Below the pieces are notes generated by a model, which was not told the origin of the DNA, did not search any database, and saw nothing but the letters and a program-made list of their open reading frames with translations. Below are positions 1 to 64,000 of a stretch of DNA of 64,000 nucleotides, piece by piece. Source of the stretch: an uncultured Acidobacteriota bacterium. Its GTDB lineage: Bacteria > Acidobacteriota > Blastocatellia > RBC074. Made by a program: the position numbers and the translations under genes. Within the stretch, counting starts at the first letter, position 1. The number at the start of each line of letters is the position of its first letter. The stretch spans positions 1,440,001 to 1,504,000 of the forward strand of contig CAWCKY010000004.1 of NCBI GenBank assembly GCA_963796275.1, given 5' to 3'.

Positions 1-1173
1 AAGGACATAGCCGTCAACATTGCGGCCGAAGCTGAACGACCGCTTGTCGAAGTGACTTCCGAAGCCGACCTCATAATGGCGCTCGGCATCGGAATGGCGG
101 CGATATGCTATCCGGCTTTCATAACCGGGAGGGCCTTCGATGACCGAGCGGCCCACCCTATCGCCGAATGAAGGCAATAGTGCGCCCTGCAGGATCAATT
201 CGGACTTTTCCCCTACCTGGGGCCGATGTTCGACCCCGATTTGCGGCCGCCACTGCCACAGATTGCCGGCGTTCGCCAGCGATGGCTTCCAAACTGCGGC
301 AATCGAATTCGGCTCAAGCGGTGAAATAATCGGCCCCCGCTGTCCGACTTCAACCCTGGTTCGATCCCAATCGAGTTGCGCTGTTGCCGTCCTTATCCGG
401 ATAAACCCCAGCACATCGCCGTCAGTCGAGCCTTGCGTCCCACCCCAGAAATCGGTTTCGACCTCCGCGCTCAAACGAGCGCTCCCGACCCGTGGGCCTG
501 TCATCGACAGGCCGATCTTGGATTGCCGAAGCGTGGTACCGAGATTGTTTTTTCGCTCCCCCGGGTCAACCGGTTGGGCAAACAACGGATCATCCCTGAG
601 CGAGGAATCATGACTATTGAGATAAGTGTTAGCCAGGAGAATTCCGAAAAGGCGTACACGGAAACGCGACTCGCTCTCAACTTTAGTTTGCGCCTGCTCT
701 TGGATTTGAGCGGAGTTGATCTCAACCTGTTCTTCGATCTTCGACAATCGATCGCCCGACTGCCGATTGGCGAGTGATGATTGCGGATTTTGCAACTCCG
801 ACGGCGAGTGGGGTTCTGCGGCGACAGTTGGCGTGGGTGGCTGGGAAGATTGCATCCTGGCAAGTTCCGCCTGCAAATGCGATACCTGTGATTTGAGATT
901 TGAGATTTGCTCATCGCCGATCGCCTCGCGCAGAGACGCCACTTCTCGTTGCAAGGACTCGATCTGTTCGCGCGCGCGCCTGGATTCAGCCTGGGCGAGG
1001 TCAGCCGATTCTTGAGCGCGTCGAACGAGATCGAGCAGCGTCCGGTCGGTCGGGATTGCGGCCTTTCTCGGTTCCGGCCTTTTGCGTTTGGACGGAGATC
1101 CGCTTGCATCCGCGCTGGTCTCCAATGACATAGCGATCAGTCCGAAGGCGAAGATGACAATCAGCTTTTTCAT
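1..1173 (-). CDS. Secreted coiled-coil plus outer-membrane beta-barrel (porin-like) protein, 3' end beyond the window edge
   Basis: Not in the ORF track; translated by hand from ATG 1173 (RBS GAGGAGAGG): MKKLIVIFAFGLIAMSLETSA signal peptide, a heptad-rich segment (AQESADLAQAESRRAREQIESLQREVASLRE), then QTKVESESRFRVRLFGILLANTYLN...LSAEVETDFWGG...AGNLWQWRPQ, with alternating beta-strand character. No stop in the part I translated. Confidence 0.8.
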   Translation of the reverse strand, partial: MKKLIVIFAFGLIAMSLETSADASGSPSKRKRPEPRKAAIPTDRTLLDLVRRAQESADLAQAESRRAREQIESLQREVASLREAIGDEQISNLKSQVSHLQAELARMQSSQPPTPTVAAEPHSPSELQNPQSSLANRQSGDRLSKIEEQVEINSAQIQEQAQTKVESESRFRVRLFGILLANTYLNSHDSSLRDDPLFAQPVDPGERKNNLGTTLRQSKIGLSMTGPRVGSARLSAEVETDFWGGTQGSTDGDVLGFIRIRTATAQLDWDRTRVEVGQRGPIISPLEPNSIAAVWKPSLANAGNLWQWRPQIGVEHRPQVGEKSELILQGALLPSFGDRVGRSVIEGPPGYESRIAYRRHSDAERHYEVGFGSHFDKRSFSFGRNVDGYVL

Positions 1174-1254
1174 AACCTCTCCTCAGAATACAGTTATCAG
1201 TTTCCAGTTCTAGGTTCAGTGACTAACCATCTTCCGAAAACTGGAAACACATTC

Positions 1255-1638
1255 TTAATTTCGCTGCTCGATCAACATTTCGAGATGGGGCAAAAGGCTG
1301 GAAAACGGACTCTGCTTGCTGAAACAACAGTCCGCCCGCGTTTCCAGGCTTTCCGGAGGACTGTTTGACCCGTCTGTTTCGATATATGCCGAGAGGATGA
1401 CAAAAGGGATCGCGGCCAGGTCGGGTTCACCGCGTACCCGCGTGCACAACGCCTGCCCGTCCATCAGCGGCATCTCCAAATCGGAGATGATTGCATCGGG
1501 CCGTAAGTTCCGCAACAGATCGAGCGCCTCGAATGCATCAGCCGCTTCGACCACCGTGTATCCGGCATCTTCAAGCGCCATCGCCGCGACGGCTCGAAAC
1601 ACCTGATCATCGTCAACCAGCAATATTCTATTGGGCAT
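1255..1638 (-). CDS. Single-domain response regulator (CheY-like receiver)
   Basis: ILLVDDD, phospho-acceptor ISDLEMP, FVILSA, FSKQ. ATG at 1638 is preceded by RBS AGGAGGAGAGG and overlaps the kinase 3' end. Confidence 0.92.
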   Translation of the reverse strand: MPNRILLVDDDQVFRAVAAMALEDAGYTVVEAADAFEALDLLRNLRPDAIISDLEMPLMDGQALCTRVRGEPDLAAIPFVILSAYIETDGSNSPPESLETRADCCFSKQSPFSSLLPHLEMLIEQRN

Positions 1639-3556
1639 CCTCTCCTCCTGCCGCGGGCAATTCAATGAAAAAATGTGCGCCGCGCGCCTCTGCCTCAGTC
1701 AACCCTATCCTGCCTCCGTGGGCTTCGACGATACCCCTGGCGATCGCCAGGCCGAGCCCCGTGCCTCCCTGTTTGCCCTGGCTGACAAATGGCTCGAAGA
1801 GCCTCTCGCGGAGTTGCGGAGGCACGCCCGGGCCATCGTCGACGATATCGATCCGGACAAACCCATTCTTGTTCCTGGCGTTGATCTCAATCGCCCCTCC
1901 CTGCGGCATGGCTTCCATGGCATTTATCACCATATTTTCAAAGACGCGTCTCATCCGCTCAGCATCGGCTTCGACGATGGCGCCCGCAGGGATACTAGAC
2001 TCGAGTTTGATCCGCAAATGCAATAACTGCGCGGTAAACTCATGCGTCACGCGTTGGACGATGAGGGAGAGCGGCTGGACCTGGCGCTTTAGTTTATAGC
2101 TGCCGCACGAAAATTCGAGCAACTCTGTCATCATTCCGCTCATCCGCTCCGATGCGCGTAACTGGCTTTCAATCAATGTGCGGCGGCGATCTGGCGGAAG
2201 GTTCTCGTGATTGAGGACCTCGGCCGCGGTCGAGATAGTCGCGAGAGGATTTCGCAAATCGTGAATGATCGAGCTGGCCATCTGTCCCACGGTCGCCAGT
2301 CGTTCGCTTTTGAGCAGGGCGGCCTGGGATTGTTTGATCGAGTGGCGCATCTGGTTGAAGGCCGTCGAGAGTTGACCGATCTCTCCCCGCGCGTAGGTGA
2401 GCACGGGAAATTCGTAATTCCCCCGGCCTAGCTCGCGCGCCCCGGCGGCGAGCGATTCAATCGGCCTGGTTATTCGGCCGGCGATCAGATAGCTCAACAC
2501 CCAGGCCGCGACGATGCCGAGCGTCCAGAGCAGCAATAATCGGTTGGTGATGGCGCGGAATAACTGCCCGGCGCCGGCCAGCGAACGCAGGATGATAACC
2601 TGTCCGATTAGTTCCCCATTAAACCCTACCAGCTGGCGCGCGAATGCGAGATATAGATCGCCGCCGATATCGATCTCGGCCGGGCGTTCGGGCGTGGCCT
2701 CACCGATATTGTTATTTACCCCGTTCACCGCAATCGCGCTGAGCGCGGCCGCTTCGACGTTCTGCGGAAGTGAAGAAGCATAGATTCGATCGCCGAGGAA
2801 GAAGATTACTTCGCTGTGAATCAGACGGCCGACATCGCGCGCCACCGCGGCGTTAAGCTCTACGCCGGTACCCAGCACGGCGAGGGTATTGTTGTAATGG
2901 GCGTTTCCGGAATGGAGGACGACGGGCGTGAGCACCAGATTGAACAGCCTCCCGCCCAGCATGGTGAAGCTGCGACTCTGCGTTTGCCGCTCGCCCGCAG
3001 TGCGGGCTGCTAGCAGATCGGAGACAGCAGGCGCCTCTCCTTCCTGCTGCTCGGTAAACATCACGCGACCCGCGCCATCGCTGATCAGGAATAGATCACC
3101 CGGTTCGACCGCCTCCGTCCGCGAGTCAGCGATCATCTCCCGCAAAGTTTCGCGGTCGCCGGAAGCGCGCTCATCTCCAAAGACGGTTTTGACGATAGGC
3201 GAATTGGCCATCGCCGATCCCATACTCGCAAGCCTGCGATCACGCTGGCTCCAGACCGCATCGTATAGCGGCAGAAGTGTTTCAACCTCGGCCTGTACCT
3301 GCCGGCGCGCCTCTCCCACCACCTGATTATTGATCACCCAGGCGCCGATAATCAGGATCGCGCTCGAAAGCAATGCTGAGCTGAGAAAAAGTTGGCCCCT
3401 GAGAGAACGCGTATTGCGGGTTGAGGATTGCAGATTACCGGTCTCGGATTGCGTATGGCGGATTCCGGATTGCGCATTCATCGAAGTTACCCTCTGATTG
3501 GCTGCCACCATTCCACCGCGGTTTGCGGCTCGCTGATCGGTAAATGACATCTTCAT
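1628..3556 (-). CDS. Membrane sensor histidine kinase (periplasmic sensor domain, HAMP, HisKA, HATPase)
   Basis: Two TM segments, HAMP (ITRPIESL...GEIGQLSTAFNQM), H-box IIHDLRNPL, N-box NAMEAM, G1 DDGPG, G2 GTGLGL. Start codon uncertain. Confidence 0.93.
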   Translation of the reverse strand: MKMSFTDQRAANRGGMVAANQRVTSMNAQSGIRHTQSETGNLQSSTRNTRSLRGQLFLSSALLSSAILIIGAWVINNQVVGEARRQVQAEVETLLPLYDAVWSQRDRRLASMGSAMANSPIVKTVFGDERASGDRETLREMIADSRTEAVEPGDLFLISDGAGRVMFTEQQEGEAPAVSDLLAARTAGERQTQSRSFTMLGGRLFNLVLTPVVLHSGNAHYNNTLAVLGTGVELNAAVARDVGRLIHSEVIFFLGDRIYASSLPQNVEAAALSAIAVNGVNNNIGEATPERPAEIDIGGDLYLAFARQLVGFNGELIGQVIILRSLAGAGQLFRAITNRLLLLWTLGIVAAWVLSYLIAGRITRPIESLAAGARELGRGNYEFPVLTYARGEIGQLSTAFNQMRHSIKQSQAALLKSERLATVGQMASSIIHDLRNPLATISTAAEVLNHENLPPDRRRTLIESQLRASERMSGMMTELLEFSCGSYKLKRQVQPLSLIVQRVTHEFTAQLLHLRIKLESSIPAGAIVEADAERMRRVFENMVINAMEAMPQGGAIEINARNKNGFVRIDIVDDGPGVPPQLRERLFEPFVSQGKQGGTGLGLAIARGIVEAHGGRIGLTEAEARGAHFFIELPAAGGEDAQ

Positions 3557-3577
3557 CGATCCACAATACGCAAAGCT

Positions 3578-4408
3578 TCATGGTCTGCGATAACGTGGCC
3601 GATTGTTCAATTTGTCATAGTCCTGTCCGTATTTGTTTGGGTGGGGACGCGGTATGTAATCCTTCTCGCTGACTTGAAGAATTCCCATATCCAATCCCGA
3701 AGCGGTGACCTGTACTGTTCTCATCAGCTCCGATAGATGTTCGGCCTGTGAACGTTCATGCCAGACGTTGAATCGATATTGCCCTTCGGGAACGTTATCG
3801 ATCTGGAACTTCCCGCTCTGGTCACTGATGACAAAATATGGCGTATCGACCGTAACCACAATTGCGCTCATCTGCGGATGGATATTGCAGAAGATGTGCG
3901 AGACACCCGCGCGGTTGAAGTTGACCGGGCGAGTTTCACCGCTGGCATAAAGTCCGAGATCGAATCGCCTACCATTGAAGATCGAGAAGACGTTATGAAA
4001 GAAAGGATCTTCATTCGGGAAATCTACCTCCGAGCCAGTTTGGACGACGACGATATGAGGCATAAAACGCTTGTTGCGCTGTGTGATCACCTTCCTCGAT
4101 CTTTTACCCGATCGCGCTGACAGGCCATCTGACGGGATCATCCAGGCCACAACGCCGCTCGCATCTATCTGATCGGATTTTCGATCCTGGGTACTCGGGT
4201 TGATCAGATCAAACCGCCCCTTGACCACTCGGCCCGAGAGTGGAGTCCGTTCCGGGGCTGCCAGGAATGCGATGAGAGAGACCAGGATGATGAGCGTTAG
4301 ATTATTTTTTTTTGACGAAAAAATGCATAGACGCAAGAAATTTTCTGTCATCAACTTTGCGTCTTTGTGCCCTTGGGTCAAATCCCCCTTCAATGATTCG
4401 GCCGACAT
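3578..4408 (-). CDS. Secreted cupredoxin-like protein with carboxypeptidase-regulatory-like domain (family often annotated methylamine utilization protein)
   Basis: Hydrophobic signal segment; Q.NK.F.PHI..V..GS.V.FPNED.FFHNVFS; IFCNIHPQMSA (C-x2-H-x2-M); SDQSGKFQIDNVPEGQY.F.VWH. Confidence 0.8.
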   Translation of the reverse strand: MSAESLKGDLTQGHKDAKLMTENFLRLCIFSSKKNNLTLIILVSLIAFLAAPERTPLSGRVVKGRFDLINPSTQDRKSDQIDASGVVAWMIPSDGLSARSGKRSRKVITQRNKRFMPHIVVVQTGSEVDFPNEDPFFHNVFSIFNGRRFDLGLYASGETRPVNFNRAGVSHIFCNIHPQMSAIVVTVDTPYFVISDQSGKFQIDNVPEGQYRFNVWHERSQAEHLSELMRTVQVTASGLDMGILQVSEKDYIPRPHPNKYGQDYDKLNNRPRYRRP

Positions 4409-4425
4409 TTCGTGGTTTTGTTACC

Positions 4426-5880
4426 TCATGGTGTCTCGTGCTTGGTCCGAGTCGACTGTCCGTCGAGGTCGATCCCCAGGCGCTCGGCCTTCCGATAGAG
4501 TGAGTATCGCCCGATCCCCAGCAGTTCGGCTGCCCGCAGTTTGTTGCCTTTCGTATACCGCATTGTCGCAAGAATATGCTCTCGCTCAACATCCATCAAG
4601 GTACATGGCATCTCGCATATCCAGAAGACCGATGCGGAAGAAGCGGCCGTTTTCTCCGGGGCATCGACCATCTCGAGTTTCATTCCCGTGCGGCTGAGCG
4701 GGGTAGGCGTGAATTGCGTGAAATCCTCCGGCAACAGTTTCCCTCCGACATTGAGCGTGACTGATCGCTCAACGGCATTTTCGAGTTCGCGCACATTACC
4801 CGGCCAATCGAGCTTGGATAGCCATTCGATCGTTTCCGTGGGAGCGCTGACGTATTTTCCCAGCTTGAGGTTGATGCGCTGGAGGAAATGTTCGACGAGC
4901 AATCGAATATCCTCGCGGCGTTCGCGCAGAGGGGGCAGTTCTATATTGATGACGCTCAGGCGATAGAGCAGGTCGCGGCGAAAATCTTCCGCATTGAGCA
5001 GGTCCTGCACCCGGCGGTTCGTCGCAGCCACGATGCGGACATCAACCCGCCGCGATTCGCTTGCACCGACGGGCCGCACCTCCTGCTCCTGCAGGACGCG
5101 TAATAGCTTGACCTGAAACGCGGGCGAAGTTTCGGAGATTTCGTCGAGGAATATCGTGCCGCCGCTCGCGGTCTCGAATATCCCCCGGTGATTGTTGACC
5201 GCGCCTGTGAAGGAGCCGCGAACGTGACCGAATAATTCTGATTCAAGCAGCGTCTCGGTGAAAGCGCCGCAATTGACGGGCACAAAGTGATGCTTGGCGC
5301 GGGGCGAATTGTCGTGTAGCGCCCGGGCTATCAATTCTTTTCCGGTGCCGCTCTCGCCGCTGATCAAGACGGTCGAATCGGTCGCCGCAACCCGGGCGAT
5401 CGCATGATAGATCGCAACCATCGCCGGACTGCTGCCTACGATGGCCTGGCCGAAACTCACCCGGTTGTTAGATTTGGAGTTTTTTTCTCCCTTCAGATTC
5501 TGCTGTTGATGGCGCCATTCCATCGCCCGCCGGATAGCTGAGATCAATTCGGCCGCGCGAAATGGTTTGCCGATATAATCGAATGCCTCAGCCTGCACGG
5601 CCTCCGCCGCCGATTCCATCGATCCGTGCGCGGTCACAACGATCACCGGGACCTTCTCGCTCCACGCGCGTATCTCGCGCAACACTTCGATTCCGGATGT
5701 ATCCCCGAGCATTAAGTCCAGCAGAACGACGTCACAGGCTTGCCCCTTGCAGGCCTCCAATGCCTCTGCGCCACTCGTCACCAACCCGGCCGAAAACCCC
5801 TCCACCTCGATCAGACTCATCGCAACGAGCCCAAATTCGCGATCATCGTCAACTATTAATACTCTGCCCCGGGAACTCAT
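4426..5880 (-). CDS. Sigma54-dependent response regulator (NtrC/AtoC/ZraR family: receiver, AAA+, Fis HTH)
   Basis: LIVDDD and LLDL receiver; Walker A GESGTGKE; GSFTGA (GAFTGA variant); FLDEI; WPGNVRELEN; C-terminal HTH GNKLRAAELLGIGRYSLY. Start is ATG 5880 or GTG 5892. Confidence 0.96.
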   Translation of the reverse strand: MSSRGRVLIVDDDREFGLVAMSLIEVEGFSAGLVTSGAEALEACKGQACDVVLLDLMLGDTSGIEVLREIRAWSEKVPVIVVTAHGSMESAAEAVQAEAFDYIGKPFRAAELISAIRRAMEWRHQQQNLKGEKNSKSNNRVSFGQAIVGSSPAMVAIYHAIARVAATDSTVLISGESGTGKELIARALHDNSPRAKHHFVPVNCGAFTETLLESELFGHVRGSFTGAVNNHRGIFETASGGTIFLDEISETSPAFQVKLLRVLQEQEVRPVGASESRRVDVRIVAATNRRVQDLLNAEDFRRDLLYRLSVINIELPPLRERREDIRLLVEHFLQRINLKLGKYVSAPTETIEWLSKLDWPGNVRELENAVERSVTLNVGGKLLPEDFTQFTPTPLSRTGMKLEMVDAPEKTAASSASVFWICEMPCTLMDVEREHILATMRYTKGNKLRAAELLGIGRYSLYRKAERLGIDLDGQSTRTKHETP

Positions 5881-5924
5881 AGATGTCACCACTCCTTTTC
5901 ACCACAGACTTTACTGAACTATTT

Positions 5925-5941
5925 TGCAAATTAGCTTCCAA
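5925..5941 (-). promoter_or_regulatory. Putative sigma54 -24/-12 promoter for the signalling operon
   Basis: Minus strand reads TTGGAAGCTAATTTGCA: GG-N10-GC with exact spacing, about 45 nt upstream of the activator ATG. Confidence 0.55.
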
Positions 5942-6357
5942 ACAATTTTTCGACCCTCAGTCTGTTTCACTCTACCCGCTAAACCACAGAAAAAAGTGAT
6001 TTCCTTCGATTTATTGCCGATTTAATGTCTCAGCTCTTGATAGATGCTTCTCCTCGATTAATAGATTTCTATCAACAAGTGAATCGAAATGTTTCATAGA
6101 ACTTGGCAATAGCAACTATTTGTGCCAGTAACGATAGGCAAATCTGCATAAAACATTTGAATATGATCAGACCTAATAGGCCGGCCATTGAAATACTGGT
6201 GATATCAGGAAATGAAAGCTCGCAGGCGCCTGGCGTTCTTGATTAGCGCTGAGCAGGTAAAAGGAAAATGTAAAAATGTTGCTGGCAGTCGTTCGGGCTT
6301 ACCGCAATGCGGATAAACAAGCTTACTGAACTGGTTTCAGATCAATACTGAGTTCGT

Positions 6358-7380
6358 TTATCTGAATCCTCGAACTGAAGCGATCATATTTTTCAGGCTG
6401 CTGGTAGCATCGATCACCGCGGACGGCTCATACCCACAATGCACCATGCAGTCGCGGCAGCGAGGATTCCCGCTCTTGTGACCGTACGACTCCCATCGAG
6501 TCGTTTCGAGCAGTTCCTTGAACGAACCGGCATACCCCTCATTGAGTAAATAACACGGCTTTTGCCAGCCGAAGACATTGTAATTCGGGCACCCCCATGG
6601 GGTACAGTCGTAATCGATCTCGCCCATCAGGAATCTGAGGTAGAAAGGCGATTGATTAAATTGCCACTGTTTTTTCGTGCCCCGTATAGCGCGGAGCGGC
6701 GCCAAAACCTCACGGAAGAGCGCCTTCGTCTGTTCGCGTTTCAGGAAATGCTCCTGATCAGGGGCCCAGGCATAGCTGTAGCCGGGCGAAATAGTCATAC
6801 CGTCGACGCCGAGTTCCGCGAGAAAATCGAACATCTCGTGTAACTCCCGCGGTTCTTCCCCGTCAAAGACGGTCGTGTTCGTATTTACGCGAAAGCCGCG
6901 CTCCTTGGCACTTTTGATCGCACTGACGGCGACATCGAATGTTCCGCCGCGATCGACCAATTTGTCATGACGTTCACGCATCCCATCCAGATGAACGTTG
7001 AAAGTGAGATAAGGGGACGGTTCGAATTTGTCGAGATTCTTCGCGAGCAGGAGCGCATTTGTACAGAGATAGACGAACTTCTTCCGCTCGATCATCCCCC
7101 GGACGATCACATCGATCTCGGGATGAAGCAACGGTTCGCCTCCGGCAATCGAAACGACCGGCGCGCCGCATTCTTCAATCGCTTTGAAAGCATCTTGCGG
7201 AGACATACTCTTCTTGAGAATATCAGCCGGATATTGGATCTTTCCGCAACCGACGCAGGCCAGATTACAGCGAAACAGCGGCTCGAGCATGAGCACTAGC
7301 GGATAACGCCGGTTGCCTTTCAGCTTCTGTTTGAAGATGTATGCGCCGACCTTAAGAGCTTGACGCAGGGTGATTGCCAT
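6358..7380 (-). CDS. hpnH: Adenosylhopane-forming radical SAM enzyme HpnH (hopanoid biosynthesis)
   Basis: [26 protein letters not shown] (CxxxCxxC), [35 protein letters not shown]. Likely start MAITLRQ at 7380. Confidence 0.95.
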
Positions 7381-7412
7381 AAACCGAACCTTCCTCAAAT
7401 AGACGATTTCCG

Positions 7413-7464
7413 GGAAAGCAAAGAAGGCGAGCGTCCGTAAAATATTATGCCTTATTTGCTTTCC
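7413..7464. repeat. 16-bp inverted repeat upstream of hpnH
   Basis: GGAAAGCAAAGAAGGC (7413-7428) pairs with GCCTTATTTGCTTTCC (7449-7464), one mismatch. Confidence 0.7.
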
Positions 7465-7509
7465 TTCGAATCGCTATTGTCGCCTCTCGCTGCATATTCC
7501 GCAAATCGA

Positions 7510-9171
7510 TTATCGAGCGGCCTGCTGCGATGACGTCATCGGTTTGCGCGGAAGCTTCTCATCGCGCATTGCGGCATTGTAGACGAAGGCAGCCATGATT
7601 ACGGAAGCCTGTTTCATATCCTCGGCCTGAATGCGCTCATATACATCCATGTTCGAATGATGCGTGCGCGTGTCGTACTCGACGGGATCTTGAATGAACT
7701 GGAATCCCGGCAGTCCCACTCTATCGAATGCCAGATGGTCGGTGCCCGAGGTGTTATGGATCGTCAGCGTCGCGGCCCCCAGATCGCGGAAAGGAGCCAG
7801 CCAAGCGCGGAATATCGAGCGAACGGCATCATTGCCCTGTAGATATACTCCGCGGATCTTGCCCGTCCCGTTGTCGAGATTGAAATAGGCCGAAAATTTC
7901 TGGTAATCCGGTTTGGTTACAATCGACCCGGGGTTCGCTGACCCCCCTCCCGGCACATCGCGCTGCGGCTGTTGCCCCGATTGCCCCGATTGCCCCGATT
8001 GCCCCGTTGGGGTCCGGGTTTCGGCGAAATGTTTAGCGACGTAGGCGCGAGAACCGAGCAATCCCTGCTCTTCGCCGCTCCAGAGCGCGATGCGGATCGT
8101 GCGGCGCGGCTTAACGCCAAGCGCTTTGAGAATGCGGACTGCTTCCATGGTGACGGCAATTCCGGCCGCATTATCAGTGGCCCCGGTGCCGCCGTGCCAC
8201 GAATCCATATGTCCGCCGAGCATGACGATCTCATCCTTCTTGTCGCTGCCGGTGATCTCGGCCACGGTGTTGTATGCGTTGAGGTCTTCGTCGTGAAACT
8301 TCGCCGAGATGTTCAGTTCCATCTTGACCGGGATGCCCTTCTGCAGTATTCGCGAGATCCGGCCGTAGTGTTCAACGGCGATGACCACCGAAGGCAGAGT
8401 CTGCGGCGCGTTTCTTTCGCGCGACCCGCCGCCTTGTACAAATACGGTCCCGCCATCGCCTATACGGCTGAACCTGATCACCGCCGCGGCGCCTTCAGTT
8501 TTAAGGAATTCGTTGAACTTCGAGATCAGTCGCTGCCTCTCGCGCCTGGCATTCAATTGTTCTGGAGTATACCGGCCTCCGGCGCGAGCCGGCTCGTCAG
8601 TCGCCATCTTCAATAGCTCTTCATCGCTTAATCGTTCCCCGGAGGCCTGGAATAAGGCTTTGACCTCGCGCATCGGATCGATCATCACGATTTTGCCTTT
8701 CAACTTTCCCTTGTACTTCTCAAGATCAGCTTCGGATTTGATCTCGGCCGAGATGACTTCTGCGATTACTGGCCCATTTGTGCCCGGCGTCCAGGCTTCT
8801 GGATAAGCGATGACGGGAAAAGGGACTGGTTCGATCACATGAACTGAGATTTTGTCGAACGACCAGCCGCGGCCGAATTGCCCCCACGCTTCGAGGCGGG
8901 CATTCTCTAACCCCCATTCAGCCAGCCTGCTCTTCGTCCACTCATTCGATGCCTTCATCCCAGGCGATCCCGTCAAACGATGACCGATGACGTCGGTCAA
9001 CCAGCTGAGCGTGTCCATTACCTTGGATCGCTCCATGCCTTCCGCACGGATATTCTTCATCATCTCCAGATCGACTTTTTCGACCTGCGCGACCTGGGCG
9101 CCGGCGGTAATGATAAGGAGCAGCATTGCAGCGATCGGAACGAGTGTGCGCTTGAAACGACGATTAATCAT
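7510..9171 (-). CDS. Secreted M28-family metallopeptidase (carboxypeptidase Q-like, PA insert)
   Basis: Signal peptide after MINRRFK (RBS GAGGTG); zinc ligands [34 protein letters not shown]. Confidence 0.93.
7972..8005 (-). repeat. In-frame 9-bp tandem repeat (GGGCAATCG)n encoding [11 protein letters not shown]
   Basis: Plus strand ttgccccga x3 followed by ttgcccc, in a loop of the M28 peptidase. Confidence 0.85.
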
Positions 9172-9460
9172 ATGATTCACCTCGCAGAGAGATACTAAAT
9201 TTCCAGATTTGTATTTTTCCATTTTCTCTTTTATCCACGGGGAAGGTCGGTTCTTTCAATGAAAAATGTAAATGCCGATGGACAATGAATCGGTTGTTAC
9301 TACGCGAAAAATAGCATACAGGTTACGAAAAACTAAATCACCACGAGAAGATGGTAGCGGTCGCTGCGCTTGCGGTAAACCACATGCGATGTTAAAAAAT
9401 GCCTTGCGATTGTCAAGTAATATCTATGATGCCAGTCTCTTAATGCAATGGAGGTATCTT

Positions 9461-9988
9461 TTGAAACGCTACGCTACTACACTAGTGACCTTGTTACTCG
9501 CGCTCATCATCGCGTTTTCGGTTTCGTCAAATGCGCAGAAAAGATCGAAGCGCCGCACCGCCAAGCCAACACCTACACCCGCGCCCGTGGTCGATATGCG
9601 CCCAGAAGCGACTCAGGTTGCCGAGCAGATCAAAAACGTCACGAAGTTCCTGTATATTTACGGAAAGGTACAGAATAGCCTTGAAATTGCCGATGAACAG
9701 GCCAAGCGCGGACAGTCCGATCCGAAAATTGTCGAAGAGAACAAGAAAAGCAAGGACCTGCTGGTCGTAAATATCACCGGTTTACGAACGGGCATTAACA
9801 ATTTGCTGAAAAGCTGGGACGGGAATACCCGGGTACAAACGCAATCTCTACGGCTCGCCAAAGCTTCCGATGCGGTAGCGGTGGCTGAACAAAATGCGGC
9901 GGCCGGCCGGTACAGAGAAGCAGCGGACGCCCTCGTGATTGCCGTCGAGCGGATGACAGAGACGATGATTTCCATGAAACAGCCCTGA
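9461..9988 (+). CDS. Hypothetical secreted helical protein
   Basis: TTG start after GGAGGT; signal peptide ending SNA-Q; basic and PT-rich linker followed by amphipathic helices. The ORF-track start at 9272 is probably too long. Confidence 0.7.
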   Translation: MKRYATTLVTLLLALIIAFSVSSNAQKRSKRRTAKPTPTPAPVVDMRPEATQVAEQIKNVTKFLYIYGKVQNSLEIADEQAKRGQSDPKIVEENKKSKDLLVVNITGLRTGINNLLKSWDGNTRVQTQSLRLAKASDAVAVAEQNAAAGRYREAADALVIAVERMTETMISMKQP

Positions 9989-10051
9989 ACCAGTAGGCGG
10001 TAGTCGGTTGTCAAAGAGTAGTTCTCAGGAATATACCGGCTACCGACTACC

Positions 10052-11548
10052 TCAACGTTTTCCGCAAATCATCATCATCCCGATCTCTTCTTCGTCGGTC
10101 CGCTGCGGATCGACCTCACCGACAATGCGCCCCTGATAGATCACCAGCACGCGATCCGAGAGCGAGAGGACTTCCTCGAGTTCGGCTGAAACGAGCAGGA
10201 TCGCCACGCCGGCATCGCGTAATTCGATGAGCTTGCGGTGGATGAACTCAATCGCGCCGATGTCGACGCCACGCGTCGGCTGTGAGACCAGCAAGAGCCT
10301 CGGATGCATATCGAATTCCCGCCCGATGATCAGCTTCTGCTGATTACCGCCCGACAGAGCCCGGGCCGGCAAAGTGGGGTCGGGAGGTCGGACATCGAAA
10401 TCTCGAATCAACCGTTCGGCCTTTTCCTCGACCGCCTTTTCGTCGATCAAACCCAATCCGGCTCGGACTGCCGGCTTCCGATAATGCGTGCCGAGGATGG
10501 CATTGTCGGCCAGATCGAAATCGAGCACCAACCCGCGCCGGTGACGATCTTCGGGTATATGCGCGATACCGATCTCCGTCCTTCCGCGCGTAGAGAGCCG
10601 GGTAACATCTTCGCCTCCGAGCAAAATATGACCGCCGCTCGCCCGTTCCAAACCAGCGAGTATTTCGATCAGCTCAGTCTGACCATTTCCCTCTACGCCC
10701 GCTATTCCGACGATCTCTCCGCCTCGAACATCGAACGAGACATCGGTGAGCTTGGCGCCCAAACGCAGGCTCTGCACACTCAGCACGACATCTTTCGGTT
10801 GTGCCGGGGTTTTCTCAACAGTCAAGAGGACATCGCGCCCGACCATTAACCGGGCGAGCTCGGCCGCATCGGTTTCGCTGGTCTTCTTGCTCCCCACGAT
10901 CTTCCCATCGCACATTACGGTGACATTGTCGGAGAGCGCCAGCACTTCATTGAGCTTGTGCGTGATGATGATGATTGTCTTGCCATGTTCACGCATCGAA
11001 CGAAGTATTTTGAAGAACTCCTCGACCTCCTGAGGTGTGAGTACTGCGGTCGGCTCATCCAGGATCAATATGCGGGCGCCCCGGTAAAGAGCCTTCAAAA
11101 CTTCGACGCGCTGCTGCTGTCCGACCGACAATCCCGAGACGAGCGCATGCGGATCGATTGCGAGTCCGAAGTCTCGCGCGAGCTGCTCAATTTGCGCTTC
11201 GGCCTGTTTGAAATCGATCTTAAGGGCGTTCCCGGGCTCCGCCCCGAGAACAATATTCTCGAGCACGGTCATCGGTGGCACGAGCATAAAATGCTGGTGC
11301 ACCATACCGAGGCCGATCGCGATGGCATCGTGCGGCGATCTGATATCGCGTTTCACTTCGTCAATGAAGATCTCTCCCTCATCGGCCGTATAAAAACCGT
11401 AGAGAATCTTCATGATCGTCGATTTTCCCGCACCGTTTTCGCCGACGATGGCGTGTATCGTCTGGGCGGGAATGGATAGATCGATGCACTTGTTTGCCAC
11501 CACCGCGCCGAAACGCTTGGTGATGGAACGCATTTCGATGATGTCCAT
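10052..11548 (-). CDS. Nucleoside/sugar ABC transporter ATP-binding protein (two NBDs, CUT2 family)
   Basis: [26 protein letters not shown], second domain LSGGNQQK and [10 protein letters not shown]. Confidence 0.95.
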
Positions 11549-11608
11549 AGTTTTAATGCGATCGGGTGACGTGGCAAATGTCCGATAGTGCGGTTGTCGC
11601 CTCGTCGG

Positions 11609-12616
11609 TTACCTGGCCATCGCGTCCGTCACTTTAATCTTACCTGCGATAATATCCTTGCGAGCCTGCTCGACTTTCTCGATCACCCAATCCGGAATGA
11701 GCGCTTTATTATGCTCATCGATTGCATACCCCACACCATCGTTGTCTAACCCATAGATGTGGACGCCGCCTTTGAATTTGCCCTCGACCTCATCCTTCAC
11801 GATGCTGTAGACAGCATTATCGATTCTTTTAAGCATACTGGTCAGCACATATCCAGGCTTGATCCAATTTTGATTGGCATCGACCCCGATAGCAAATTTT
11901 TGATATGCTTCGGCGGCGTCAAAGACGCCCAATCCCGAGTTGCCGGCGGCCTGAAAGATTACATCAGCTCCCTGCTCATACTGCGAATTAGCCAGCTCTC
12001 TTCCTTTTCCCGGATTGTTCCACGCAGCATCGGTGATGCCGACATAATTCCTCAATACGCGAATGCCTGGATTGACGTGGCGGGCTCCCTCCTCGTAACC
12101 GGCCGCGAACTTATGAATCAGCGGGATATCCATCCCGCCGACGAAACCTATAGTGCCGGTGCGGTTTTTGTAAGCCGCGATCATACCGACAAGGAATGAG
12201 CCTTCGTGTTCCTTGAAGAGCAGGCTCGCGACATTCGGAAGATCGACTACCGAATCGATCAACACGAAGTGGAGCTGCGGATAGTCGGCGGCGACCTGAC
12301 CGATGATCGGTCCCTGAGCAAACCCGACGCCGGTGATCAGGTTGTACCCGTATTGCGAAAAGGCTCGCAACGCCGGCTCGATTGAAGTCGGATCGCCCGG
12401 CTCGACATCGCGCAGGACGATAGGCAGGTCTTTTTTGGCGCGCTCCACACCTACATTCGCGGCGGCGTTGAATGAACGATCATCTTTACCGCCGATGTCG
12501 AAGACGATGGCGACCTTCGTTTTATCGCCGCCGGCTTCTGCGGTGTAATCCCGCATAGTGCAGCCAGTCAGCAAGAATGAGAATGATAGTAGGAGGAGCA
12601 GCGTTTTTGTCTTCAT
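11609..12616 (-). CDS. BMP-family (PnrA/TmpC-like) nucleoside-binding lipoprotein
   Basis: Lipobox LTGC; GGKDDRSFNAAA, FKEHEGSFLVG, ADVIFQAAGNSGLG, AIGVDANQ. Confidence 0.93.
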   Translation of the reverse strand: MKTKTLLLLLSFSFLLTGCTMRDYTAEAGGDKTKVAIVFDIGGKDDRSFNAAANVGVERAKKDLPIVLRDVEPGDPTSIEPALRAFSQYGYNLITGVGFAQGPIIGQVAADYPQLHFVLIDSVVDLPNVASLLFKEHEGSFLVGMIAAYKNRTGTIGFVGGMDIPLIHKFAAGYEEGARHVNPGIRVLRNYVGITDAAWNNPGKGRELANSQYEQGADVIFQAAGNSGLGVFDAAEAYQKFAIGVDANQNWIKPGYVLTSMLKRIDNAVYSIVKDEVEGKFKGGVHIYGLDNDGVGYAIDEHNKALIPDWVIEKVEQARKDIIAGKIKVTDAMAR

Positions 12617-12692
12617 TTTTTCATTATCTGACGTCTTTCCAGGGCTTCAACAAACTCTGAAATCGGGTTCTCAGCCATCTACAACTGCTTTA

Positions 12693-13994
12693 TCAGATGA
12701 CGGCTTTGATCAGCGGCTCAAAGACTGGTTTCGCGTCTTCGATGCGGTATGCCGCGGACAATCGCGCCTCCATAAGCGCGAACCTCGATTCGTCATTGTA
12801 ATGCGCCGTTACTATCGGATCATTGGCGCTGACGCGGTCGCCCAGTTTTGCGTGAATATACAAACCGACGCTTTGATCGATCGCGTCTTCCAATTTCCTG
12901 CGGCCTCCGCCCCAATCCATCACGATGCGTCCGATTTCGCTGGTATCAATTCCCGCGACGTAACCGTTCCGGCCGGCAAGGATTACCCGTTTTTTTCCTG
13001 CCTGCGGCAGACGGTCCGGCTCGTCGAGCGTTCGCGGATCGCCCCCTTGCGCCTCGATCACAGCGCGGAACCGCTCGAGGGCGTCACCCGATGTAATCGC
13101 AGCTTGAGCTTTATTGCGGGCCCGCTCCAGGTCCTTCTCCAGCCCGCCGGCAATGATCATCCGTGCCGCGAGTTCCAAACACAACCCGGCGAAATCGTCA
13201 TCGAGATTTCCGCGCAAACATTCGATCGCCTCGAAAGTCTCGACCGCATTACCGACCCAGCGGCCCAGCGGCTGATTCATATCGGTGATGAGGGCGACGG
13301 TGCGCAGCCCCATGCGTTTGCCGACGCTCGACATCATTTCAGCCAGGGCGAGCGCACCCTCGAAATCGCGCATGAACGCGCCATTGCCCCACTTGACGTC
13401 GAGAACGAGTCCGTCCAAACCTTCGGCCAGCTTCTTCGACATGATCGAAGCGCAAATGAAAGGCCGATACGGGACGGTCGCGGTTAAATCGCGCAGCGCA
13501 TAAAGCCTGCGATCGGCGGGAGCGATCTCTTTCGTCTGTCCTATCAACGCGAGGCCGCAACGTTGGAGGACGTCATTGAATTGGTCGAGCGGGAGGTCGG
13601 TGCGAAATCCGGGTATCGCTTCTAGTTTATCAAGCGTTCCGCCACTGTGCGCCAGCGCGCGTCCGGAGATCATCGGAACGGCGACACCGCAAGCGGCCGC
13701 AACGGGCGCGATGACCAATGAGGTCTTATCGCCCACTCCACCCGTCGAATGTTTGTCTACTTTCGGCGCCGGAATGTTGTCGTGCGTGAGCACTATGCCC
13801 GAGTGGAGCATCTCCTCGACCAGATATTGCGTTTCAGCCTCTGTAAGTCCGTTCAGAAAACCCGCCATTAGCCAGGCCGCCATCTGATAATCGGGTATTT
13901 CATAGCGCGTGTATCCGCGAATCAGAAAAGCTATCTCATCGCGCGTCAGCTCCTGGTGATCGCGTTTCTTCTCGATCAGATCTTGTGGCCTCAT
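12693..13994 (-). CDS. pdp: Pyrimidine-nucleoside (thymidine) phosphorylase
   Basis: VDKHSTGGVGDKTS, MISGRAL.HSGGTLDKLE, ASIMSKKLAEG, LDVKWGNGAFM. Confidence 0.95.
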   Translation of the reverse strand: MRPQDLIEKKRDHQELTRDEIAFLIRGYTRYEIPDYQMAAWLMAGFLNGLTEAETQYLVEEMLHSGIVLTHDNIPAPKVDKHSTGGVGDKTSLVIAPVAAACGVAVPMISGRALAHSGGTLDKLEAIPGFRTDLPLDQFNDVLQRCGLALIGQTKEIAPADRRLYALRDLTATVPYRPFICASIMSKKLAEGLDGLVLDVKWGNGAFMRDFEGALALAEMMSSVGKRMGLRTVALITDMNQPLGRWVGNAVETFEAIECLRGNLDDDFAGLCLELAARMIIAGGLEKDLERARNKAQAAITSGDALERFRAVIEAQGGDPRTLDEPDRLPQAGKKRVILAGRNGYVAGIDTSEIGRIVMDWGGGRRKLEDAIDQSVGLYIHAKLGDRVSANDPIVTAHYNDESRFALMEARLSAAYRIEDAKPVFEPLIKAVI

Positions 13995-14073
13995 AGTTTT
14001 CAGATTTCGGTTTTCAGTTTTCAGTTCCGGATTTCAGCTTTTGAGTTTCTACCTCAACTGAAAACTGAAAACT
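13995..14073. repeat. Heptamer tandem repeat (TTTTCAG)n with inverted partner (CTGAAAA)n
   Basis: gttttcagatttcggttttcagttttcagtt...aactgaaaactgaaaac, between pdp and ispDF. Confidence 0.85.
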
Positions 14074-15262
14074 ATCTCCGTTCAATCAAGGCGATGACCT
14101 GTGCCGCGATTGCTTCCCCACGCCCTACTGCATCCAATCCCTCATTGGTCTTGGCCTTGATGTTGATTTGCGCCGGATCGATCTCCATCGCCTCCGCCAG
14201 TTTGACGCGCATCGCGGGGATATGCGGCATCATTTTCGGACACTCCGCCAAGATCGTCGCGTCAATATTGACGATTTTATATCCCTGCTGCCTCAGCAGA
14301 CTGCAAGTGAGGCGAAGAAACTCCGTGCTATCCGCGTTTTCCCAACGCGGATCCTGGTCGGGAAATTGCGTGCCGATGTCCCCGAGGCCCGCCGCTCCGA
14401 GCAGCGCATCGGTCATCGCATGGATCAAGCTGTCACCGTCAGAATGCCCAAATAAACCGCGATCATGCGGGATATCAATCCCCCCCAGAATTAATTTGCG
14501 ACCTTCGACCAGCCGATGTATATCGTATCCAAGGCCAGATCTGATCGCGGATTGCGCCTTCGATTCAATTGAGTCCATCAGCCTCCAAATCCCTTCGGCC
14601 TGCGATAAATCATCGGGCGTAGTGATTTTGATATTTTGCGGCGATCCTTCGACGACTGCCACCGGCAAGCCGATCTGTTCGAGCAGCAATGAATCATCGG
14701 TCGCCATCGCCGTGAGCAGGCCCTGAGCACGCGCCTCTGCATTGGCGCGCAGCAACAACTCGTAGCGAAATGCCTGAGGAGTCTGCGCGCGGTAGATCCG
14801 GTGGCGGTCGATCGTCCTCTGAATCAGCCCGTTCTCTACTTCCTTGATCGTATCGGTTGAAGGCAAAGCGAGGATAGCGGCGCCGGTTACGCGCGCGCGC
14901 GCGAGCACAGTGGAGATTTGCGCCGGCGTAACAAAAGGCCGGACCGCATCGTGGACGGCTATCAGTTCCGGTTGCCATTCCCCGGCAGCCTCGAGAGCAT
15001 TACCAATCGATTCGCTCCGCTCGGCGCCGCCGTTCACCACTCGTATGGGCTTGCGCAATTTATAAGATTGCAACAGCTCACCGAACGAACCGATCTCTGT
15101 CGGCTTGAGCGCCACAATTATCGCATCGATATCCTGACAGGCATCGAATCTTTGCAGCGTGTGAATGATTATCGGGACGCCGCCGATTTCAACGAATTGT
15201 TTTGGTTTATCTCCGCCAAATCGGGCGCCGCTGCCGGCTGCTGGAATGATGGCGATATTCAT
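14072..15262 (-). CDS. ispDF: Bifunctional IspD/IspF (MEP cytidylyltransferase / MEcPP synthase)
   Basis: IIPAAGSGARFGGDKPKQF, HDAVRPF, AQTPQAF, NIKITTPDD, then GLGYDIHRL, GHSDGD, GDIGTQFP, NIKAKTNEGL. Confidence 0.96.
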   Translation of the reverse strand: MNIAIIPAAGSGARFGGDKPKQFVEIGGVPIIIHTLQRFDACQDIDAIIVALKPTEIGSFGELLQSYKLRKPIRVVNGGAERSESIGNALEAAGEWQPELIAVHDAVRPFVTPAQISTVLARARVTGAAILALPSTDTIKEVENGLIQRTIDRHRIYRAQTPQAFRYELLLRANAEARAQGLLTAMATDDSLLLEQIGLPVAVVEGSPQNIKITTPDDLSQAEGIWRLMDSIESKAQSAIRSGLGYDIHRLVEGRKLILGGIDIPHDRGLFGHSDGDSLIHAMTDALLGAAGLGDIGTQFPDQDPRWENADSTEFLRLTCSLLRQQGYKIVNIDATILAECPKMMPHIPAMRVKLAEAMEIDPAQINIKAKTNEGLDAVGRGEAIAAQVIALIERR

Positions 15263-15349
15263 AATTGATAATGGATAATTGATAGTTCGTTTAGACTGTG
15301 GGGCAATTTATACGAATTATCAATTATCCATTATCAATTATCCATTATT
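15263..15349. repeat. Heptamer repeat hairpin (AATTGAT/AATGGAT versus ATCAATT/ATCCATT)
   Basis: aattgataatggataattgata ... aattatcaattatccattatcaattatccatt. Confidence 0.85.
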
Positions 15350-15366
15350 GATTCTCTTTGCTTTTC

Positions 15367-16473
15367 TCATTCAACAATTGATGACGGCGCAGGGATCGGT
15401 GTCTGGCGGGACGAACGATCGCGCACATCGCGCTGATCGCGAATATCGTTTCGCGTCTCCTCGACGCGCCCGAAGATCATCTTTCCCGCTGTGGTCTGCA
15501 AGACGCTGGTTACGACCATATCTACGTTCTTCCCGATCAAGCGGCGTGCGTTGTCGACCACTACCATCGTACCATCGTCCAGGTAAGCGACTCCCTGGTT
15601 GTATTCCTTACCCTCTTTAAGGATAAAGACCTTCATTATTTCACCGGGCAGGACGACCGGCTTAAGCGCGTTGGCCAGTTCATTGATGTTGAGTACTTCG
15701 ACGCCTCGTAGATGGGCGACTTTATTCAAATTGAAATCATTGGTTACGATCGGCGCATTTAGTTGTTTACCGAGCTCGATCAGTTTGAGGTCTACCTCCC
15801 TGACTTGTGGGAAGTCTGCTTCGTAAATCTGAACCTCCAGGCCGTTGTTCTTTTGAATACGCTGCAGGATATCCAGACCCCGGCGCCCGCGATTTCGCTT
15901 GGCCGAGTCCGACGAATCGGCTATCTGTTGTAATTCGCGCAGGACAAATTGCGGAACCAAAATGGTGCCGCCCAGGAACCCCGCTTCGGCGATATCAGCA
16001 ACGCGACCATCGATGATCACGCTCGTATCCAGTATCTTGTAGCTCTGTTTCGCGGTCCGATCACTGAGGATGCCGCCCAGCGCTGTGAGATCAAGATAGT
16101 CCCCTTTTGCCGCGCCGACGAGCAAGCCCACGTATGCCATAAACATCGTCAGAGTAAGGATCAGGAAAGATTCGACCGGCTGGCTCCAGGGCTGGACGGT
16201 TATCAGGAACCCCATCAAAGTTGAGCCGAAGATCCCGAGGATCGACCCGATAGCAGCCCCGATCAAGGTCTTGAGAGAAGCGCGCCTTATTCGCAGTTCA
16301 AAAAAAATGATCCCGCTCGCCAGGAGCAACCCGGCCAGAGCTGAGAGCAATCGCGAACCGTCTGGGATTCCCAGTTTTTCGCCGATCCATTCAGGTACCG
16401 GTTGAATTAAATAGCCTGCCGTGACGAGAATGATGGTAAATACTGTACGTATCAAAATGATATCTACATGCAT
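15367..16473 (-). CDS. yacL: PIN/TRAM-domain membrane protein (YacL family)
   Basis: Four N-terminal TM helices; [22 protein letters not shown]...[20 protein letters not shown]; [17 protein letters not shown]; lies directly upstream of ispDF. Confidence 0.92.
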
Positions 16474-16587
16474 AAATCATATTTTCCTTTGCTCGCCAAC
16501 AACGATAACTCCGCGTGAGTATGAATGTAGGACTAAAATGCGAACACCTATCTACTCGACATAAATAGAAATAGCCGATGCAGCGGG

Positions 16588-16596
16588 ATTGTAGCA
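16588..16596 (-). promoter_or_regulatory. Extended -10 element upstream of yacL-ispDF
   Basis: Minus strand TGCTACAAT. Confidence 0.45.
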
Positions 16597-16621
16597 CGGT
16601 GGTTTGAAGAGTGGGAGTCCA

Positions 16622-16698
16622 GATTGCGGATTGCGCTATGCGGAGTTGGTCTTACCGATTCGTAGAATCGGGAAAGCTCCAATCCGCAATCAGCAATT
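16622..16698. repeat. Heptamer repeat hairpin (GATTGCG versus CGCAATC)
   Basis: gattgcggattgcgctatgcgg ... aatccgcaatcagcaatt. Confidence 0.75.
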
Positions 16699-16699
16699 C

Positions 16700-17806
16700 C
16701 TACCCTTTCGGCGCGTAATATCCGGCGCGGGCACGGGCGGCATACCCAGGCTTCTTAATTCTGACGCTGAGTTTGCGGAATGACCCGTCACGCTTCTCGT
16801 TGGTCGAGTAAAACCCTAACGTATACTGGGTGCGAAGTTGTCGGGCCAGATCCGCAAATGTCTGGTCGAGCTCTTTCAGAGATTCTTGATCTACCTCTTC
16901 TCCGAGCGCACCGGGGGTGGCCTTGGGTTTATAGATATATCCCCCGGTTTCAGCGCATAAAGTTTCGAGAGCACGCTCGCCGGCCAGGTCGCGAAGGTTC
17001 TGGGAGTAGTAATAACGATTTCCGGTGAATAACGCGAAGATCACGGCATCGGCTTGTTGAGCGTTCGCTAGAGCTTGAAGTAATCCTTTCCCGCTCGTCG
17101 TATCACCTCCGTCAGAAACGATGACGATTATGCGGCGGCCCTTCGCCGGCTTGAGATAATCGGAAGCGAGAAATATTCCGTCGTAGAGCGACGTGGCGCC
17201 CTGAGCTTTGAGCTGCATAGTGGCGCTGACGAGCAGCGGAATTTTGTTGGTGAAATCCTGCAGGCAAGTGATATCAGTGGAGAGCGAAAAAAGGGCGGCG
17301 CGGTCCTGCGGGCGAACGATTCGCTCGAAAAATTTGGCGGCGGCGCGCCGCTCGAATTCGATCTTCTGCGAAACGCTCAAACTCGCGTCGAACAACATGA
17401 CCAACCGCAATGGCAGGTCGGCATCACGGGCGAAATTTGCTATTTCCTGCCGGACGCCGTCTTCCATAATCTCAAAATCTTCGCGCTGTAGATCGATCGG
17501 CGGTTTCATATCTTTCGAGCCTTTCGCGTCTACCGGCAACGCGTTGGGCGATTCTTCCGACACAGAGGTCACGACCGTCACCAGATCGCTGGCGATCCGT
17601 ATCGTCTCGTCGCTCGTTTGAGGCCTTTGTTCGGGCAACCTGATGCGCGGTCGTTCCGGGGCCTTCCCCGGCTTCGACTTTTTCGGATCCGGCGCCTGCC
17701 GCCCGCTCTGGCTTCGGGCTGAATGCAAGGTAGATAAAAGAATTATCGCGGTAGTTGATAGAAAGGCAATTTTTGTGATCAATCTCGTCTGGCGAGATAA
17801 TTTCAT
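16700..17806 (-). CDS. VWA-domain secreted protein (acidobacterial VWFA-related family)
   Basis: Signal peptide; DLQREDFEIMEDGVRQEI; MIDAS-like LFDASLS; TSLYDGI, VSDGGDT; QLRTQYTLGFYS...ARAGYYAP. ATG 17806 overlaps the trmFO stop (ATGA). Confidence 0.9.
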   Translation of the reverse strand: MKLSRQTRLITKIAFLSTTAIILLSTLHSARSQSGRQAPDPKKSKPGKAPERPRIRLPEQRPQTSDETIRIASDLVTVVTSVSEESPNALPVDAKGSKDMKPPIDLQREDFEIMEDGVRQEIANFARDADLPLRLVMLFDASLSVSQKIEFERRAAAKFFERIVRPQDRAALFSLSTDITCLQDFTNKIPLLVSATMQLKAQGATSLYDGIFLASDYLKPAKGRRIIVIVSDGGDTTSGKGLLQALANAQQADAVIFALFTGNRYYYSQNLRDLAGERALETLCAETGGYIYKPKATPGALGEEVDQESLKELDQTFADLARQLRTQYTLGFYSTNEKRDGSFRKLSVRIKKPGYAARARAGYYAPKG

Positions 17807-19183
17807 GACGCCTCCACCAAATCTGTTTTCGGACTGTCCGCCGCCTCCCCAATCTCGGCAAGCCACGAGTGAAAAGCCTTCAGACCTCGCTCGACTTGCA
17901 TACGGTGACGATCGGCCTTCTTCCTGGTCTGCCGCCTTTCTTCCGGTTCGAGCGGCGGCAAGAGGGCGAACGTCGTGTTGGCAGGTTGAAAATTCTCCGC
18001 ATCGGCGTGAGCCAGATAGTAAGTCAATGATCCAGTCGCCGATTCTCGAGGCGGCGCAACCGCCTCAAGTCCCCGCGCAAGCCTTGCCGCATTGATACCC
18101 GCTATCATTCCTGTAGCCATCGCCTCGGTGTAGCCCTCGATTCCCGATATCTGTCCCGCATAAAGAACGCGCGCATACCGGCGCATTTGCAAGGTCTCTT
18201 TGAGCAGCTTCGGTGAACAGATAAATGTATTACGATGCATCTGGCCGAAACGGATGAAATCAGCCTTTTCTAATGCCGGAATTAATTGAAGGATTCGTTT
18301 CTGATCGCCATATTTGATATGGCACTGAAATCCCACGATGTTGAAGGCTCCGGCCATCAGATTCTCGAGGCGTAACTGAACACAGGCATAGGGTTCTCTT
18401 CCCGTGCGCGGGTCGATGAGGCCGACGGGCTTCATTGGCCCGAAGCGTAAGGTATCGCGACCGCGGTGCGCGAGGACTTCGATCGGCAAGCATCCCTCGA
18501 AATATTTCTCCTCGTCATCGAGACCTTCGTGGGGTTTGACGGTTTCGGCAGTGAGCAGGGCGTCGATGAAACGGTCGTAATCTTCCCGCGTCATCGGGCA
18601 ATTGACATAATCGTCTCCGCCCTTACCGTACCTTGCGGCGCGAAATGCTACATCAAAATCGATCGTCTCGCCATCCACGATGGGAGAAATCGCGTCGAAA
18701 AAGTAAAGGCCGTCATCCCCGGTCAACCGGCCAATTGCGGCGGTAAGCGCCGGAGAAGCCAGGGGGCCCGCGGCTATCACCGTGGTTTCGCCGGGTTTAT
18801 CAGCATTGATCTCGGTCACCTCTTCACGGCAGATTCTCGATATTCGGATGATGCGACAGGTATTCGGTCACGAGTGCGGAAAATTTTTCGCGATCGACCG
18901 CGAGCGCGCCGCCGGCGGGAACAGCGGCCTGCTGGGCCAAATCGATCAGCAATGAACTGCCCGCCCGCAGCTCGTCTTTCAAGAGCCGGGGAGCGGTGTC
19001 CGCCAGGTCAGATTTGAGCGAATTGCTGCACACCAGTTCTGCCAGATTGCCCGTCCGATGCGCCCCGGTGGATATTTTCGGGCGCATTTCGAAAAGCCGG
19101 ACCTTGATGCCGCGCCGCGCCGCCTGATGGGCGGCTTCCGAACCCGCCAGGCCGCCGCCTATGATGTTGATAATCTCGCTCAT
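17803..19183 (-). CDS. trmFO: Folate-dependent tRNA (uracil-54) methyltransferase TrmFO, split by one frameshift near 18835
   Basis: [20 protein letters not shown] (18824-19183); [44 protein letters not shown] (17803-18819). Removing one A restores [14 protein letters not shown]. Confidence 0.92.
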
Positions 19184-19307
19184 GGAGCGGAATAATAGCA
19201 GATGCCCAGTCCAATTGCCTTAGTTCAACCTCTCCGACTAAAATCATCTGTTCGGTCTTCAGGGCCGGGATCGCGATTCTGATATCCAATTGAATTTCCA
19301 AGATTGA

Positions 19308-20315
19308 ATGAAAGAACATTTGCTTCAATATCTGGCCTGCCCGGCGTGCGGCGCCGATTTTTCGCTTACAGTAAAGGAGCGCAAGGGCACTGAGATCATC
19401 GCAGGCGAGTTGCGCTGCGAGCGATGCGCTAACGATTATCCCGTTCGCGGCGGGATTCCGCGCTTCGCCGACCCGGGAACCGACGAAAAACAACGGAAGA
19501 CGGCTGAGAATTTCGGCGCCCAGTGGCTGGTGTTTGACGAAGTTTCCGATCATCACGAGAGGCAATTTCTCGATTGGATCGCGCCAGTCACACCGGACTT
19601 CATCCGCGGCAAAGTCATCCTCGAAGGCGGATGCGGGAAAGGCCGCCATACTCAGTTGGTCGGCCGATGGGGAGCGCGCGACGTGATCGGCATCGATCTG
19701 AGCTATGCGGTTGAAGCGGCGTATCGCAATACGAAAGACCTGCCAAACGTCCATATTATTCAGGGCGACATCTACCGGATGCCGCTTAAAACATCTTTCG
19801 ATTATGCTTTCTCGGTCGGCGTGCTTCATCATCTGCCGGACCCCGGATCCGGTTTTATCTCCCTCGTCAACAGTCTAAAACCCGGGGGAGCCGTCTGGGC
19901 ATGGGTTTATGGTAAGGAGAACAACGGCTGGATATTGAACTTCGTCAATCCTCTGCGGAAACGAGTAACTTCGAAACTGCCGCCCGGCCTGCTCTACCGA
20001 ATTTCTTATCTTCCGGCGACCGTACTCTATCTGCTGCTCAAATGTGTATACCGGCCGGCCGGAAAGACCGGATTTTCCCAGTATCTGTTTTACGCGAGCT
20101 ATCTGAGCTACATTTCGCGCTTTCCTTTCCGCGAGATTCACGGCATCGTTCACGATCATTTGAATGCCCCGGTCGCCTTCTATATCCGCCGTGAAGAATT
20201 CAACGAGTGGTTCCATACCGTCGACGCCGAACGCATAGAGATCCACTGGCACAATCGCAATAGTTGGCGGGGCTTTGCGTTCACCCGGTCAGCGGGAGCA
20301 AATTATGCAAAATGA
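19308..20315 (+). CDS. Trm112-like domain fused to class I SAM methyltransferase
   Basis: LACPACG...LRCERC.NDYPVRGGIPRF (Trm112-like zinc ribbon); LEGGCGKGRH motif I; FDYAFSVGVLHHL. Confidence 0.9.
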   Translation: MKEHLLQYLACPACGADFSLTVKERKGTEIIAGELRCERCANDYPVRGGIPRFADPGTDEKQRKTAENFGAQWLVFDEVSDHHERQFLDWIAPVTPDFIRGKVILEGGCGKGRHTQLVGRWGARDVIGIDLSYAVEAAYRNTKDLPNVHIIQGDIYRMPLKTSFDYAFSVGVLHHLPDPGSGFISLVNSLKPGGAVWAWVYGKENNGWILNFVNPLRKRVTSKLPPGLLYRISYLPATVLYLLLKCVYRPAGKTGFSQYLFYASYLSYISRFPFREIHGIVHDHLNAPVAFYIRREEFNEWFHTVDAERIEIHWHNRNSWRGFAFTRSAGANYAK

Positions 20316-21356
20316 CGCGCGCTCCTGGGACGTGGAACCGAGACTGTCCCTCTTCCTGCCTGTTTTGAACGAGGAAGAGAACCTCGGTCAGCTGCACGAG
20401 AAGATCATTTCCGCCATGAACCCCTCGGTCAGAGCTTCGAAGTCATTTATGTAGATGACGGGAGCACGGACGGCAGTTTCGATCTGCTCAAACGATTCGC
20501 CGAGGGCGACGCGCGCGTGCGCGTTATCTCATTTCGCCGCAATTACGGGCAGACGGCTGCCATGGCCGCGGGTATCGACGCCGCGCGCGGCGAAATATTG
20601 ATCGCCATGGATGCCGATCTGCAAAACGATCCGAGAGACATCGAGCTGCTGCTGGAGAAACTGGATGAGGGTTATGATGTCGTCTCCGGATGGCGCAAGG
20701 ACCGGCACGATCTCTTTCTGACGCGGATCCTGCCATCGCGCATCGCCAACCGGCTCATCTCGACTATCGGAGGCGTTCCGCTTCACGATTACGGCTGCTC
20801 CTTGAAGGCCTATCGCCGCGAGGTGCTCAAGGGGGTCCACCTCTATGGTGAGATGCATCGGTTCATACCAATCTATGCCAGCTGGGCGGGCGGGAGTGTG
20901 ACGGAAATTCCGGTAGGCCACCATCCGCGGGTAGCGGGTAAATCCAAGTATGGTCTGGCTCGCACTGCTAAAGTTATCTTCGATCTCCTCACGGTCAAAT
21001 TCATGACGAGTTATCTGACCAAACCGCTTTATGTTTTCGGCTGGGCGGGCGTCCTGGCCTTTGGGCTGTCGTTCGTCTCAGCTCTGCTGGCGTTCCTTAT
21101 GAAGTTCGCCGGCTGGCCGCATCAGGCATCATTCGTTCAGACACCATTGCCCGTAATTGCGCTGGTCATGATGGTCCTCGGCATACAGTTATTCCTGATG
21201 GGCCTGATTGCGGAGATGCTCGTGCGCACCTATCACGAATCGCAGGGCAAGCCGATCTATACAATTAAAACGAAAATCAATTTTGAAGATGCCCAACCCC
21301 ACGAGTTAAGATTGGCCACAGAGCCACAGAGACACAGAGAGGAGAAGTGGAGATGA
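20305..21356 (+). CDS. GT2 polyprenol-phosphate glycosyltransferase (ArnC/GtrB-like), frameshift in the C-run near 20420
   Basis: From ATG 20305, LSLFLPVLNEEEN; adding one C gives LGQSFEVIYVDDGSTDGS, which joins RRNYGQTAA, MDADLQND, HDYGCSLKAY and two C-terminal TMs. Confidence 0.88.
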
Positions 21357-21417
21357 CAGGGCAGCATGGGGCTCATTGAGAATGATCTCCTCGTCTCCCA
21401 TGGGTAATAGCTAAGAG

Positions 21418-23315
21418 ATGTGTGGAATTCTAGGCATCATCAATCTCGATCGAAACCAGCCGGCGGACGAGCAGACCGCGCGAGCGATGGCGGAGGCACT
21501 CATCCATCGCGGCCCCGACGATGAAGGTTTCTATTTCAAAAACAATGTCGCGCTCGGGATGCGGAGGCTCTCGATAATCAGATCTCGCTACCGGACACCA
21601 GCCGATCGCCAACGAAGATAATTCGCTCTGGGTCGTCTGCAACGGCGAAATATATAATTTTCCCGAATTGCGCGAGCATCTCATCGACCGCGGCCATCAT
21701 CTCCGCACGCAGACGGACACGGAAGTTATCGTTCATCTGTACGAAGAGTACGGCGACGATCTCACCGCCCATCTCAACGGGATGTTCGCATTCGCCCTCT
21801 GGGACGAAAAGCGCCAACGCCTATTGATCGCTCGCGATCGTATGGGCGAAAAACCTCTATATTTCGCCCAGCTCGCCAACCAGGCATTCGTCTTCGCCTC
21901 GGAGCTCAAATCGCTCATCGTACATCCGCTCGTGCAGAGCCGGATCAATATGCTGGCCCTGCGCAAATATCTGCAGTACGAATTCGTCCCTTCGCCGCAC
22001 ACCATCATCGAGGGCGTGCAAAAACTGCGCCCCGCTCACCGGCTGATCCTGGAGAACGGTCGATGGCGAACGGAGCGCTATTGGCGACTGGATTACGAAG
22101 GCGAGCGCTTGAGGATCAGCGAAGAGGAAGCGGTCGAAGAGGTGCATCGGCGTCTGCGCGAGGCTGTGCGGATGCGCTTGATCTCCGATGTCCCGCTCGG
22201 GGTCTTATTATCGGGCGGGATCGATTCGAGCACAGTCGCCGCGCTCGCGTGTGAAGCTGCTGAAGGACGGGTCAAGACCTTTTCCATAGCGTTCGAAGAA
22301 GACTCATTCGACGAGTCCTCATACGCTCGCCTGGTCGCGAACCGTCTCGGCACCGATCATTACGAACAGACGTTCACCGAGCGCGCAATGCTGGAGATGG
22401 TGCCCGAGATTCCGCGGTTGCTCGACGAACCACTGGGCGATGGCTCGCTCATTCCGACCTCATTGCTCTGCCGGTTCACGCGCAGCCACGTCAAGGTCGC
22501 GCTCGGCGGCGATGGAGGCGATGAACTCCTGGCGGGATATCCGACATATGCCGCTCACCGGATGGCCGGTTATTACCGAGCCTTGCCGCAATTTATCCGA
22601 AAAGGATTGATCGAACCGGCGATCGAAAGTCTGCCTGTTTCAACGAAAAACCTTTCGTTCGATTTCCGCGCCAAGCGGTTCGTGCACGGCGCCGACTTGC
22701 CGGCGGGCATGCGCCACACCGTTTGGATGGGCTCATTTGACGCCGCGCAGCAAAAACATCTCTTCTCGCCCGATGTGTTGAAAGCGTGGCCCGACGAAGC
22801 TGTCTTCGATGAAGTGCGCGTCTACGATCATCTAAACGGTTATGGCAAGAACAGCCTTGTCGAACAGATGATGATGCTCGATGCCACTCACTATCTCCCA
22901 GAGTGCGTCCTATTTAAAGTCGATCGCGCGGAGCATGGCCGCATCGCTCGAAACGCGCGCGCCATTTCTCGATCACACTTTCGCCGAATTTTTGATGAAA
23001 TTGCCGATTGGATTGAAGTTTCACGGCTTGACCGGTAAATACATCCTCAAACGCGCAATGCGCGACATATTACCTTCGGCAATCATCAAGCGGCCGAAAA
23101 AAGGGTTTGGCATGCCCGTCGCCCAATGGATCAAGGGCGAGCTGCGTCTGCTCGTCCGCGACACCTTCGCGCCCGATAGCTTGAAACGGCGAGGGTTGTT
23201 CAACCCCGCGTATGTTCAGCGTCTGCTGGACGAACACGACCGCGGCCAGGCCGATCATCGCAAACTGATCTGGACGCTTTTGATGTTTGAGATGTGGCCC
23301 TTGGCTAAGAGTTAG
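21418..23315 (+). CDS. asnB: Asparagine synthase (glutamine-hydrolysing)-family amidotransferase, two frameshifts (~21580, ~22930)
   Basis: MCGILG N-terminal Cys, HRGPDD, RRLSII/DL..GHQP, NGEIYN, LLSGGIDSS, GDGGDELLAGY, KVDR/ASMAASLE.RAPFLDH, RPKKGFGMP. Confidence 0.9.
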
Positions 23316-23416
23316 TGTAAAGTGAAGATAGGATTTCGAAAGACAGGAGACGGATTTCAGGAACCAGAGTTCAAACTGCAATTCTGGTTTCCGGTTCCTG
23401 TTTCCCGATAAAAATT

Positions 23417-24223
23417 ATGATCGATCAAAAAGAAATTATTGAGACAGCACCTACTCAACCAGCTTTCGGTCCCCCGAAATCGGTCATCCGCGATTACTTC
23501 GAGCAGGGTGTGATCACGGTGATTATGGCCTTGTTCCTGATGACCTTCATCGCCCAGGCCGTCGCTGTGCCGACCGGATCGATGCAGAATACGATAAACA
23601 TCGGCGATCATCTCTTCGTCAATAAATTTATCTTCGGCAAACCGACGCCGATCCTCGGAGGATTGCTGCCGACCCGCGATATCCGCAGGGGTGACATCAT
23701 CGTCTTCAAACTGCCGAGCGATCCGAAGATCAATTATGTCAAGCGCGTGATCGGGTTACCGGGCGATTCGGTTCAAATTAAAGGGAATCGCGTTATCGTC
23801 AATGGCAGTGAGCTGCCCGAGCAAAGGGTGATCGTCGACCTGCCTCCCGATTCACAAAACCGATCGGCGCTCGAGATCAGGAAGACCGAGGATGCGCCTC
23901 CCGGAGCGACATACAAAGTCTTTTACAGCGAACACGAGCGGGATAACGAGGAGGCGGAGGAAGATTTTCACGGGATGAAATATGGCGTCAAGGAACCGTT
24001 CAAGGTTCCCGACAGAACATATTTTGTGATGGGCGATAGCCGCGACAACAGTCTGGACAGCCGTTACTGGGGAACAGTTCCGCGCGAGAATATCTTCGCT
24101 CGCGCATTATATGTGCATTGGTCGTACAATCCCGGCGATCCTGATAATAACAGCAGCGGAAATCGTTTTATCGATATGATCAAAAATGCCCAATGGAGCC
24201 GGACGGGGACAGCGGTTAAATGA
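23417..24223 (+). CDS. lepB: Signal peptidase I
   Basis: VPTGSMQNT (Ser), NYVKRVIGLPGD (Lys), FVMGDSRDNSLDSRYWG. Confidence 0.96.
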   Translation: MIDQKEIIETAPTQPAFGPPKSVIRDYFEQGVITVIMALFLMTFIAQAVAVPTGSMQNTINIGDHLFVNKFIFGKPTPILGGLLPTRDIRRGDIIVFKLPSDPKINYVKRVIGLPGDSVQIKGNRVIVNGSELPEQRVIVDLPPDSQNRSALEIRKTEDAPPGATYKVFYSEHERDNEEAEEDFHGMKYGVKEPFKVPDRTYFVMGDSRDNSLDSRYWGTVPRENIFARALYVHWSYNPGDPDNNSSGNRFIDMIKNAQWSRTGTAVK

Positions 24224-27200
24224 TAAATGGGCGGGAAGAATCACCTCGGAAGTTGCAAAAAGCACAAGCGATGCAAATGATCTTTCATTCTTTCTGGCGT
24301 TTTATTCCTATTGTGCTTTTTACTGTCCCTTTTTGCGTTCTACCTGGTGATTTCTCTCTCCTGACGGCATCCCGCGGCGCACAAACCGCGACTCAGGTTG
24401 AAACTCAGCAAAAGCGCGAGCAGCTATATCGCCTGAACAACCTGGGCGTCGCATTGATGGAACAATTCAAGCACGAGGAGGCGGCGCAGCGATTCAAACA
24501 GGCGCTCGCGAGCGATGCGAACTTCGCCCTCGCGCGGATCAATCTGGCGCTGGCGTATTTTTTTTTGAACGATACGCCGGCGGCTGTCGAGGAAGCCAGG
24601 GCTGCCGTGAAACTCGCCCCGGACAGCCTCTACGCCAATTACATCCTCGGCGCGTCACTCCGCAATGAAAAGCTCTACGAAGAGGCGATCGCCCAGTTCA
24701 ACAAAGTCCTCGCCGGCGACCCGCAGGACCCGGCCACCAATATCCAGATCGGACAGATTTATGCGCAACAACAGAAATACGACCAGGCCATCGCCGCCTT
24801 CAGCCGCGCACTGGAGGCCGAACCGTACAATGCGACGGCCGCTTATAGTCTGGCGCAGGCTTTGATCCGAACGGGCAAGATGGCCGAGGGCCAGAAGATG
24901 CTGGGCAGGTTTCAGCGCTTGCGTTCGTCGGGTTACGCGACGACGCTCGGCAATGTTTACGGAGAGAAAGGCCGTTATGCCGAGTCGGTCCTCAGTACAG
25001 GCGCCGAACCCGATCTGGTCGAAAAAGAAGGCGCGAAGATAAGCTTCCTCGATGCGAGTTCAGGCATCAACATCAAAACAAGCACAAAAACGATGACTTC
25101 AGTCATCGGCAAAAAAATCGACAAGACCGGCTTCAACGATCAACTCAAACGGGAATTGCTCGCGCCGTTCAGTTCGAGCGTGGGGATGGGGGATTTCGAC
25201 GATGACAGCAGGCTCGACCTTTTCGTCTCGGGGATCGGGAGCGACGACAAACCGTTCATCAAACTGTTAAAGAATGAAGGCGGTAAATTCAGCGACGTCA
25301 CGGCGCAGTCGAAGATCACGGTCAGTCATCCCGTGAGCGGAGCGGTTTTCGGCGATTTTGATAATGACGGCAAGACCGATCTCGCGATCTTCGGATATCA
25401 AACGCTCGGGTTGTGGCGCAACAACGGTGACGGCAGCTTTGCGGATGTGACGGCGAAAGCCGGTCTGCCGGCGGAATACGCTTCGTGGGCTATGACAGCG
25501 GCGTGGGTTGACGCGGATCACGACGGCGATCTCGATCTCTTCGTCGGCAACTTCGCCGACCTGTCGCGGCTTCCCGATAAGGAAATGCCGGTATTTCCGG
25601 ACGATTTTGCCGGCCAGGAGAACAGGCTCTTCCGCAACAACGGGAACGGGACGTTCGCCGATATCACGGCCCAGACTGGGCTGGGCGGCGGCAAGAACAA
25701 GACGACCGCGGTCATCTGCACGGACTTCAACAACCGGCGCGACATCGATCTGCTGGTCGTGAATTACGGCGCACCCGCGCAACTATTCAGCAATCAGCGA
25801 GACGGATCGTTTAAAGATATGGCCGAACAGGCTGGGATCAAATTCACTGGCGGATCATTCGGCGCGGCGGCAGGCGATCTCAACAAGGATAATTTCATCG
25901 ATTTTTACTTTACGATCATTGACGAAGAGGCCGGACGAATTGATGGGAGATATAATTTCCCCGCCCTGTTTCTGAGCGATGGTAAAGGCGGCTTCAAAAG
26001 TGGTTTCACTCGCCCGATGGCCAGTCAGGCCGGAGTAAGTTTAGCCGCGCATTTTGCGGATTATGACAACGATGGCCAGCTCGATATGATCGATAGGGCT
26101 TCCAGCTCGATACACGTCCGACGCAACGACGGGATTTACAGTAAGACATTCGGAGAAGAACCGGTGCTCGGCAAGGATCTACTGGACAATCGCGCGTTCG
26201 CTATGGGCGACATCAACGATGACGGCGCGGTCGACATTGTCACATTCAAATCCGATGGATCGCTCATCGTCCTGCGAAACGAGGGCGCGAGCAAAAACTA
26301 CGTTGCCCTCGATCTCACCGGCAAAACGAGCAATCGCAGCGCGGTGGGAGCGAAGGCCGAGATGCGAAGCGGAAGCCTGCGGCAGAAACTCGAAGTCTAC
26401 GCTTCCTCACCGGCACCTGCTCCCGCCGGACTCGTTTTCGGCCTGGGTTATCGCACGAGCGTCGATACGCTACAGCTCTACTGGCCCGCCGGCATTTTGC
26501 AGTCTGAACTGTCGATCAAGGCGTCGGCAAACAACCCGATAGAGGAGCTCGACCGCAAGGGCACATCCTGCCCGCTGCTTTATGCCTGGAACGGCAGCGA
26601 GTACAGTTTCGTCACCGATTTCCTGGGAGGCTCTGCGATCGGTTACCTGACAGCGCCTGGCCTTTATAACTATCCGGATACGGACGAATATATCCGCGTC
26701 ACTGGCGATCAGCTCAAGGAACGCGACGGCGTTCTTTCGCTTCGCATGAACAATCAACTGGAAGAGGTCATCTACTTCGATGCGGTGAAGCTGGTTGCGG
26801 TCGATCATCCGGCGAATACAGAGATATATCCGAATGAACGATTGCTTCCCGCGCCCCCGTACACCAAATTCAAAATATTTTCCGTTAAATCGCCGCGACC
26901 GCCCCTCAGCGCAATCGATGATACGGGAAAAGATATACTCCCTCTGATCGAGAAGATCGACCGTCATTATCCCGATGCTTTTGAGAAACTGCAGTTCAAG
27001 GGATATGCGAATGAACACGCCATCACACTCGATCTCGGAAATCTGAAGGGCGCCGCCCGCACACTGTTATTGATGACGGCCTGGATCGATTACGCCGATT
27101 CGACTTCGAATTTAGCCGCGTCGCAGGCGGGAGCCAAGCTCATCCCGCCCTACCTGCAGGTCAAAAACAGGAAAGGCGAATGGGAGACCGTCATGCCGCA

Positions 27201-27825
27201 GATGGGATTCCCTGCCGGTCTGCCGAAGACGATGACCGTTGATCTGACCGGGAAGTTCCTCTGCGACGATGCGCGCGTGCGGATCGTCACGAGCATGCGC
27301 ATCTACTGGGATCAGATTCTGGTGGAGACATCAGCCGGGAACTCGCCGGGTAAAGTGATAACGCTTGAACCGATGAGCGCGGATTTACGCCATCGAGGGT
27401 TTCCGCGCGAATACTCGCCGGACGGACGGATGCCGCTCATCTACGACTATCGTACGATCGAGCCGGAAGCGCCGTGGAAAGCCCATCTGGGCAATTACAC
27501 CCGGTTCGGCGATGTTCGACAGCTTCTGCTTGCGCCGGACGATATGTATGTCATCACTCGCAGCGGCGATGAAATTCAGGTCGATTTCGATGCCCACGCA
27601 TTGCCGGCTCTACCGAATGGGTGGAAACGCACGTATCTCGTATTCAGCGAGGGCTTCGGTAAAGATATGGACATCAACTCGGCCCGGCCCGATACGATCG
27701 GCGAGTTGCCATTTCATGGAATGAAGAGTTATCCGTATTCAATGGGGGACAGTTATCCGAACACCAGGAGGCACGAAGATTATTTAAACAATTACAATAC
27801 GCGTAACGTCAATAGACACAATTGA
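24220..27825 (+). CDS. Secreted TPR + FG-GAP repeat + ASPIC/UnbV (CRTAC1-like) protein
   Basis: N-terminal TPRs; multiple D.D.DG..DL calcium blades; SNRSAVGAKAEM...FGLG (UnbV); C-terminal SCPLLYAWNG domain. Confidence 0.9.
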   Translation: MINGREESPRKLQKAQAMQMIFHSFWRFIPIVLFTVPFCVLPGDFSLLTASRGAQTATQVETQQKREQLYRLNNLGVALMEQFKHEEAAQRFKQALASDANFALARINLALAYFFLNDTPAAVEEARAAVKLAPDSLYANYILGASLRNEKLYEEAIAQFNKVLAGDPQDPATNIQIGQIYAQQQKYDQAIAAFSRALEAEPYNATAAYSLAQALIRTGKMAEGQKMLGRFQRLRSSGYATTLGNVYGEKGRYAESVLSTGAEPDLVEKEGAKISFLDASSGINIKTSTKTMTSVIGKKIDKTGFNDQLKRELLAPFSSSVGMGDFDDDSRLDLFVSGIGSDDKPFIKLLKNEGGKFSDVTAQSKITVSHPVSGAVFGDFDNDGKTDLAIFGYQTLGLWRNNGDGSFADVTAKAGLPAEYASWAMTAAWVDADHDGDLDLFVGNFADLSRLPDKEMPVFPDDFAGQENRLFRNNGNGTFADITAQTGLGGGKNKTTAVICTDFNNRRDIDLLVVNYGAPAQLFSNQRDGSFKDMAEQAGIKFTGGSFGAAAGDLNKDNFIDFYFTIIDEEAGRIDGRYNFPALFLSDGKGGFKSGFTRPMASQAGVSLAAHFADYDNDGQLDMIDRASSSIHVRRNDGIYSKTFGEEPVLGKDLLDNRAFAMGDINDDGAVDIVTFKSDGSLIVLRNEGASKNYVALDLTGKTSNRSAVGAKAEMRSGSLRQKLEVYASSPAPAPAGLVFGLGYRTSVDTLQLYWPAGILQSELSIKASANNPIEELDRKGTSCPLLYAWNGSEYSFVTDFLGGSAIGYLTAPGLYNYPDTDEYIRVTGDQLKERDGVLSLRMNNQLEEVIYFDAVKLVAVDHPANTEIYPNERLLPAPPYTKFKIFSVKSPRPPLSAIDDTGKDILPLIEKIDRHYPDAFEKLQFKGYANEHAITLDLGNLKGAARTLLLMTAWIDYADSTSNLAASQAGAKLIPPYLQVKNRKGEWETVMPQMGFPAGLPKTMTVDLTGKFLCDDARVRIVTSMRIYWDQILVETSAGNSPGKVITLEPMSADLRHRGFPREYSPDGRMPLIYDYRTIEPEAPWKAHLGNYTRFGDVRQLLLAPDDMYVITRSGDEIQVDFDAHALPALPNGWKRTYLVFSEGFGKDMDINSARPDTIGELPFHGMKSYPYSMGDSYPNTRRHEDYLNNYNTRNVNRHN

Positions 27826-29216
27826 AAATTCAGCAGCGGCAAACCAAGAAGGCAAAAACTTGCAAAAAATATAAAAGGCCTGGAGTGAGTTTTTTTGCCT
27901 TTTTTGCACTATTTTGCCTTTCCTGCATTCCATCCCAGACAGTTCCTCAAACCACATCAACGACATTGAATTGCTTCTCACGGCGGCCGGTGCCGATCGA
28001 CCGTTGGCGCGGCGAATATTTCAATAATCCCGAGCTTGAAGGCTCCCCCGCCGTGGTCCGCGATGACGGCGTGGGGGAGATCGAATTCGACTGGGGGCAT
28101 TCAAGCCCGGCGAAGGAATGCGGCATCGGCCTCGATCGGTTTTCTGCGCGTTGGACGCGCACGGTCGCATTCGCCGAAAGAACTTACCGTTTCACCATCT
28201 CATCGGATGACGGCGTGCGGCTGATCATCGATGGACAGGAGCGATTCAGTTCCTGGCAGGCTCATCCGCTGACGACCTCAACGGTCGATGTGGCGATGAC
28301 GCCCGGCAATCACAAGATCGAACTCGAATATTTCGAAGATTTCGGCAGCGCTTCGGTAAAGCTGTCCTGGTCTCCGGCTCCGTGCACCGCCGCCGTTGTG
28401 ACCGGTAGATGGAAGGGCGAATATTTTAACAACCCCGATTTAAGCGGTAGGCCTGCGTTGGTGCGCGACGACGATGATGGATTCCTGGGCTTCTTCTGGG
28501 GATTGAAAAGCCCGGACGTCATTAGCAATAAAAAGTGTCAAATAAATACCGATAATTTCTCCGCAAGGTGGACGCGGACGGTGACATTCGGCGATGGCTT
28601 CTATCACTTCACGGTAACGACATACGATAGGATCCGCATTTATATAGACCGGGAATTAAAATTTGAGCGCACGACCGATCAAAAAGCTGACTATTCGTTC
28701 GATCTTTCACTGGCAGCCGGGAACCACGAGATCATCGTCGAATATTTCGCACACACCGGGAACGCAGGACTGATCGTCGAATGGGAACGGAATTCATGCT
28801 TTCCTGAGGTTCCACCCGATCATTGGCGGGGCGAGTTTTTCAATAACGTGCGATTGTCCGGTCTTCCCGTGATGGTACGAAACAACGGCGACGGATATTT
28901 GAATTTCGATTCAGCCATAAATATTCCGAATTCCGACTGTGAGATCAATGAAGATGATTTTTCGGTGCGCTGGTCGCGCAAAGTGATTCTGGTCGATGGA
29001 ATCTATCGCTTTACGGTGACGGGCGACGATGGCGTGCGATTCTACGTCAACGGCAAGCGACTAATTAATCAGTGGCGTAATCAAAAGCGGGCGACTTATA
29101 GGGAAGATATCAAACTGCAGGCCGGAACGCATCGCCTCGTGCTCGAATATTACGACCATACTGGTGAAGCCGTCGCTAAAGTTGCGTGGGAAGCGATCGA
29201 GAAGCCGCTAAAGTAG
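27822..29216 (+). CDS. Triple PA14-domain exported protein (possible lipoprotein)
   Basis: Three repeats of W.GE(Y/F)FNN..L.G.P..VR...FS.RW.R...Y.F; TTG start overlaps the upstream TGA; N-terminal FFAFFALFCLSC. Confidence 0.88.
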   Translation: MKIQQRQTKKAKTCKKYKRPGVSFFAFFALFCLSCIPSQTVPQTTSTTLNCFSRRPVPIDRWRGEYFNNPELEGSPAVVRDDGVGEIEFDWGHSSPAKECGIGLDRFSARWTRTVAFAERTYRFTISSDDGVRLIIDGQERFSSWQAHPLTTSTVDVAMTPGNHKIELEYFEDFGSASVKLSWSPAPCTAAVVTGRWKGEYFNNPDLSGRPALVRDDDDGFLGFFWGLKSPDVISNKKCQINTDNFSARWTRTVTFGDGFYHFTVTTYDRIRIYIDRELKFERTTDQKADYSFDLSLAAGNHEIIVEYFAHTGNAGLIVEWERNSCFPEVPPDHWRGEFFNNVRLSGLPVMVRNNGDGYLNFDSAINIPNSDCEINEDDFSVRWSRKVILVDGIYRFTVTGDDGVRFYVNGKRLINQWRNQKRATYREDIKLQAGTHRLVLEYYDHTGEAVAKVAWEAIEKPLK

Positions 29217-29263
29217 TAGGGAGGGAAGACAAAGCAACTGATAATCTGGCATAAAGTATCGTC

Positions 29264-30631
29264 TCACGGCGGACCTTGTTCGGCACCCTGGCTCGCTAAA
29301 CTCGCCAATATCTCGCCTATCAAAAACAGCGATCCGCATGCGCAGATCAACCCATTTTCCGGTGTGATATTCAACGCTTCAGCCAAAGCCTGGTTCGCAT
29401 CACCGGCGCAAGTCACGTCTTCTTGCCATTTCGCGGCGATCGCTTGAAGCATGCGCGGCTCAGCGGCACGCAGATTGTCGACCCTTGTCACGATAATTTT
29501 TTGTGCAATCGGAAAAAGAATTCCGCCCATCTCATCGATCGACTTATCAGCCATCGCGCCGAATATGAGCGTGATCGGTCTCGTTGAAAAATGCTCAATG
29601 AGGAAATCATGCAAAACGCGAGCGCCTTCGACATTGTGCGCCCCATCGAGCAGCAGCACACGTTGAGAAATTTGTAATAGCTCCAACCGTCCCGGCCATT
29701 CCGCGCTGCCCAAGCCTTCGTTAATTGCCGCGGGTGATATCTTCCATCCAATTTCTATCAACTGTTCGGCGAGATGAATAGCAGTCAACGCATTGATCAC
29801 CTGATGCCTTCCACGCAATTTCAGCGTTACGTCGTACTCCGCCAGGCTGGTGCTGTATCGGATTCTACATCTCCCAACCAGCGAAATATCGGCAGAGCTA
29901 TAATCATCGACGACCGAATCGATGCGGATATTATCCGGCGATCTCATCATCGCAGCTACTGAAACCACTCGAGCATTTAATTCAATCGCACGGGCCGCAA
30001 TCGTCAGCATTGCAGCTTCTGCCTGGGGCGCGACGACGACTGGAACACCGGGTTTGATAATACCGGCCTTCTCTCCCGCGATCTGTGCGAGCGTCTCGCC
30101 GAGGTATTTCTGATGGTCGTAGCCTATCGGTGTGATGGCGGTAATGACCGGTTGGCAGATGTTGGTCGCATCATATCTTCCACCCATTCCCACCTCGAGT
30201 ACTGCTATGTCGACCGCACGTTCCGCGAAATAGAGGAACGCAATCATTGTTATCTGCTCGAAGAAAGTCGCAGGGGCTTCGAGCGCACCAAGGGCAACCG
30301 ATTTTTCACACTGTGCGCGCACCTCGCTCGCCAGCCTCGCGAAATCGGCCTGTGTGATCTGGTCGCCATTGACGCGGACGCGTTCGGCGATGGATATCAG
30401 ATGCGGAGAGGTATAAAGGCCGACCCGATAGCCGGCGGCCCGCAAAATGGCATCGGTCATCGCAGCGGTCGAGCCTTTTCCGTTGGTACCCGCGATGTGA
30501 ATTGCCGGAAATGTCCGCTGCGGATCGCCACAGGCGGCGGCGAGTACTCTAATGGTATCGAGCCCGAGCTTCATCGCCAGGGTCTCGTGGCCGAGGCTAT
30601 ACAGATAATTTACGGCCTCTTCAAAGTTCAT
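29264..30631 (-). CDS. folC: Bifunctional folylpolyglutamate synthase / dihydrofolate synthase
   Basis: IHIAGTNGKGS, YTSPHL, LEVGMGGRYDATN, WPGRLE, LDGAHN, GSLFLIG. Confidence 0.96.
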   Translation of the reverse strand: MNFEEAVNYLYSLGHETLAMKLGLDTIRVLAAACGDPQRTFPAIHIAGTNGKGSTAAMTDAILRAAGYRVGLYTSPHLISIAERVRVNGDQITQADFARLASEVRAQCEKSVALGALEAPATFFEQITMIAFLYFAERAVDIAVLEVGMGGRYDATNICQPVITAITPIGYDHQKYLGETLAQIAGEKAGIIKPGVPVVVAPQAEAAMLTIAARAIELNARVVSVAAMMRSPDNIRIDSVVDDYSSADISLVGRCRIRYSTSLAEYDVTLKLRGRHQVINALTAIHLAEQLIEIGWKISPAAINEGLGSAEWPGRLELLQISQRVLLLDGAHNVEGARVLHDFLIEHFSTRPITLIFGAMADKSIDEMGGILFPIAQKIIVTRVDNLRAAEPRMLQAIAAKWQEDVTCAGDANQALAEALNITPENGLICACGSLFLIGEILASLASQGAEQGPP

Positions 30632-30830
30632 TTAATCCTGAAGGATTTCAGGAAACAGATTTAACGAGACAGAAATAAACCCACCTGCATTCATTCTGGC
30701 TTCCCTCTGGACGTGTCCCGATGTTCTCTGGTTTGATTCAGCTACAGTACATCTGCCTTCTGTTCATCTGTCCTGGTTTTGCTGTCTACATTACAGTGAA
30801 TAACGGCTTTGTTGCATAAATCGTAAATGA

Positions 30831-30970
30831 ATTTCAGTTGACAGTTGATAGTTTTCAGTTGCTGATCGAAGAAGCTCAGCTGAAACTAAAAACTGAAATT
30901 AAATGCTCACCTTCTTCGCCGCGTTAGCGGCGAAGAGCATATATAGAGTTTTCAGTTTTCAGTTTTCAGT
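30831..30970. repeat. (TTTTCAG/CAGTTGA)n heptamer tracts flanking a GC hairpin at 30913-30936
   Basis: tttcagttgacagttgatagttttcagttg; TCTTCGCCGC-gtta-GCGGCGAAGA; gttttcagttttcagttttcagt, downstream of uxaC. Confidence 0.75.
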
Positions 30971-30978
30971 GAATAATC

Positions 30979-32403
30979 CTAAAATTTGTACGCCCGCTTG
31001 GCCAGCTTATATGCTGCGTCGTGAATCATCTCATCCGCGTCATCCATATCGACGATCCCTCTTATAACCAGGCCGGCGATCCAGTTGGCATCCACTCGCC
31101 TCGCGAGATCGTGGCGCGCGGGGATCGACGGAAAGGCGCGCGTGTCGTCGTTGAATCCGACGGTGTTATACAAGCCTGCGGTCTCTATCACCTCATCGCG
31201 AAAGCGGCGCATCCCGTTCAAACTATCGTGGAACCACCACGGCGGACCGAGTTTCACTGCCGGATAGTGGCCCGCGAGCGGCGCTAGCTCGCGCGCATAA
31301 GTCGTCTCATCGATCGTGAATAAGATCAAAGTGAGACGTGGGTCATTACCGTATCGGTTGAGAAGCGGCAGCAGGTTGCGCGTGTATTCGACCGGTATAG
31401 GTATGTCGCATCCCTTGTCGGTACCGAACCGGTCGGAGATCAACCGATTATGATTGCGGTACGAGCCGGGATGGAATTGCATCACCAGACCATCTTCGAT
31501 GCTCATCCGCGCATTCTCCATCAGCAGATTGCCGGTGAATCGCGCGGCGTCATCGGCTGCCCCTTCGCCCTTCAGCGCCCGTTGGAAGATCGCTTCCGCC
31601 TCGTCATCCGATAGCTCGCAAGTGTAAGGCGTGAGCGCCGCGTGATCGGTCGCCGTCGCGCCCATCGATTTGAAATAGGCCCTGCGGCTCTCCAGTGCTT
31701 CGATCAACATTCTGTAACTCCCGATCTCAGAGCCGCAAACTTCACCCAAAGCTTCAATATTACTCCGCCAATCGGGCCGATCGATGTTCACGACGCCGTC
31801 GGGTCGGAACGTCGGCACGACTCTTCCCTTCCACCCCGATTCTTTGATCGCTTTATGGTGAACGAGCGGATCGCTTGCAGCATCGGTGGTCGACAACACT
31901 TCGATATTGAATTTCTCGAACAGCCTGCGCGGACTGTATTCCGGCTTGCCCAAACACTCGACGATCTGATCGTAAATCCGCTGCGCGCTCTTCCCGCTGA
32001 GTTTCTCGCGCAGGCCGAAAACATCCTGAAACTCGTGCGCCAGCCACATGCCAGTCGGAGTGCCGCGAAACAGGTGGAAATGATCGGCGAAAGTCTGCCA
32101 GATTTTACGATGATCCGATTCGACGGGCTCTCCATCGACCCGCGGAATCCCCAATCGCTCAAGATCTATCCCCTGTGAATATAGCATCCGGAAAATGTAA
32201 TGGTCGGGAATGAGAAGTAGATCGGTGGGCGTGCCGAATTGATAATCCGGATCAGCAAACATTCGAGGGTCGACGTGACCGTGCGGGCAAATCAGAGGTT
32301 TATCGGCGACCTGCTGGTATAAATGTTGTGCGATCTCTTTCTGTTTCGGGTCGGGATCGAAGTAACGGTCTTCGGGCAACTGGGCTTTACTGGCTTCTTT
32401 CAT
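30979..32403 (-). CDS. uxaC: Glucuronate isomerase
   Basis: PLICPHGHVDP, PDHYIFRMLYSQG, GPPWWFHDS, GFNDDTRAFPSIPARHD. Confidence 0.95.
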   Translation of the reverse strand: MKEASKAQLPEDRYFDPDPKQKEIAQHLYQQVADKPLICPHGHVDPRMFADPDYQFGTPTDLLLIPDHYIFRMLYSQGIDLERLGIPRVDGEPVESDHRKIWQTFADHFHLFRGTPTGMWLAHEFQDVFGLREKLSGKSAQRIYDQIVECLGKPEYSPRRLFEKFNIEVLSTTDAASDPLVHHKAIKESGWKGRVVPTFRPDGVVNIDRPDWRSNIEALGEVCGSEIGSYRMLIEALESRRAYFKSMGATATDHAALTPYTCELSDDEAEAIFQRALKGEGAADDAARFTGNLLMENARMSIEDGLVMQFHPGSYRNHNRLISDRFGTDKGCDIPIPVEYTRNLLPLLNRYGNDPRLTLILFTIDETTYARELAPLAGHYPAVKLGPPWWFHDSLNGMRRFRDEVIETAGLYNTVGFNDDTRAFPSIPARHDLARRVDANWIAGLVIRGIVDMDDADEMIHDAAYKLAKRAYKF

Positions 32404-32479
32404 ATTGCGATTCCTTTGAAGAATAGTTGGGAAACGATTAAACCGGGATGATGTTCCATCGTACTGTTTGCGAAAATCC

Positions 32480-33823
32480 TCACAGCCTGATCAATTCAGC
32501 AATTCTTACCGGCTTGCGTTGCTCGAGGCTTCTTCTCGCAGCGACCCCTGTCAGTAACGACATCGCTCCCGCACGCGAGCCCGCTCTCTGTTTGAGCGGA
32601 TCCGGTATGTCCGGCTTAAAGATCATGTCCTTCAATTTCGGATCAGCGCCGAAATGACCTCCCAGGCCGAGCTTCATTTCGATCAACTCCGATTTGCCGA
32701 AGTTTTTCGTCACGCGGATTTCAGCGATCGCCGGCGGCGTCCACGGCTGCCGCTCGTACGCCCGCACATCAAGTCTTCCGTCTAACCCGTTGAACGCCAG
32801 GTGGTACCCCTCGTACGGCATAAAAGTGTTGAGCGAATAGCTCATCAAAGCTCCGTTGGAATATTTCACATTGGCCGTCATAGTATCCCATATGTTGATA
32901 TCCTCGCGGTAAACACAGGCGTCGCGCAGATAGCCGTCTTCCGACTCGCAATCGGCGTATAGCTTCATCAATGCCTGACTTCTGGTCATATCCCAATAAA
33001 ACCTGCACTCCGATTTATGCTGGCAAGTGCGGCAATTCTTTCCGCGCAGCTTACCGTTACGGCCATAATTTTTCAGCTCCCCGAAAGCCGTAATCTCCAC
33101 CGGATCGGCTTCGAGAGCCCAGTTGATCAGATCGAAATGGTGCGTAGCCTTGTGGACCCAGAGCGAGCCGGAGTCCTCTTTGTATGCGTGCCAGCGCCGG
33201 AAATAGTCGGCGCCGTGCTGCACGTCGAGATACCAGTGAAAATCGACCGACGTCACCGGGCCGATGGTTCCCGACGACAAAATCTCTTTCATCTTTTCGG
33301 CAATACCGGAGTAGCGGTAATTGAACGTCACCGTGATCTTTTTGCCATATCTCTTTTCGGCGTCGATGATCGCCTGACACTTCTTCTCATCGGTGGTCAT
33401 CGGCTTTTCCGTGATCACGTCGCAACCGAGTTCCATCGCGCGGATGATGAATCGATCGTGCGTCGAGTCCTTCGTCGTCACGATAACGGTTTCAGGTTTG
33501 GTCTCTTTGATCATCCGGTCGAAATCGGTGAAGGTCGCGCAATCAACCCCGATCATCTGTTTCCCCACCTCGACGCGCTTCCGGTTGATGTCGCAGAGCC
33601 CGACAAATTCGACGAGATCACCGTATGGTCTCACCACGCCGCTGCCCCACATCGTCGTTCCGCGAATGCCCGTGCCGACGAGCGCGATGCGCTTTTTGGC
33701 GGCAGCTTTGGCCACCACATCTGCGGCTCCGGCAGCAGTGAGAGCAGTCACGCCGGCGCCCGCTTTCGCCGTGCGATCGATAAAATCTCTCCGTGAAATC
33801 TGTTCCTGATCTCTCTCCATCAT
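32480..33823 (-). CDS. Tat-exported Gfo/Idh/MocA oxidoreductase (YteT-like)
   Basis: SRRDFI twin-arginine signal; ALVGTGIRG; EKPMT; HGADYFRRWH; VHKATHHFD. Confidence 0.9.
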   Translation of the reverse strand: MMERDQEQISRRDFIDRTAKAGAGVTALTAAGAADVVAKAAAKKRIALVGTGIRGTTMWGSGVVRPYGDLVEFVGLCDINRKRVEVGKQMIGVDCATFTDFDRMIKETKPETVIVTTKDSTHDRFIIRAMELGCDVITEKPMTTDEKKCQAIIDAEKRYGKKITVTFNYRYSGIAEKMKEILSSGTIGPVTSVDFHWYLDVQHGADYFRRWHAYKEDSGSLWVHKATHHFDLINWALEADPVEITAFGELKNYGRNGKLRGKNCRTCQHKSECRFYWDMTRSQALMKLYADCESEDGYLRDACVYREDINIWDTMTANVKYSNGALMSYSLNTFMPYEGYHLAFNGLDGRLDVRAYERQPWTPPAIAEIRVTKNFGKSELIEMKLGLGGHFGADPKLKDMIFKPDIPDPLKQRAGSRAGAMSLLTGVAARRSLEQRKPVRIAELIRL

Positions 33824-33904
33824 TGCCTCCTTGTGCTAGGTTCAGAGCTTTTTTACCTGGCGGTCACACAAAGCCTGTCGTCTAAGTTGATTTGTGACAG
33901 TATT

Positions 33905-33933
33905 TTTACACCAAGTCGGAGGAAAGTTATAGT
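33905..33933 (+). promoter_or_regulatory. Sigma70-type promoter upstream of hemY
   Basis: TTTACA-17 bp-TATAGT. Confidence 0.55.
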
Positions 33934-34149
33934 ATCGGAGGCCTAAAGGAGAAAACGAATGAACGAAATACACGATACAAAACGAAAGCTGCCACATTTC
34001 ACCCGTTCGTTTATTTTCGATTGTTCGGTCGAGCGGGCCATTGGAAATGTCTGAGAGTAAGTTCAGAGGTACCGCAAAATCTATTGGGATACGCTGTTCA
34101 GAAAAAATGAACAGACATCAAATCCGAGACATAGGTTTACCGACATAGC

Positions 34150-35532
34150 ATGAAGTTTGACTCGATCATCATTGGCGCAGGGATCTCAGGGCTGGTAGCC
34201 GCCCATCGGTTGAAGAAGATGGGGCGCAATATTCTGCTGGTTGAAAGCACCGGCCGCGCCGGAGGCGTAATTCAGAGCGTCGACGCCGACGGTTTCCTCA
34301 TTGAAAAAGGGCCGAACAGCCTGCGCGGCACACACGAATTTCTGGACCTGATAGATGAACTCGATCTAACGAGTGAGCTGGTGACGGCGAATCCTCGCGC
34401 TTCGGCCTACGTTTATGCAGATGACGAGCTTCAGCCTGTACCGATGAGTCCACCGGCGCTTATCAAAACGAGACTAATTTCAAATTCGGCCAAGTTGCGT
34501 CTGCTGCGTGAGCCGTTCATCAAAACGCGAAGCGAGGATGGCGAGGAGAGCATCGGTTCGTTCGTGCGCCGGAGGCTCGGCGATGAGGTCCTCGAAAGAC
34601 TGGTTGCGCCTTTCCTGTCCGGAGTTTATGCAGGAGACCCTGAGCAGTTGAGTATACAGGCCTGTTTCCCAAAACTGGCCGGGTTTGAATCCGGAAGCGG
34701 GAGCATTATAAGAGGCGCCATGCGATCGGCGAGAGCGTCCCGCAAGGAGCAGCCGAAACGTTCATTGCGGCCATATCGTCTCTGCTCTTTTCGTCGCGGT
34801 TTGCAAGTTCTGCCTCAATCATTGGCAAAAGCAGCCGGTGAAAGTCTACTGACTGAGGCGCGCGTTCTGAGTATCAAAAAAAATGCTGAAACATCGTCTG
34901 CGCAGTCATCCCGATTCATCGTCACGCTGGAACACGGGAACGAGCAAAGAACCCTCGAGGCGACCACGCTGATCATCGCCACTCCATCATTGGCGGCCGC
35001 CCGTTTGCTCAACGGATGCGCGCCGGAGGTCTCAGGGCTCATCGCGGAGATCACATATGCTTCACTCGTATCCGTGCCGCTCGCCTATCCGGCGAACCAG
35101 GTGGCTCGCAAGCTCGATGGTTTCGGATTCCTTGCGCCACGCCGCGAGGGTTTGCGCACGCTGGGCTCAATCTGGAACTCATCACTATTCGCCGAACGAG
35201 CGCCTGACGGATGGATTTGCACGACAAACTTCATCGGTGGGGCAACCGATCCGCGCGCCGTGGAGCTCAGCGATGAAGAGTTGATCCGTATAGTTCACAG
35301 TGAGCTGAGAAAAATCCTGGGCATCGAGTGTGAGCCTCTGAGATTGCCGATCACGCGTTACGAACGAGCCATTCCTCAATACAATATCGGTCACCGGGAG
35401 CGTATCGCAAAAGTCGAGGAGGCATTGCATAATTATCAGGGATTATGGCTTGCGGGAAATTACCTGCACGGCGTTTCGCTCGGCGATTGTATCAAGCGAG
35501 GAGAGGTAATCGCCGCTGAAATTAATCGATAG
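34150..35532 (+). CDS. hemY: HemY-type proto-/coproporphyrinogen oxidase
   Basis: IIGAGISGL FAD motif, EKGPNS, SGVYAGDPEQLS, GFGFL, AIPQY, LAGNYLHGVSLGDC. Confidence 0.93.
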   Translation: MKFDSIIIGAGISGLVAAHRLKKMGRNILLVESTGRAGGVIQSVDADGFLIEKGPNSLRGTHEFLDLIDELDLTSELVTANPRASAYVYADDELQPVPMSPPALIKTRLISNSAKLRLLREPFIKTRSEDGEESIGSFVRRRLGDEVLERLVAPFLSGVYAGDPEQLSIQACFPKLAGFESGSGSIIRGAMRSARASRKEQPKRSLRPYRLCSFRRGLQVLPQSLAKAAGESLLTEARVLSIKKNAETSSAQSSRFIVTLEHGNEQRTLEATTLIIATPSLAAARLLNGCAPEVSGLIAEITYASLVSVPLAYPANQVARKLDGFGFLAPRREGLRTLGSIWNSSLFAERAPDGWICTTNFIGGATDPRAVELSDEELIRIVHSELRKILGIECEPLRLPITRYERAIPQYNIGHRERIAKVEEALHNYQGLWLAGNYLHGVSLGDCIKRGEVIAAEINR

Positions 35533-35554
35533 AGATAAACGGTGCATTCGGTAA

Positions 35555-36142
35555 ATGAAAAAACAAGGTGTACGAAAATTGGCACAGATAGCGAAAATTT
35601 CCTATTTTCTGTCGCTTCTGCTACTTTTTGCTTTTTTCAGCTCCCCATTCGCCATGAGAAAAAGTGCCAATCAACACCGCGTACTCGTGAAAAAAGGCGA
35701 GCGCAAGCTTAATGTTTATCGGGTCGATAAGGGTAAAGAGGTGCTTCTGAGGACGTATAAAATAGCGCTCGGCAGCACACCGTCAGGAACGAAGCGCCAA
35801 CAGGGCGACGGCGCAACGCCTGAAGGCGATTACTACATCACACACAAAAATTCACGGAGTAAATTTTATCTCTCACTGGGATTGAGTTATCCGAATGCCA
35901 TTGACGCGAACGCCGGGATAAAGAAAGGGTTGATCAGCAGAACCGAATATGAGGCGATCGTTAACGCTATTAATAAAAAAGAGAAACCGCCGCAGAATAC
36001 GAAGCTCGGGGGCGACATATTCATTCACGGAGGCGGTACCGGAAGTGATTGGACTCTGGGATGCGTCGCGCTCGAAAATGAGGGGATAAAAGAACTGTTC
36101 GATATGCTTCCAGTAAAAACGCCGGTGAAGATTTTACCTTAA
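35555..36142 (+). CDS. L,D-transpeptidase (YkuD) family protein
   Basis: Signal/TM segment; K..QGDGATPEGDY; LSYPN; IFIHGG....DWTLGCVAL (His/Cys catalytic pair). Confidence 0.92.
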   Translation: MKKQGVRKLAQIAKISYFLSLLLLFAFFSSPFAMRKSANQHRVLVKKGERKLNVYRVDKGKEVLLRTYKIALGSTPSGTKRQQGDGATPEGDYYITHKNSRSKFYLSLGLSYPNAIDANAGIKKGLISRTEYEAIVNAINKKEKPPQNTKLGGDIFIHGGGTGSDWTLGCVALENEGIKELFDMLPVKTPVKILP

Positions 36143-36148
36143 ATAATC

Positions 36149-37386
36149 ATGCCACATTCTCTCTATCTTGACTGTTTCTCGGGCGCCAGTGGCGATATGC
36201 TGATCGGCGCGCTGATCGATGGCGGTCTCGACTTCGATCTCCTGCGGGACGAGCTGAAAAAACTCGGCGTCCCAGGATACGATCTGAGCCTGACCCGCGT
36301 TGACCGGAGCGGAATCTCCGCATCGAAATTCGACGTGAATCTGCATTCACACGATCATGACCACGAACATGATCATCATCATCATCATCACGATCACATC
36401 ACGAGCACGAGCAAAGGTCGCTCTCGGCGATCAAGAAAATAATCGCATCATCGACGCTTTCCGATGGAATCAAAGAGCGAGCTCAAACGATCTTTCAGCG
36501 GATCGGTGAGGCCGAGTCGAAGATACACAACATCCCGATTGAAACTGTTCATTTCCATGAAGTCGGCGCGATCGATTCGATCGTCGATATCGTCGGCGCA
36601 TGCATCGGCCTCGATGCGCTGAAGATCAACCGGATCATCTCTTCGCCGCTACACGTAGGCTCCGGAACATTCAAATGTGCCCATGGCATCTATCCTGTGC
36701 CCGGTCCTGCAACGGCGGAGCTCCTGCAAGGGGTGCCGATCTATTCCAGAGATATCGAGGGTGAATTGGTTACGCCGACCGGCGCAGCGATCATTTCAAC
36801 GCTCGCTTCGAGTTATGGACCGATGCCGATGATGAAGATTGATCGGATAGGGTACGGCGCAGGCACGCGCACTTACCCGAATTTTCCCAATGTTCTGCGC
36901 GCAATTATAGGTGAGTTTGAATCGGACGCAGATCAGACCCCTGAAAAGATCACCGTCATAGAGGCCAACATCGACGACCTCAATGCCCAGGTATTCGGAC
37001 ATTTAATGGATAAAGCATTAGCCGAGGGTGCATTGGATATCTTCTACACGCCGGTGCAGATGAAGAAGAACCGGCCGGGCGTGTTGCTGACATTGCTCTG
37101 CAGACCGGAAGACCGCCTGAAGATGTGCGAGATCATTTTTCGTGAGACAACCACGCTCGGCTTGCGGTTTCGCGATGAACGACGCGAAATTTTGCGGCGC
37201 GAACACTTGATTGTTGAGACGATCTATGGCCCGGTCAAAATTAAAGTAGCGCGCGGACTAGACGGGCGCGTCGTTAATTACGCGCCGGAGTTTGAAGATT
37301 GCCACGCCGCGGCTGAGTTACATGGCGTCGCCCTACGAGACGTTCAGATGGCTGCGCTTAGCATCTATGCACAGAAGAATGCCTAG
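36149..37386 (+). CDS. larC: Nickel-pincer cofactor biosynthesis protein LarC, frameshift in the His-rich tract (~36396)
   Basis: LDCFSGASGDMLIGAL; poly-His; the shifted frame continues VHFHEVGAIDSIVDIVG, CAHGIYPVPGPAT, ELVTPTGAA, EANIDD, QMKKNRPG, ETTTLG, APEFEDC. Confidence 0.9.
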
Positions 37387-37791
37387 TACTCTGGTAACTA
37401 AGACTTAGTTTTTTGTCTCTTCAGTCCGGTTCACCGGGCTTCCCGCAAGGCAAGTAGGCCAACCGTTTGACGGCTGGTGATCTCAGGAAACAGAATCTAC
37501 AGGGCGATTTTAGCGTCCTTCCCAGGTTTGGCTTCAGCCGCCGGTTATCGGAAAGATGGCTAAAGCCGGTGTGAATAAGCCGTTGGAAACGGGCGGTTCG
37601 GTTTGATATCACTAGCCCGCGAAGTGGGCGATAGACCTCGAATTTGCGTGGTTGATCCCTGTCGCCCATTTTTTTCATGGGCTTGAATCAATTTACAATG
37701 ACTCACCCAGGGTTCCGGCTTCGCCTCCACCCTGGGCTCCAGCTTTGCGGGGGGTACAGTAAAATCAAAAACTTTGTTTCCAGAGTACTAG
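37383..37791. mobile_element. 409-bp non-autonomous (MITE-like) element with 20-bp terminal inverted repeats including CTAG ends, filled with REP-like hairpins
   Basis: Left end CTAGTACTCTGGTAACTAAG; right end reverse complement CTAGTACTCTGGAAACAAAG (18/20). No transposase. The left CTAG contains the larC stop. Confidence 0.72.
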
Positions 37792-37857
37792 AGCACAAAA
37801 TTTTACAGCTCAGGATTTGTCATCAAACATTCGTGCTCTTTGTCGCTCTTCATTGAC

Positions 37858-38567
37858 GTTCATTCAATCACCACCCGATCAGTCCCGCCCCGCCCAAAAG
37901 TCTCCGGATGATACATCTCTTCGGCCTTCGATGGCGGCACCACGAATACTCCCGGCGTCGTCGCCCGTGCCACATATGAATAATTATGCACTCCCTCCCA
38001 TAGTATCGACGCAAACGCCTCCACCCGCTCGTCCCTCATATTCTGATGCTCGAACCATGGCCGTCTCCACCACCACCAATTCCCCGTACTCTGCTCCTTC
38101 GGGTCCTGCGCTATCGGCCCCGTCGTCGCCAGCGCCGGGTTCTGCGCTTCCAGCCCCGCCGGCAGCGGATCTACCAGCGCCACGTGATATCTCCTCGCCT
38201 GCGCCACCATCGTCAGCCTCACTCGCACCTGCGCCCCTGCCTTGATCCGCCACGTCCCGTCCTCCTCCCGCCTCACATCGTTCGCGTTATCTATCGCTTC
38301 GTATACTCGCGTCACCGTGAATCCGTAGTCCGCCGGCTTCAACTGCAGGCTCTCCGGCGCATACTTCATCCCGATCCGGTAATACATTCGCCCATCCCCC
38401 TCCTTGCTCAATGCCAGGTTCTGCGGCCCTCCCTCTCTCATCAGATAACTCATCGGCACTTCGATCTGATGCCGCTCGGTAGTACGCCCACGGAACTCGT
38501 GCCCCCCAGCATAGGCCTCTCCCAGCCATGCGCGCGCCACGAAATCCGGCGTGGCTTTTTCATAGAC
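37858..38567. repeat. 710-bp direct repeat, copy 1 (3' end of A2M-B)
   Basis: Matches 44269-44978 at offset 6411. The track ORFs in several frames are identical, and the first mismatch I found is 38568/44979. Confidence 0.9.
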
Positions 38568-41500
38568 CGCGAAGTATCGATCGAGGGCCAGCAGGACGAA
38601 TGCGTTCTCCTGCGTGTTGCTCCAGCGCCCCTGTTTGCGATGTGCCAGCAGACCGCGGACGATCTTGGGGATGAGGTCGTTCTTCGGATCATCGCCGATC
38701 AGGGCTTCCAGGATGATGGCGTCGGCGCGGCGGTCTGAATGGAGGATCAGATGCGCGCCGTCCTTGTATGCGGTCGTGAAGTGAGCCGCGGCCGCCGTCT
38801 CTTCAGCCCGGTTGCCGAGATGGCGGCGGATGGCTGCAATTTCTGCTTGCGAAGCGGGCATCGCCGGACAGAACGGGTAACAGGAAGCCGAGGGCTTCGA
38901 GGGGCATATTCTCGATCCCGCCTGCCTTCGCTATCTGCGCGCGCGCTTCCTTCGCGTCACGGTCATCCATCAGCCGTCTGACATAGAGCGCATAGGCGAT
39001 CAGCAATCGCTTCACCTCAGCTCCGTACCAGTCCGGGATATTATCCTCAATATCGTCCAGATAATCCTGCGAGCTTTCAAGCATCGACTTGGGGACATCG
39101 AAGCCCTTCGCACTGGCGCGCTGCAGCGCGTGAGCAACGTGTATGCTCAGGTAAGGCCAGGATTCTTCTCCACGCCGCCAGAAGCTGAAGCCGCCATTTT
39201 CGTTCTGCAATCTGCGCAATCTCTCTATGTCACTATTGCCCGAGGCGATCAATTCATCGGCTTTCGGCAGCCCCTTGGCGTCGAATGCCGCGAGCACGTC
39301 GCGTAGCGCCGCAATCGCCAGAACACGCGATGCGAGCTGCTCTGCGCATTCGAATGGATAGTTGGTCAGGTAGATCACGGCATCGGTCAATGCTTGCAGT
39401 TGCGTCGACGAGGCCGTGACCTCGAGCCCGCCGAATTGTTTAATCGCATCTGACGGAGCTTTGACCGGCTGAATGAGAGCTCCCGCATCGACCTCGCCAT
39501 AAGTCGCAAATGCTTCGGTCGTCGTCGGAGTCCAGACCGGCAAGCTGATCTCCGCAGCATCCGACCATCTGCCGGATGCGCCGACGATCTGGAAGCGCGC
39601 CTTGCCGGGTTGCGCGGCCGCCGCAGGGAATCGCACTTCGACTCGATCATTGGCGGGCACTGTAACGCGCCGGCCCTTCACGCCCGTCAATCGCGCGTTG
39701 ACAGCGCGCACTGCCAGATCGACCTGCATGGGTTTATCAGACTGATTTTGAACGACCACAGGCAATTCAAATTTATCGCCGAAATTGAGGAAGCGCGGCG
39801 GTGATGGCCGCACCATCAGCGGCAAACGCGCGGTGATTGCAGATTCAGTCGAGCCGAATTGCTTTTCGCCCGCGACAGCCACAACCATCACACGATAGCG
39901 CGTCAGATTGTCAGGTAATTTGACTTTGATCTTTGCGCGGCCGTTTATATCAGTTGAGACTGATGGGGCAAAAATGGCGAGCGAGTTGAAGTCGATCCTG
40001 GAACGAACCTTGCCCACTTCGCCTGTACCAGTGATCGCCACGGCTTCCGTTATTCCACCTGGAGAGACCGCATATAATGATTCTCTAGAAAAGGCTCTCA
40101 GTTGTAACGGCAATTCATTCACCTGCTTCTGCTGCATATCTCTGATCTGGGAGATCAATTCATTCGGGTCGGCAAGCAAAACATCACTCCGAGAGTCGCG
40201 ATTGCCAACATCATTTCCACGTTCTTGATAAAAACTGGCGACCGGATCGACAAGATCGTATTTCGTCAAAGCCAGCACGGCCTCATCGACCACGATCAAT
40301 GCCAACTCGCTGCCCTTCACCGGCTTGCCGGTTGCATCGCGAACCTCGACATCGACAAATGTTGTGCCACCAGGTTCCAGGAGATTATCGCGGGGAATCG
40401 CTCTCACGGTCAGCTTGCGTTTTAGCGGCGGGATAGAAAGCTTGATGGAGCCTGATGCGGAGGCCGGCCGTCTGGGCAATTGTTCCAGCGCTCTCCCCTC
40501 GCTATCTGTCCGAATGGCAGAGCCTACCAGATCGACCTGAACATATATGTTCGGGACATAATCGTCTTTGATCGGGATCCGTAGAGTGTGCGTTGTCGAA
40601 TCCATGGTGAAACGTTCAGACATCAGTAAGCCTGACCTGCGCAAGGTGACAATACCTTCGGCCGGACCGAAGGGAGATTGAACGAGTATCTCCGCTGTCT
40701 CGCCTCCCTGGTATTCTTTGCGATTGGGAATGAGTTCCAACTCTTCCCTTGCGAGATTGCGGCCCGGCGGCAGCGTTCCTTCCCCGGCAACCCACAGCGT
40801 CAATTCGCTTTCGTTGCGGCGCTCCTTGTCATCGATGATCGCGGCATTGAGCGATACTGGCCGCCCGCCCTTGTTTCGAACCGGCACTTGACTGGATCTG
40901 CGGCCGACCTGACAACGCATTCCTGCGGATCGGTTTCGCGTTCATTCCATTTCCCTCTTTCAAATACCCAGTTAATCCGCAGGGCGCGCATCCTGATCTC
41001 ACGGCCGGCGATCGCCTTTCCGTCGAGATCGGTGACGATCGATTCGACGATAAACGGATCGCCTTTCTGCACGAAAGTGCGAGGGCTCCGCAGTCCGACA
41101 TAGAGCTCCGCCGTATGCACAATAAAATCTTGCGATGAGCTTATTACCTGTCGATTGACATCCTGCAGGTTTGCTGAAGCAGTGATGACTGCCGGACGCG
41201 GAGGATTTATCGCATCAAAATCGATCCGCAAACGATGTTTGCCGGATTCATCGGTCCGTCCCTTAAACGCTTTCCTATTGTCGCGTTCATGAGCCGATGC
41301 GTTCCAATACCACCACGGAATCCATTTCCCAAATATAAAATCGCTCCGGTTCGGCGGTGTGAAGTATGACGGCCTCGAAACTACAGACCAATCCACTTCG
41401 GCGCCGGGCAGCGCGCCCCCGGTATAATAATTCGCCGCTGCCGTCAACTCCGCGCCTGAGCCCGCGAAATGAGGGCCTTCGCTCGCCGTCACCTTTACTT

Positions 41501-43952
41501 CAAATTCCGGACGGCGAAACTCCTGAATCTGAAACCCATGGATATAATCGCGGCCATAGATGTATCCGTCTCCGCTTTCGGCTTTGAACTCGATCTTCGC
41601 ATATCCGGAATTGGCAGTTGCCGGCACTTTAAAAGAAAAATGGAATCCGCCCAAAGCGTTCACATTCAATGTGCCTTCAGCGATCTCGTTCTCGAGCGAG
41701 TCCTCGATACTGTAAGTAAAATTACGCGCAGCCCCACCCGGCAGCATGACATCACCTGAAGGAGTGAGGCTGATTCGGCGAATCCAGCCCTTGATGTGTA
41801 CATCTTCGCCCGGACGATAGACGCCGCGGTCATCGAAGACATGCCAGCGCAGAAAATCGCCTGTATTTCGTTTGTTCCAGCCAGACACTCCATAATGACC
41901 GTAATACCGGCTGGGATATTCGAGGAGCAGAGCGGCGTCATTACCTTTTCGTGCAACGAGAAATCGATAAAGTTGGCTGAACCCGGCTTCAATCTTAGCT
42001 AACCCGTTGGTAGAGGTCTCCTGATGAGACCTTCCGATCAGCCTTGCGGCCGGAGTCAGATCGCGAAGCTCGAGTTGTACGCCGGCGAGAGGCTTGCCGT
42101 CTTTGAGTGAGGTAGCCCAGGTGAGCAGCTCACTCCTATCTGAAAAGACATCCACGCCGATGCCGGTCGACTGAATCCAGGTGGCAAAGAACTGCTTGCC
42201 GTATATATACTCCGGCATATACATATCAGGTTCGACGAACAATAAGGCGTGGCCCAGACCTTCATTCAACGCAGGCTGAAGATCGATCGGTGTCTCGACG
42301 AACTCGTCCGGCTTCGCGTCGATCTTGATGGTTTCAGAAAATATACGGCGGCCGATCTCCGGAAATGACAATCGTTCCCTATTGCGCTGTTTTTCGTACA
42401 TCGCCTGGATGGCAGCCATTAACTTGCCATAATCTTCGGGCACAACTGCATACAATGCCACTTTCAATCTCTCGTGATTAACGCTGTAGATCGAGATGCG
42501 TTTCTTCGCTGCGGGATCAAGCACGACGAAGCCGTTGCCCGGAACGCTCAATCTGGCCGGCATCGAACCGATCCCGAAATTCAGAGTGGCGTTCTCGCCG
42601 AGCGTCTGGCCGAAGACGTCTTTGATCGAGGCATCGAGCGTGATCCGGTAATTTGTACGGGGTTTCGGATAGCCCTTTATGGTCAGCGTGTCATCGCGTT
42701 CACGACTCACGCTCTGCCCTTCGAGTTTCGGTTCAATCGTAATTTTGTCCGTATCGAAATCCGCGGGTAAATCATTACTAAAGCGCAACGACCAGGGAGA
42801 AAGAGGGGAACAATTCTCTTTTCTATCGGGATACTCGCACACGCCATAGCTAAGATGGAGCGGGCCATAAGTATCGAAATCGAAATTCTGTTCTACCGCG
42901 GTCTTACGTGGCCCCTCGGCTGATGGCGCGCCGGCTTCAACTGAAACAATGAATGAGGTATCGGCCGGAAGAAGCTGATCCGACTTTTCACCGGGATCTT
43001 TGCCTACACGAAAAGCCATCCAGTGATCTTTCACCGCATTCGATGACAACGTGTTCACATCATCATTCGCTTTGATCTCTTCAGCGGTCGCCAACCGGAG
43101 CGGCCATTCATGGTTATTTGAACTCAAAGAGATAAATTTCAGAGCGGCCGCCGGATCGATGCGCTGATCGAATTCAATGAAGATCAGCGGGTCGCGAGGT
43201 TGCTCGTCATCGTCGTCGTCTGGATATCTCGATTTCACTTCGAGCAACGAGGTTGAGAAGGTCCATCGCTTCGTTGAAGAGAGCGTGCCGCCGTTCGTTG
43301 ATTTCGTCCCGGCGGGAATTTCAACCGTGTATTCCGTCGACATCGGAAACCGGCCCTCCGGCTCGAAGAGCAATGTCTTCGTCCCGAGCCAGCGCCATCT
43401 CCCATTCGGTTGCGGCGAGAGTTTGACCGGTACATCTTGAGCCGCCAGATCCGAATATGACGTCACCGGGACAATCGGTTGCGAGAATGTGACACTCAGA
43501 TGCGGCGCAATCGGCACTTCGCCTTCGGGCGCGAACCGCAGGACTTCCAGAGGGCCTGGCGAGACTTGATCCGGCGCAGTCTTCCGATCGGATGGGGGAA
43601 AGTGGTTGATGATCGTCTGTCCCGTGCGCGGCGGAGGGAGAGAGCGATCGCGTAATGCGAACTCTTTCTCGTCAGAGCCTACTGATTTTATCGGCCTCAA
43701 TCGTTTAAGAAGCGATTGAATGGCTATCTCAGTAAGAGGTTTGGTTGGTGCCGTGGCGATCTGCTGTTGCGTCTTCGATTCCGACTCTTTCTTCCCATCG
43801 CTCAGCCGAATAACCAGGCCTTTTTTATCATTGTTATCTTGATTGCTGCCGCCTTGACCGATTGCGCCCGAGAGGTTTGAGACCAGAAAGATGGAGGCGA
43901 ACAACCAGAATAGCACAAACAGCCGAGTCGAGATATTTTGAGAGGAAGGCAT
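37860..43952 (-). CDS. Bacterial alpha-2-macroglobulin (thioester type), copy B, ~2,030 aa, frameshifts near 40850 and 38857
   Basis: ORFs 40800-43952, 38803-40920 and 37860-38861 are consecutive parts: signal peptide, Ig-like domains, FDDRGVYRPGE, EFRRPEFEV, VDEAVLAL, LPDNLTRYRV, thioester YPFECAEQ (CAEQ 39337-39348), YVARATTPG...AEEMYHPE. Confidence 0.9.
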
Positions 43953-44076
43953 AGGCGAAGGTCCTCATTCTTTCTTCAAGTTGACTGCAGGAAATTTGCC
44001 ACTAAAAACACAAAAAAGTGAAAAGGGCACAAAGGGTAGTTCTGCAATCATCCGTGGTTTGCATTATTCGAGCTGA

Positions 44077-44165
44077 AGAATCAGTACCGCGAGCGGTAGC
44101 GAGCGAGCCTTCATCAGTGGCTGATTGATATAATCTCGCTCGCTACCGCTCGCGGTACTGATTCT
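44077..44165. repeat. 31-bp perfect inverted repeat (REP doublet-like) between the two A2M genes
   Basis: AGAATCAGTACCGCGAGCGGTAGCGAGCGAG (44077-44107), 27-nt spacer, exact reverse complement at 44135-44165. Each arm contains an internal TACCGC-GA-GCGGTA hairpin. Confidence 0.9.
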
Positions 44166-44268
44166 CTCTTCTGATCTGTCAAAGAGCCTTCCAAGGTTAA
44201 GGGTAGCGCCAGCTTATTACTCTATTTGTGGTTTTCGTGGTGAATCTTCCTCACGAAGAGGTATTCAG

Positions 44269-44978
44269 GTTCATTCAATCACCACCCGATCAGTCCCGCC
44301 CCGCCCAAAAGTCTCCGGATGATACATCTCTTCGGCCTTCGATGGCGGCACCACGAATACTCCCGGCGTCGTCGCCCGTGCCACATATGAATAATTATGC
44401 ACTCCCTCCCATAGTATCGACGCAAACGCCTCCACCCGCTCGTCCCTCATATTCTGATGCTCGAACCATGGCCGTCTCCACCACCACCAATTCCCCGTAC
44501 TCTGCTCCTTCGGGTCCTGCGCTATCGGCCCCGTCGTCGCCAGCGCCGGGTTCTGCGCTTCCAGCCCCGCCGGCAGCGGATCTACCAGCGCCACGTGATA
44601 TCTCCTCGCCTGCGCCACCATCGTCAGCCTCACTCGCACCTGCGCCCCTGCCTTGATCCGCCACGTCCCGTCCTCCTCCCGCCTCACATCGTTCGCGTTA
44701 TCTATCGCTTCGTATACTCGCGTCACCGTGAATCCGTAGTCCGCCGGCTTCAACTGCAGGCTCTCCGGCGCATACTTCATCCCGATCCGGTAATACATTC
44801 GCCCATCCCCCTCCTTGCTCAATGCCAGGTTCTGCGGCCCTCCCTCTCTCATCAGATAACTCATCGGCACTTCGATCTGATGCCGCTCGGTAGTACGCCC
44901 ACGGAACTCGTGCCCCCCAGCATAGGCCTCTCCCAGCCATGCGCGCGCCACGAAATCCGGCGTGGCTTTTTCATAGAC
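44269..44978. repeat. 710-bp direct repeat, copy 2 (3' end of A2M-A)
   Basis: Same sequence as 37858-38567. Confidence 0.9.
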
Positions 44979-47900
44979 AGCGAAGTACCGGTCGAGTGCC
45001 AGCAGGACGAATGCGTTCTCCTGCGTGTTGCTCCAGCGCCCCTGTTTGCGATGTGCCAGCAGACCGCGGACGATCTTGGGGATGAGGTCGTTCTTCGGAT
45101 CGTCGCCGATCAGGGCTTCCAGGATGATGGCGTCGGCGCGGCGGTCTGAATGGAGGATCAGATGCGCGCCGTCCTTGTACGTGGTCGTGAAGTGAGCCGC
45201 GGCAGCCGTCTCTTCGGCCCGGTTGTCGAAATGGCGGCGGATGGCTGCGACCTCTGCCTGCGAGTTGGCATTCCCGGAGATCACGGGTAAGAGCCAGCCC
45301 AGCGCTTCAAGCGGAAGCTTGTCCGCGCCGCCTGCATCCGCGATCAATCCGCGCGCCTTCCCTGTATCCCGGTCGCCCATTCGATTTCTGACATAGAGCG
45401 AGTACGAGATCAGCACGCGCCGCGTCTCGATGCCATACCAGCTTGGAATGTGCTGCTCGATGTTGCGAATATAATTCTTCGATCTTTCGAGCATCTCTGG
45501 TAGCACATCGAACCCCTTCTCCTTAGCGCGCTGCAGCGTATGAGCAACATGAATGCTAAGGTAGGGCCATGAGTCATTATCACGCTGCCAGAAACCGAAG
45601 CCTCCATCTTCATTCTGCAGCCCGCGCAATCGCTCCATATCGCGTTTGACCGATGCAATCAATTCATCGGCTTTCGGCAACCCCTTGGCATCGAAGGCCG
45701 CGAGCACGTCGCGCAGCGCCGCGATCGCCAGAACTCGCGATGCGATCTGCTCCGCGCATTCGAACGGATAAGTAGTCAGGTAGATCACGGCATCGGTCAA
45801 TGCTTGAAGTTGCGTCGATGAAGTCGCGATTTCGAGCCCGCCGAATTGTTTGATCGCATCCGACGGCGCTTTGACCGGCTGAATGAGCGCGCCGGCGTCG
45901 ATTTCGCCATATGTCGCAAAGGCTTCAGTAGTCGCGGGAGTCCAGACCGGCAAGCTCACTTCTGAAGCGTCCGACCATTTGCCCGATGCGCCGACGACCT
46001 GGAAGCGCGCCGTGCCGGGTTGTGCGGCAGCCGCAGGGAATCGCACCTCGACACGGTCATTTGCGGGCACAGTGACGCGGCGGCCCTGGCCTGACGCCAG
46101 TTGAGCGTTCGACGCGCGCATAGCAAGTTCCACCTGCATCGGCGAATCGGTCTGGTTTTGAACGACAACCGGCAATTCAATCTTATCGCCGAAGTTAAGG
46201 AAGCGTGGCGCGGATGGCCGCACCATCAGCGGCAAACGCGCGGTGATTGAAGATTCGGCCGAACCGAACTGCTTTTCGCCCGCGGCAGCCACGACCATCA
46301 CTCGATAACGCGTCAGGTTGTCGGGCAATTTGACCTTGACGCTAGCGCGGCCGTTGGAATCAGCGGTGATTGTGGGAACAAAGGCAGCGAGCGCATTGAA
46401 GTCGAGGCGGTTGTGAATCGGGACCTCGGATTGCTTTGCACTGTCCGAAAATGCCTCTAATTTTCCGGATAATCTGTCCATTGCTCCCGAATCCGCCCTC
46501 ATTGCCATATTACTCAGAGCCCTCGACTCCAGAGCAAGAGGCTTGGCTACAGCTTGTGCCTCAGCCCTATCACCTCCTCCTGATCCCAATTGGCTGATCA
46601 AATCATCAGCCCTTCCGAGCTGCACTCTGCTCCGCAGATGATGACTCCTCACGATATCACCACGAATAGCGTAAAAAGTATTGAGCGGATCGGCCAGTTT
46701 ATAATTGGTCAAAGCCAGCACTGCTTCATCAACCACTACCAGCGCGACATCGCCGCCGTTCACCGCTTTGCCATCCGCATAGCGCAATTCGACGTCGACG
46801 TAAGTCTCCGCCCCCGGCTCGGTCTCTCTATCTCTCGGAGTGACGGTGACAGCCAGCTTCCGTTTCGCCGGCGGGACCGAAAGATCCAATGTCCCGGACG
46901 CAAATGCCGGCCGTTTCGGCAATTTCGCGTCGGGCTTGCCTTCGCTGTCGGTCCGCGACGACGCTCCAACCAGATCGATCTGCACTTGAAGATTGGGCAC
47001 GAGGTCATCGCTAATCGGAATCTTCAGAGTGTACGAGGCGCTCGACATCGTAAAACGCTCGCTCTTCGCTATACCGGTATGCCGCAGCGTCACCACGCCC
47101 TCGGCGGGAAAGAACGGCGCCTGCACCAGGATCTCCGCCGTCTCGCCCGATCGATAATCTTTGCGGTCCGGTATCAACTCGACCATCTCCTGCGCCAGAT
47201 CGCGTCGCGGTGGCTGCTTGCCGCCCGCCACCCAGACCGTCATCTCGCTCTCATTGCGGCGCTCGCGGTCGTCGATGACGCTGGCGGTGATGCGGTACAC
47301 TCCTCCCTCTTTCGTCTCGAAGCGGCATTTCACCGGATCATTGCCCGATTTGATTATGCAGTCCTGCGGGTCGGTCTCCTGCTGGCGGTATTCGCCCTTC
47401 TCGAAGACCCAATCGATCATCGCCGCGCGCAACCTGATCTCGCGGTTGGCGATCAGCTTGCCGTCCAGATCGCTGACGATCGATTCGACGATGATCGGTT
47501 CGCCCTTCTGCACGAACAAACGCGAGCTGCGAATCCCGACGTACAGTTCCGACGGATGCACCAGCAGATTGATCGAGCCGCCGAAATTCTGGCGATTGAC
47601 ATCCTGCACATTCGCATAAGCCGTGATGTTCGTCGGCCGCGGCGGATCGACCGAATCGAAATCAATCCGCAGGTAATGCTTTCCGGCTGCGTCGGTGCGG
47701 CCGGCGAACTCCTGGGTTTTCGAGTTTCCGTCGACACCGTGGTAACCCCACCACGGTATCCATTTGCCGAAAATGAAGTCGCTGCGATTGGGGGGCGTGT
47801 AATTGGCCGGCGTCGCCGTCACGTTCCAGCGGACCTCGGCATTAGGCAGACCGCCGCCCGCATAATAACTGGCCGCGGCGGTCAGATTGGCGTGGCTGCC

Positions 47901-50400
47901 GATGAAATGCGGCCCCTGGCTTGCGGTCGCCTTCACCTCATACTCGGGCCGGCGAAACTCCTGCACGCGGAAATAATGATAGTGGGCATCACCTTCAACC
48001 GCACCAGCCTCCGTTGCCTTCATCTCCAACAACCCGTAACCCAAATTCATCGTCGGCGGCAATTTGAAAGACATATCGAATCCGCCCAGAGAATTGACTC
48101 GGGCCGAGCCTTTCAGGACCTCGTTGCCGCGAGAATCCTTGAGCGAGTAGCTCACATTCTCCGCACTACCGAACAAACCCACGTCGCCCTTGGGCCCACC
48201 GATTATCCGCCGCAGCCAGCCCTTGAGGTGGACCTCTTCTCCCGGTTTGTACATCCCGCGGTCATCGAAGACGTGCCAGCGCAGTGAATCCCTCAATCCG
48301 CGGTTCACCCATCCGGTTTGAGTGTTCCACCAATCGAAGCTTTCGGGCAGGATAGCCAGGTCTTTACCCTTGCGCGCGATGAGCAGTTTCCGAACATCCG
48401 ACTGCCGACTGCCCCGACTGCCCCGACTGGTTCGGCAATTCCATACGCGCCAGGCCGTCATTTCCGGTCTTCAGGCCGTCTCCTGCGCTGGCGCTCGATT
48501 TTTCGTCGACGATCTTCATCTGCACATCGCCGAGCGGCTTTCCATCCCGGAGCGATGTCGCCCATCCGAGCAGGTTCGTTTGATCGACGAATGCATCGAG
48601 CCCGATATCCGTCGCCTGAATCCATACCTGAATCGAGCGCCGCTCCCACTGAGTCTTAGCCGGCTGCACTGCCTCGACATTCAATATCATCTGGCCGAAA
48701 CCTTCATTCAGTGCCGGTTTCAGGTCGACGGCAGTTTCAGCCAGATCGTCGGGCTTCTCCGCGATGTCGATGACTTTCGAATAAACCAACCGTCCGATCG
48801 CCGGCATCGATCTTTGCCGATTCCCCCGCTGATAGCCGTATTGCATCGCCGTTCGCATAAAATCGTTGAACCGATCCCAATGTTCGGGACCGACCGAATA
48901 AAGGCTGACTCTCACTTGCGAATGATTGATGCTGAAGATAGAGAACCGCGGCGCCGCGAAGGGGTCGAGCACGGCCAACCCCTCGATGGAGGCAGCCAGA
49001 TTGGGCGATGCCGGCCCGACGTCGAAGGTGACTGTTTTGTTCTCGCCGAGCGTCTGGCCGAAGATGTCTCGCAGCGAGGCGTTGAGCGTTACTTTATACG
49101 TTGTGCGTCCCCGGCTTGCGCCCTGAATATTGATCACCTCACCATAATTATTCACCTTCATCCCCGGCAATTCCGGTTCGACGCGAATCTGGCTCTTGTC
49201 GAAGGCTTTCAGATCGAGTGGGTTGTTGAATTGCAATGTCCATGGGAATCCCGGTTCACAACCTCTCTGATAGCCTCCGCGCTCATGCTTGACGATCTGA
49301 AGCGGGCCGTAAGTCCGAAACTCGAAACTCTGTCTGGATGTTGTGACGCGGGATCCTTCGACGGATGGCGCCCCGTTCTTGAGCGTTACGGCGTAATTGG
49401 CGCCGGTCAATAGAGGATTGTTTGCCTCGCCGCCCGTCGCTCGAAGGGCAATCCAACAATCCTTGTTCGCGATGCTCGCCATTTGTCGCGCGTTATCATC
49501 GGTTGCGACCTCTTCCGCGGTCGCCATCCGCAGTTTCGAATCACGATTCGATGTCCTGAGCTGAATGTATTCAAGCAGGTCTTGCGGATCGATGCGCTGA
49601 TCGAACTCGATGAAGATGACCGGGTTGCGAGAATGCGGTGAGCCGACGGGATACTTCGTTTTTATCTGGAGCGGCGGGGTCGAGAATGTCCATCTCTTAG
49701 CGGCAGCGAGCGTCCCGCCGTTTGTCGATTTGGTCCCGGCGGGGATTTCAACCGTGTAATTCGTCGCCATCGGAAACCGGCCTTCCGGTTCAAACAGCAG
49801 GGTCTTCGTCCCGATCCACCGCCATTTGCCCTTCGGCTGCGGCGAGAGTTTGACCGGGACATCGAGCGCGGCCAGGTCCGAATTCGACGTCACCGGGACC
49901 ATCGGTTGCGAGAACGTGATGCTCAGATGCGGCACGATCGGCACTTCGCCTTCGGGCGCGAACCGTGCGATTTCCAGAGGGCCTGAAGAAGCCTGATCGG
50001 GTGCGGTCGCGCGATCAGACGGCGGGAAGGACTCGCTGATTGTCTGACCCGTGCGTGGGGGAGGCAGAGAGCGATCGCGCAATGCGAAATCCTTCTCGTC
50101 ATCGGCTTCCGATTTGATCGGCGGCAATCGCTTGAGCAGGTTCTGCGCGGTTTCGTCGGAGAGAAGCTCGGCTGGCGGCGCGGAGATCTGCGGCCGTTGT
50201 TCGGACTCAGCCTTACCCTCGCTCAGGCGAAATATCAGGCCGTCCTTGTTTCCCGTGTTACCTTGCATTATGCCCCTCTGACCTCGACTGCCGCTCGCGT
50301 CCGAAAGAAGAACGAACGGCAAGACCAAGATGCATAAACAAATCAACAGGAGCGAGCGATCAGCGACAAATTTCAGGCGATACATCGGCAAAAATCTCAC
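44271..50400 (-). CDS. Bacterial alpha-2-macroglobulin (thioester type), copy A, ~2,040 aa, frameshift near 48405
   Basis: ORFs 48364-50400 and 44271-48461 join at a QSG repeat. Same domain order as copy B; thioester YPFECAEQ (CAEQ 45747-45758). Confidence 0.92.
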
Positions 50401-50671
50401 TTTCTATCCAAACAGCCATCCCATCAAATTTCGGTTACGTTTATCATCCATAGACCGAACGCTGAGGGCGGCTATTCTTGCAGCTTACTGAAGTTTTCAG
50501 ATCAATAAGTATATCCGAATCTATCCGGGGGTGGCGTAGCCATCTCGTCTATCTCGATGCGAAGAAACCCGCCATATGTGACGCAGAATTCCTGGCTTTT
50601 GTTCCTTTTCTTTTCTTTAATAGCCGGTTGTTTCCTTGCCTGTCTCGAGCGGCGATGGATATGATACCGAT

Positions 50672-51403
50672 ATGAGCGTTCCGACTGCTGCCATACTTGT
50701 GATCGGCGATGAGATTTTGAGCGGGAAGACCGAAGAACAGAATGCCCACCTGCTCATCGGTGAACTGCGCGAACTGGGAGTCGCGCTGCGCCGCATCGCC
50801 GTCATACCCGATGACATCGAAGAGGTTGCGTCAGCGGTGCGGGAGCTTTCCGCTCGCTTCGATCACGTATTCACATCGGGAGGGGTCGGCCCGACACACG
50901 ACGATGTCACTATAGTCGGCATCGCACGCGCATTCGATAGATCGATCGTTCGCCATCCCGATCTTGAAAGGAGGATCCGGTCCTTCTTCGGAGAAGAGGT
51001 CGATGAATCGCGCCTGAGGATGGCCGACGTGCCGGAAGGCTCCGAATTGATCGATGCGCCCGACCTGCGGTGGCCGATGCTCGCGTGTGCAAATGTCTAC
51101 ATCCTGCCGGGAGTGCCCGAGCATTTCCGCCGCAAATTTATCGCGATCCGCGAACGCTTCCGCGTTGCGCCTTTTTATGCGCGCGCGATCTACACGCTCG
51201 AAGACGAATTCGATCTGGCCGGAAACCTGCGCGCAGTTGCCGATGCTCACCCTCAAGTAGGCATCGGTTCTTATCCAAATTTCTCTTCGAATGACTACCG
51301 CGTCAAACTCACGCTCGAATCGAAAGATTGCGATGCCCTTGAAGCTGCCGCGAAAGAGTTAATGGCGATGCTCGACCGGGATAAATTCGTGCGCAGCGAA
51401 TAG
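50672..51403 (+). CDS. CinA N-terminal-like molybdopterin-binding domain protein (COG1058-type pyrophosphatase family)
   Basis: AAILVIGDEILSGKT, FTSGGVGPTHDDVT, YILPGVP, IGSYP. No C-terminal PncC domain. Confidence 0.88.
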   Translation: MSVPTAAILVIGDEILSGKTEEQNAHLLIGELRELGVALRRIAVIPDDIEEVASAVRELSARFDHVFTSGGVGPTHDDVTIVGIARAFDRSIVRHPDLERRIRSFFGEEVDESRLRMADVPEGSELIDAPDLRWPMLACANVYILPGVPEHFRRKFIAIRERFRVAPFYARAIYTLEDEFDLAGNLRAVADAHPQVGIGSYPNFSSNDYRVKLTLESKDCDALEAAAKELMAMLDRDKFVRSE

Positions 51404-51505
51404 ATTATGCTACAATTCGCGGTTCAATTTCTCAGGTCCATCCTGAACCGGATGGCATCTAAAATGAACTCTTATTTCGAAACGAGTGAAATAAGAAATG
51501 AACGT

Positions 51506-52786
51506 ATGATCCAAACTATCCGAGGAACAAGAGATATACTGCCGGTTGATATGCCGCTCTGGCGCCGCGTCGAAGAGATCGCGCGCGAGGCATTCCGCCG
51601 CTATGGCTTCCGCGAAATACGCACGCCGATCATCGAAAAGACCGAGCTTTTCGCCCGCGGCGTTGGCGAAGCGACGGACATTGTACACAAGGAGATGTAT
51701 ACCTTTATCGATCGCGGACGCGAAGATCGCGAGGGCGAATCGTTAACTCTGCGGCCCGAGAATACGGCCTCCGTAGTGCGCGCATACATACAACACAAAA
51801 TGTTCGCCGACAAATCGCCCGGCGAACTGACGCGGCTCTATTATATGGGGCCGATGTTCCGCCGCGAACGGCCGCAAGCCGGGCGCTACCGCCAGTTCTA
51901 TCAAATCGGCGCCGAAGTCATGGGATCGAGCGACGATCCGGCCATCGAGGCCGAAGTCATCGAGATGCTCGACTGGTATTTGCGGGAGTTGAAGATCACC
52001 AATACCACGCTTTTAATTAATTCAGTCGGCGAACCGGGCATGCGAGCGGAATATCTCGAAGAGTTGCGCAGGGCGATTACCCCTACGCTTGCCCAACTCT
52101 GCGGCGATTGCCGCCACCGCTTCGAAACCAACCCGCTGCGCGTCTTCGATTGCAAGATCGAAAGCTGCCAGCCGGTCATCGCAACTCTGCCGGTCATCAC
52201 CGATTCGCTCGACGATGCCTCGCGCGAGCACTTCCAATGTTTCAAAGCGCATCTCGATGCCAGGGACATCTCCTACACCGTCAACCCGCGAATGGTGCGA
52301 GGGCTGGATTATTACACGCGTACGGCGTTCGAGATCACCGGCAACGACGGCCTCGGCTCCCAGAACACGCTGGTCGGCGGCGGGCGTTATGACGGGCTGT
52401 CGGAGACGCTCGGCGGGCCGCCGGTGAAAGGCTTCGGGTTCGCGTTCGGTCTCGATCGGATGGTGTTGTCATTGTCTGAAGATGAAGCGAAGAGACTGCG
52501 CGTAGAAGAAGCGGTTGATGTCTATATAGTCTTTCTCGGCGAAACAGCCCGAGATCGCTCGTTCATTATCGCGCGCGAGCTGCGAGCGGCCGGTATCGCG
52601 GTATTGCTCGAATTCGAAGAGAGGAAGATCAAGAAGGCGATGACTCAGGCGGCCAAGTCGGGAGCGCGCTTCGCATTGATCGTCGGTGAAGATGAAGTGG
52701 CTCAAGACAGATATGGCCTGAAAAATTTAGCGTCGGGAGAACAGGAATCATTATCTCTGGAGGAGATAATTGACAAGCTTAGATGA
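51506..52786 (+). CDS. hisS: Histidine--tRNA ligase
   Basis: RGTRDILP, KEMYTF, LRPENTASVVRA, FRRERPQAGRYRQF, VRGLDYY, GGGRYDGL. Start MIQTIRG at 51506. Confidence 0.97.
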   Translation: MIQTIRGTRDILPVDMPLWRRVEEIAREAFRRYGFREIRTPIIEKTELFARGVGEATDIVHKEMYTFIDRGREDREGESLTLRPENTASVVRAYIQHKMFADKSPGELTRLYYMGPMFRRERPQAGRYRQFYQIGAEVMGSSDDPAIEAEVIEMLDWYLRELKITNTTLLINSVGEPGMRAEYLEELRRAITPTLAQLCGDCRHRFETNPLRVFDCKIESCQPVIATLPVITDSLDDASREHFQCFKAHLDARDISYTVNPRMVRGLDYYTRTAFEITGNDGLGSQNTLVGGGRYDGLSETLGGPPVKGFGFAFGLDRMVLSLSEDEAKRLRVEEAVDVYIVFLGETARDRSFIIARELRAAGIAVLLEFEERKIKKAMTQAAKSGARFALIVGEDEVAQDRYGLKNLASGEQESLSLEEIIDKLR

Positions 52787-52831
52787 CCTTTTCAGGATGA
52801 GAGATAGCAGATTGAATATCTTGAAAATCGT

Positions 52832-52921
52832 ATCACCAGTCCTCAAAAGGACTGGCCTATTTGCCCTGCGGGAAAGCCCGATGAATCGGGCTTGGGAGTT
52901 ACGAAAAATCTATAGTTTTAG
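52832..52921 (-). repeat. Degenerate inverted copy of the left part of the 37383-37791 element (REP-like hairpin pair)
   Basis: Reverse complement AGCCCGATTCATCGGGCTTTCCCGCAGGGCAAATAGGCCAGTCCTTTTGAGGACTGGTGAT aligns with 37423-37481 AGTCCGGTTCACCGGGCTTCCCGCAAGGCAAGTAGGCCAACCGTTTGACGGCTGGTGAT. Confidence 0.8.
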
Positions 52922-52939
52922 TGAATTCGGTAATAAAGC

Positions 52940-54718
52940 ATGCTCGATCATTTAGGACAATCGAAACGAACGCATAACTGCGGCGAGCTTCGCCAGGAGC
53001 ACGCCGGACAAAAGGTCACCTTGATGGGCTGGGTCAACAGTTTCCGCGATCACGGGTCTGTACTCTTCGTCCATCTGCGCGATCGCGAAGGAATCACACA
53101 GGTCGTCTTCGACGAAAAATACGATCTCGAATTGCTCACACGCGCCAAGCAGGCACGCTCCGAATACGTGCTCGCCGTAACGGGCGCCTGCGTCATGCGC
53201 GATGGGAAGAATCACAACCCGAACATGCCGACCGGCGAGGTCGAGGTGATCGCCGAGGAGCTCAAGGTCCTCAACGATTCGCAGACACCGCCCTTCGAGA
53301 TCGACAATTGTAAAGCTTCGGAAGAGTTGCGATTGAAGTACCGTTACCTCGATCTGCGGCGGCCGGAGATGCAGATCAACTTCAAACTGCGGCACAAACT
53401 GGCGCTGGCGGCTCGCCGGGTGCTCGACGAGCAGGGATTCTACGAGATCGAGACGCCGATCCTGACCAAGTCAACTCCCGAAGGGGCGCGCGATTACCTG
53501 GTTCCTTCGCGAACATTTCCAGGCAAATTCTTCGCGCTTCCTCAATCGCCGCAGCTCTTCAAACAGTTGTTGATGATCGCCGGATACGATCGCTATTTCC
53601 AGATAGCGCGTTGTTTCCGCGACGAGGACTTGCGAGCGGACCGCCAGCCGGAATTCACCCAGATCGACATCGAGATGAGCTTCGTACAGCCCGATGATGT
53701 CTTCGGCGTGGTCGAACCCCTCGTCTGCGAATTTTTCAGAGTAACCGGGATCGAACCGCCGCAGCGCCCATTCCCCAGGATGTCTTACAAAGACGCGATG
53801 GACCGTTACGGATCGGATAAACCCGACCTGCGGTTCGGGCTGGAGTTCGTCGATCTGAGCGCCCAATTCGAGGGCAGCCCGTTCACACTATTCGCCGATG
53901 CCGTGAAGAAGGGTGGAGCGGTGAAAGGCATCGTCGTGCCCGGGGCGGCCAAGTGGTCGCGCAAGCAGTTCGACGAAATCGTGGAGATCGCCAAACGGTA
54001 CGGCGCCGGCGGGCTCGCCTATATCCAGGTGCTCGAGGGCGAGCGCAAGTCGGCGTTGTCGAAATCCGTCAACGCGGAGGGCATCGAGGCGCTGATCAAG
54101 GCGGCGGGCGCCGAAACCGGCGACGCGGTTATGATGATCGGCGGGAAATGGGACGTCGTATGCACGAGCCTGGGAGCAGTGCGGTTGGAGATCGCGCGCC
54201 GCGAGAACCTGATCAACGAGAACGACTATCGTCTATTGTGGGTCGTCGACTTCCCCATGTTCGAGTATCACGACGACGACAAGCGCTGGTACGCGATGCA
54301 CCATCCATTCACCTCGCCGATCGACGCGGACATCGACAGGCTCGCGGGCGGCGACCTGGGCTCGGTGCGCGCGAAAGCTTACGATCTGGTCTTCAACGGC
54401 AATGAGCTCGGCGGCGGTTCAATTCGAATCCACCGTTCCGACGTGCAGGCGCAGGTCTTCAAGGCGCTGGGGCTGACTGAAGAGGAGGCCCGGGAAAAGT
54501 TCGGTTTCTTCCTCGATGCGTTGAGTTTCGGTACGCCGCCGCACGGAGGCATTGCGCTGGGCCTCGATCGAATCGCGATGCTGTTTGCCAAGGGTAAATC
54601 GCTGCGCGAGGTGATCGCATTTCCGAAGGTTGCAAGCGGGTCGGATTTGATGACCGATAGCCCGAGCGCGGTCTCGCCCGAACAGCTTGCGGAGTTGAAG
54701 ATCAAAACGCTGGCTTAA
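52940..54718 (+). CDS. aspS: Aspartate--tRNA ligase (RDHG motif suggests the non-discriminating type)
   Basis: RTHNCGEL, RLKYRYLDLRR, STPEGARDYLVPSR, CFRDEDLRADRQPEFTQ, PPHGGIALGLDR. Confidence 0.97.
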   Translation: MLDHLGQSKRTHNCGELRQEHAGQKVTLMGWVNSFRDHGSVLFVHLRDREGITQVVFDEKYDLELLTRAKQARSEYVLAVTGACVMRDGKNHNPNMPTGEVEVIAEELKVLNDSQTPPFEIDNCKASEELRLKYRYLDLRRPEMQINFKLRHKLALAARRVLDEQGFYEIETPILTKSTPEGARDYLVPSRTFPGKFFALPQSPQLFKQLLMIAGYDRYFQIARCFRDEDLRADRQPEFTQIDIEMSFVQPDDVFGVVEPLVCEFFRVTGIEPPQRPFPRMSYKDAMDRYGSDKPDLRFGLEFVDLSAQFEGSPFTLFADAVKKGGAVKGIVVPGAAKWSRKQFDEIVEIAKRYGAGGLAYIQVLEGERKSALSKSVNAEGIEALIKAAGAETGDAVMMIGGKWDVVCTSLGAVRLEIARRENLINENDYRLLWVVDFPMFEYHDDDKRWYAMHHPFTSPIDADIDRLAGGDLGSVRAKAYDLVFNGNELGGGSIRIHRSDVQAQVFKALGLTEEEAREKFGFFLDALSFGTPPHGGIALGLDRIAMLFAKGKSLREVIAFPKVASGSDLMTDSPSAVSPEQLAELKIKTLA

Positions 54719-54719
54719 G

Positions 54720-56717
54720 ATGTCAAAGATTCGTGTTCTTCCCGACAACCTCGCCAATAAGATAGCCGCCGGCGAAGTCGTAGAGCGCCCCGCATCGATC
54801 GTCAAAGAGCTGATAGAGAATTCGATCGATGCCGGCGCAAAACAGATCGAGGTCGCGATCGAATATGGCGGGCGGCGCCTGATCCGTATCAGCGACGACG
54901 GCGAAGGCATGTTGCGCGATGATGCGATACTGGCATTTGAGCGCCACGCGACCAGCAAGATAAAAACGGCGGATGACCTGCATGGGATCATTACGCTGGG
55001 ATTTCGCGGTGAAGCTCTCGCCGCGATCGCATCGGTCGCAAAGGTCAGGCTGCGCACGCAGACGGCCGAGGATATCGTCGGCACGGAGATCGAGATCGCC
55101 GGCGGGCGGATGCTCAAGGTGAGAGATACGGCCTTCACCCGCGGCGCCGAGTTCGAGATTCGCGATATCTTTTTCAACACGCCGGCGCGCCGTAATTTCC
55201 TCAGGTCCGAAGCGACCGAGAGTTTTCACATCTCCAATCTAGTCACCCATTACGCCCTGGCTCATCCGCAGCACTCTTTCGTTCTGATAAACAACGACCG
55301 CGAAAGCATTCGCGTCACTCCGACCGTCAGCCTGCGCGAGCGCGCCTATCAGCTATTCGGAGGAGAGTTCATCGGAAATCTCATCGAAGTCGCGGGAGAG
55401 ACCGGTTCGATGAGCGTGCAGGGGTTCGTGTCATCGCCATCGGCCACGCGGACATCGCGCGACAGCCAGTACTTTTTCATAAACGGGCGCTACGTTCGGG
55501 ATAAAGTCTTGAACAAAGCGCTATCCGAAGCTTATCGCGCGATGATCCCGTCCGGCGTCTTCCCTTCGGCGATGATCTTCGTCGTAATCCCGCCGAACGA
55601 AGTCGACGTCAACGTTCACCCGGCTAAGACCGAAGTGAGATTCCTGCGCTCGGCCATAGTTCACGATCTGGTACGCGACGCAGTGCGCGATGCGATCAGC
55701 GCGGCCAAAGCGGCGGTAACGCGCTTCCCCGAGAAAAGACCCGAACCCGCCACACCGAAACCACATGCGCCTTCGGAGCCGGTTGTCTTTCGAGAGAATG
55801 CGCCTCACGTATCGCGAGAGGAAATGCGCTCGGCTTTTCGGCTACAAGTTCCACAACCTCCACCGCCGCCGCCTCAACAACAAAAGATCGATCTCGGTTT
55901 CAAACGACCAACAGAATCGCGGGAAACCGAGGCGCTCATATCACCGCCGGATCCGTCTCTTCCGGATCAGCAGGCAGATATTGACGAACCGCCCATCACC
56001 AGGGAAGAGATTGCGCTCGAGGAACCGGCAAATCGCGAGCCGGATGAGCCGCTACGCTACGGTAAGCATATCGGCTGTCTCGGCGCTCGAGGTGTAGAGA
56101 ACGAGCATCTCAAACCGGCGCAGAACCTGACGCTTGTAGCTGATGAAATAAATCCTATCGGCCAGCTTCATAACAGCTTCATCATCGCCGCCGATCGCAC
56201 CGGCCTCTTGTTAATCGACCAGCACGTCGCGCACGAACGCATTCTATTTGAGCAACATTGGCGCGCTTTGCGGGGGAAACGAGTCGAAGTCCAGCGAATG
56301 CTCATTCCTGAGATGCTCGAACTATCGCCCGCACAGGCGACCGTGTTCGATCAACTACTACCGGAGCTTGAGGAGAATGGTTTTGAACTCGGCATGCTTT
56401 CCGGCCGCACTATCGCGATAAAAGCCATGCCCGCGATGCTGGCCCCGGGCACTGCACAGGCGCTGTTAGCCGAATTACTCGAGGCGATTGAAGAAGAGCG
56501 GCGCGGCCTTTCTCTCGATGAATTGAGGGCTGAAATCGCCGCCAGCCTCGCATGCCGTGCCGCGATCAAGATCAACATGCCGCTCGCACCCGAAAAGATG
56601 CGCTGGCTGATCGACGAGTTGCTGAGAATGGAAAACCCGGCAACATGCCCTCACGGCAGACCGATAATTCTGCGATTAACTGCGCGTGAAATTGAGAAGG
56701 GTTTTCAGCGCACCTGA
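54720..56717 (+). CDS. mutL: DNA mismatch repair endonuclease MutL
   Basis: NKIAAGEVVERP, GFRGEAL, DVNVHPAKTEVRF, DQHVAHERILFE, ACRAAIK, CPHGRP. Confidence 0.97.
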   Translation: MSKIRVLPDNLANKIAAGEVVERPASIVKELIENSIDAGAKQIEVAIEYGGRRLIRISDDGEGMLRDDAILAFERHATSKIKTADDLHGIITLGFRGEALAAIASVAKVRLRTQTAEDIVGTEIEIAGGRMLKVRDTAFTRGAEFEIRDIFFNTPARRNFLRSEATESFHISNLVTHYALAHPQHSFVLINNDRESIRVTPTVSLRERAYQLFGGEFIGNLIEVAGETGSMSVQGFVSSPSATRTSRDSQYFFINGRYVRDKVLNKALSEAYRAMIPSGVFPSAMIFVVIPPNEVDVNVHPAKTEVRFLRSAIVHDLVRDAVRDAISAAKAAVTRFPEKRPEPATPKPHAPSEPVVFRENAPHVSREEMRSAFRLQVPQPPPPPPQQQKIDLGFKRPTESRETEALISPPDPSLPDQQADIDEPPITREEIALEEPANREPDEPLRYGKHIGCLGARGVENEHLKPAQNLTLVADEINPIGQLHNSFIIAADRTGLLLIDQHVAHERILFEQHWRALRGKRVEVQRMLIPEMLELSPAQATVFDQLLPELEENGFELGMLSGRTIAIKAMPAMLAPGTAQALLAELLEAIEEERRGLSLDELRAEIAASLACRAAIKINMPLAPEKMRWLIDELLRMENPATCPHGRPIILRLTAREIEKGFQRT

Positions 56718-56725
56718 AAACAGAA

Positions 56726-56801
56726 CATTTGTCATTTTGTCATTTGTCATTGAAGAAACGCGGCGAACCCAATGACAAATGTTAAATGTTAAATGTTAAA
56801 T
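56726..56801. repeat. Heptamer repeat hairpin (CATTTGT)n / (AAATGTT, AATGACA)n between convergent mutL and pta; possible bidirectional terminator
   Basis: catttgtcattttgtcatttgtcattg ... caatgacaaatgttaaatgttaaatgttaaat. Confidence 0.8.
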
Positions 56802-57815
56802 TTACTGCTGTTCGCGGTTTCTCGCCTGTGCCTGCACCGCTGTGATCGCGACGACATCGACGATATCATCCGCTTTACACCCGCGCGAAAGATCGTTGGC
56901 CGGTTTATCGAGGCCCTGGAGTATCGGCCCGATGGCCGTCGCGCCAGCCAATCGTTCAGTCAGCTTATAACCGATGTTACCAGAATTGAGGTCAGGGAAG
57001 ATCAGGATGTTTGCGCGGCCCGCCACCGTTGAACCTTTGGCCTTCGATGCGCCGATGCCGGGGATCAACGCTGCATCAAGCTGTAACTCACCATCGACCT
57101 CGAGCTCGGGCGCGCGGACGCGCACCGTCTTCGTAGCCTCGACGATTTTGTCCACCATCGGATGGCCCGCGGATCCTTTGGTCGAGAAGGAGAGCATCGC
57201 CACCCTGGGTTCCACCTCGAGCAGCGCGCGGCAGGTACCGGCGGATGAAATGGCGATCTCGGCGAGCTGCCCTGCCGTCGGGTTGATAACGACCGCTGCA
57301 TCGGCAAAGATCAAAGCCCCGTCGGCCCCCAATTCCCGGTTCGGCACGACCATAACGAAGACCGATGAAACCAGATTGACGCCCTGCCGAAACCCGATGG
57401 TAATGAGCGCGGCGCGGACTGTATGCGCCGTCGTGTTCGTAGCTCCCGCCACGGATCCGTCCGCTCTCCCGTTTTTCACCATTATATTGCCGAAATAGAG
57501 CGGATCGAGTATCTGCTTCCTGGCTTCATCCAGCGTCATACCTTTTGAACGACGCAGTTCATGAAGTTCTTTCGTGTATCGATCGAGATCAGGCGAACGG
57601 CGATGATCGATGATCGTAATATTGGTTAACGAAATGCCCAATGCGGAGGCACTATTTCTTATCCTGTCTTCGTCGCCTATCAGGGTGACTCGCGCAATGC
57701 GCTCTTCAACTACACGCGCTGCGGCGATGATGGTCCTCTCATCCTCTCCTTCGGGCAGAACAATATGCTGGGGCGAAGCGGCTGCCCGCGTTCTCAGTTT
57801 TTTCAAAATATCCAT
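56802..57815 (-). CDS. pta: Phosphate acetyltransferase (short form)
   Basis: [51 protein letters not shown]. Confidence 0.95.
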
Positions 57816-57829
57816 AAAAATTCAGATTG

Positions 57830-58465
57830 TTATTTGTTGTCGGTCGCAGTACTTACGGTATTGCGGCGACGACGCAAATAAAGAAAAAGAAAGATTATTA
57901 TTACTCCGCCCAGGGCTATGCTCATAATTTTGCTATAGATTCCGATATATTCGGCCGCGCTTCGCCAGTTATTGGCAAAGATCATGCCTAGATATAGCAG
58001 AACCCCATTCCACACCATCGCACTCAGTGCGCAGAGGCACGTAGTGAATGCGAGGTTCATCTTCGACATGCCGGCGAAGATGGATACGATCGCGCGCGTT
58101 CCGGCGAGAAAGCGATTTGCCACAATCACGCCGTAACCGTAACGTTGAAACAATTTCTCGACCTGATGAATTGCGCCGACAGGCAGGTAGCGACCGAACT
58201 TTCCGGATACGACATGCTGCTCAAAATATCGCCCGAGCAGGTAAGCCGTCATGAAACCGAGCGTGCTGCCGAGCGTGGCGAGGATCAGGGCAGGTGCAAA
58301 ATCGATAGTCCCAATTCCGATCAACGTTCCCGCGAAGACCAGCAATACGTCGCTCGGCGCTGGCGGAAAAACGTTTTCGATATAAGCGATAAAGAACATC
58401 AGGGCCAGCACGCTATAGGGGGACAACTGCTGTAGCCAGGAAATAAATTGCTCTATGACATCCAT
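57830..58465 (-). CDS. DedA family membrane protein
   Basis: IENVFPPAPSDVLL, GSTLG...Y.LGR, RFLAGTRAIVSIFAG. Confidence 0.92.
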   Translation of the reverse strand: MDVIEQFISWLQQLSPYSVLALMFFIAYIENVFPPAPSDVLLVFAGTLIGIGTIDFAPALILATLGSTLGFMTAYLLGRYFEQHVVSGKFGRYLPVGAIHQVEKLFQRYGYGVIVANRFLAGTRAIVSIFAGMSKMNLAFTTCLCALSAMVWNGVLLYLGMIFANNWRSAAEYIGIYSKIMSIALGGVIIIFLFLYLRRRRNTVSTATDNK

Positions 58466-58572
58466 AAGGAATTAGGCCTTTTAATTCTCAGAAAATTGCC
58501 AGGATTTAAAAGGCTTTCAGGATAAGTAAAACCGTGTAATTCCCTGAAGAAACTGATAAATCCCGCATTTTC

Positions 58573-59166
58573 TCACTCCATACGTAATTCCTTCAACGCA
58601 TCAATTAAATCTTCAATCAATCCGTCAACTCCGAGCTCGGCGAAACCATCGGCGCTCTCCCAGAATTCTTGCAAATGCCGTGCTCCACCCTTTTCATATT
58701 CATGCGCCTGTATCAGGAGATCGAGCTTGTCAGCCGCTTTGACCAGTCGGGCCTCCAGGCTCACGCGGTCTTCATAATCGCGCCAGATCTCGATGTACTT
58801 TCTACCAGGAGCGCCGAGGTTTGTCAGTATCCCTGTGGCGATTCGTTCTTCAGCCGCCTTGAAGGCAGGTGGATCAAAGAATTGTTTAATCGGGTTTGGC
58901 AGATCGCCCATCCGAACCTCGTGGAGATCGTGGAGCAAAGCCATGCGCAAAACCCGCTCGATATTGACGGCCATCCCTCTCGCTTCGGCACGGTCAGCGA
59001 GGAGCATAGCGATGAAAGCTACACCGAACGAGTGCGCCGCGACCGATTCAACATCCCGCACGCCTCGCAACAGCCACCCAATTCGCGGAACAGCTTTCAA
59101 TCGAACCATTTCCACGAGTAGCTCCATCACTTGAGAGGTTTCCAACGATCGTCCTGAATACTTCAC
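58573..59166 (-). CDS. HD-domain hydrolase (YfbR/HDDC2-like 5'-deoxynucleotidase)
   Basis: LKAVPRIGW, ESVAAHS, ALLHDLHE...GD, VKAADKLD. Confidence 0.9.
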   Translation of the reverse strand: MKYSGRSLETSQVMELLVEMVRLKAVPRIGWLLRGVRDVESVAAHSFGVAFIAMLLADRAEARGMAVNIERVLRMALLHDLHEVRMGDLPNPIKQFFDPPAFKAAEERIATGILTNLGAPGRKYIEIWRDYEDRVSLEARLVKAADKLDLLIQAHEYEKGGARHLQEFWESADGFAELGVDGLIEDLIDALKELRME

Positions 59167-59172
59167 GCCCTG

Positions 59173-59201
59173 AAGCTAACGGTTTTGGCGCGACGCGTCA
59201 A
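59173..59201 (-). promoter_or_regulatory. Sigma70 promoter predicting a leaderless HD-hydrolase mRNA
   Basis: Minus strand TTGACG-17 bp-TAGCTT, 6 nt before the GTG start. Confidence 0.55.
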
Positions 59202-59222
59202 CCGTGTTATATATTTTGCATT

Positions 59223-60275
<1,053 letters not shown>

Positions 60276-60307
60276 AGCGCTCAATGGTTTGTGATGCCGA
60301 GGTATGG

Positions 60308-60336
60308 TTGACAGCCGGGCTTCAGGTCAGTACTAT
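60308..60336 (+). promoter_or_regulatory. Near-consensus sigma70 promoter of tRNA-Phe
   Basis: TTGACA-17 bp-TACTAT, 13 nt before the tRNA. Confidence 0.85.
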
Positions 60337-60349
60337 GCCACTTCGATTT

Positions 60350-60425
<76 letters not shown>

Positions 60426-60441
60426 GTAGAATCAAAGAGTT

Positions 60442-60471
60442 ACGGCCACCAATCGGTGGCCGTTTTCATTT
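60442..60471 (+). terminator. Intrinsic terminator after tRNA-Phe
   Basis: ACGGCCACC-aatc-GGTGGCCGT followed by TTTCATTT. Confidence 0.75.
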
Positions 60472-60553
60472 ACTCACGCTTTCACTCACGCATTCAATCG
60501 CGAAATTTTTTTTTGCATGCTTTCCTTTCTCGAGAGCACGGGGGGACAAATAC

Positions 60554-61630
60554 TCACGGCGATACGACCGGCGCGCCAAGGAATTTTCCGTAGCGGCTGG
60601 CGGCCTCGTTGATGGCGTTGGTCTCAGCCCGCTTGAGTTTCGAGAAGTGGTTCGGAGAAATTGCAAGAGAGTCCTTCTTGAGCGCCCGCTTCCAGATTCC
60701 AACGACCTGGCCGTCCACGACAATCGTCGGAAATAGGGTGCCGTTTCCTGTATTCGCCAGTTTTGTATAGGCCAGGTCGAGCACGGCGCTGCGGTTTTTG
60801 TAGGCGACCGTGTACTCGTCGAAAGCCGGCAGTAGGTAAGCGGCCGGCGACGGATCATTTGTATCTGGCATCGACGAAGCTAGCCAGTAGGTCTGACCGT
60901 CAGCGGTTTCTTGTGTGAGGTGCCGCTTCGCCATTTCAAGACCGGCGCTCGCGTCGGTTTTTGTAAGTCCGGACCACCAGGCGAAATCCTGCAATGTCGC
61001 CGGGCCGCGACTCGTGAAATAGCGCTTGGCGAGTTCGGCCAGCGATTCATCGCGCGACATTCGTTTCGTCTTCGGCACCCATTCATCGAGCAACACAAAG
61101 GTTTGCTGCTTACCTTCGCGCGCGCCGAAGCATATGGCGCCGTCCTGCGCCAGGCCCCACAAGATGTGTCGGCCGCGTTGGCCGGCCGGTGAAACGCCTC
61201 CCTCTTCCAACACCTTATACATTGAGGTTCTGGCCAGTCGCTTGCCGCCCTGCAGCGCGCGTTGGAACAATTCTTTACTGCGCGCGAATGCGCTCTCATC
61301 CAGGTCGAACCGCCGCAGGAAGGTTTGCGCGATGTTTGCCACAATGCGCGGAGTCATCAGTTCAAGCATCCAGCGCGCGTCCGCCGCCGCCACGAAATGC
61401 AGCGTACCTCGCATCGGCCACGTGCGAATAATCGTTCGATTGGCGAGCGCCCGCTCGATATCGGCTTCGACCGCATTCCGCATGCGCAATCCGACCGCCC
61501 AGAGCGCGCCGAGATAATCCTGAGCCTGGACGGCGCCCATCCATGCCACGACATCGGCAGGCCGCTCGAACGTGGCGCCGGCAATGCGCTGGTTATGGAG
61601 CCGGAGACGCGCGATATCAGAGTTTGTCAT
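60554..61630 (-). CDS. Winged-helix HTH_42 family protein (AlkZ/YcaQ-like DNA glycosylase)
   Basis: GAVQAQD (QxQ motif), RTWPMRGTLH, GPATLQDFAWWSG, LLPAFDEY, VVDGQVVGIW. Confidence 0.88.
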   Translation of the reverse strand: MTNSDIARLRLHNQRIAGATFERPADVVAWMGAVQAQDYLGALWAVGLRMRNAVEADIERALANRTIIRTWPMRGTLHFVAAADARWMLELMTPRIVANIAQTFLRRFDLDESAFARSKELFQRALQGGKRLARTSMYKVLEEGGVSPAGQRGRHILWGLAQDGAICFGAREGKQQTFVLLDEWVPKTKRMSRDESLAELAKRYFTSRGPATLQDFAWWSGLTKTDASAGLEMAKRHLTQETADGQTYWLASSMPDTNDPSPAAYLLPAFDEYTVAYKNRSAVLDLAYTKLANTGNGTLFPTIVVDGQVVGIWKRALKKDSLAISPNHFSKLKRAETNAINEAASRYGKFLGAPVVSP

Positions 61631-61787
61631 AAGCTTGATTATAGATACGAAAAGTTGTTCCGGTACAGTGGCTTTATTGGAATGGCTTAGAGATTAGGGT
61701 AAAGGAGCACACGAAGACTGGATGAGCGGATTTTCTAGGTCGTACCGCTTGTGGTAGCCTGATTACAGAAGAACTGAAGTAGCGTAT

Positions 61788-62162
61788 TCAATCGTTATTC
61801 CACTGAACGAGCTTTTCGAGCTCTGCTTGGGTAAAAGCTTTCTTCCTCGCCGGAAGACCGACTTCATCGCATTTCCGCCATAAAGTGGTACGTGACCAGC
61901 CTGTTATCTGCAGCACCTCATTCCTCTTATATATAGGCTTGGGAATTGGTTTATCTATACCGAACTCCTCAACTCTGTGCAGAGCTAAAAAAAGAGCGCG
62001 CAAATCAATCGCATGAATCTCCACGACGTAAGTCGCCATAGCTGAGCATTCACTACGTATATGCTTGACTACATCAATGAGGTGTTTGACGGCCTGACCT
62101 GCCTCCGCAGCGGATACCTCAGACATAAAACTTTTCTTTAGAGAAGCCATCTTCAAACTCAT
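61788..62162 (-). CDS. Small protein with C-terminal AlpA/excisionase-like HTH
   Basis: YKRNEVLQITGWSRTTLWRK; visibly more AT-rich than its neighbours. Confidence 0.6.
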   Translation of the reverse strand: MSLKMASLKKSFMSEVSAAEAGQAVKHLIDVVKHIRSECSAMATYVVEIHAIDLRALFLALHRVEEFGIDKPIPKPIYKRNEVLQITGWSRTTLWRKCDEVGLPARKKAFTQAELEKLVQWNND

Positions 62163-62168
62163 ATCATT

Positions 62169-64000
62169 TCAGTATCGCAGCGCAAGTCCCTGTTCCATAT
62201 CGCGTGCAACATTGTGGCCTACGGAGCTGACAACAGACGAGAGTGCGCGCAATCTGGCAGCCTCGAAGGACGCGTCGCGAACTTGCGTGGCGGCGCTGAC
62301 CGCCCCGTTATAGCTAACCTTGTTTGCCTGCAAATCGAGTTGATACCCTTGATCAACACCGCCCTTGGCGACCGCCGCGCCGCGATTGGCTCCGGCAATG
62401 GATTGTGTTGCGCCGGCGATCTCCGCAAATGTCAGCCCCATAGAACGCCACCGGTTCGCATTAATCATTTCCCCGAGATAGGCTCCTTGATTTTGGGTGA
62501 GTGCCCATGATGCCGTCTCCTGGTTGGCTATCCTCGCATCGAACGCTTCAGTGAGCGCTCGCTGCTTTCCATCGGCGCGATTCTGAATAGCCTGATATTG
62601 TTGGTATAGCCCGTAAGCCCCTCCGCCAAGCTCTACGATGGAACCCGCTATACGACCCTGAAGAGTCTGCCTGCCGGTGTTGGAATCAGACAGTCCCGTG
62701 CGAACGGCTCCGCCAAGCCATTCCGATCCCTTGATGACCTTGGTTCCCAGCCAGCCCTGTGTGTCGGCGGCGCGATCGGTTTCGATATTGGAGCTCTGCT
62801 GCTTGCGCTCCGCTTTCATATCGGCTATCGCCTGATCGTTGCGCGCCCAGATGTCTCTCGTGTTCAATCTGGCCAGGGCGGAGGCGCTCTCATTGGCATA
62901 CATCCTCTCAGTGTTTATCGTGCCTACCGCTCGCAGAAATCCACCGTAGGTTCCTTCCACCGAAGAGATGCGGTTCCCTTCGATTCCGGTGATGCTTCGA
63001 ATCCGATTGGACAGAGCGCTGAGTTTCCCGGATTCATATGCGGCCCCGGCGCGCGTCAACTCGCCCATGAATTGTCCCTGCGCCTGAACCCTCTCAGCCT
63101 GACTGCTGATTGAGGCCGCCATCGCGGAGCTGTACAACTCGATCCCCGCTCCGACCAGAGCGCCGGCCCAGCCCGAGACGGTCGACGAGACTGATTCGTA
63201 GACCTGCCCCATCGCTACTTTCTAAGCGATCACCGGCGACATCCAGAGCGACAGCCCGGCGATGGTCATTATCACTATTGCGATGATGACCGTGTAGAAC
63301 GGTTCCGCGCCGGAGGTCATGATCTCTGCCCATGGTCTGCGGGTCCCACTGATAGACAACATCGCTGGCGTCCAGTGACATCGCCAGGTTGCCTCCCATA
63401 TAGGCGAAAGCTCTGATCAATTGGGCAACGACCGGCCAGATAAGCGTTAAAACAATCGTTCCCCACAGAAACGGGTAGGAAATTTTGTTCGCCAGATTGC
63501 GGTCGATCGCCAGCGCGATCATCAGCGGCGCAGCCAGCTTCACGGCGATCATCAGAAACCCGCCGATCAGCCAGCAGGTACAGGTCCCCGAAAGCAAGAA
63601 TTCCTCGCGCGAAACTCAAGATCGAGAAGAGCAACGGCAGATCGCGCGAGATCGTCTCGAACTTTTTATTGACTCCTTTAGGTGAGGCGACCACATCCCG
63701 TAGCACGCCGAGCACGGCTTCTCCTCCGCCCGGGCGTGGCTTCAACTTCTCGCCCGTGGGTTCGACTGTGAAATGCCCTCTGGTGAATCTGCGGTAACCC
63801 GCTTCAAAGCTCTTGCGATGATTATTGTAGAACCTGTACAGAACGTTATTACTGGTCCCGCTTCCGCCCCAGGCAATCTCCTGCCCAATCAGGTCGAGTT
63901 TGCTGACGATTGCCGGTCCGCTCCCCGCCAACACGAAAATGACGGCGACTCTCCCGAACCACCAGAAAAGATCGGCGCCAGCGCCCGAGTTCTCCCGCCA
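62169..64000 (-). pseudogene. Disrupted polytopic membrane protein with long Ala/Gly/Gln-rich tail; resembles an extended VirB6/TrbL conjugation component; 5' end beyond the window
   Basis: Continuous hydrophobic protein across three frames (WRENSGAGADLFWWFGR...LAFGDLYL / LIGGFLMIAVKLAAP...QWDPQTM / AEIMTSGAEPFY...WMSPVIA*KVAMGQVYES), with two frameshifts (~63575, ~63330) and an in-frame TAG at 63222-63224. The VirB6 assignment rests on architecture and context only. Confidence 0.55.

Follow-up and report, generated by a model that had tools for sequence, protein, structure and literature searches.

The closest described relatives of the two proteins discussed here, called A and B, are YfhM of E. 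coli (ECAM) and the alpha-2-macroglobulin (A2M) of Salmonella enterica. As PMC4498604 and PMC5764988 describe them, these share with A and B a CxEQ motif with an upstream tyrosine, the domain order MG, bait, A2M, thioester domain (TED) and C-terminal MG, motifs of the RDDR and EXMY type, and an N-terminus resembling MG0-NIE-MG1. In ECAM, the RDDR and EXMY contacts of the C-terminal MG domain keep the TED in place and also bind the bait once it is cleaved (PMC4498604). A and B differ from both relatives: their N-terminus is extended by about 390 residues, they have neither a lipobox nor pbpC as a neighbor, and they stand in tandem. The lipobox cysteine, an inner-membrane lipoprotein anchor, describes YfhM and does not define the family; adjacency to pbpC is frequent among type I bacterial A2Ms, and is not universal.

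MagD of P. aeruginosa and YfaS of E. coli resemble A and B as large exported macroglobulins that have a bait, and some database entries name relatives of A and B “YfaS.” These type II A2Ms are without the CxEQ thioester and belong to a six-gene magABCDEF operon, according to PMC5764988. Type II membership was rejected for A and B, because they have the thioester and because no mag-like gene adjoins the pair.

Animal genomes hold clusters of A2M and TEP genes (A2M-PZP, the insect TEPs) in which duplicates diverge chiefly at the bait or hypervariable region, and in which the thioester machinery is conserved. A and B differ from these in being bacterial, in forming a pair at a conserved housekeeping locus, and in that conversion of the conserved modules can be demonstrated from their sequences. 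Unlike the case for the animal proteins, we know of no link between the bacterial pair and an immune system. Concerted evolution is also familiar in tandem bacterial paralogs, where its signs are paralogs that are closer within a genome than orthologs are, a drop in synonymous divergence, and conflict between trees. Here, the conversion is segmental, sparing the bait and the MG body; therefore, the paralogs would stay functionally distinct while having modules in common. A search of the literature that included PMC12939704 found no description of tandem bacterial A2M arrays, of hypervariable baits in closely related bacterial orthologs, or of conversion between them, although Budd et al. (2004), Doan and Gettins (2008) or supplements may list such contexts.

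A tandem pair of macroglobulin genes

The window, meaning the whole stretch of 64,000 nucleotides that was analyzed, comes from a soil Blastocatellia MAG. It holds two A2M genes in tandem, in the same orientation on the minus strand, with products of ~2,035 aa. Gene B, a B-type A2M and the upstream copy, spans 44271-50400 in two ORFs (48364-50400 and 44271-48461) with one apparent frameshift; reading through, with X at the break, gives 2,041 aa. Gene A, an A-type A2M and the downstream copy, spans 37860-43952 in three ORFs (40800-43952, 38803-40920 and 37860-38861) with two apparent frameshifts; its read-through, with X at the breaks, has 2,031 aa. Between the two (44079-44162, unstranded) lies a hairpin with a ~30-bp stem, a REP-like dispersed repeat. 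A promoter and terminator scan gave 4 promoter-like sites where 6.9 were expected, and 12 terminator-like sites where 13.3 were expected.

One flank of the pair carries larC, ykuD and an amine oxidase; the other carries a cinA-like gene, hisS, aspS and mutL. The layout cinA / B-type / A-type / larC is found also in genome G076, and metagenome contig L107 has that layout as well, with its second A2M copy partly deleted. In G013 the gene order is reversed, with the A-type upstream, which conflicts with a picture of fixed order. G020 has a single A2M gene between cinA and larC, and a second copy was not found in G002 (73% complete). In trees of the gene body, A falls with the A-types from G013 and G015 (SH-aLRT 100) and groups also with the A-type gene of G076; B joins G002, whose ortholog of B comes from the same genus. 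A and B are evidently old paralogs at a conserved cinA/A2M/larC locus.

Pfam recognizes Big_5, bMG3, MG2, A2M_BRD, A2M and bMG10 in both proteins; MG2, A2M_BRD, A2M and bMG10 score above their cut-offs, and bMG3 comes slightly short of its own. The thioester motif CAEQ, within YPFECAEQ, lies at 39337-39348 in A and at 45747-45758 in B (both minus strand). The octapeptide aligns on YPYGCLEQ of YfhM, which places CAEQ on CLEQ and the protecting Tyr four residues upstream. The pattern Y..xC.EQ is kept in all 12 of the commonest forms of this octapeptide, which account for 103 of 104 aligned family members. Family alignment also locates, on the minus strand, an RDER motif (A 38019-38039; B 44430-44450) and an EEMY motif (A 37911-37922; B 44322-44333) in the C-terminal MG domain, where the listed family forms are RD[ED]R and EEMY. 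These correspond to the RDDR/EXMY contacts of PMC4498604.

Among solved structures, the best relatives are YfhM (5a42, 4ziq, 4rtd; E about 1e-30) and the Salmonella A2M (4u48), with the similarity limited to the C-terminal ~720 residues. The model of the N-terminus (pLDDT 83) has a helix, a ~110-residue linker of low confidence, and extra beta-sandwich domains that include Big_5; it matches MG0-NIE-MG1 of ECAM (entry 4zjg, E 5.7e-12). Folding the C-terminal 709 residues from single sequence gave an unusable model (pLDDT 34.7), and the conversion tract discussed below was therefore mapped to the TED and C-terminal MG domain through Pfam coordinates and the alignment to YfhM. NCBIfam returned no family at E <= 1e-5, whether queried with four pieces of A and B or with the ortholog from G002. 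The CAGE complex (10.1101/2025.09.22.677704) was considered and rejected, as its fold is unrelated and it is without a thioester.

Both N-termini have a charged start followed by a hydrophobic stretch, judged by eye to be putative Sec-type signal peptides. In neither is a Cys preceded by G/A/S; therefore, no lipobox is present in A or B. The lipobox is missing from most Blastocatellia orthologs too, and Kofleriaceae homologs carry TSCGG or AACGG. A and B are accordingly placed, on sequence criteria, among the type I (thioester) bacterial A2Ms, in a long subfamily (~2,035 aa) with a long N-terminus. This subfamily comprises at least 3,649 protein clusters at E <= 1e-100; it is one of soil bacteria, stands apart from pbpC, and commonly occurs in tandem arrays. 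An earlier, sequence-only reading had described two co-oriented thioester A2M genes of ~2,000 aa with no pbpC adjacent and no lipobox. Inspection of the neighbors on both sides, the ORFs, Pfam, YPFECAEQ in both proteins, and the N-termini all agree with that description.

Mosaic similarity and gene conversion

The same reading saw a mosaic of similarity between A and B with near-total identity at the 3' end, and the DNA identity profile bears this out. Identity starts at 80-85% in the Big_5 part, falls to about 50-60% across the middle MG domains and to about 40% in the bait (23-28% as protein), rises to 75-90% around the thioester, is about 65% 3' of the thioester part, and reaches 97-100% over the final ~1 kb. 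In the coordinates of A, no difference is found at 37858-38567 (710 nt) and 5 at 38568-38768, making 5 differing positions in the terminal 911 nt. The identity stops 2-8 nt past the stop codon. Between A and B, pS is 0.66-0.76 in body and bait, 0.41-0.42 in residues 130-249 and 1354-1593, and, at the 3' end, 0.13 and then 0.02. In residues 130-249 and 1354-1593, the values for B-G002 (0.52-0.66) and A-G002 (0.58-0.67) are both above that for A-B.

The conversion tract at the 3' end occupies 37858-38768 in A, with 37858-38567 as the core identical to B, and 44269-45179 in B (both minus strand). Here, the tree unites A with B at 100% support. The tree of the C-terminus puts B's tail near the B-type of G002, and GC3 is 0.74 in the tract, 0.68 in the body of B and 0.59-0.62 in the body of A. 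The latest conversion likely ran from B, as donor, to A.

Two further segments, also on the minus strand, are older conversion tracts. One is the Big_5 Ig-like domain (B 49678-49947; A equivalent 43251-43520), where pS is 0.41 for A-B versus 0.52 for B-G002 and 0.58 for A-G002. The other runs from the A2M domain to the first half of the TED (B 45620-46340, residues ~1354-1593; A ~39210-39930; both approximate, being converted from residue numbers), where pS is 0.41-0.42 for A-B versus 0.59-0.66 for B-G002. The UFBoot values that join A and B in these segments, 75 and 88 respectively, are moderate, and low pS at conserved regions may partly reflect codon constraint.

Thus, the trees of different segments disagree. 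A is sister to B in the two older tracts and in the tail (support 75, 88 and 100), and B is sister to G002 in residues 250-1240 (100) and 1594-1714 (81). For residues 250-1240, the AU test rejects placing A and B together (p 6e-6). For residues 1730-2041, it rejects a separate A-type group even without A (p 0.0058) and without G015 (p 0.0043); such a group is rejected also for residues 1354-1593 (p = 7.8e-5) and 130-249 (p = 0.015).

A second lineage, ~90% identical, has the same feature. Its B-type protein P0007 and A-type protein P0050 share every residue from 1728 to the C-terminus (314 aa), and this tail differs from the common tail of A and B at 18 positions, which are lineage-specific changes. 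Over residues 1730-2041, A and B have 1 difference, B and P0007 have 18 in 312, and A and P0050 have the same 18 plus one more. P0007 and P0050 are presumed to be neighbors on one contig, the basis being only that their contig sizes are equal (113,843). A metagenome scan for the DNA of the ~90% orthologs returned only relatives that were at most 77% identical. Five “100%” DNA matches between neighboring genes in other loci (L065, L073, L078, L090, L091) were discarded, as they came from overlapping stop-to-stop ORF coordinates and not from conversion.

Taken together, the segment trees, the AU tests, the pS profile and the second lineage argue that the tails of A and B were homogenized by gene conversion between tandem paralogs, and the recombination that the sequence-only reading had suspected stands. 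That reading had also singled out the similarity of the first Ig-like domain and of the thioester region. Here, the similarity largely follows the ordinary conservation profile of the family, to which older conversion has added.

Frame breaks, shared tails and competing explanations

The frame breaks raise the question of whether the genes are intact. In gene A, the A/B alignment puts a break with one base fewer than B at 40848-40851 and a break with one base more than B at 38853-38859 (both minus strand). At the former, contig X3 from a soil metagenome, about 95% identical, carries an additional base at 40850. At the latter, the loose end of the third record among the X1 contigs equals window 38853-38866 minus one base (~38859). 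Further, the ortholog P0050 reads in frame through both sites. The break in gene B (48398-48406, minus strand) sits within a CAGTCGGGG/CAGTCGG tandem repeat coding for a QSG loop, whose length varies among close orthologs. The short-read contigs gave no indel call at that site. A genuine slip is possible in such a repeat.

Real pseudogenes in a decaying array would of course also be broken, and the view that one or both genes are of this kind can draw on three frame breaks in 12.3 kb, on the slip-prone repeat at the gene B break, and on the relatives G020, G002 and L107, whose second copies are absent, not found or partly deleted. It is nevertheless very unlikely. Short-read contigs contradict both gene A breaks, in-frame stops are absent elsewhere in both genes, and comparison with orthologs gives a low dN/dS. 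The assembly breaks essential genes too: rpoB and rpoC each match in pieces scattered across several open frames, of which some contain internal stops. In the window, trmFO and larC are split as well. Close orthologs, by contrast, read through intact (P0050, 2,023 aa; P0006-P0011, 2,024-2,047 aa), with gene B 87-91% identical to P0006-P0011 and gene A 84-94% identical to P0050, depending on the segment. Most likely, the three frameshifts are consensus errors of an indel-rich long-read assembly. An assembly so rich in errors might also have collapsed a repeat and written it twice, so that the identical 3' ends would be an artefact of assembly or polishing. Assemblers may indeed give near-identical repeats one consensus, and the 710-nt identical core cannot be bridged by short-read contigs. 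Even so, this is the least probable of the explanations considered. One X1 contig runs from A-specific sequence into the tract, its 11 mismatches to B being the 11 A/B differences there, and another runs from the tract into the 3' flank of A. With both borders of A's tract thus covered in separate contigs, an assembly artefact becomes unlikely; X1 may be the source sample of the MAG, and this evidence is therefore independent of the consensus method and not of the sample. Adjacent stretches of 85-90% identity stayed uncollapsed, and an identical tail is likewise seen in P0007 and P0050, which were deposited independently and whose tail carries its own 18 changes.

If the tails were truly homogenized by conversion, one may still ask whether a common tail was selected. 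Identical thioester and C-terminal modules might fit one partner or one clearance route, in a repertoire designed with variable sensors and a constant effector. In line with this, identical tails are found in two lineages and their borders nearly coincide (residues 1724-1739 and 1727), and the tract holds RDER and EEMY, whose counterparts in ECAM touch both the thioester domain and the bait after cleavage. Between positions 1601 and 1711, paralog-specific residues are conserved in both lineages. The check that had been proposed, whether 3' ends cluster by genome and not by paralog type, was run: they do so in G013, with support of 71, and the G076 ends group by genus, with support of 82; AU tests reject the alternative. 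However, the border falls where identity drops to about 65%, which is what homology-dependent conversion alone would be expected to give. No partner gene for the two A2Ms is found at the locus. Elsewhere, the C-terminal proteins of tandem pairs are only 63-91% identical (18 of 18 other pairs), a DNA tract of at least 93% identity, the sign of recent conversion, is found in none of 21 other pairs, and the tail of the orthologous pair in G076 has an identity of 0.83. As a general design, the “constant effector end” that had been suggested is thus not supported, and selection for a common tail must be judged unlikely. Of the broader idea of a diversified repertoire, the variable baits and the recombination are supported; conversion without selection explains the data equally well.

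Variable baits and the proposed mode of action

The bait segment of A runs from VDEAVLAL to RIDFNSLA (39976-40290) and that of B from VDEAVLAL to RLDFNALA (46386-46733), both on the minus strand; the hypervariable core of the latter lies roughly at 46431-46568. A's bait segment is 84% identical to that of its ortholog P0050, and its core 74%. In 21 pairs of B-type orthologs, the bait cores have a median identity of 0.22 (range 0.07-0.40) and all are gapped, versus an identity of 0.908 outside the core in the same pairs. Family-wide, column entropy outside the signal region is highest in the bait (2.2-3.0). The bait is the fastest-evolving part of these A2Ms, as had been anticipated. Its dN/dS in the core is 0.32-1.19 (computable in 10 of 12 close pairs), compared with 0.11-0.18 in the rest of the gene. 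Because none of the bait values clearly exceeds 1, and because the core alignment is unreliable, they do not demonstrate diversifying selection. A diversity-generating retroelement was also considered as a source of bait variation and rejected, with no template repeat seen: when both baits were searched with blastn (word size 7) against the genome that carries them, nothing came up beyond the baits and chance matches of at most 51 nt.

The explanation that we consider probable is that A and B are two intact, anciently duplicated, exported type I A2Ms with divergent baits, whose modules have been repeatedly homogenized, and whose frameshifts are errors. Export, protease trapping and differing specificities are inferred here by analogy with characterized relatives. 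By homology to YfhM (ECAM) and the Salmonella A2M, each protein would act as a monomeric snap-trap. The bait, which is disordered and exposed, would be cut by a protease; the C-terminal MG domain would then free the thioester domain, and the Cys-Gln thioester would bond covalently to the protease. Since their baits are unrelated and their MG bodies diverged, A and B probably meet different proteases. Conversion, for its part, has repeatedly homogenized Big_5, the part from the A2M domain to the thioester, and above all the last ~310 residues, which are the second half of the TED and the C-terminal MG domain. Such conversion is limited to stretches similar enough to recombine, and so variable baits on a shared end would need no dedicated mechanism.

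A bolder proposal, which we offer only tentatively and think rather doubtful, is that the core of the B-type bait is a hypervariable cassette specific to each strain. It would be driven or exchanged at a pace beyond neutral drift, in an arms race against proteases made by competitors or predators. In this proposal, the A-type bait would be fixed on one target, conversion would keep the snap-trap modules interchangeable, and the arrays would form a protease-sensing repertoire in soil Acidobacteriota and Myxococcota.

With ~22% identity in the bait core set against ~91% in the remainder, and with thioester and tail modules homogenized between paralogs, the family offers a testable case that bacteria may diversify protease traps as animals do. 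The locus, in turn, would provide natural bait variants on near-identical scaffolds, which could be used in studies of specificity.

Two probably intact A2M genes behind broken reading frames

The two A2M genes are co-oriented on the minus strand. Gene A, the downstream copy (37860-43952), is spread over three open frames that give 2,031 residues with X at the breaks; gene B, the upstream copy (44271-50400), is spread over two, giving 2,041 residues on the same terms. Big_5, bMG3, MG2, A2M_BRD, A2M and bMG10 are found in both. So, as the sequence-only reading had it, is the thioester octapeptide YPFECAEQ, which aligns on YPYGCLEQ of YfhM. The nearest solved structures are those of E. coli YfhM/ECAM (5a42, 4ziq, 4rtd; E ~1e-30) and the Salmonella A2M (4u48). 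The C-terminal MG motifs are RDER and EEMY; in ECAM, according to the available text of PMC4498604, these motifs keep the thioester domain in place and, at a later step, bind the bait once it has been cut. For B residues 1-660, an AlphaFold model built from a 41-sequence alignment (pLDDT 83) has a helix at the N-terminus, a low-confidence linker of ~110 residues, and then a row of beta-sandwich domains, whose best match is MG0-NIE-MG1 of ECAM (4zjg, E 5.7e-12). ECAM shares with A and B the CxEQ-type motif, the C-terminal MG motifs, and an MG0-NIE-MG1-like N-terminal fold. The trap mechanism of A and B would follow by analogy with ECAM and the Salmonella A2M, as far as these are described in the available text of PMC4498604 and PMC5764988.

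The broken frames might be taken to mark the genes as pseudogenes. Compared with B, gene A has one base fewer at ~40850 and one base extra at ~38853-38859. Four soil-metagenome runs were compared with the region. In one of these (X3), a contig ~95% identical has the extra base exactly at 40850. In another (X1), a contig carries a 13-letter loose end that reproduces window 38853-38866 with one base missing; read this way, the gene stays in frame and agrees with P0050, the intact A ortholog (2,023 aa). Over its 259 aligned bases the X1 contig has 11 differences from B, exactly as many as separate A from B there. Thus, A's two breaks are firmly established as consensus errors. The host assembly (9.46 Mb, 7 contigs) is rich in such indel errors. 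Its rpoB and rpoC (C6:1266086-1274588) match only as pieces scattered through several open frames, of which some contain internal stops. One uvrA paralog is likewise in fragments, and valS is whole. Within the window, trmFO (17803-19219) is split, as is larC (36143-37386), within a His-rich repeat. "Pseudogene" calls in this genome need read support.

The break in B (~48398-48406) falls inside a CAGTCGGGG/CAGTCGG repeat, a 9-nt tandem repeat (48375-48429) that encodes a Q-S-G loop, and the runs compared hold no reads that resolve it. Intact B orthologs exist (P0006-P0011, 87-91% identical, 2,024-2,047 aa), and this break, too, is probably a consensus error. Real slippage may instead be at work, given that the break lies within a tandem repeat and that the loop varies in length among close orthologs, P0010 having a longer G-Q-T repeat. 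With the X1 and X3 contigs, the intact orthologs and the error-rich assembly in hand, the breaks are read as consensus errors and the pseudogene reading is held to be unlikely. By their sequences, A and B appear to be two functional type I bacterial A2Ms from a large, long and uncharacterised subfamily.

This subfamily is matched by at least 3,649 protein clusters at E <= 1e-100; no NCBIfam model matches it, and source names for the relatives vary (alpha-2-macroglobulin family, Ig-like domain-containing, MG2 domain-containing, DUF6049, YfaS). Among the longer relatives (P0001-P0004), some of 2,475-2,866 aa have fused leucine-rich-repeat domains (51% identical). At ~4,300 aa, others have roughly double the normal length and may be tandem pairs that have fused or are read through.

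The locus and its history

The sequence-only reading had also remarked on a missing lipobox and a missing pbpC, and both remarks hold: neither A nor B has a lipobox, like most Blastocatellia orthologs, and there is no pbpC near the pair, which is flanked by larC, ykuD and an amine oxidase on one side and by cinA-like, hisS, aspS and mutL genes on the other. At the N-terminus, Blastocatellia homologs have only a hydrophobic helix and a long linker of low confidence, whereas the Kofleriaceae/Myxococcota homologs (loci L047-L099) start with clear lipoprotein signals (TSCGG, AACGG), which suggests that the two groups differ in how they are tethered or secreted.

Another contig of the host genome (L101, C6:714000-733000, at 5658-15122) carries a third, distant thioester A2M (1,616 aa, GCTEQ), with a DUF1175/NlpC-P60-like gene on one side and a 1,195-aa Transpeptidase-SpoIID protein on the other. 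This cell-wall neighbourhood resembles the known A2M-PBP pairing but is not identical to it. Between A and B lies a near-perfect hairpin (44079-44162; ~30-bp stem, RNA fold z = -8). Its arm has 181 BLAST hits spread over 6 contigs of the genome, and in two soil metagenome runs it piles up to depths of 135-444; its appearance is that of a REP-like dispersed palindromic element.

The relatives of the host are titled Blastocatellia or Pyrinomonadaceae MAGs. B has a match in 37 of 41 related genomes, and the N-terminal part of A in 55 of the 87 genomes of the family; the unpublished genome G004 is not relied on for any conclusion. Within those 87, two full genes share a contig only in the host, G013 and G076; G078 has three, on separate contigs. 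The order in G076 (cinA, B-type, A-type, larC) is that of the window, and G013 (L006, C430) has the reverse, its B-type adjoining larC with the A-type upstream. Elsewhere there is a single gene between cinA and larC (G020) or a single A-type (G015). Only a B-type is seen in G002 (same genus, 73% complete), with nothing A2M-like in the 1.7 kb downstream. The metagenome contig L107 has the window's layout (cinA, two A2M genes, larC), but its second copy (12113-15005), downstream of an intact B-like gene, is without roughly residues 420-1498, including bait and thioester motif; this array seems to be decaying. A tree of residues 241-1240 places A with the A-types of G013 and G015 (SH-aLRT 100) and B with G002 (100), which points to A and B as old paralogs at a conserved locus. 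Tandem pairs occur in 17 of 80 genome_contigs loci, mostly MAGs titled Kofleriaceae or other Myxococcota. In G027, a Blastocatellia genome from a different family, long A2M genes stand in arrays of two and of at least four (L013-L015, C143 and C169); they are 40-60% identical in pairs, and some copies are separated by other genes of 0.4-1 kb.

Gene conversion of the shared 3' end

The similarity of A and B is mosaic, and at the 3' end total, as had been noticed from the sequence. Over 37858-38567 (710 nt) there are no differences and over the next 201 nt there are five; beyond 38768 identity drops to ~84%, then to ~65%. The same mosaic is seen in pS, the proportion of synonymous differences between A and B. 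It is saturated (0.66-0.76) across body and bait (B residues 250-1340), 0.41-0.42 in residues 130-249 and 1354-1593, where it is below B-G002 (0.52-0.66) and A-G002 (0.58-0.67), 0.13 in residues 1715-1774, and 0.02 in residues 1775-2041. Codon trees by segment make A sister to B in 130-249 (UFBoot 75), 1354-1593 (88) and 1730-2041 (100), and place B with G002, A excluded, in 250-1240 (100) and 1594-1714 (81). AU tests reject A and B together in 250-1240 (p 6e-6). They reject a separate A-type group in 1354-1593 (p 7.8e-5), in 130-249 (p 0.015), and in 1730-2041 even without A (p 0.0058) and still when G015 is left out too (p 0.0043); for 1594-1714, p is 0.28. These data show exchange between the paralogs, which had been proposed, and the shared end of A and B is the product of gene conversion.

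Could the tract be an artefact of assembly? Contigs of run X1 join A-specific sequence to it at the 5' border, and at its 3' end a 30-letter X1 loose end equals window 37828-37857, A's flank. Stretches 85-90% identical beside the tract were not merged. A second lineage, moreover, has the same pattern: the independently deposited P0007 (B-type) and P0050 (A-type), ~90% identical to the window's proteins, each on one contig recorded at 113,843 bases and putatively adjacent, show no difference over the 314 residues from 1728 to the end. An artefact is therefore rejected. P0007 and P0050 depart from the tail that A and B share at 18 positions, the same ones in each; with tails identical within each lineage and 6% different between them, conversion followed the lineage split.

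B is the likely donor, judging from the tree, where the shared tail adjoins the B-type of G002 (other A-type tails being on long branches), and from GC3, which at 0.74 is nearer to the B body (0.68) than to the A body (0.59-0.62). The borders nearly coincide, at residues 1724-1739 in the window and 1727 in P0007/P0050, and lie where identity falls to ~64%, at which homologous exchange should stop. Conversion would thus act on modules still alike enough to recombine, and leave baits and MG bodies distinct.

The tail tree also pairs the two genes of G013 (support 71) and places the A-type of G076 with the B-types of its own genus (82); tails here cluster by genome rather than by paralog, as anticipated. 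A constant effector end as a general design, in contrast, did not survive comparison. In other tandem pairs tail protein identity is 63-91% (18/18), and no DNA stretch of at least 100 nt reaches 93% identity (21/21, five ORF-overlap hits set aside); in the orthologous G076 pair tail identity is 0.83. The high similarity reported for the Big_5 and thioester regions is real, but mirrors the conservation profile of the family.

Baits and the meaning of the pair

The bait segments, from VDEAVLAL to R.DFN.LA (A, 39976-40290; B, 46386-46733; both minus strand), are 23-28% identical, and the description of them as unrelated stands. Across 104 aligned members, column entropy (2.2-3.0) is higher in this segment than anywhere else outside the signal region, and gaps are many. 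The 46-residue core, compared among seven B-type orthologs, is 0.22 identical at the median (range 0.07-0.40, with gaps in 21/21 pairs) against 0.908 for the rest of the protein, so that B-type baits do vary faster than their flanks. A and P0050 are 0.74 identical in the core, without gaps. Thus, the pace of bait evolution differs greatly between the two paralogs. Core dN/dS, taken over 12 close ortholog pairs with DNA (two of them saturated), is 0.32-1.19 against 0.11-0.18 for the rest, and core pS is often above flank pS. This shows at least relaxed constraint on the core. Diversifying selection or an exchange of alleles is hinted at, but with cores so short and so difficult to align neither is proved. 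A retroelement-type mechanism is rejected, no template repeat being present in the genome.

Bacterial A2M arrays, bait hypervariability among close bacterial orthologs, and conversion between such genes were not found described in the literature as far as its text was available, a 2026 review included. Selection may also favour the shared tail. The pair itself keeps distinct baits and MG bodies, and conversion evens out those modules whose similarity still suffices for recombination.
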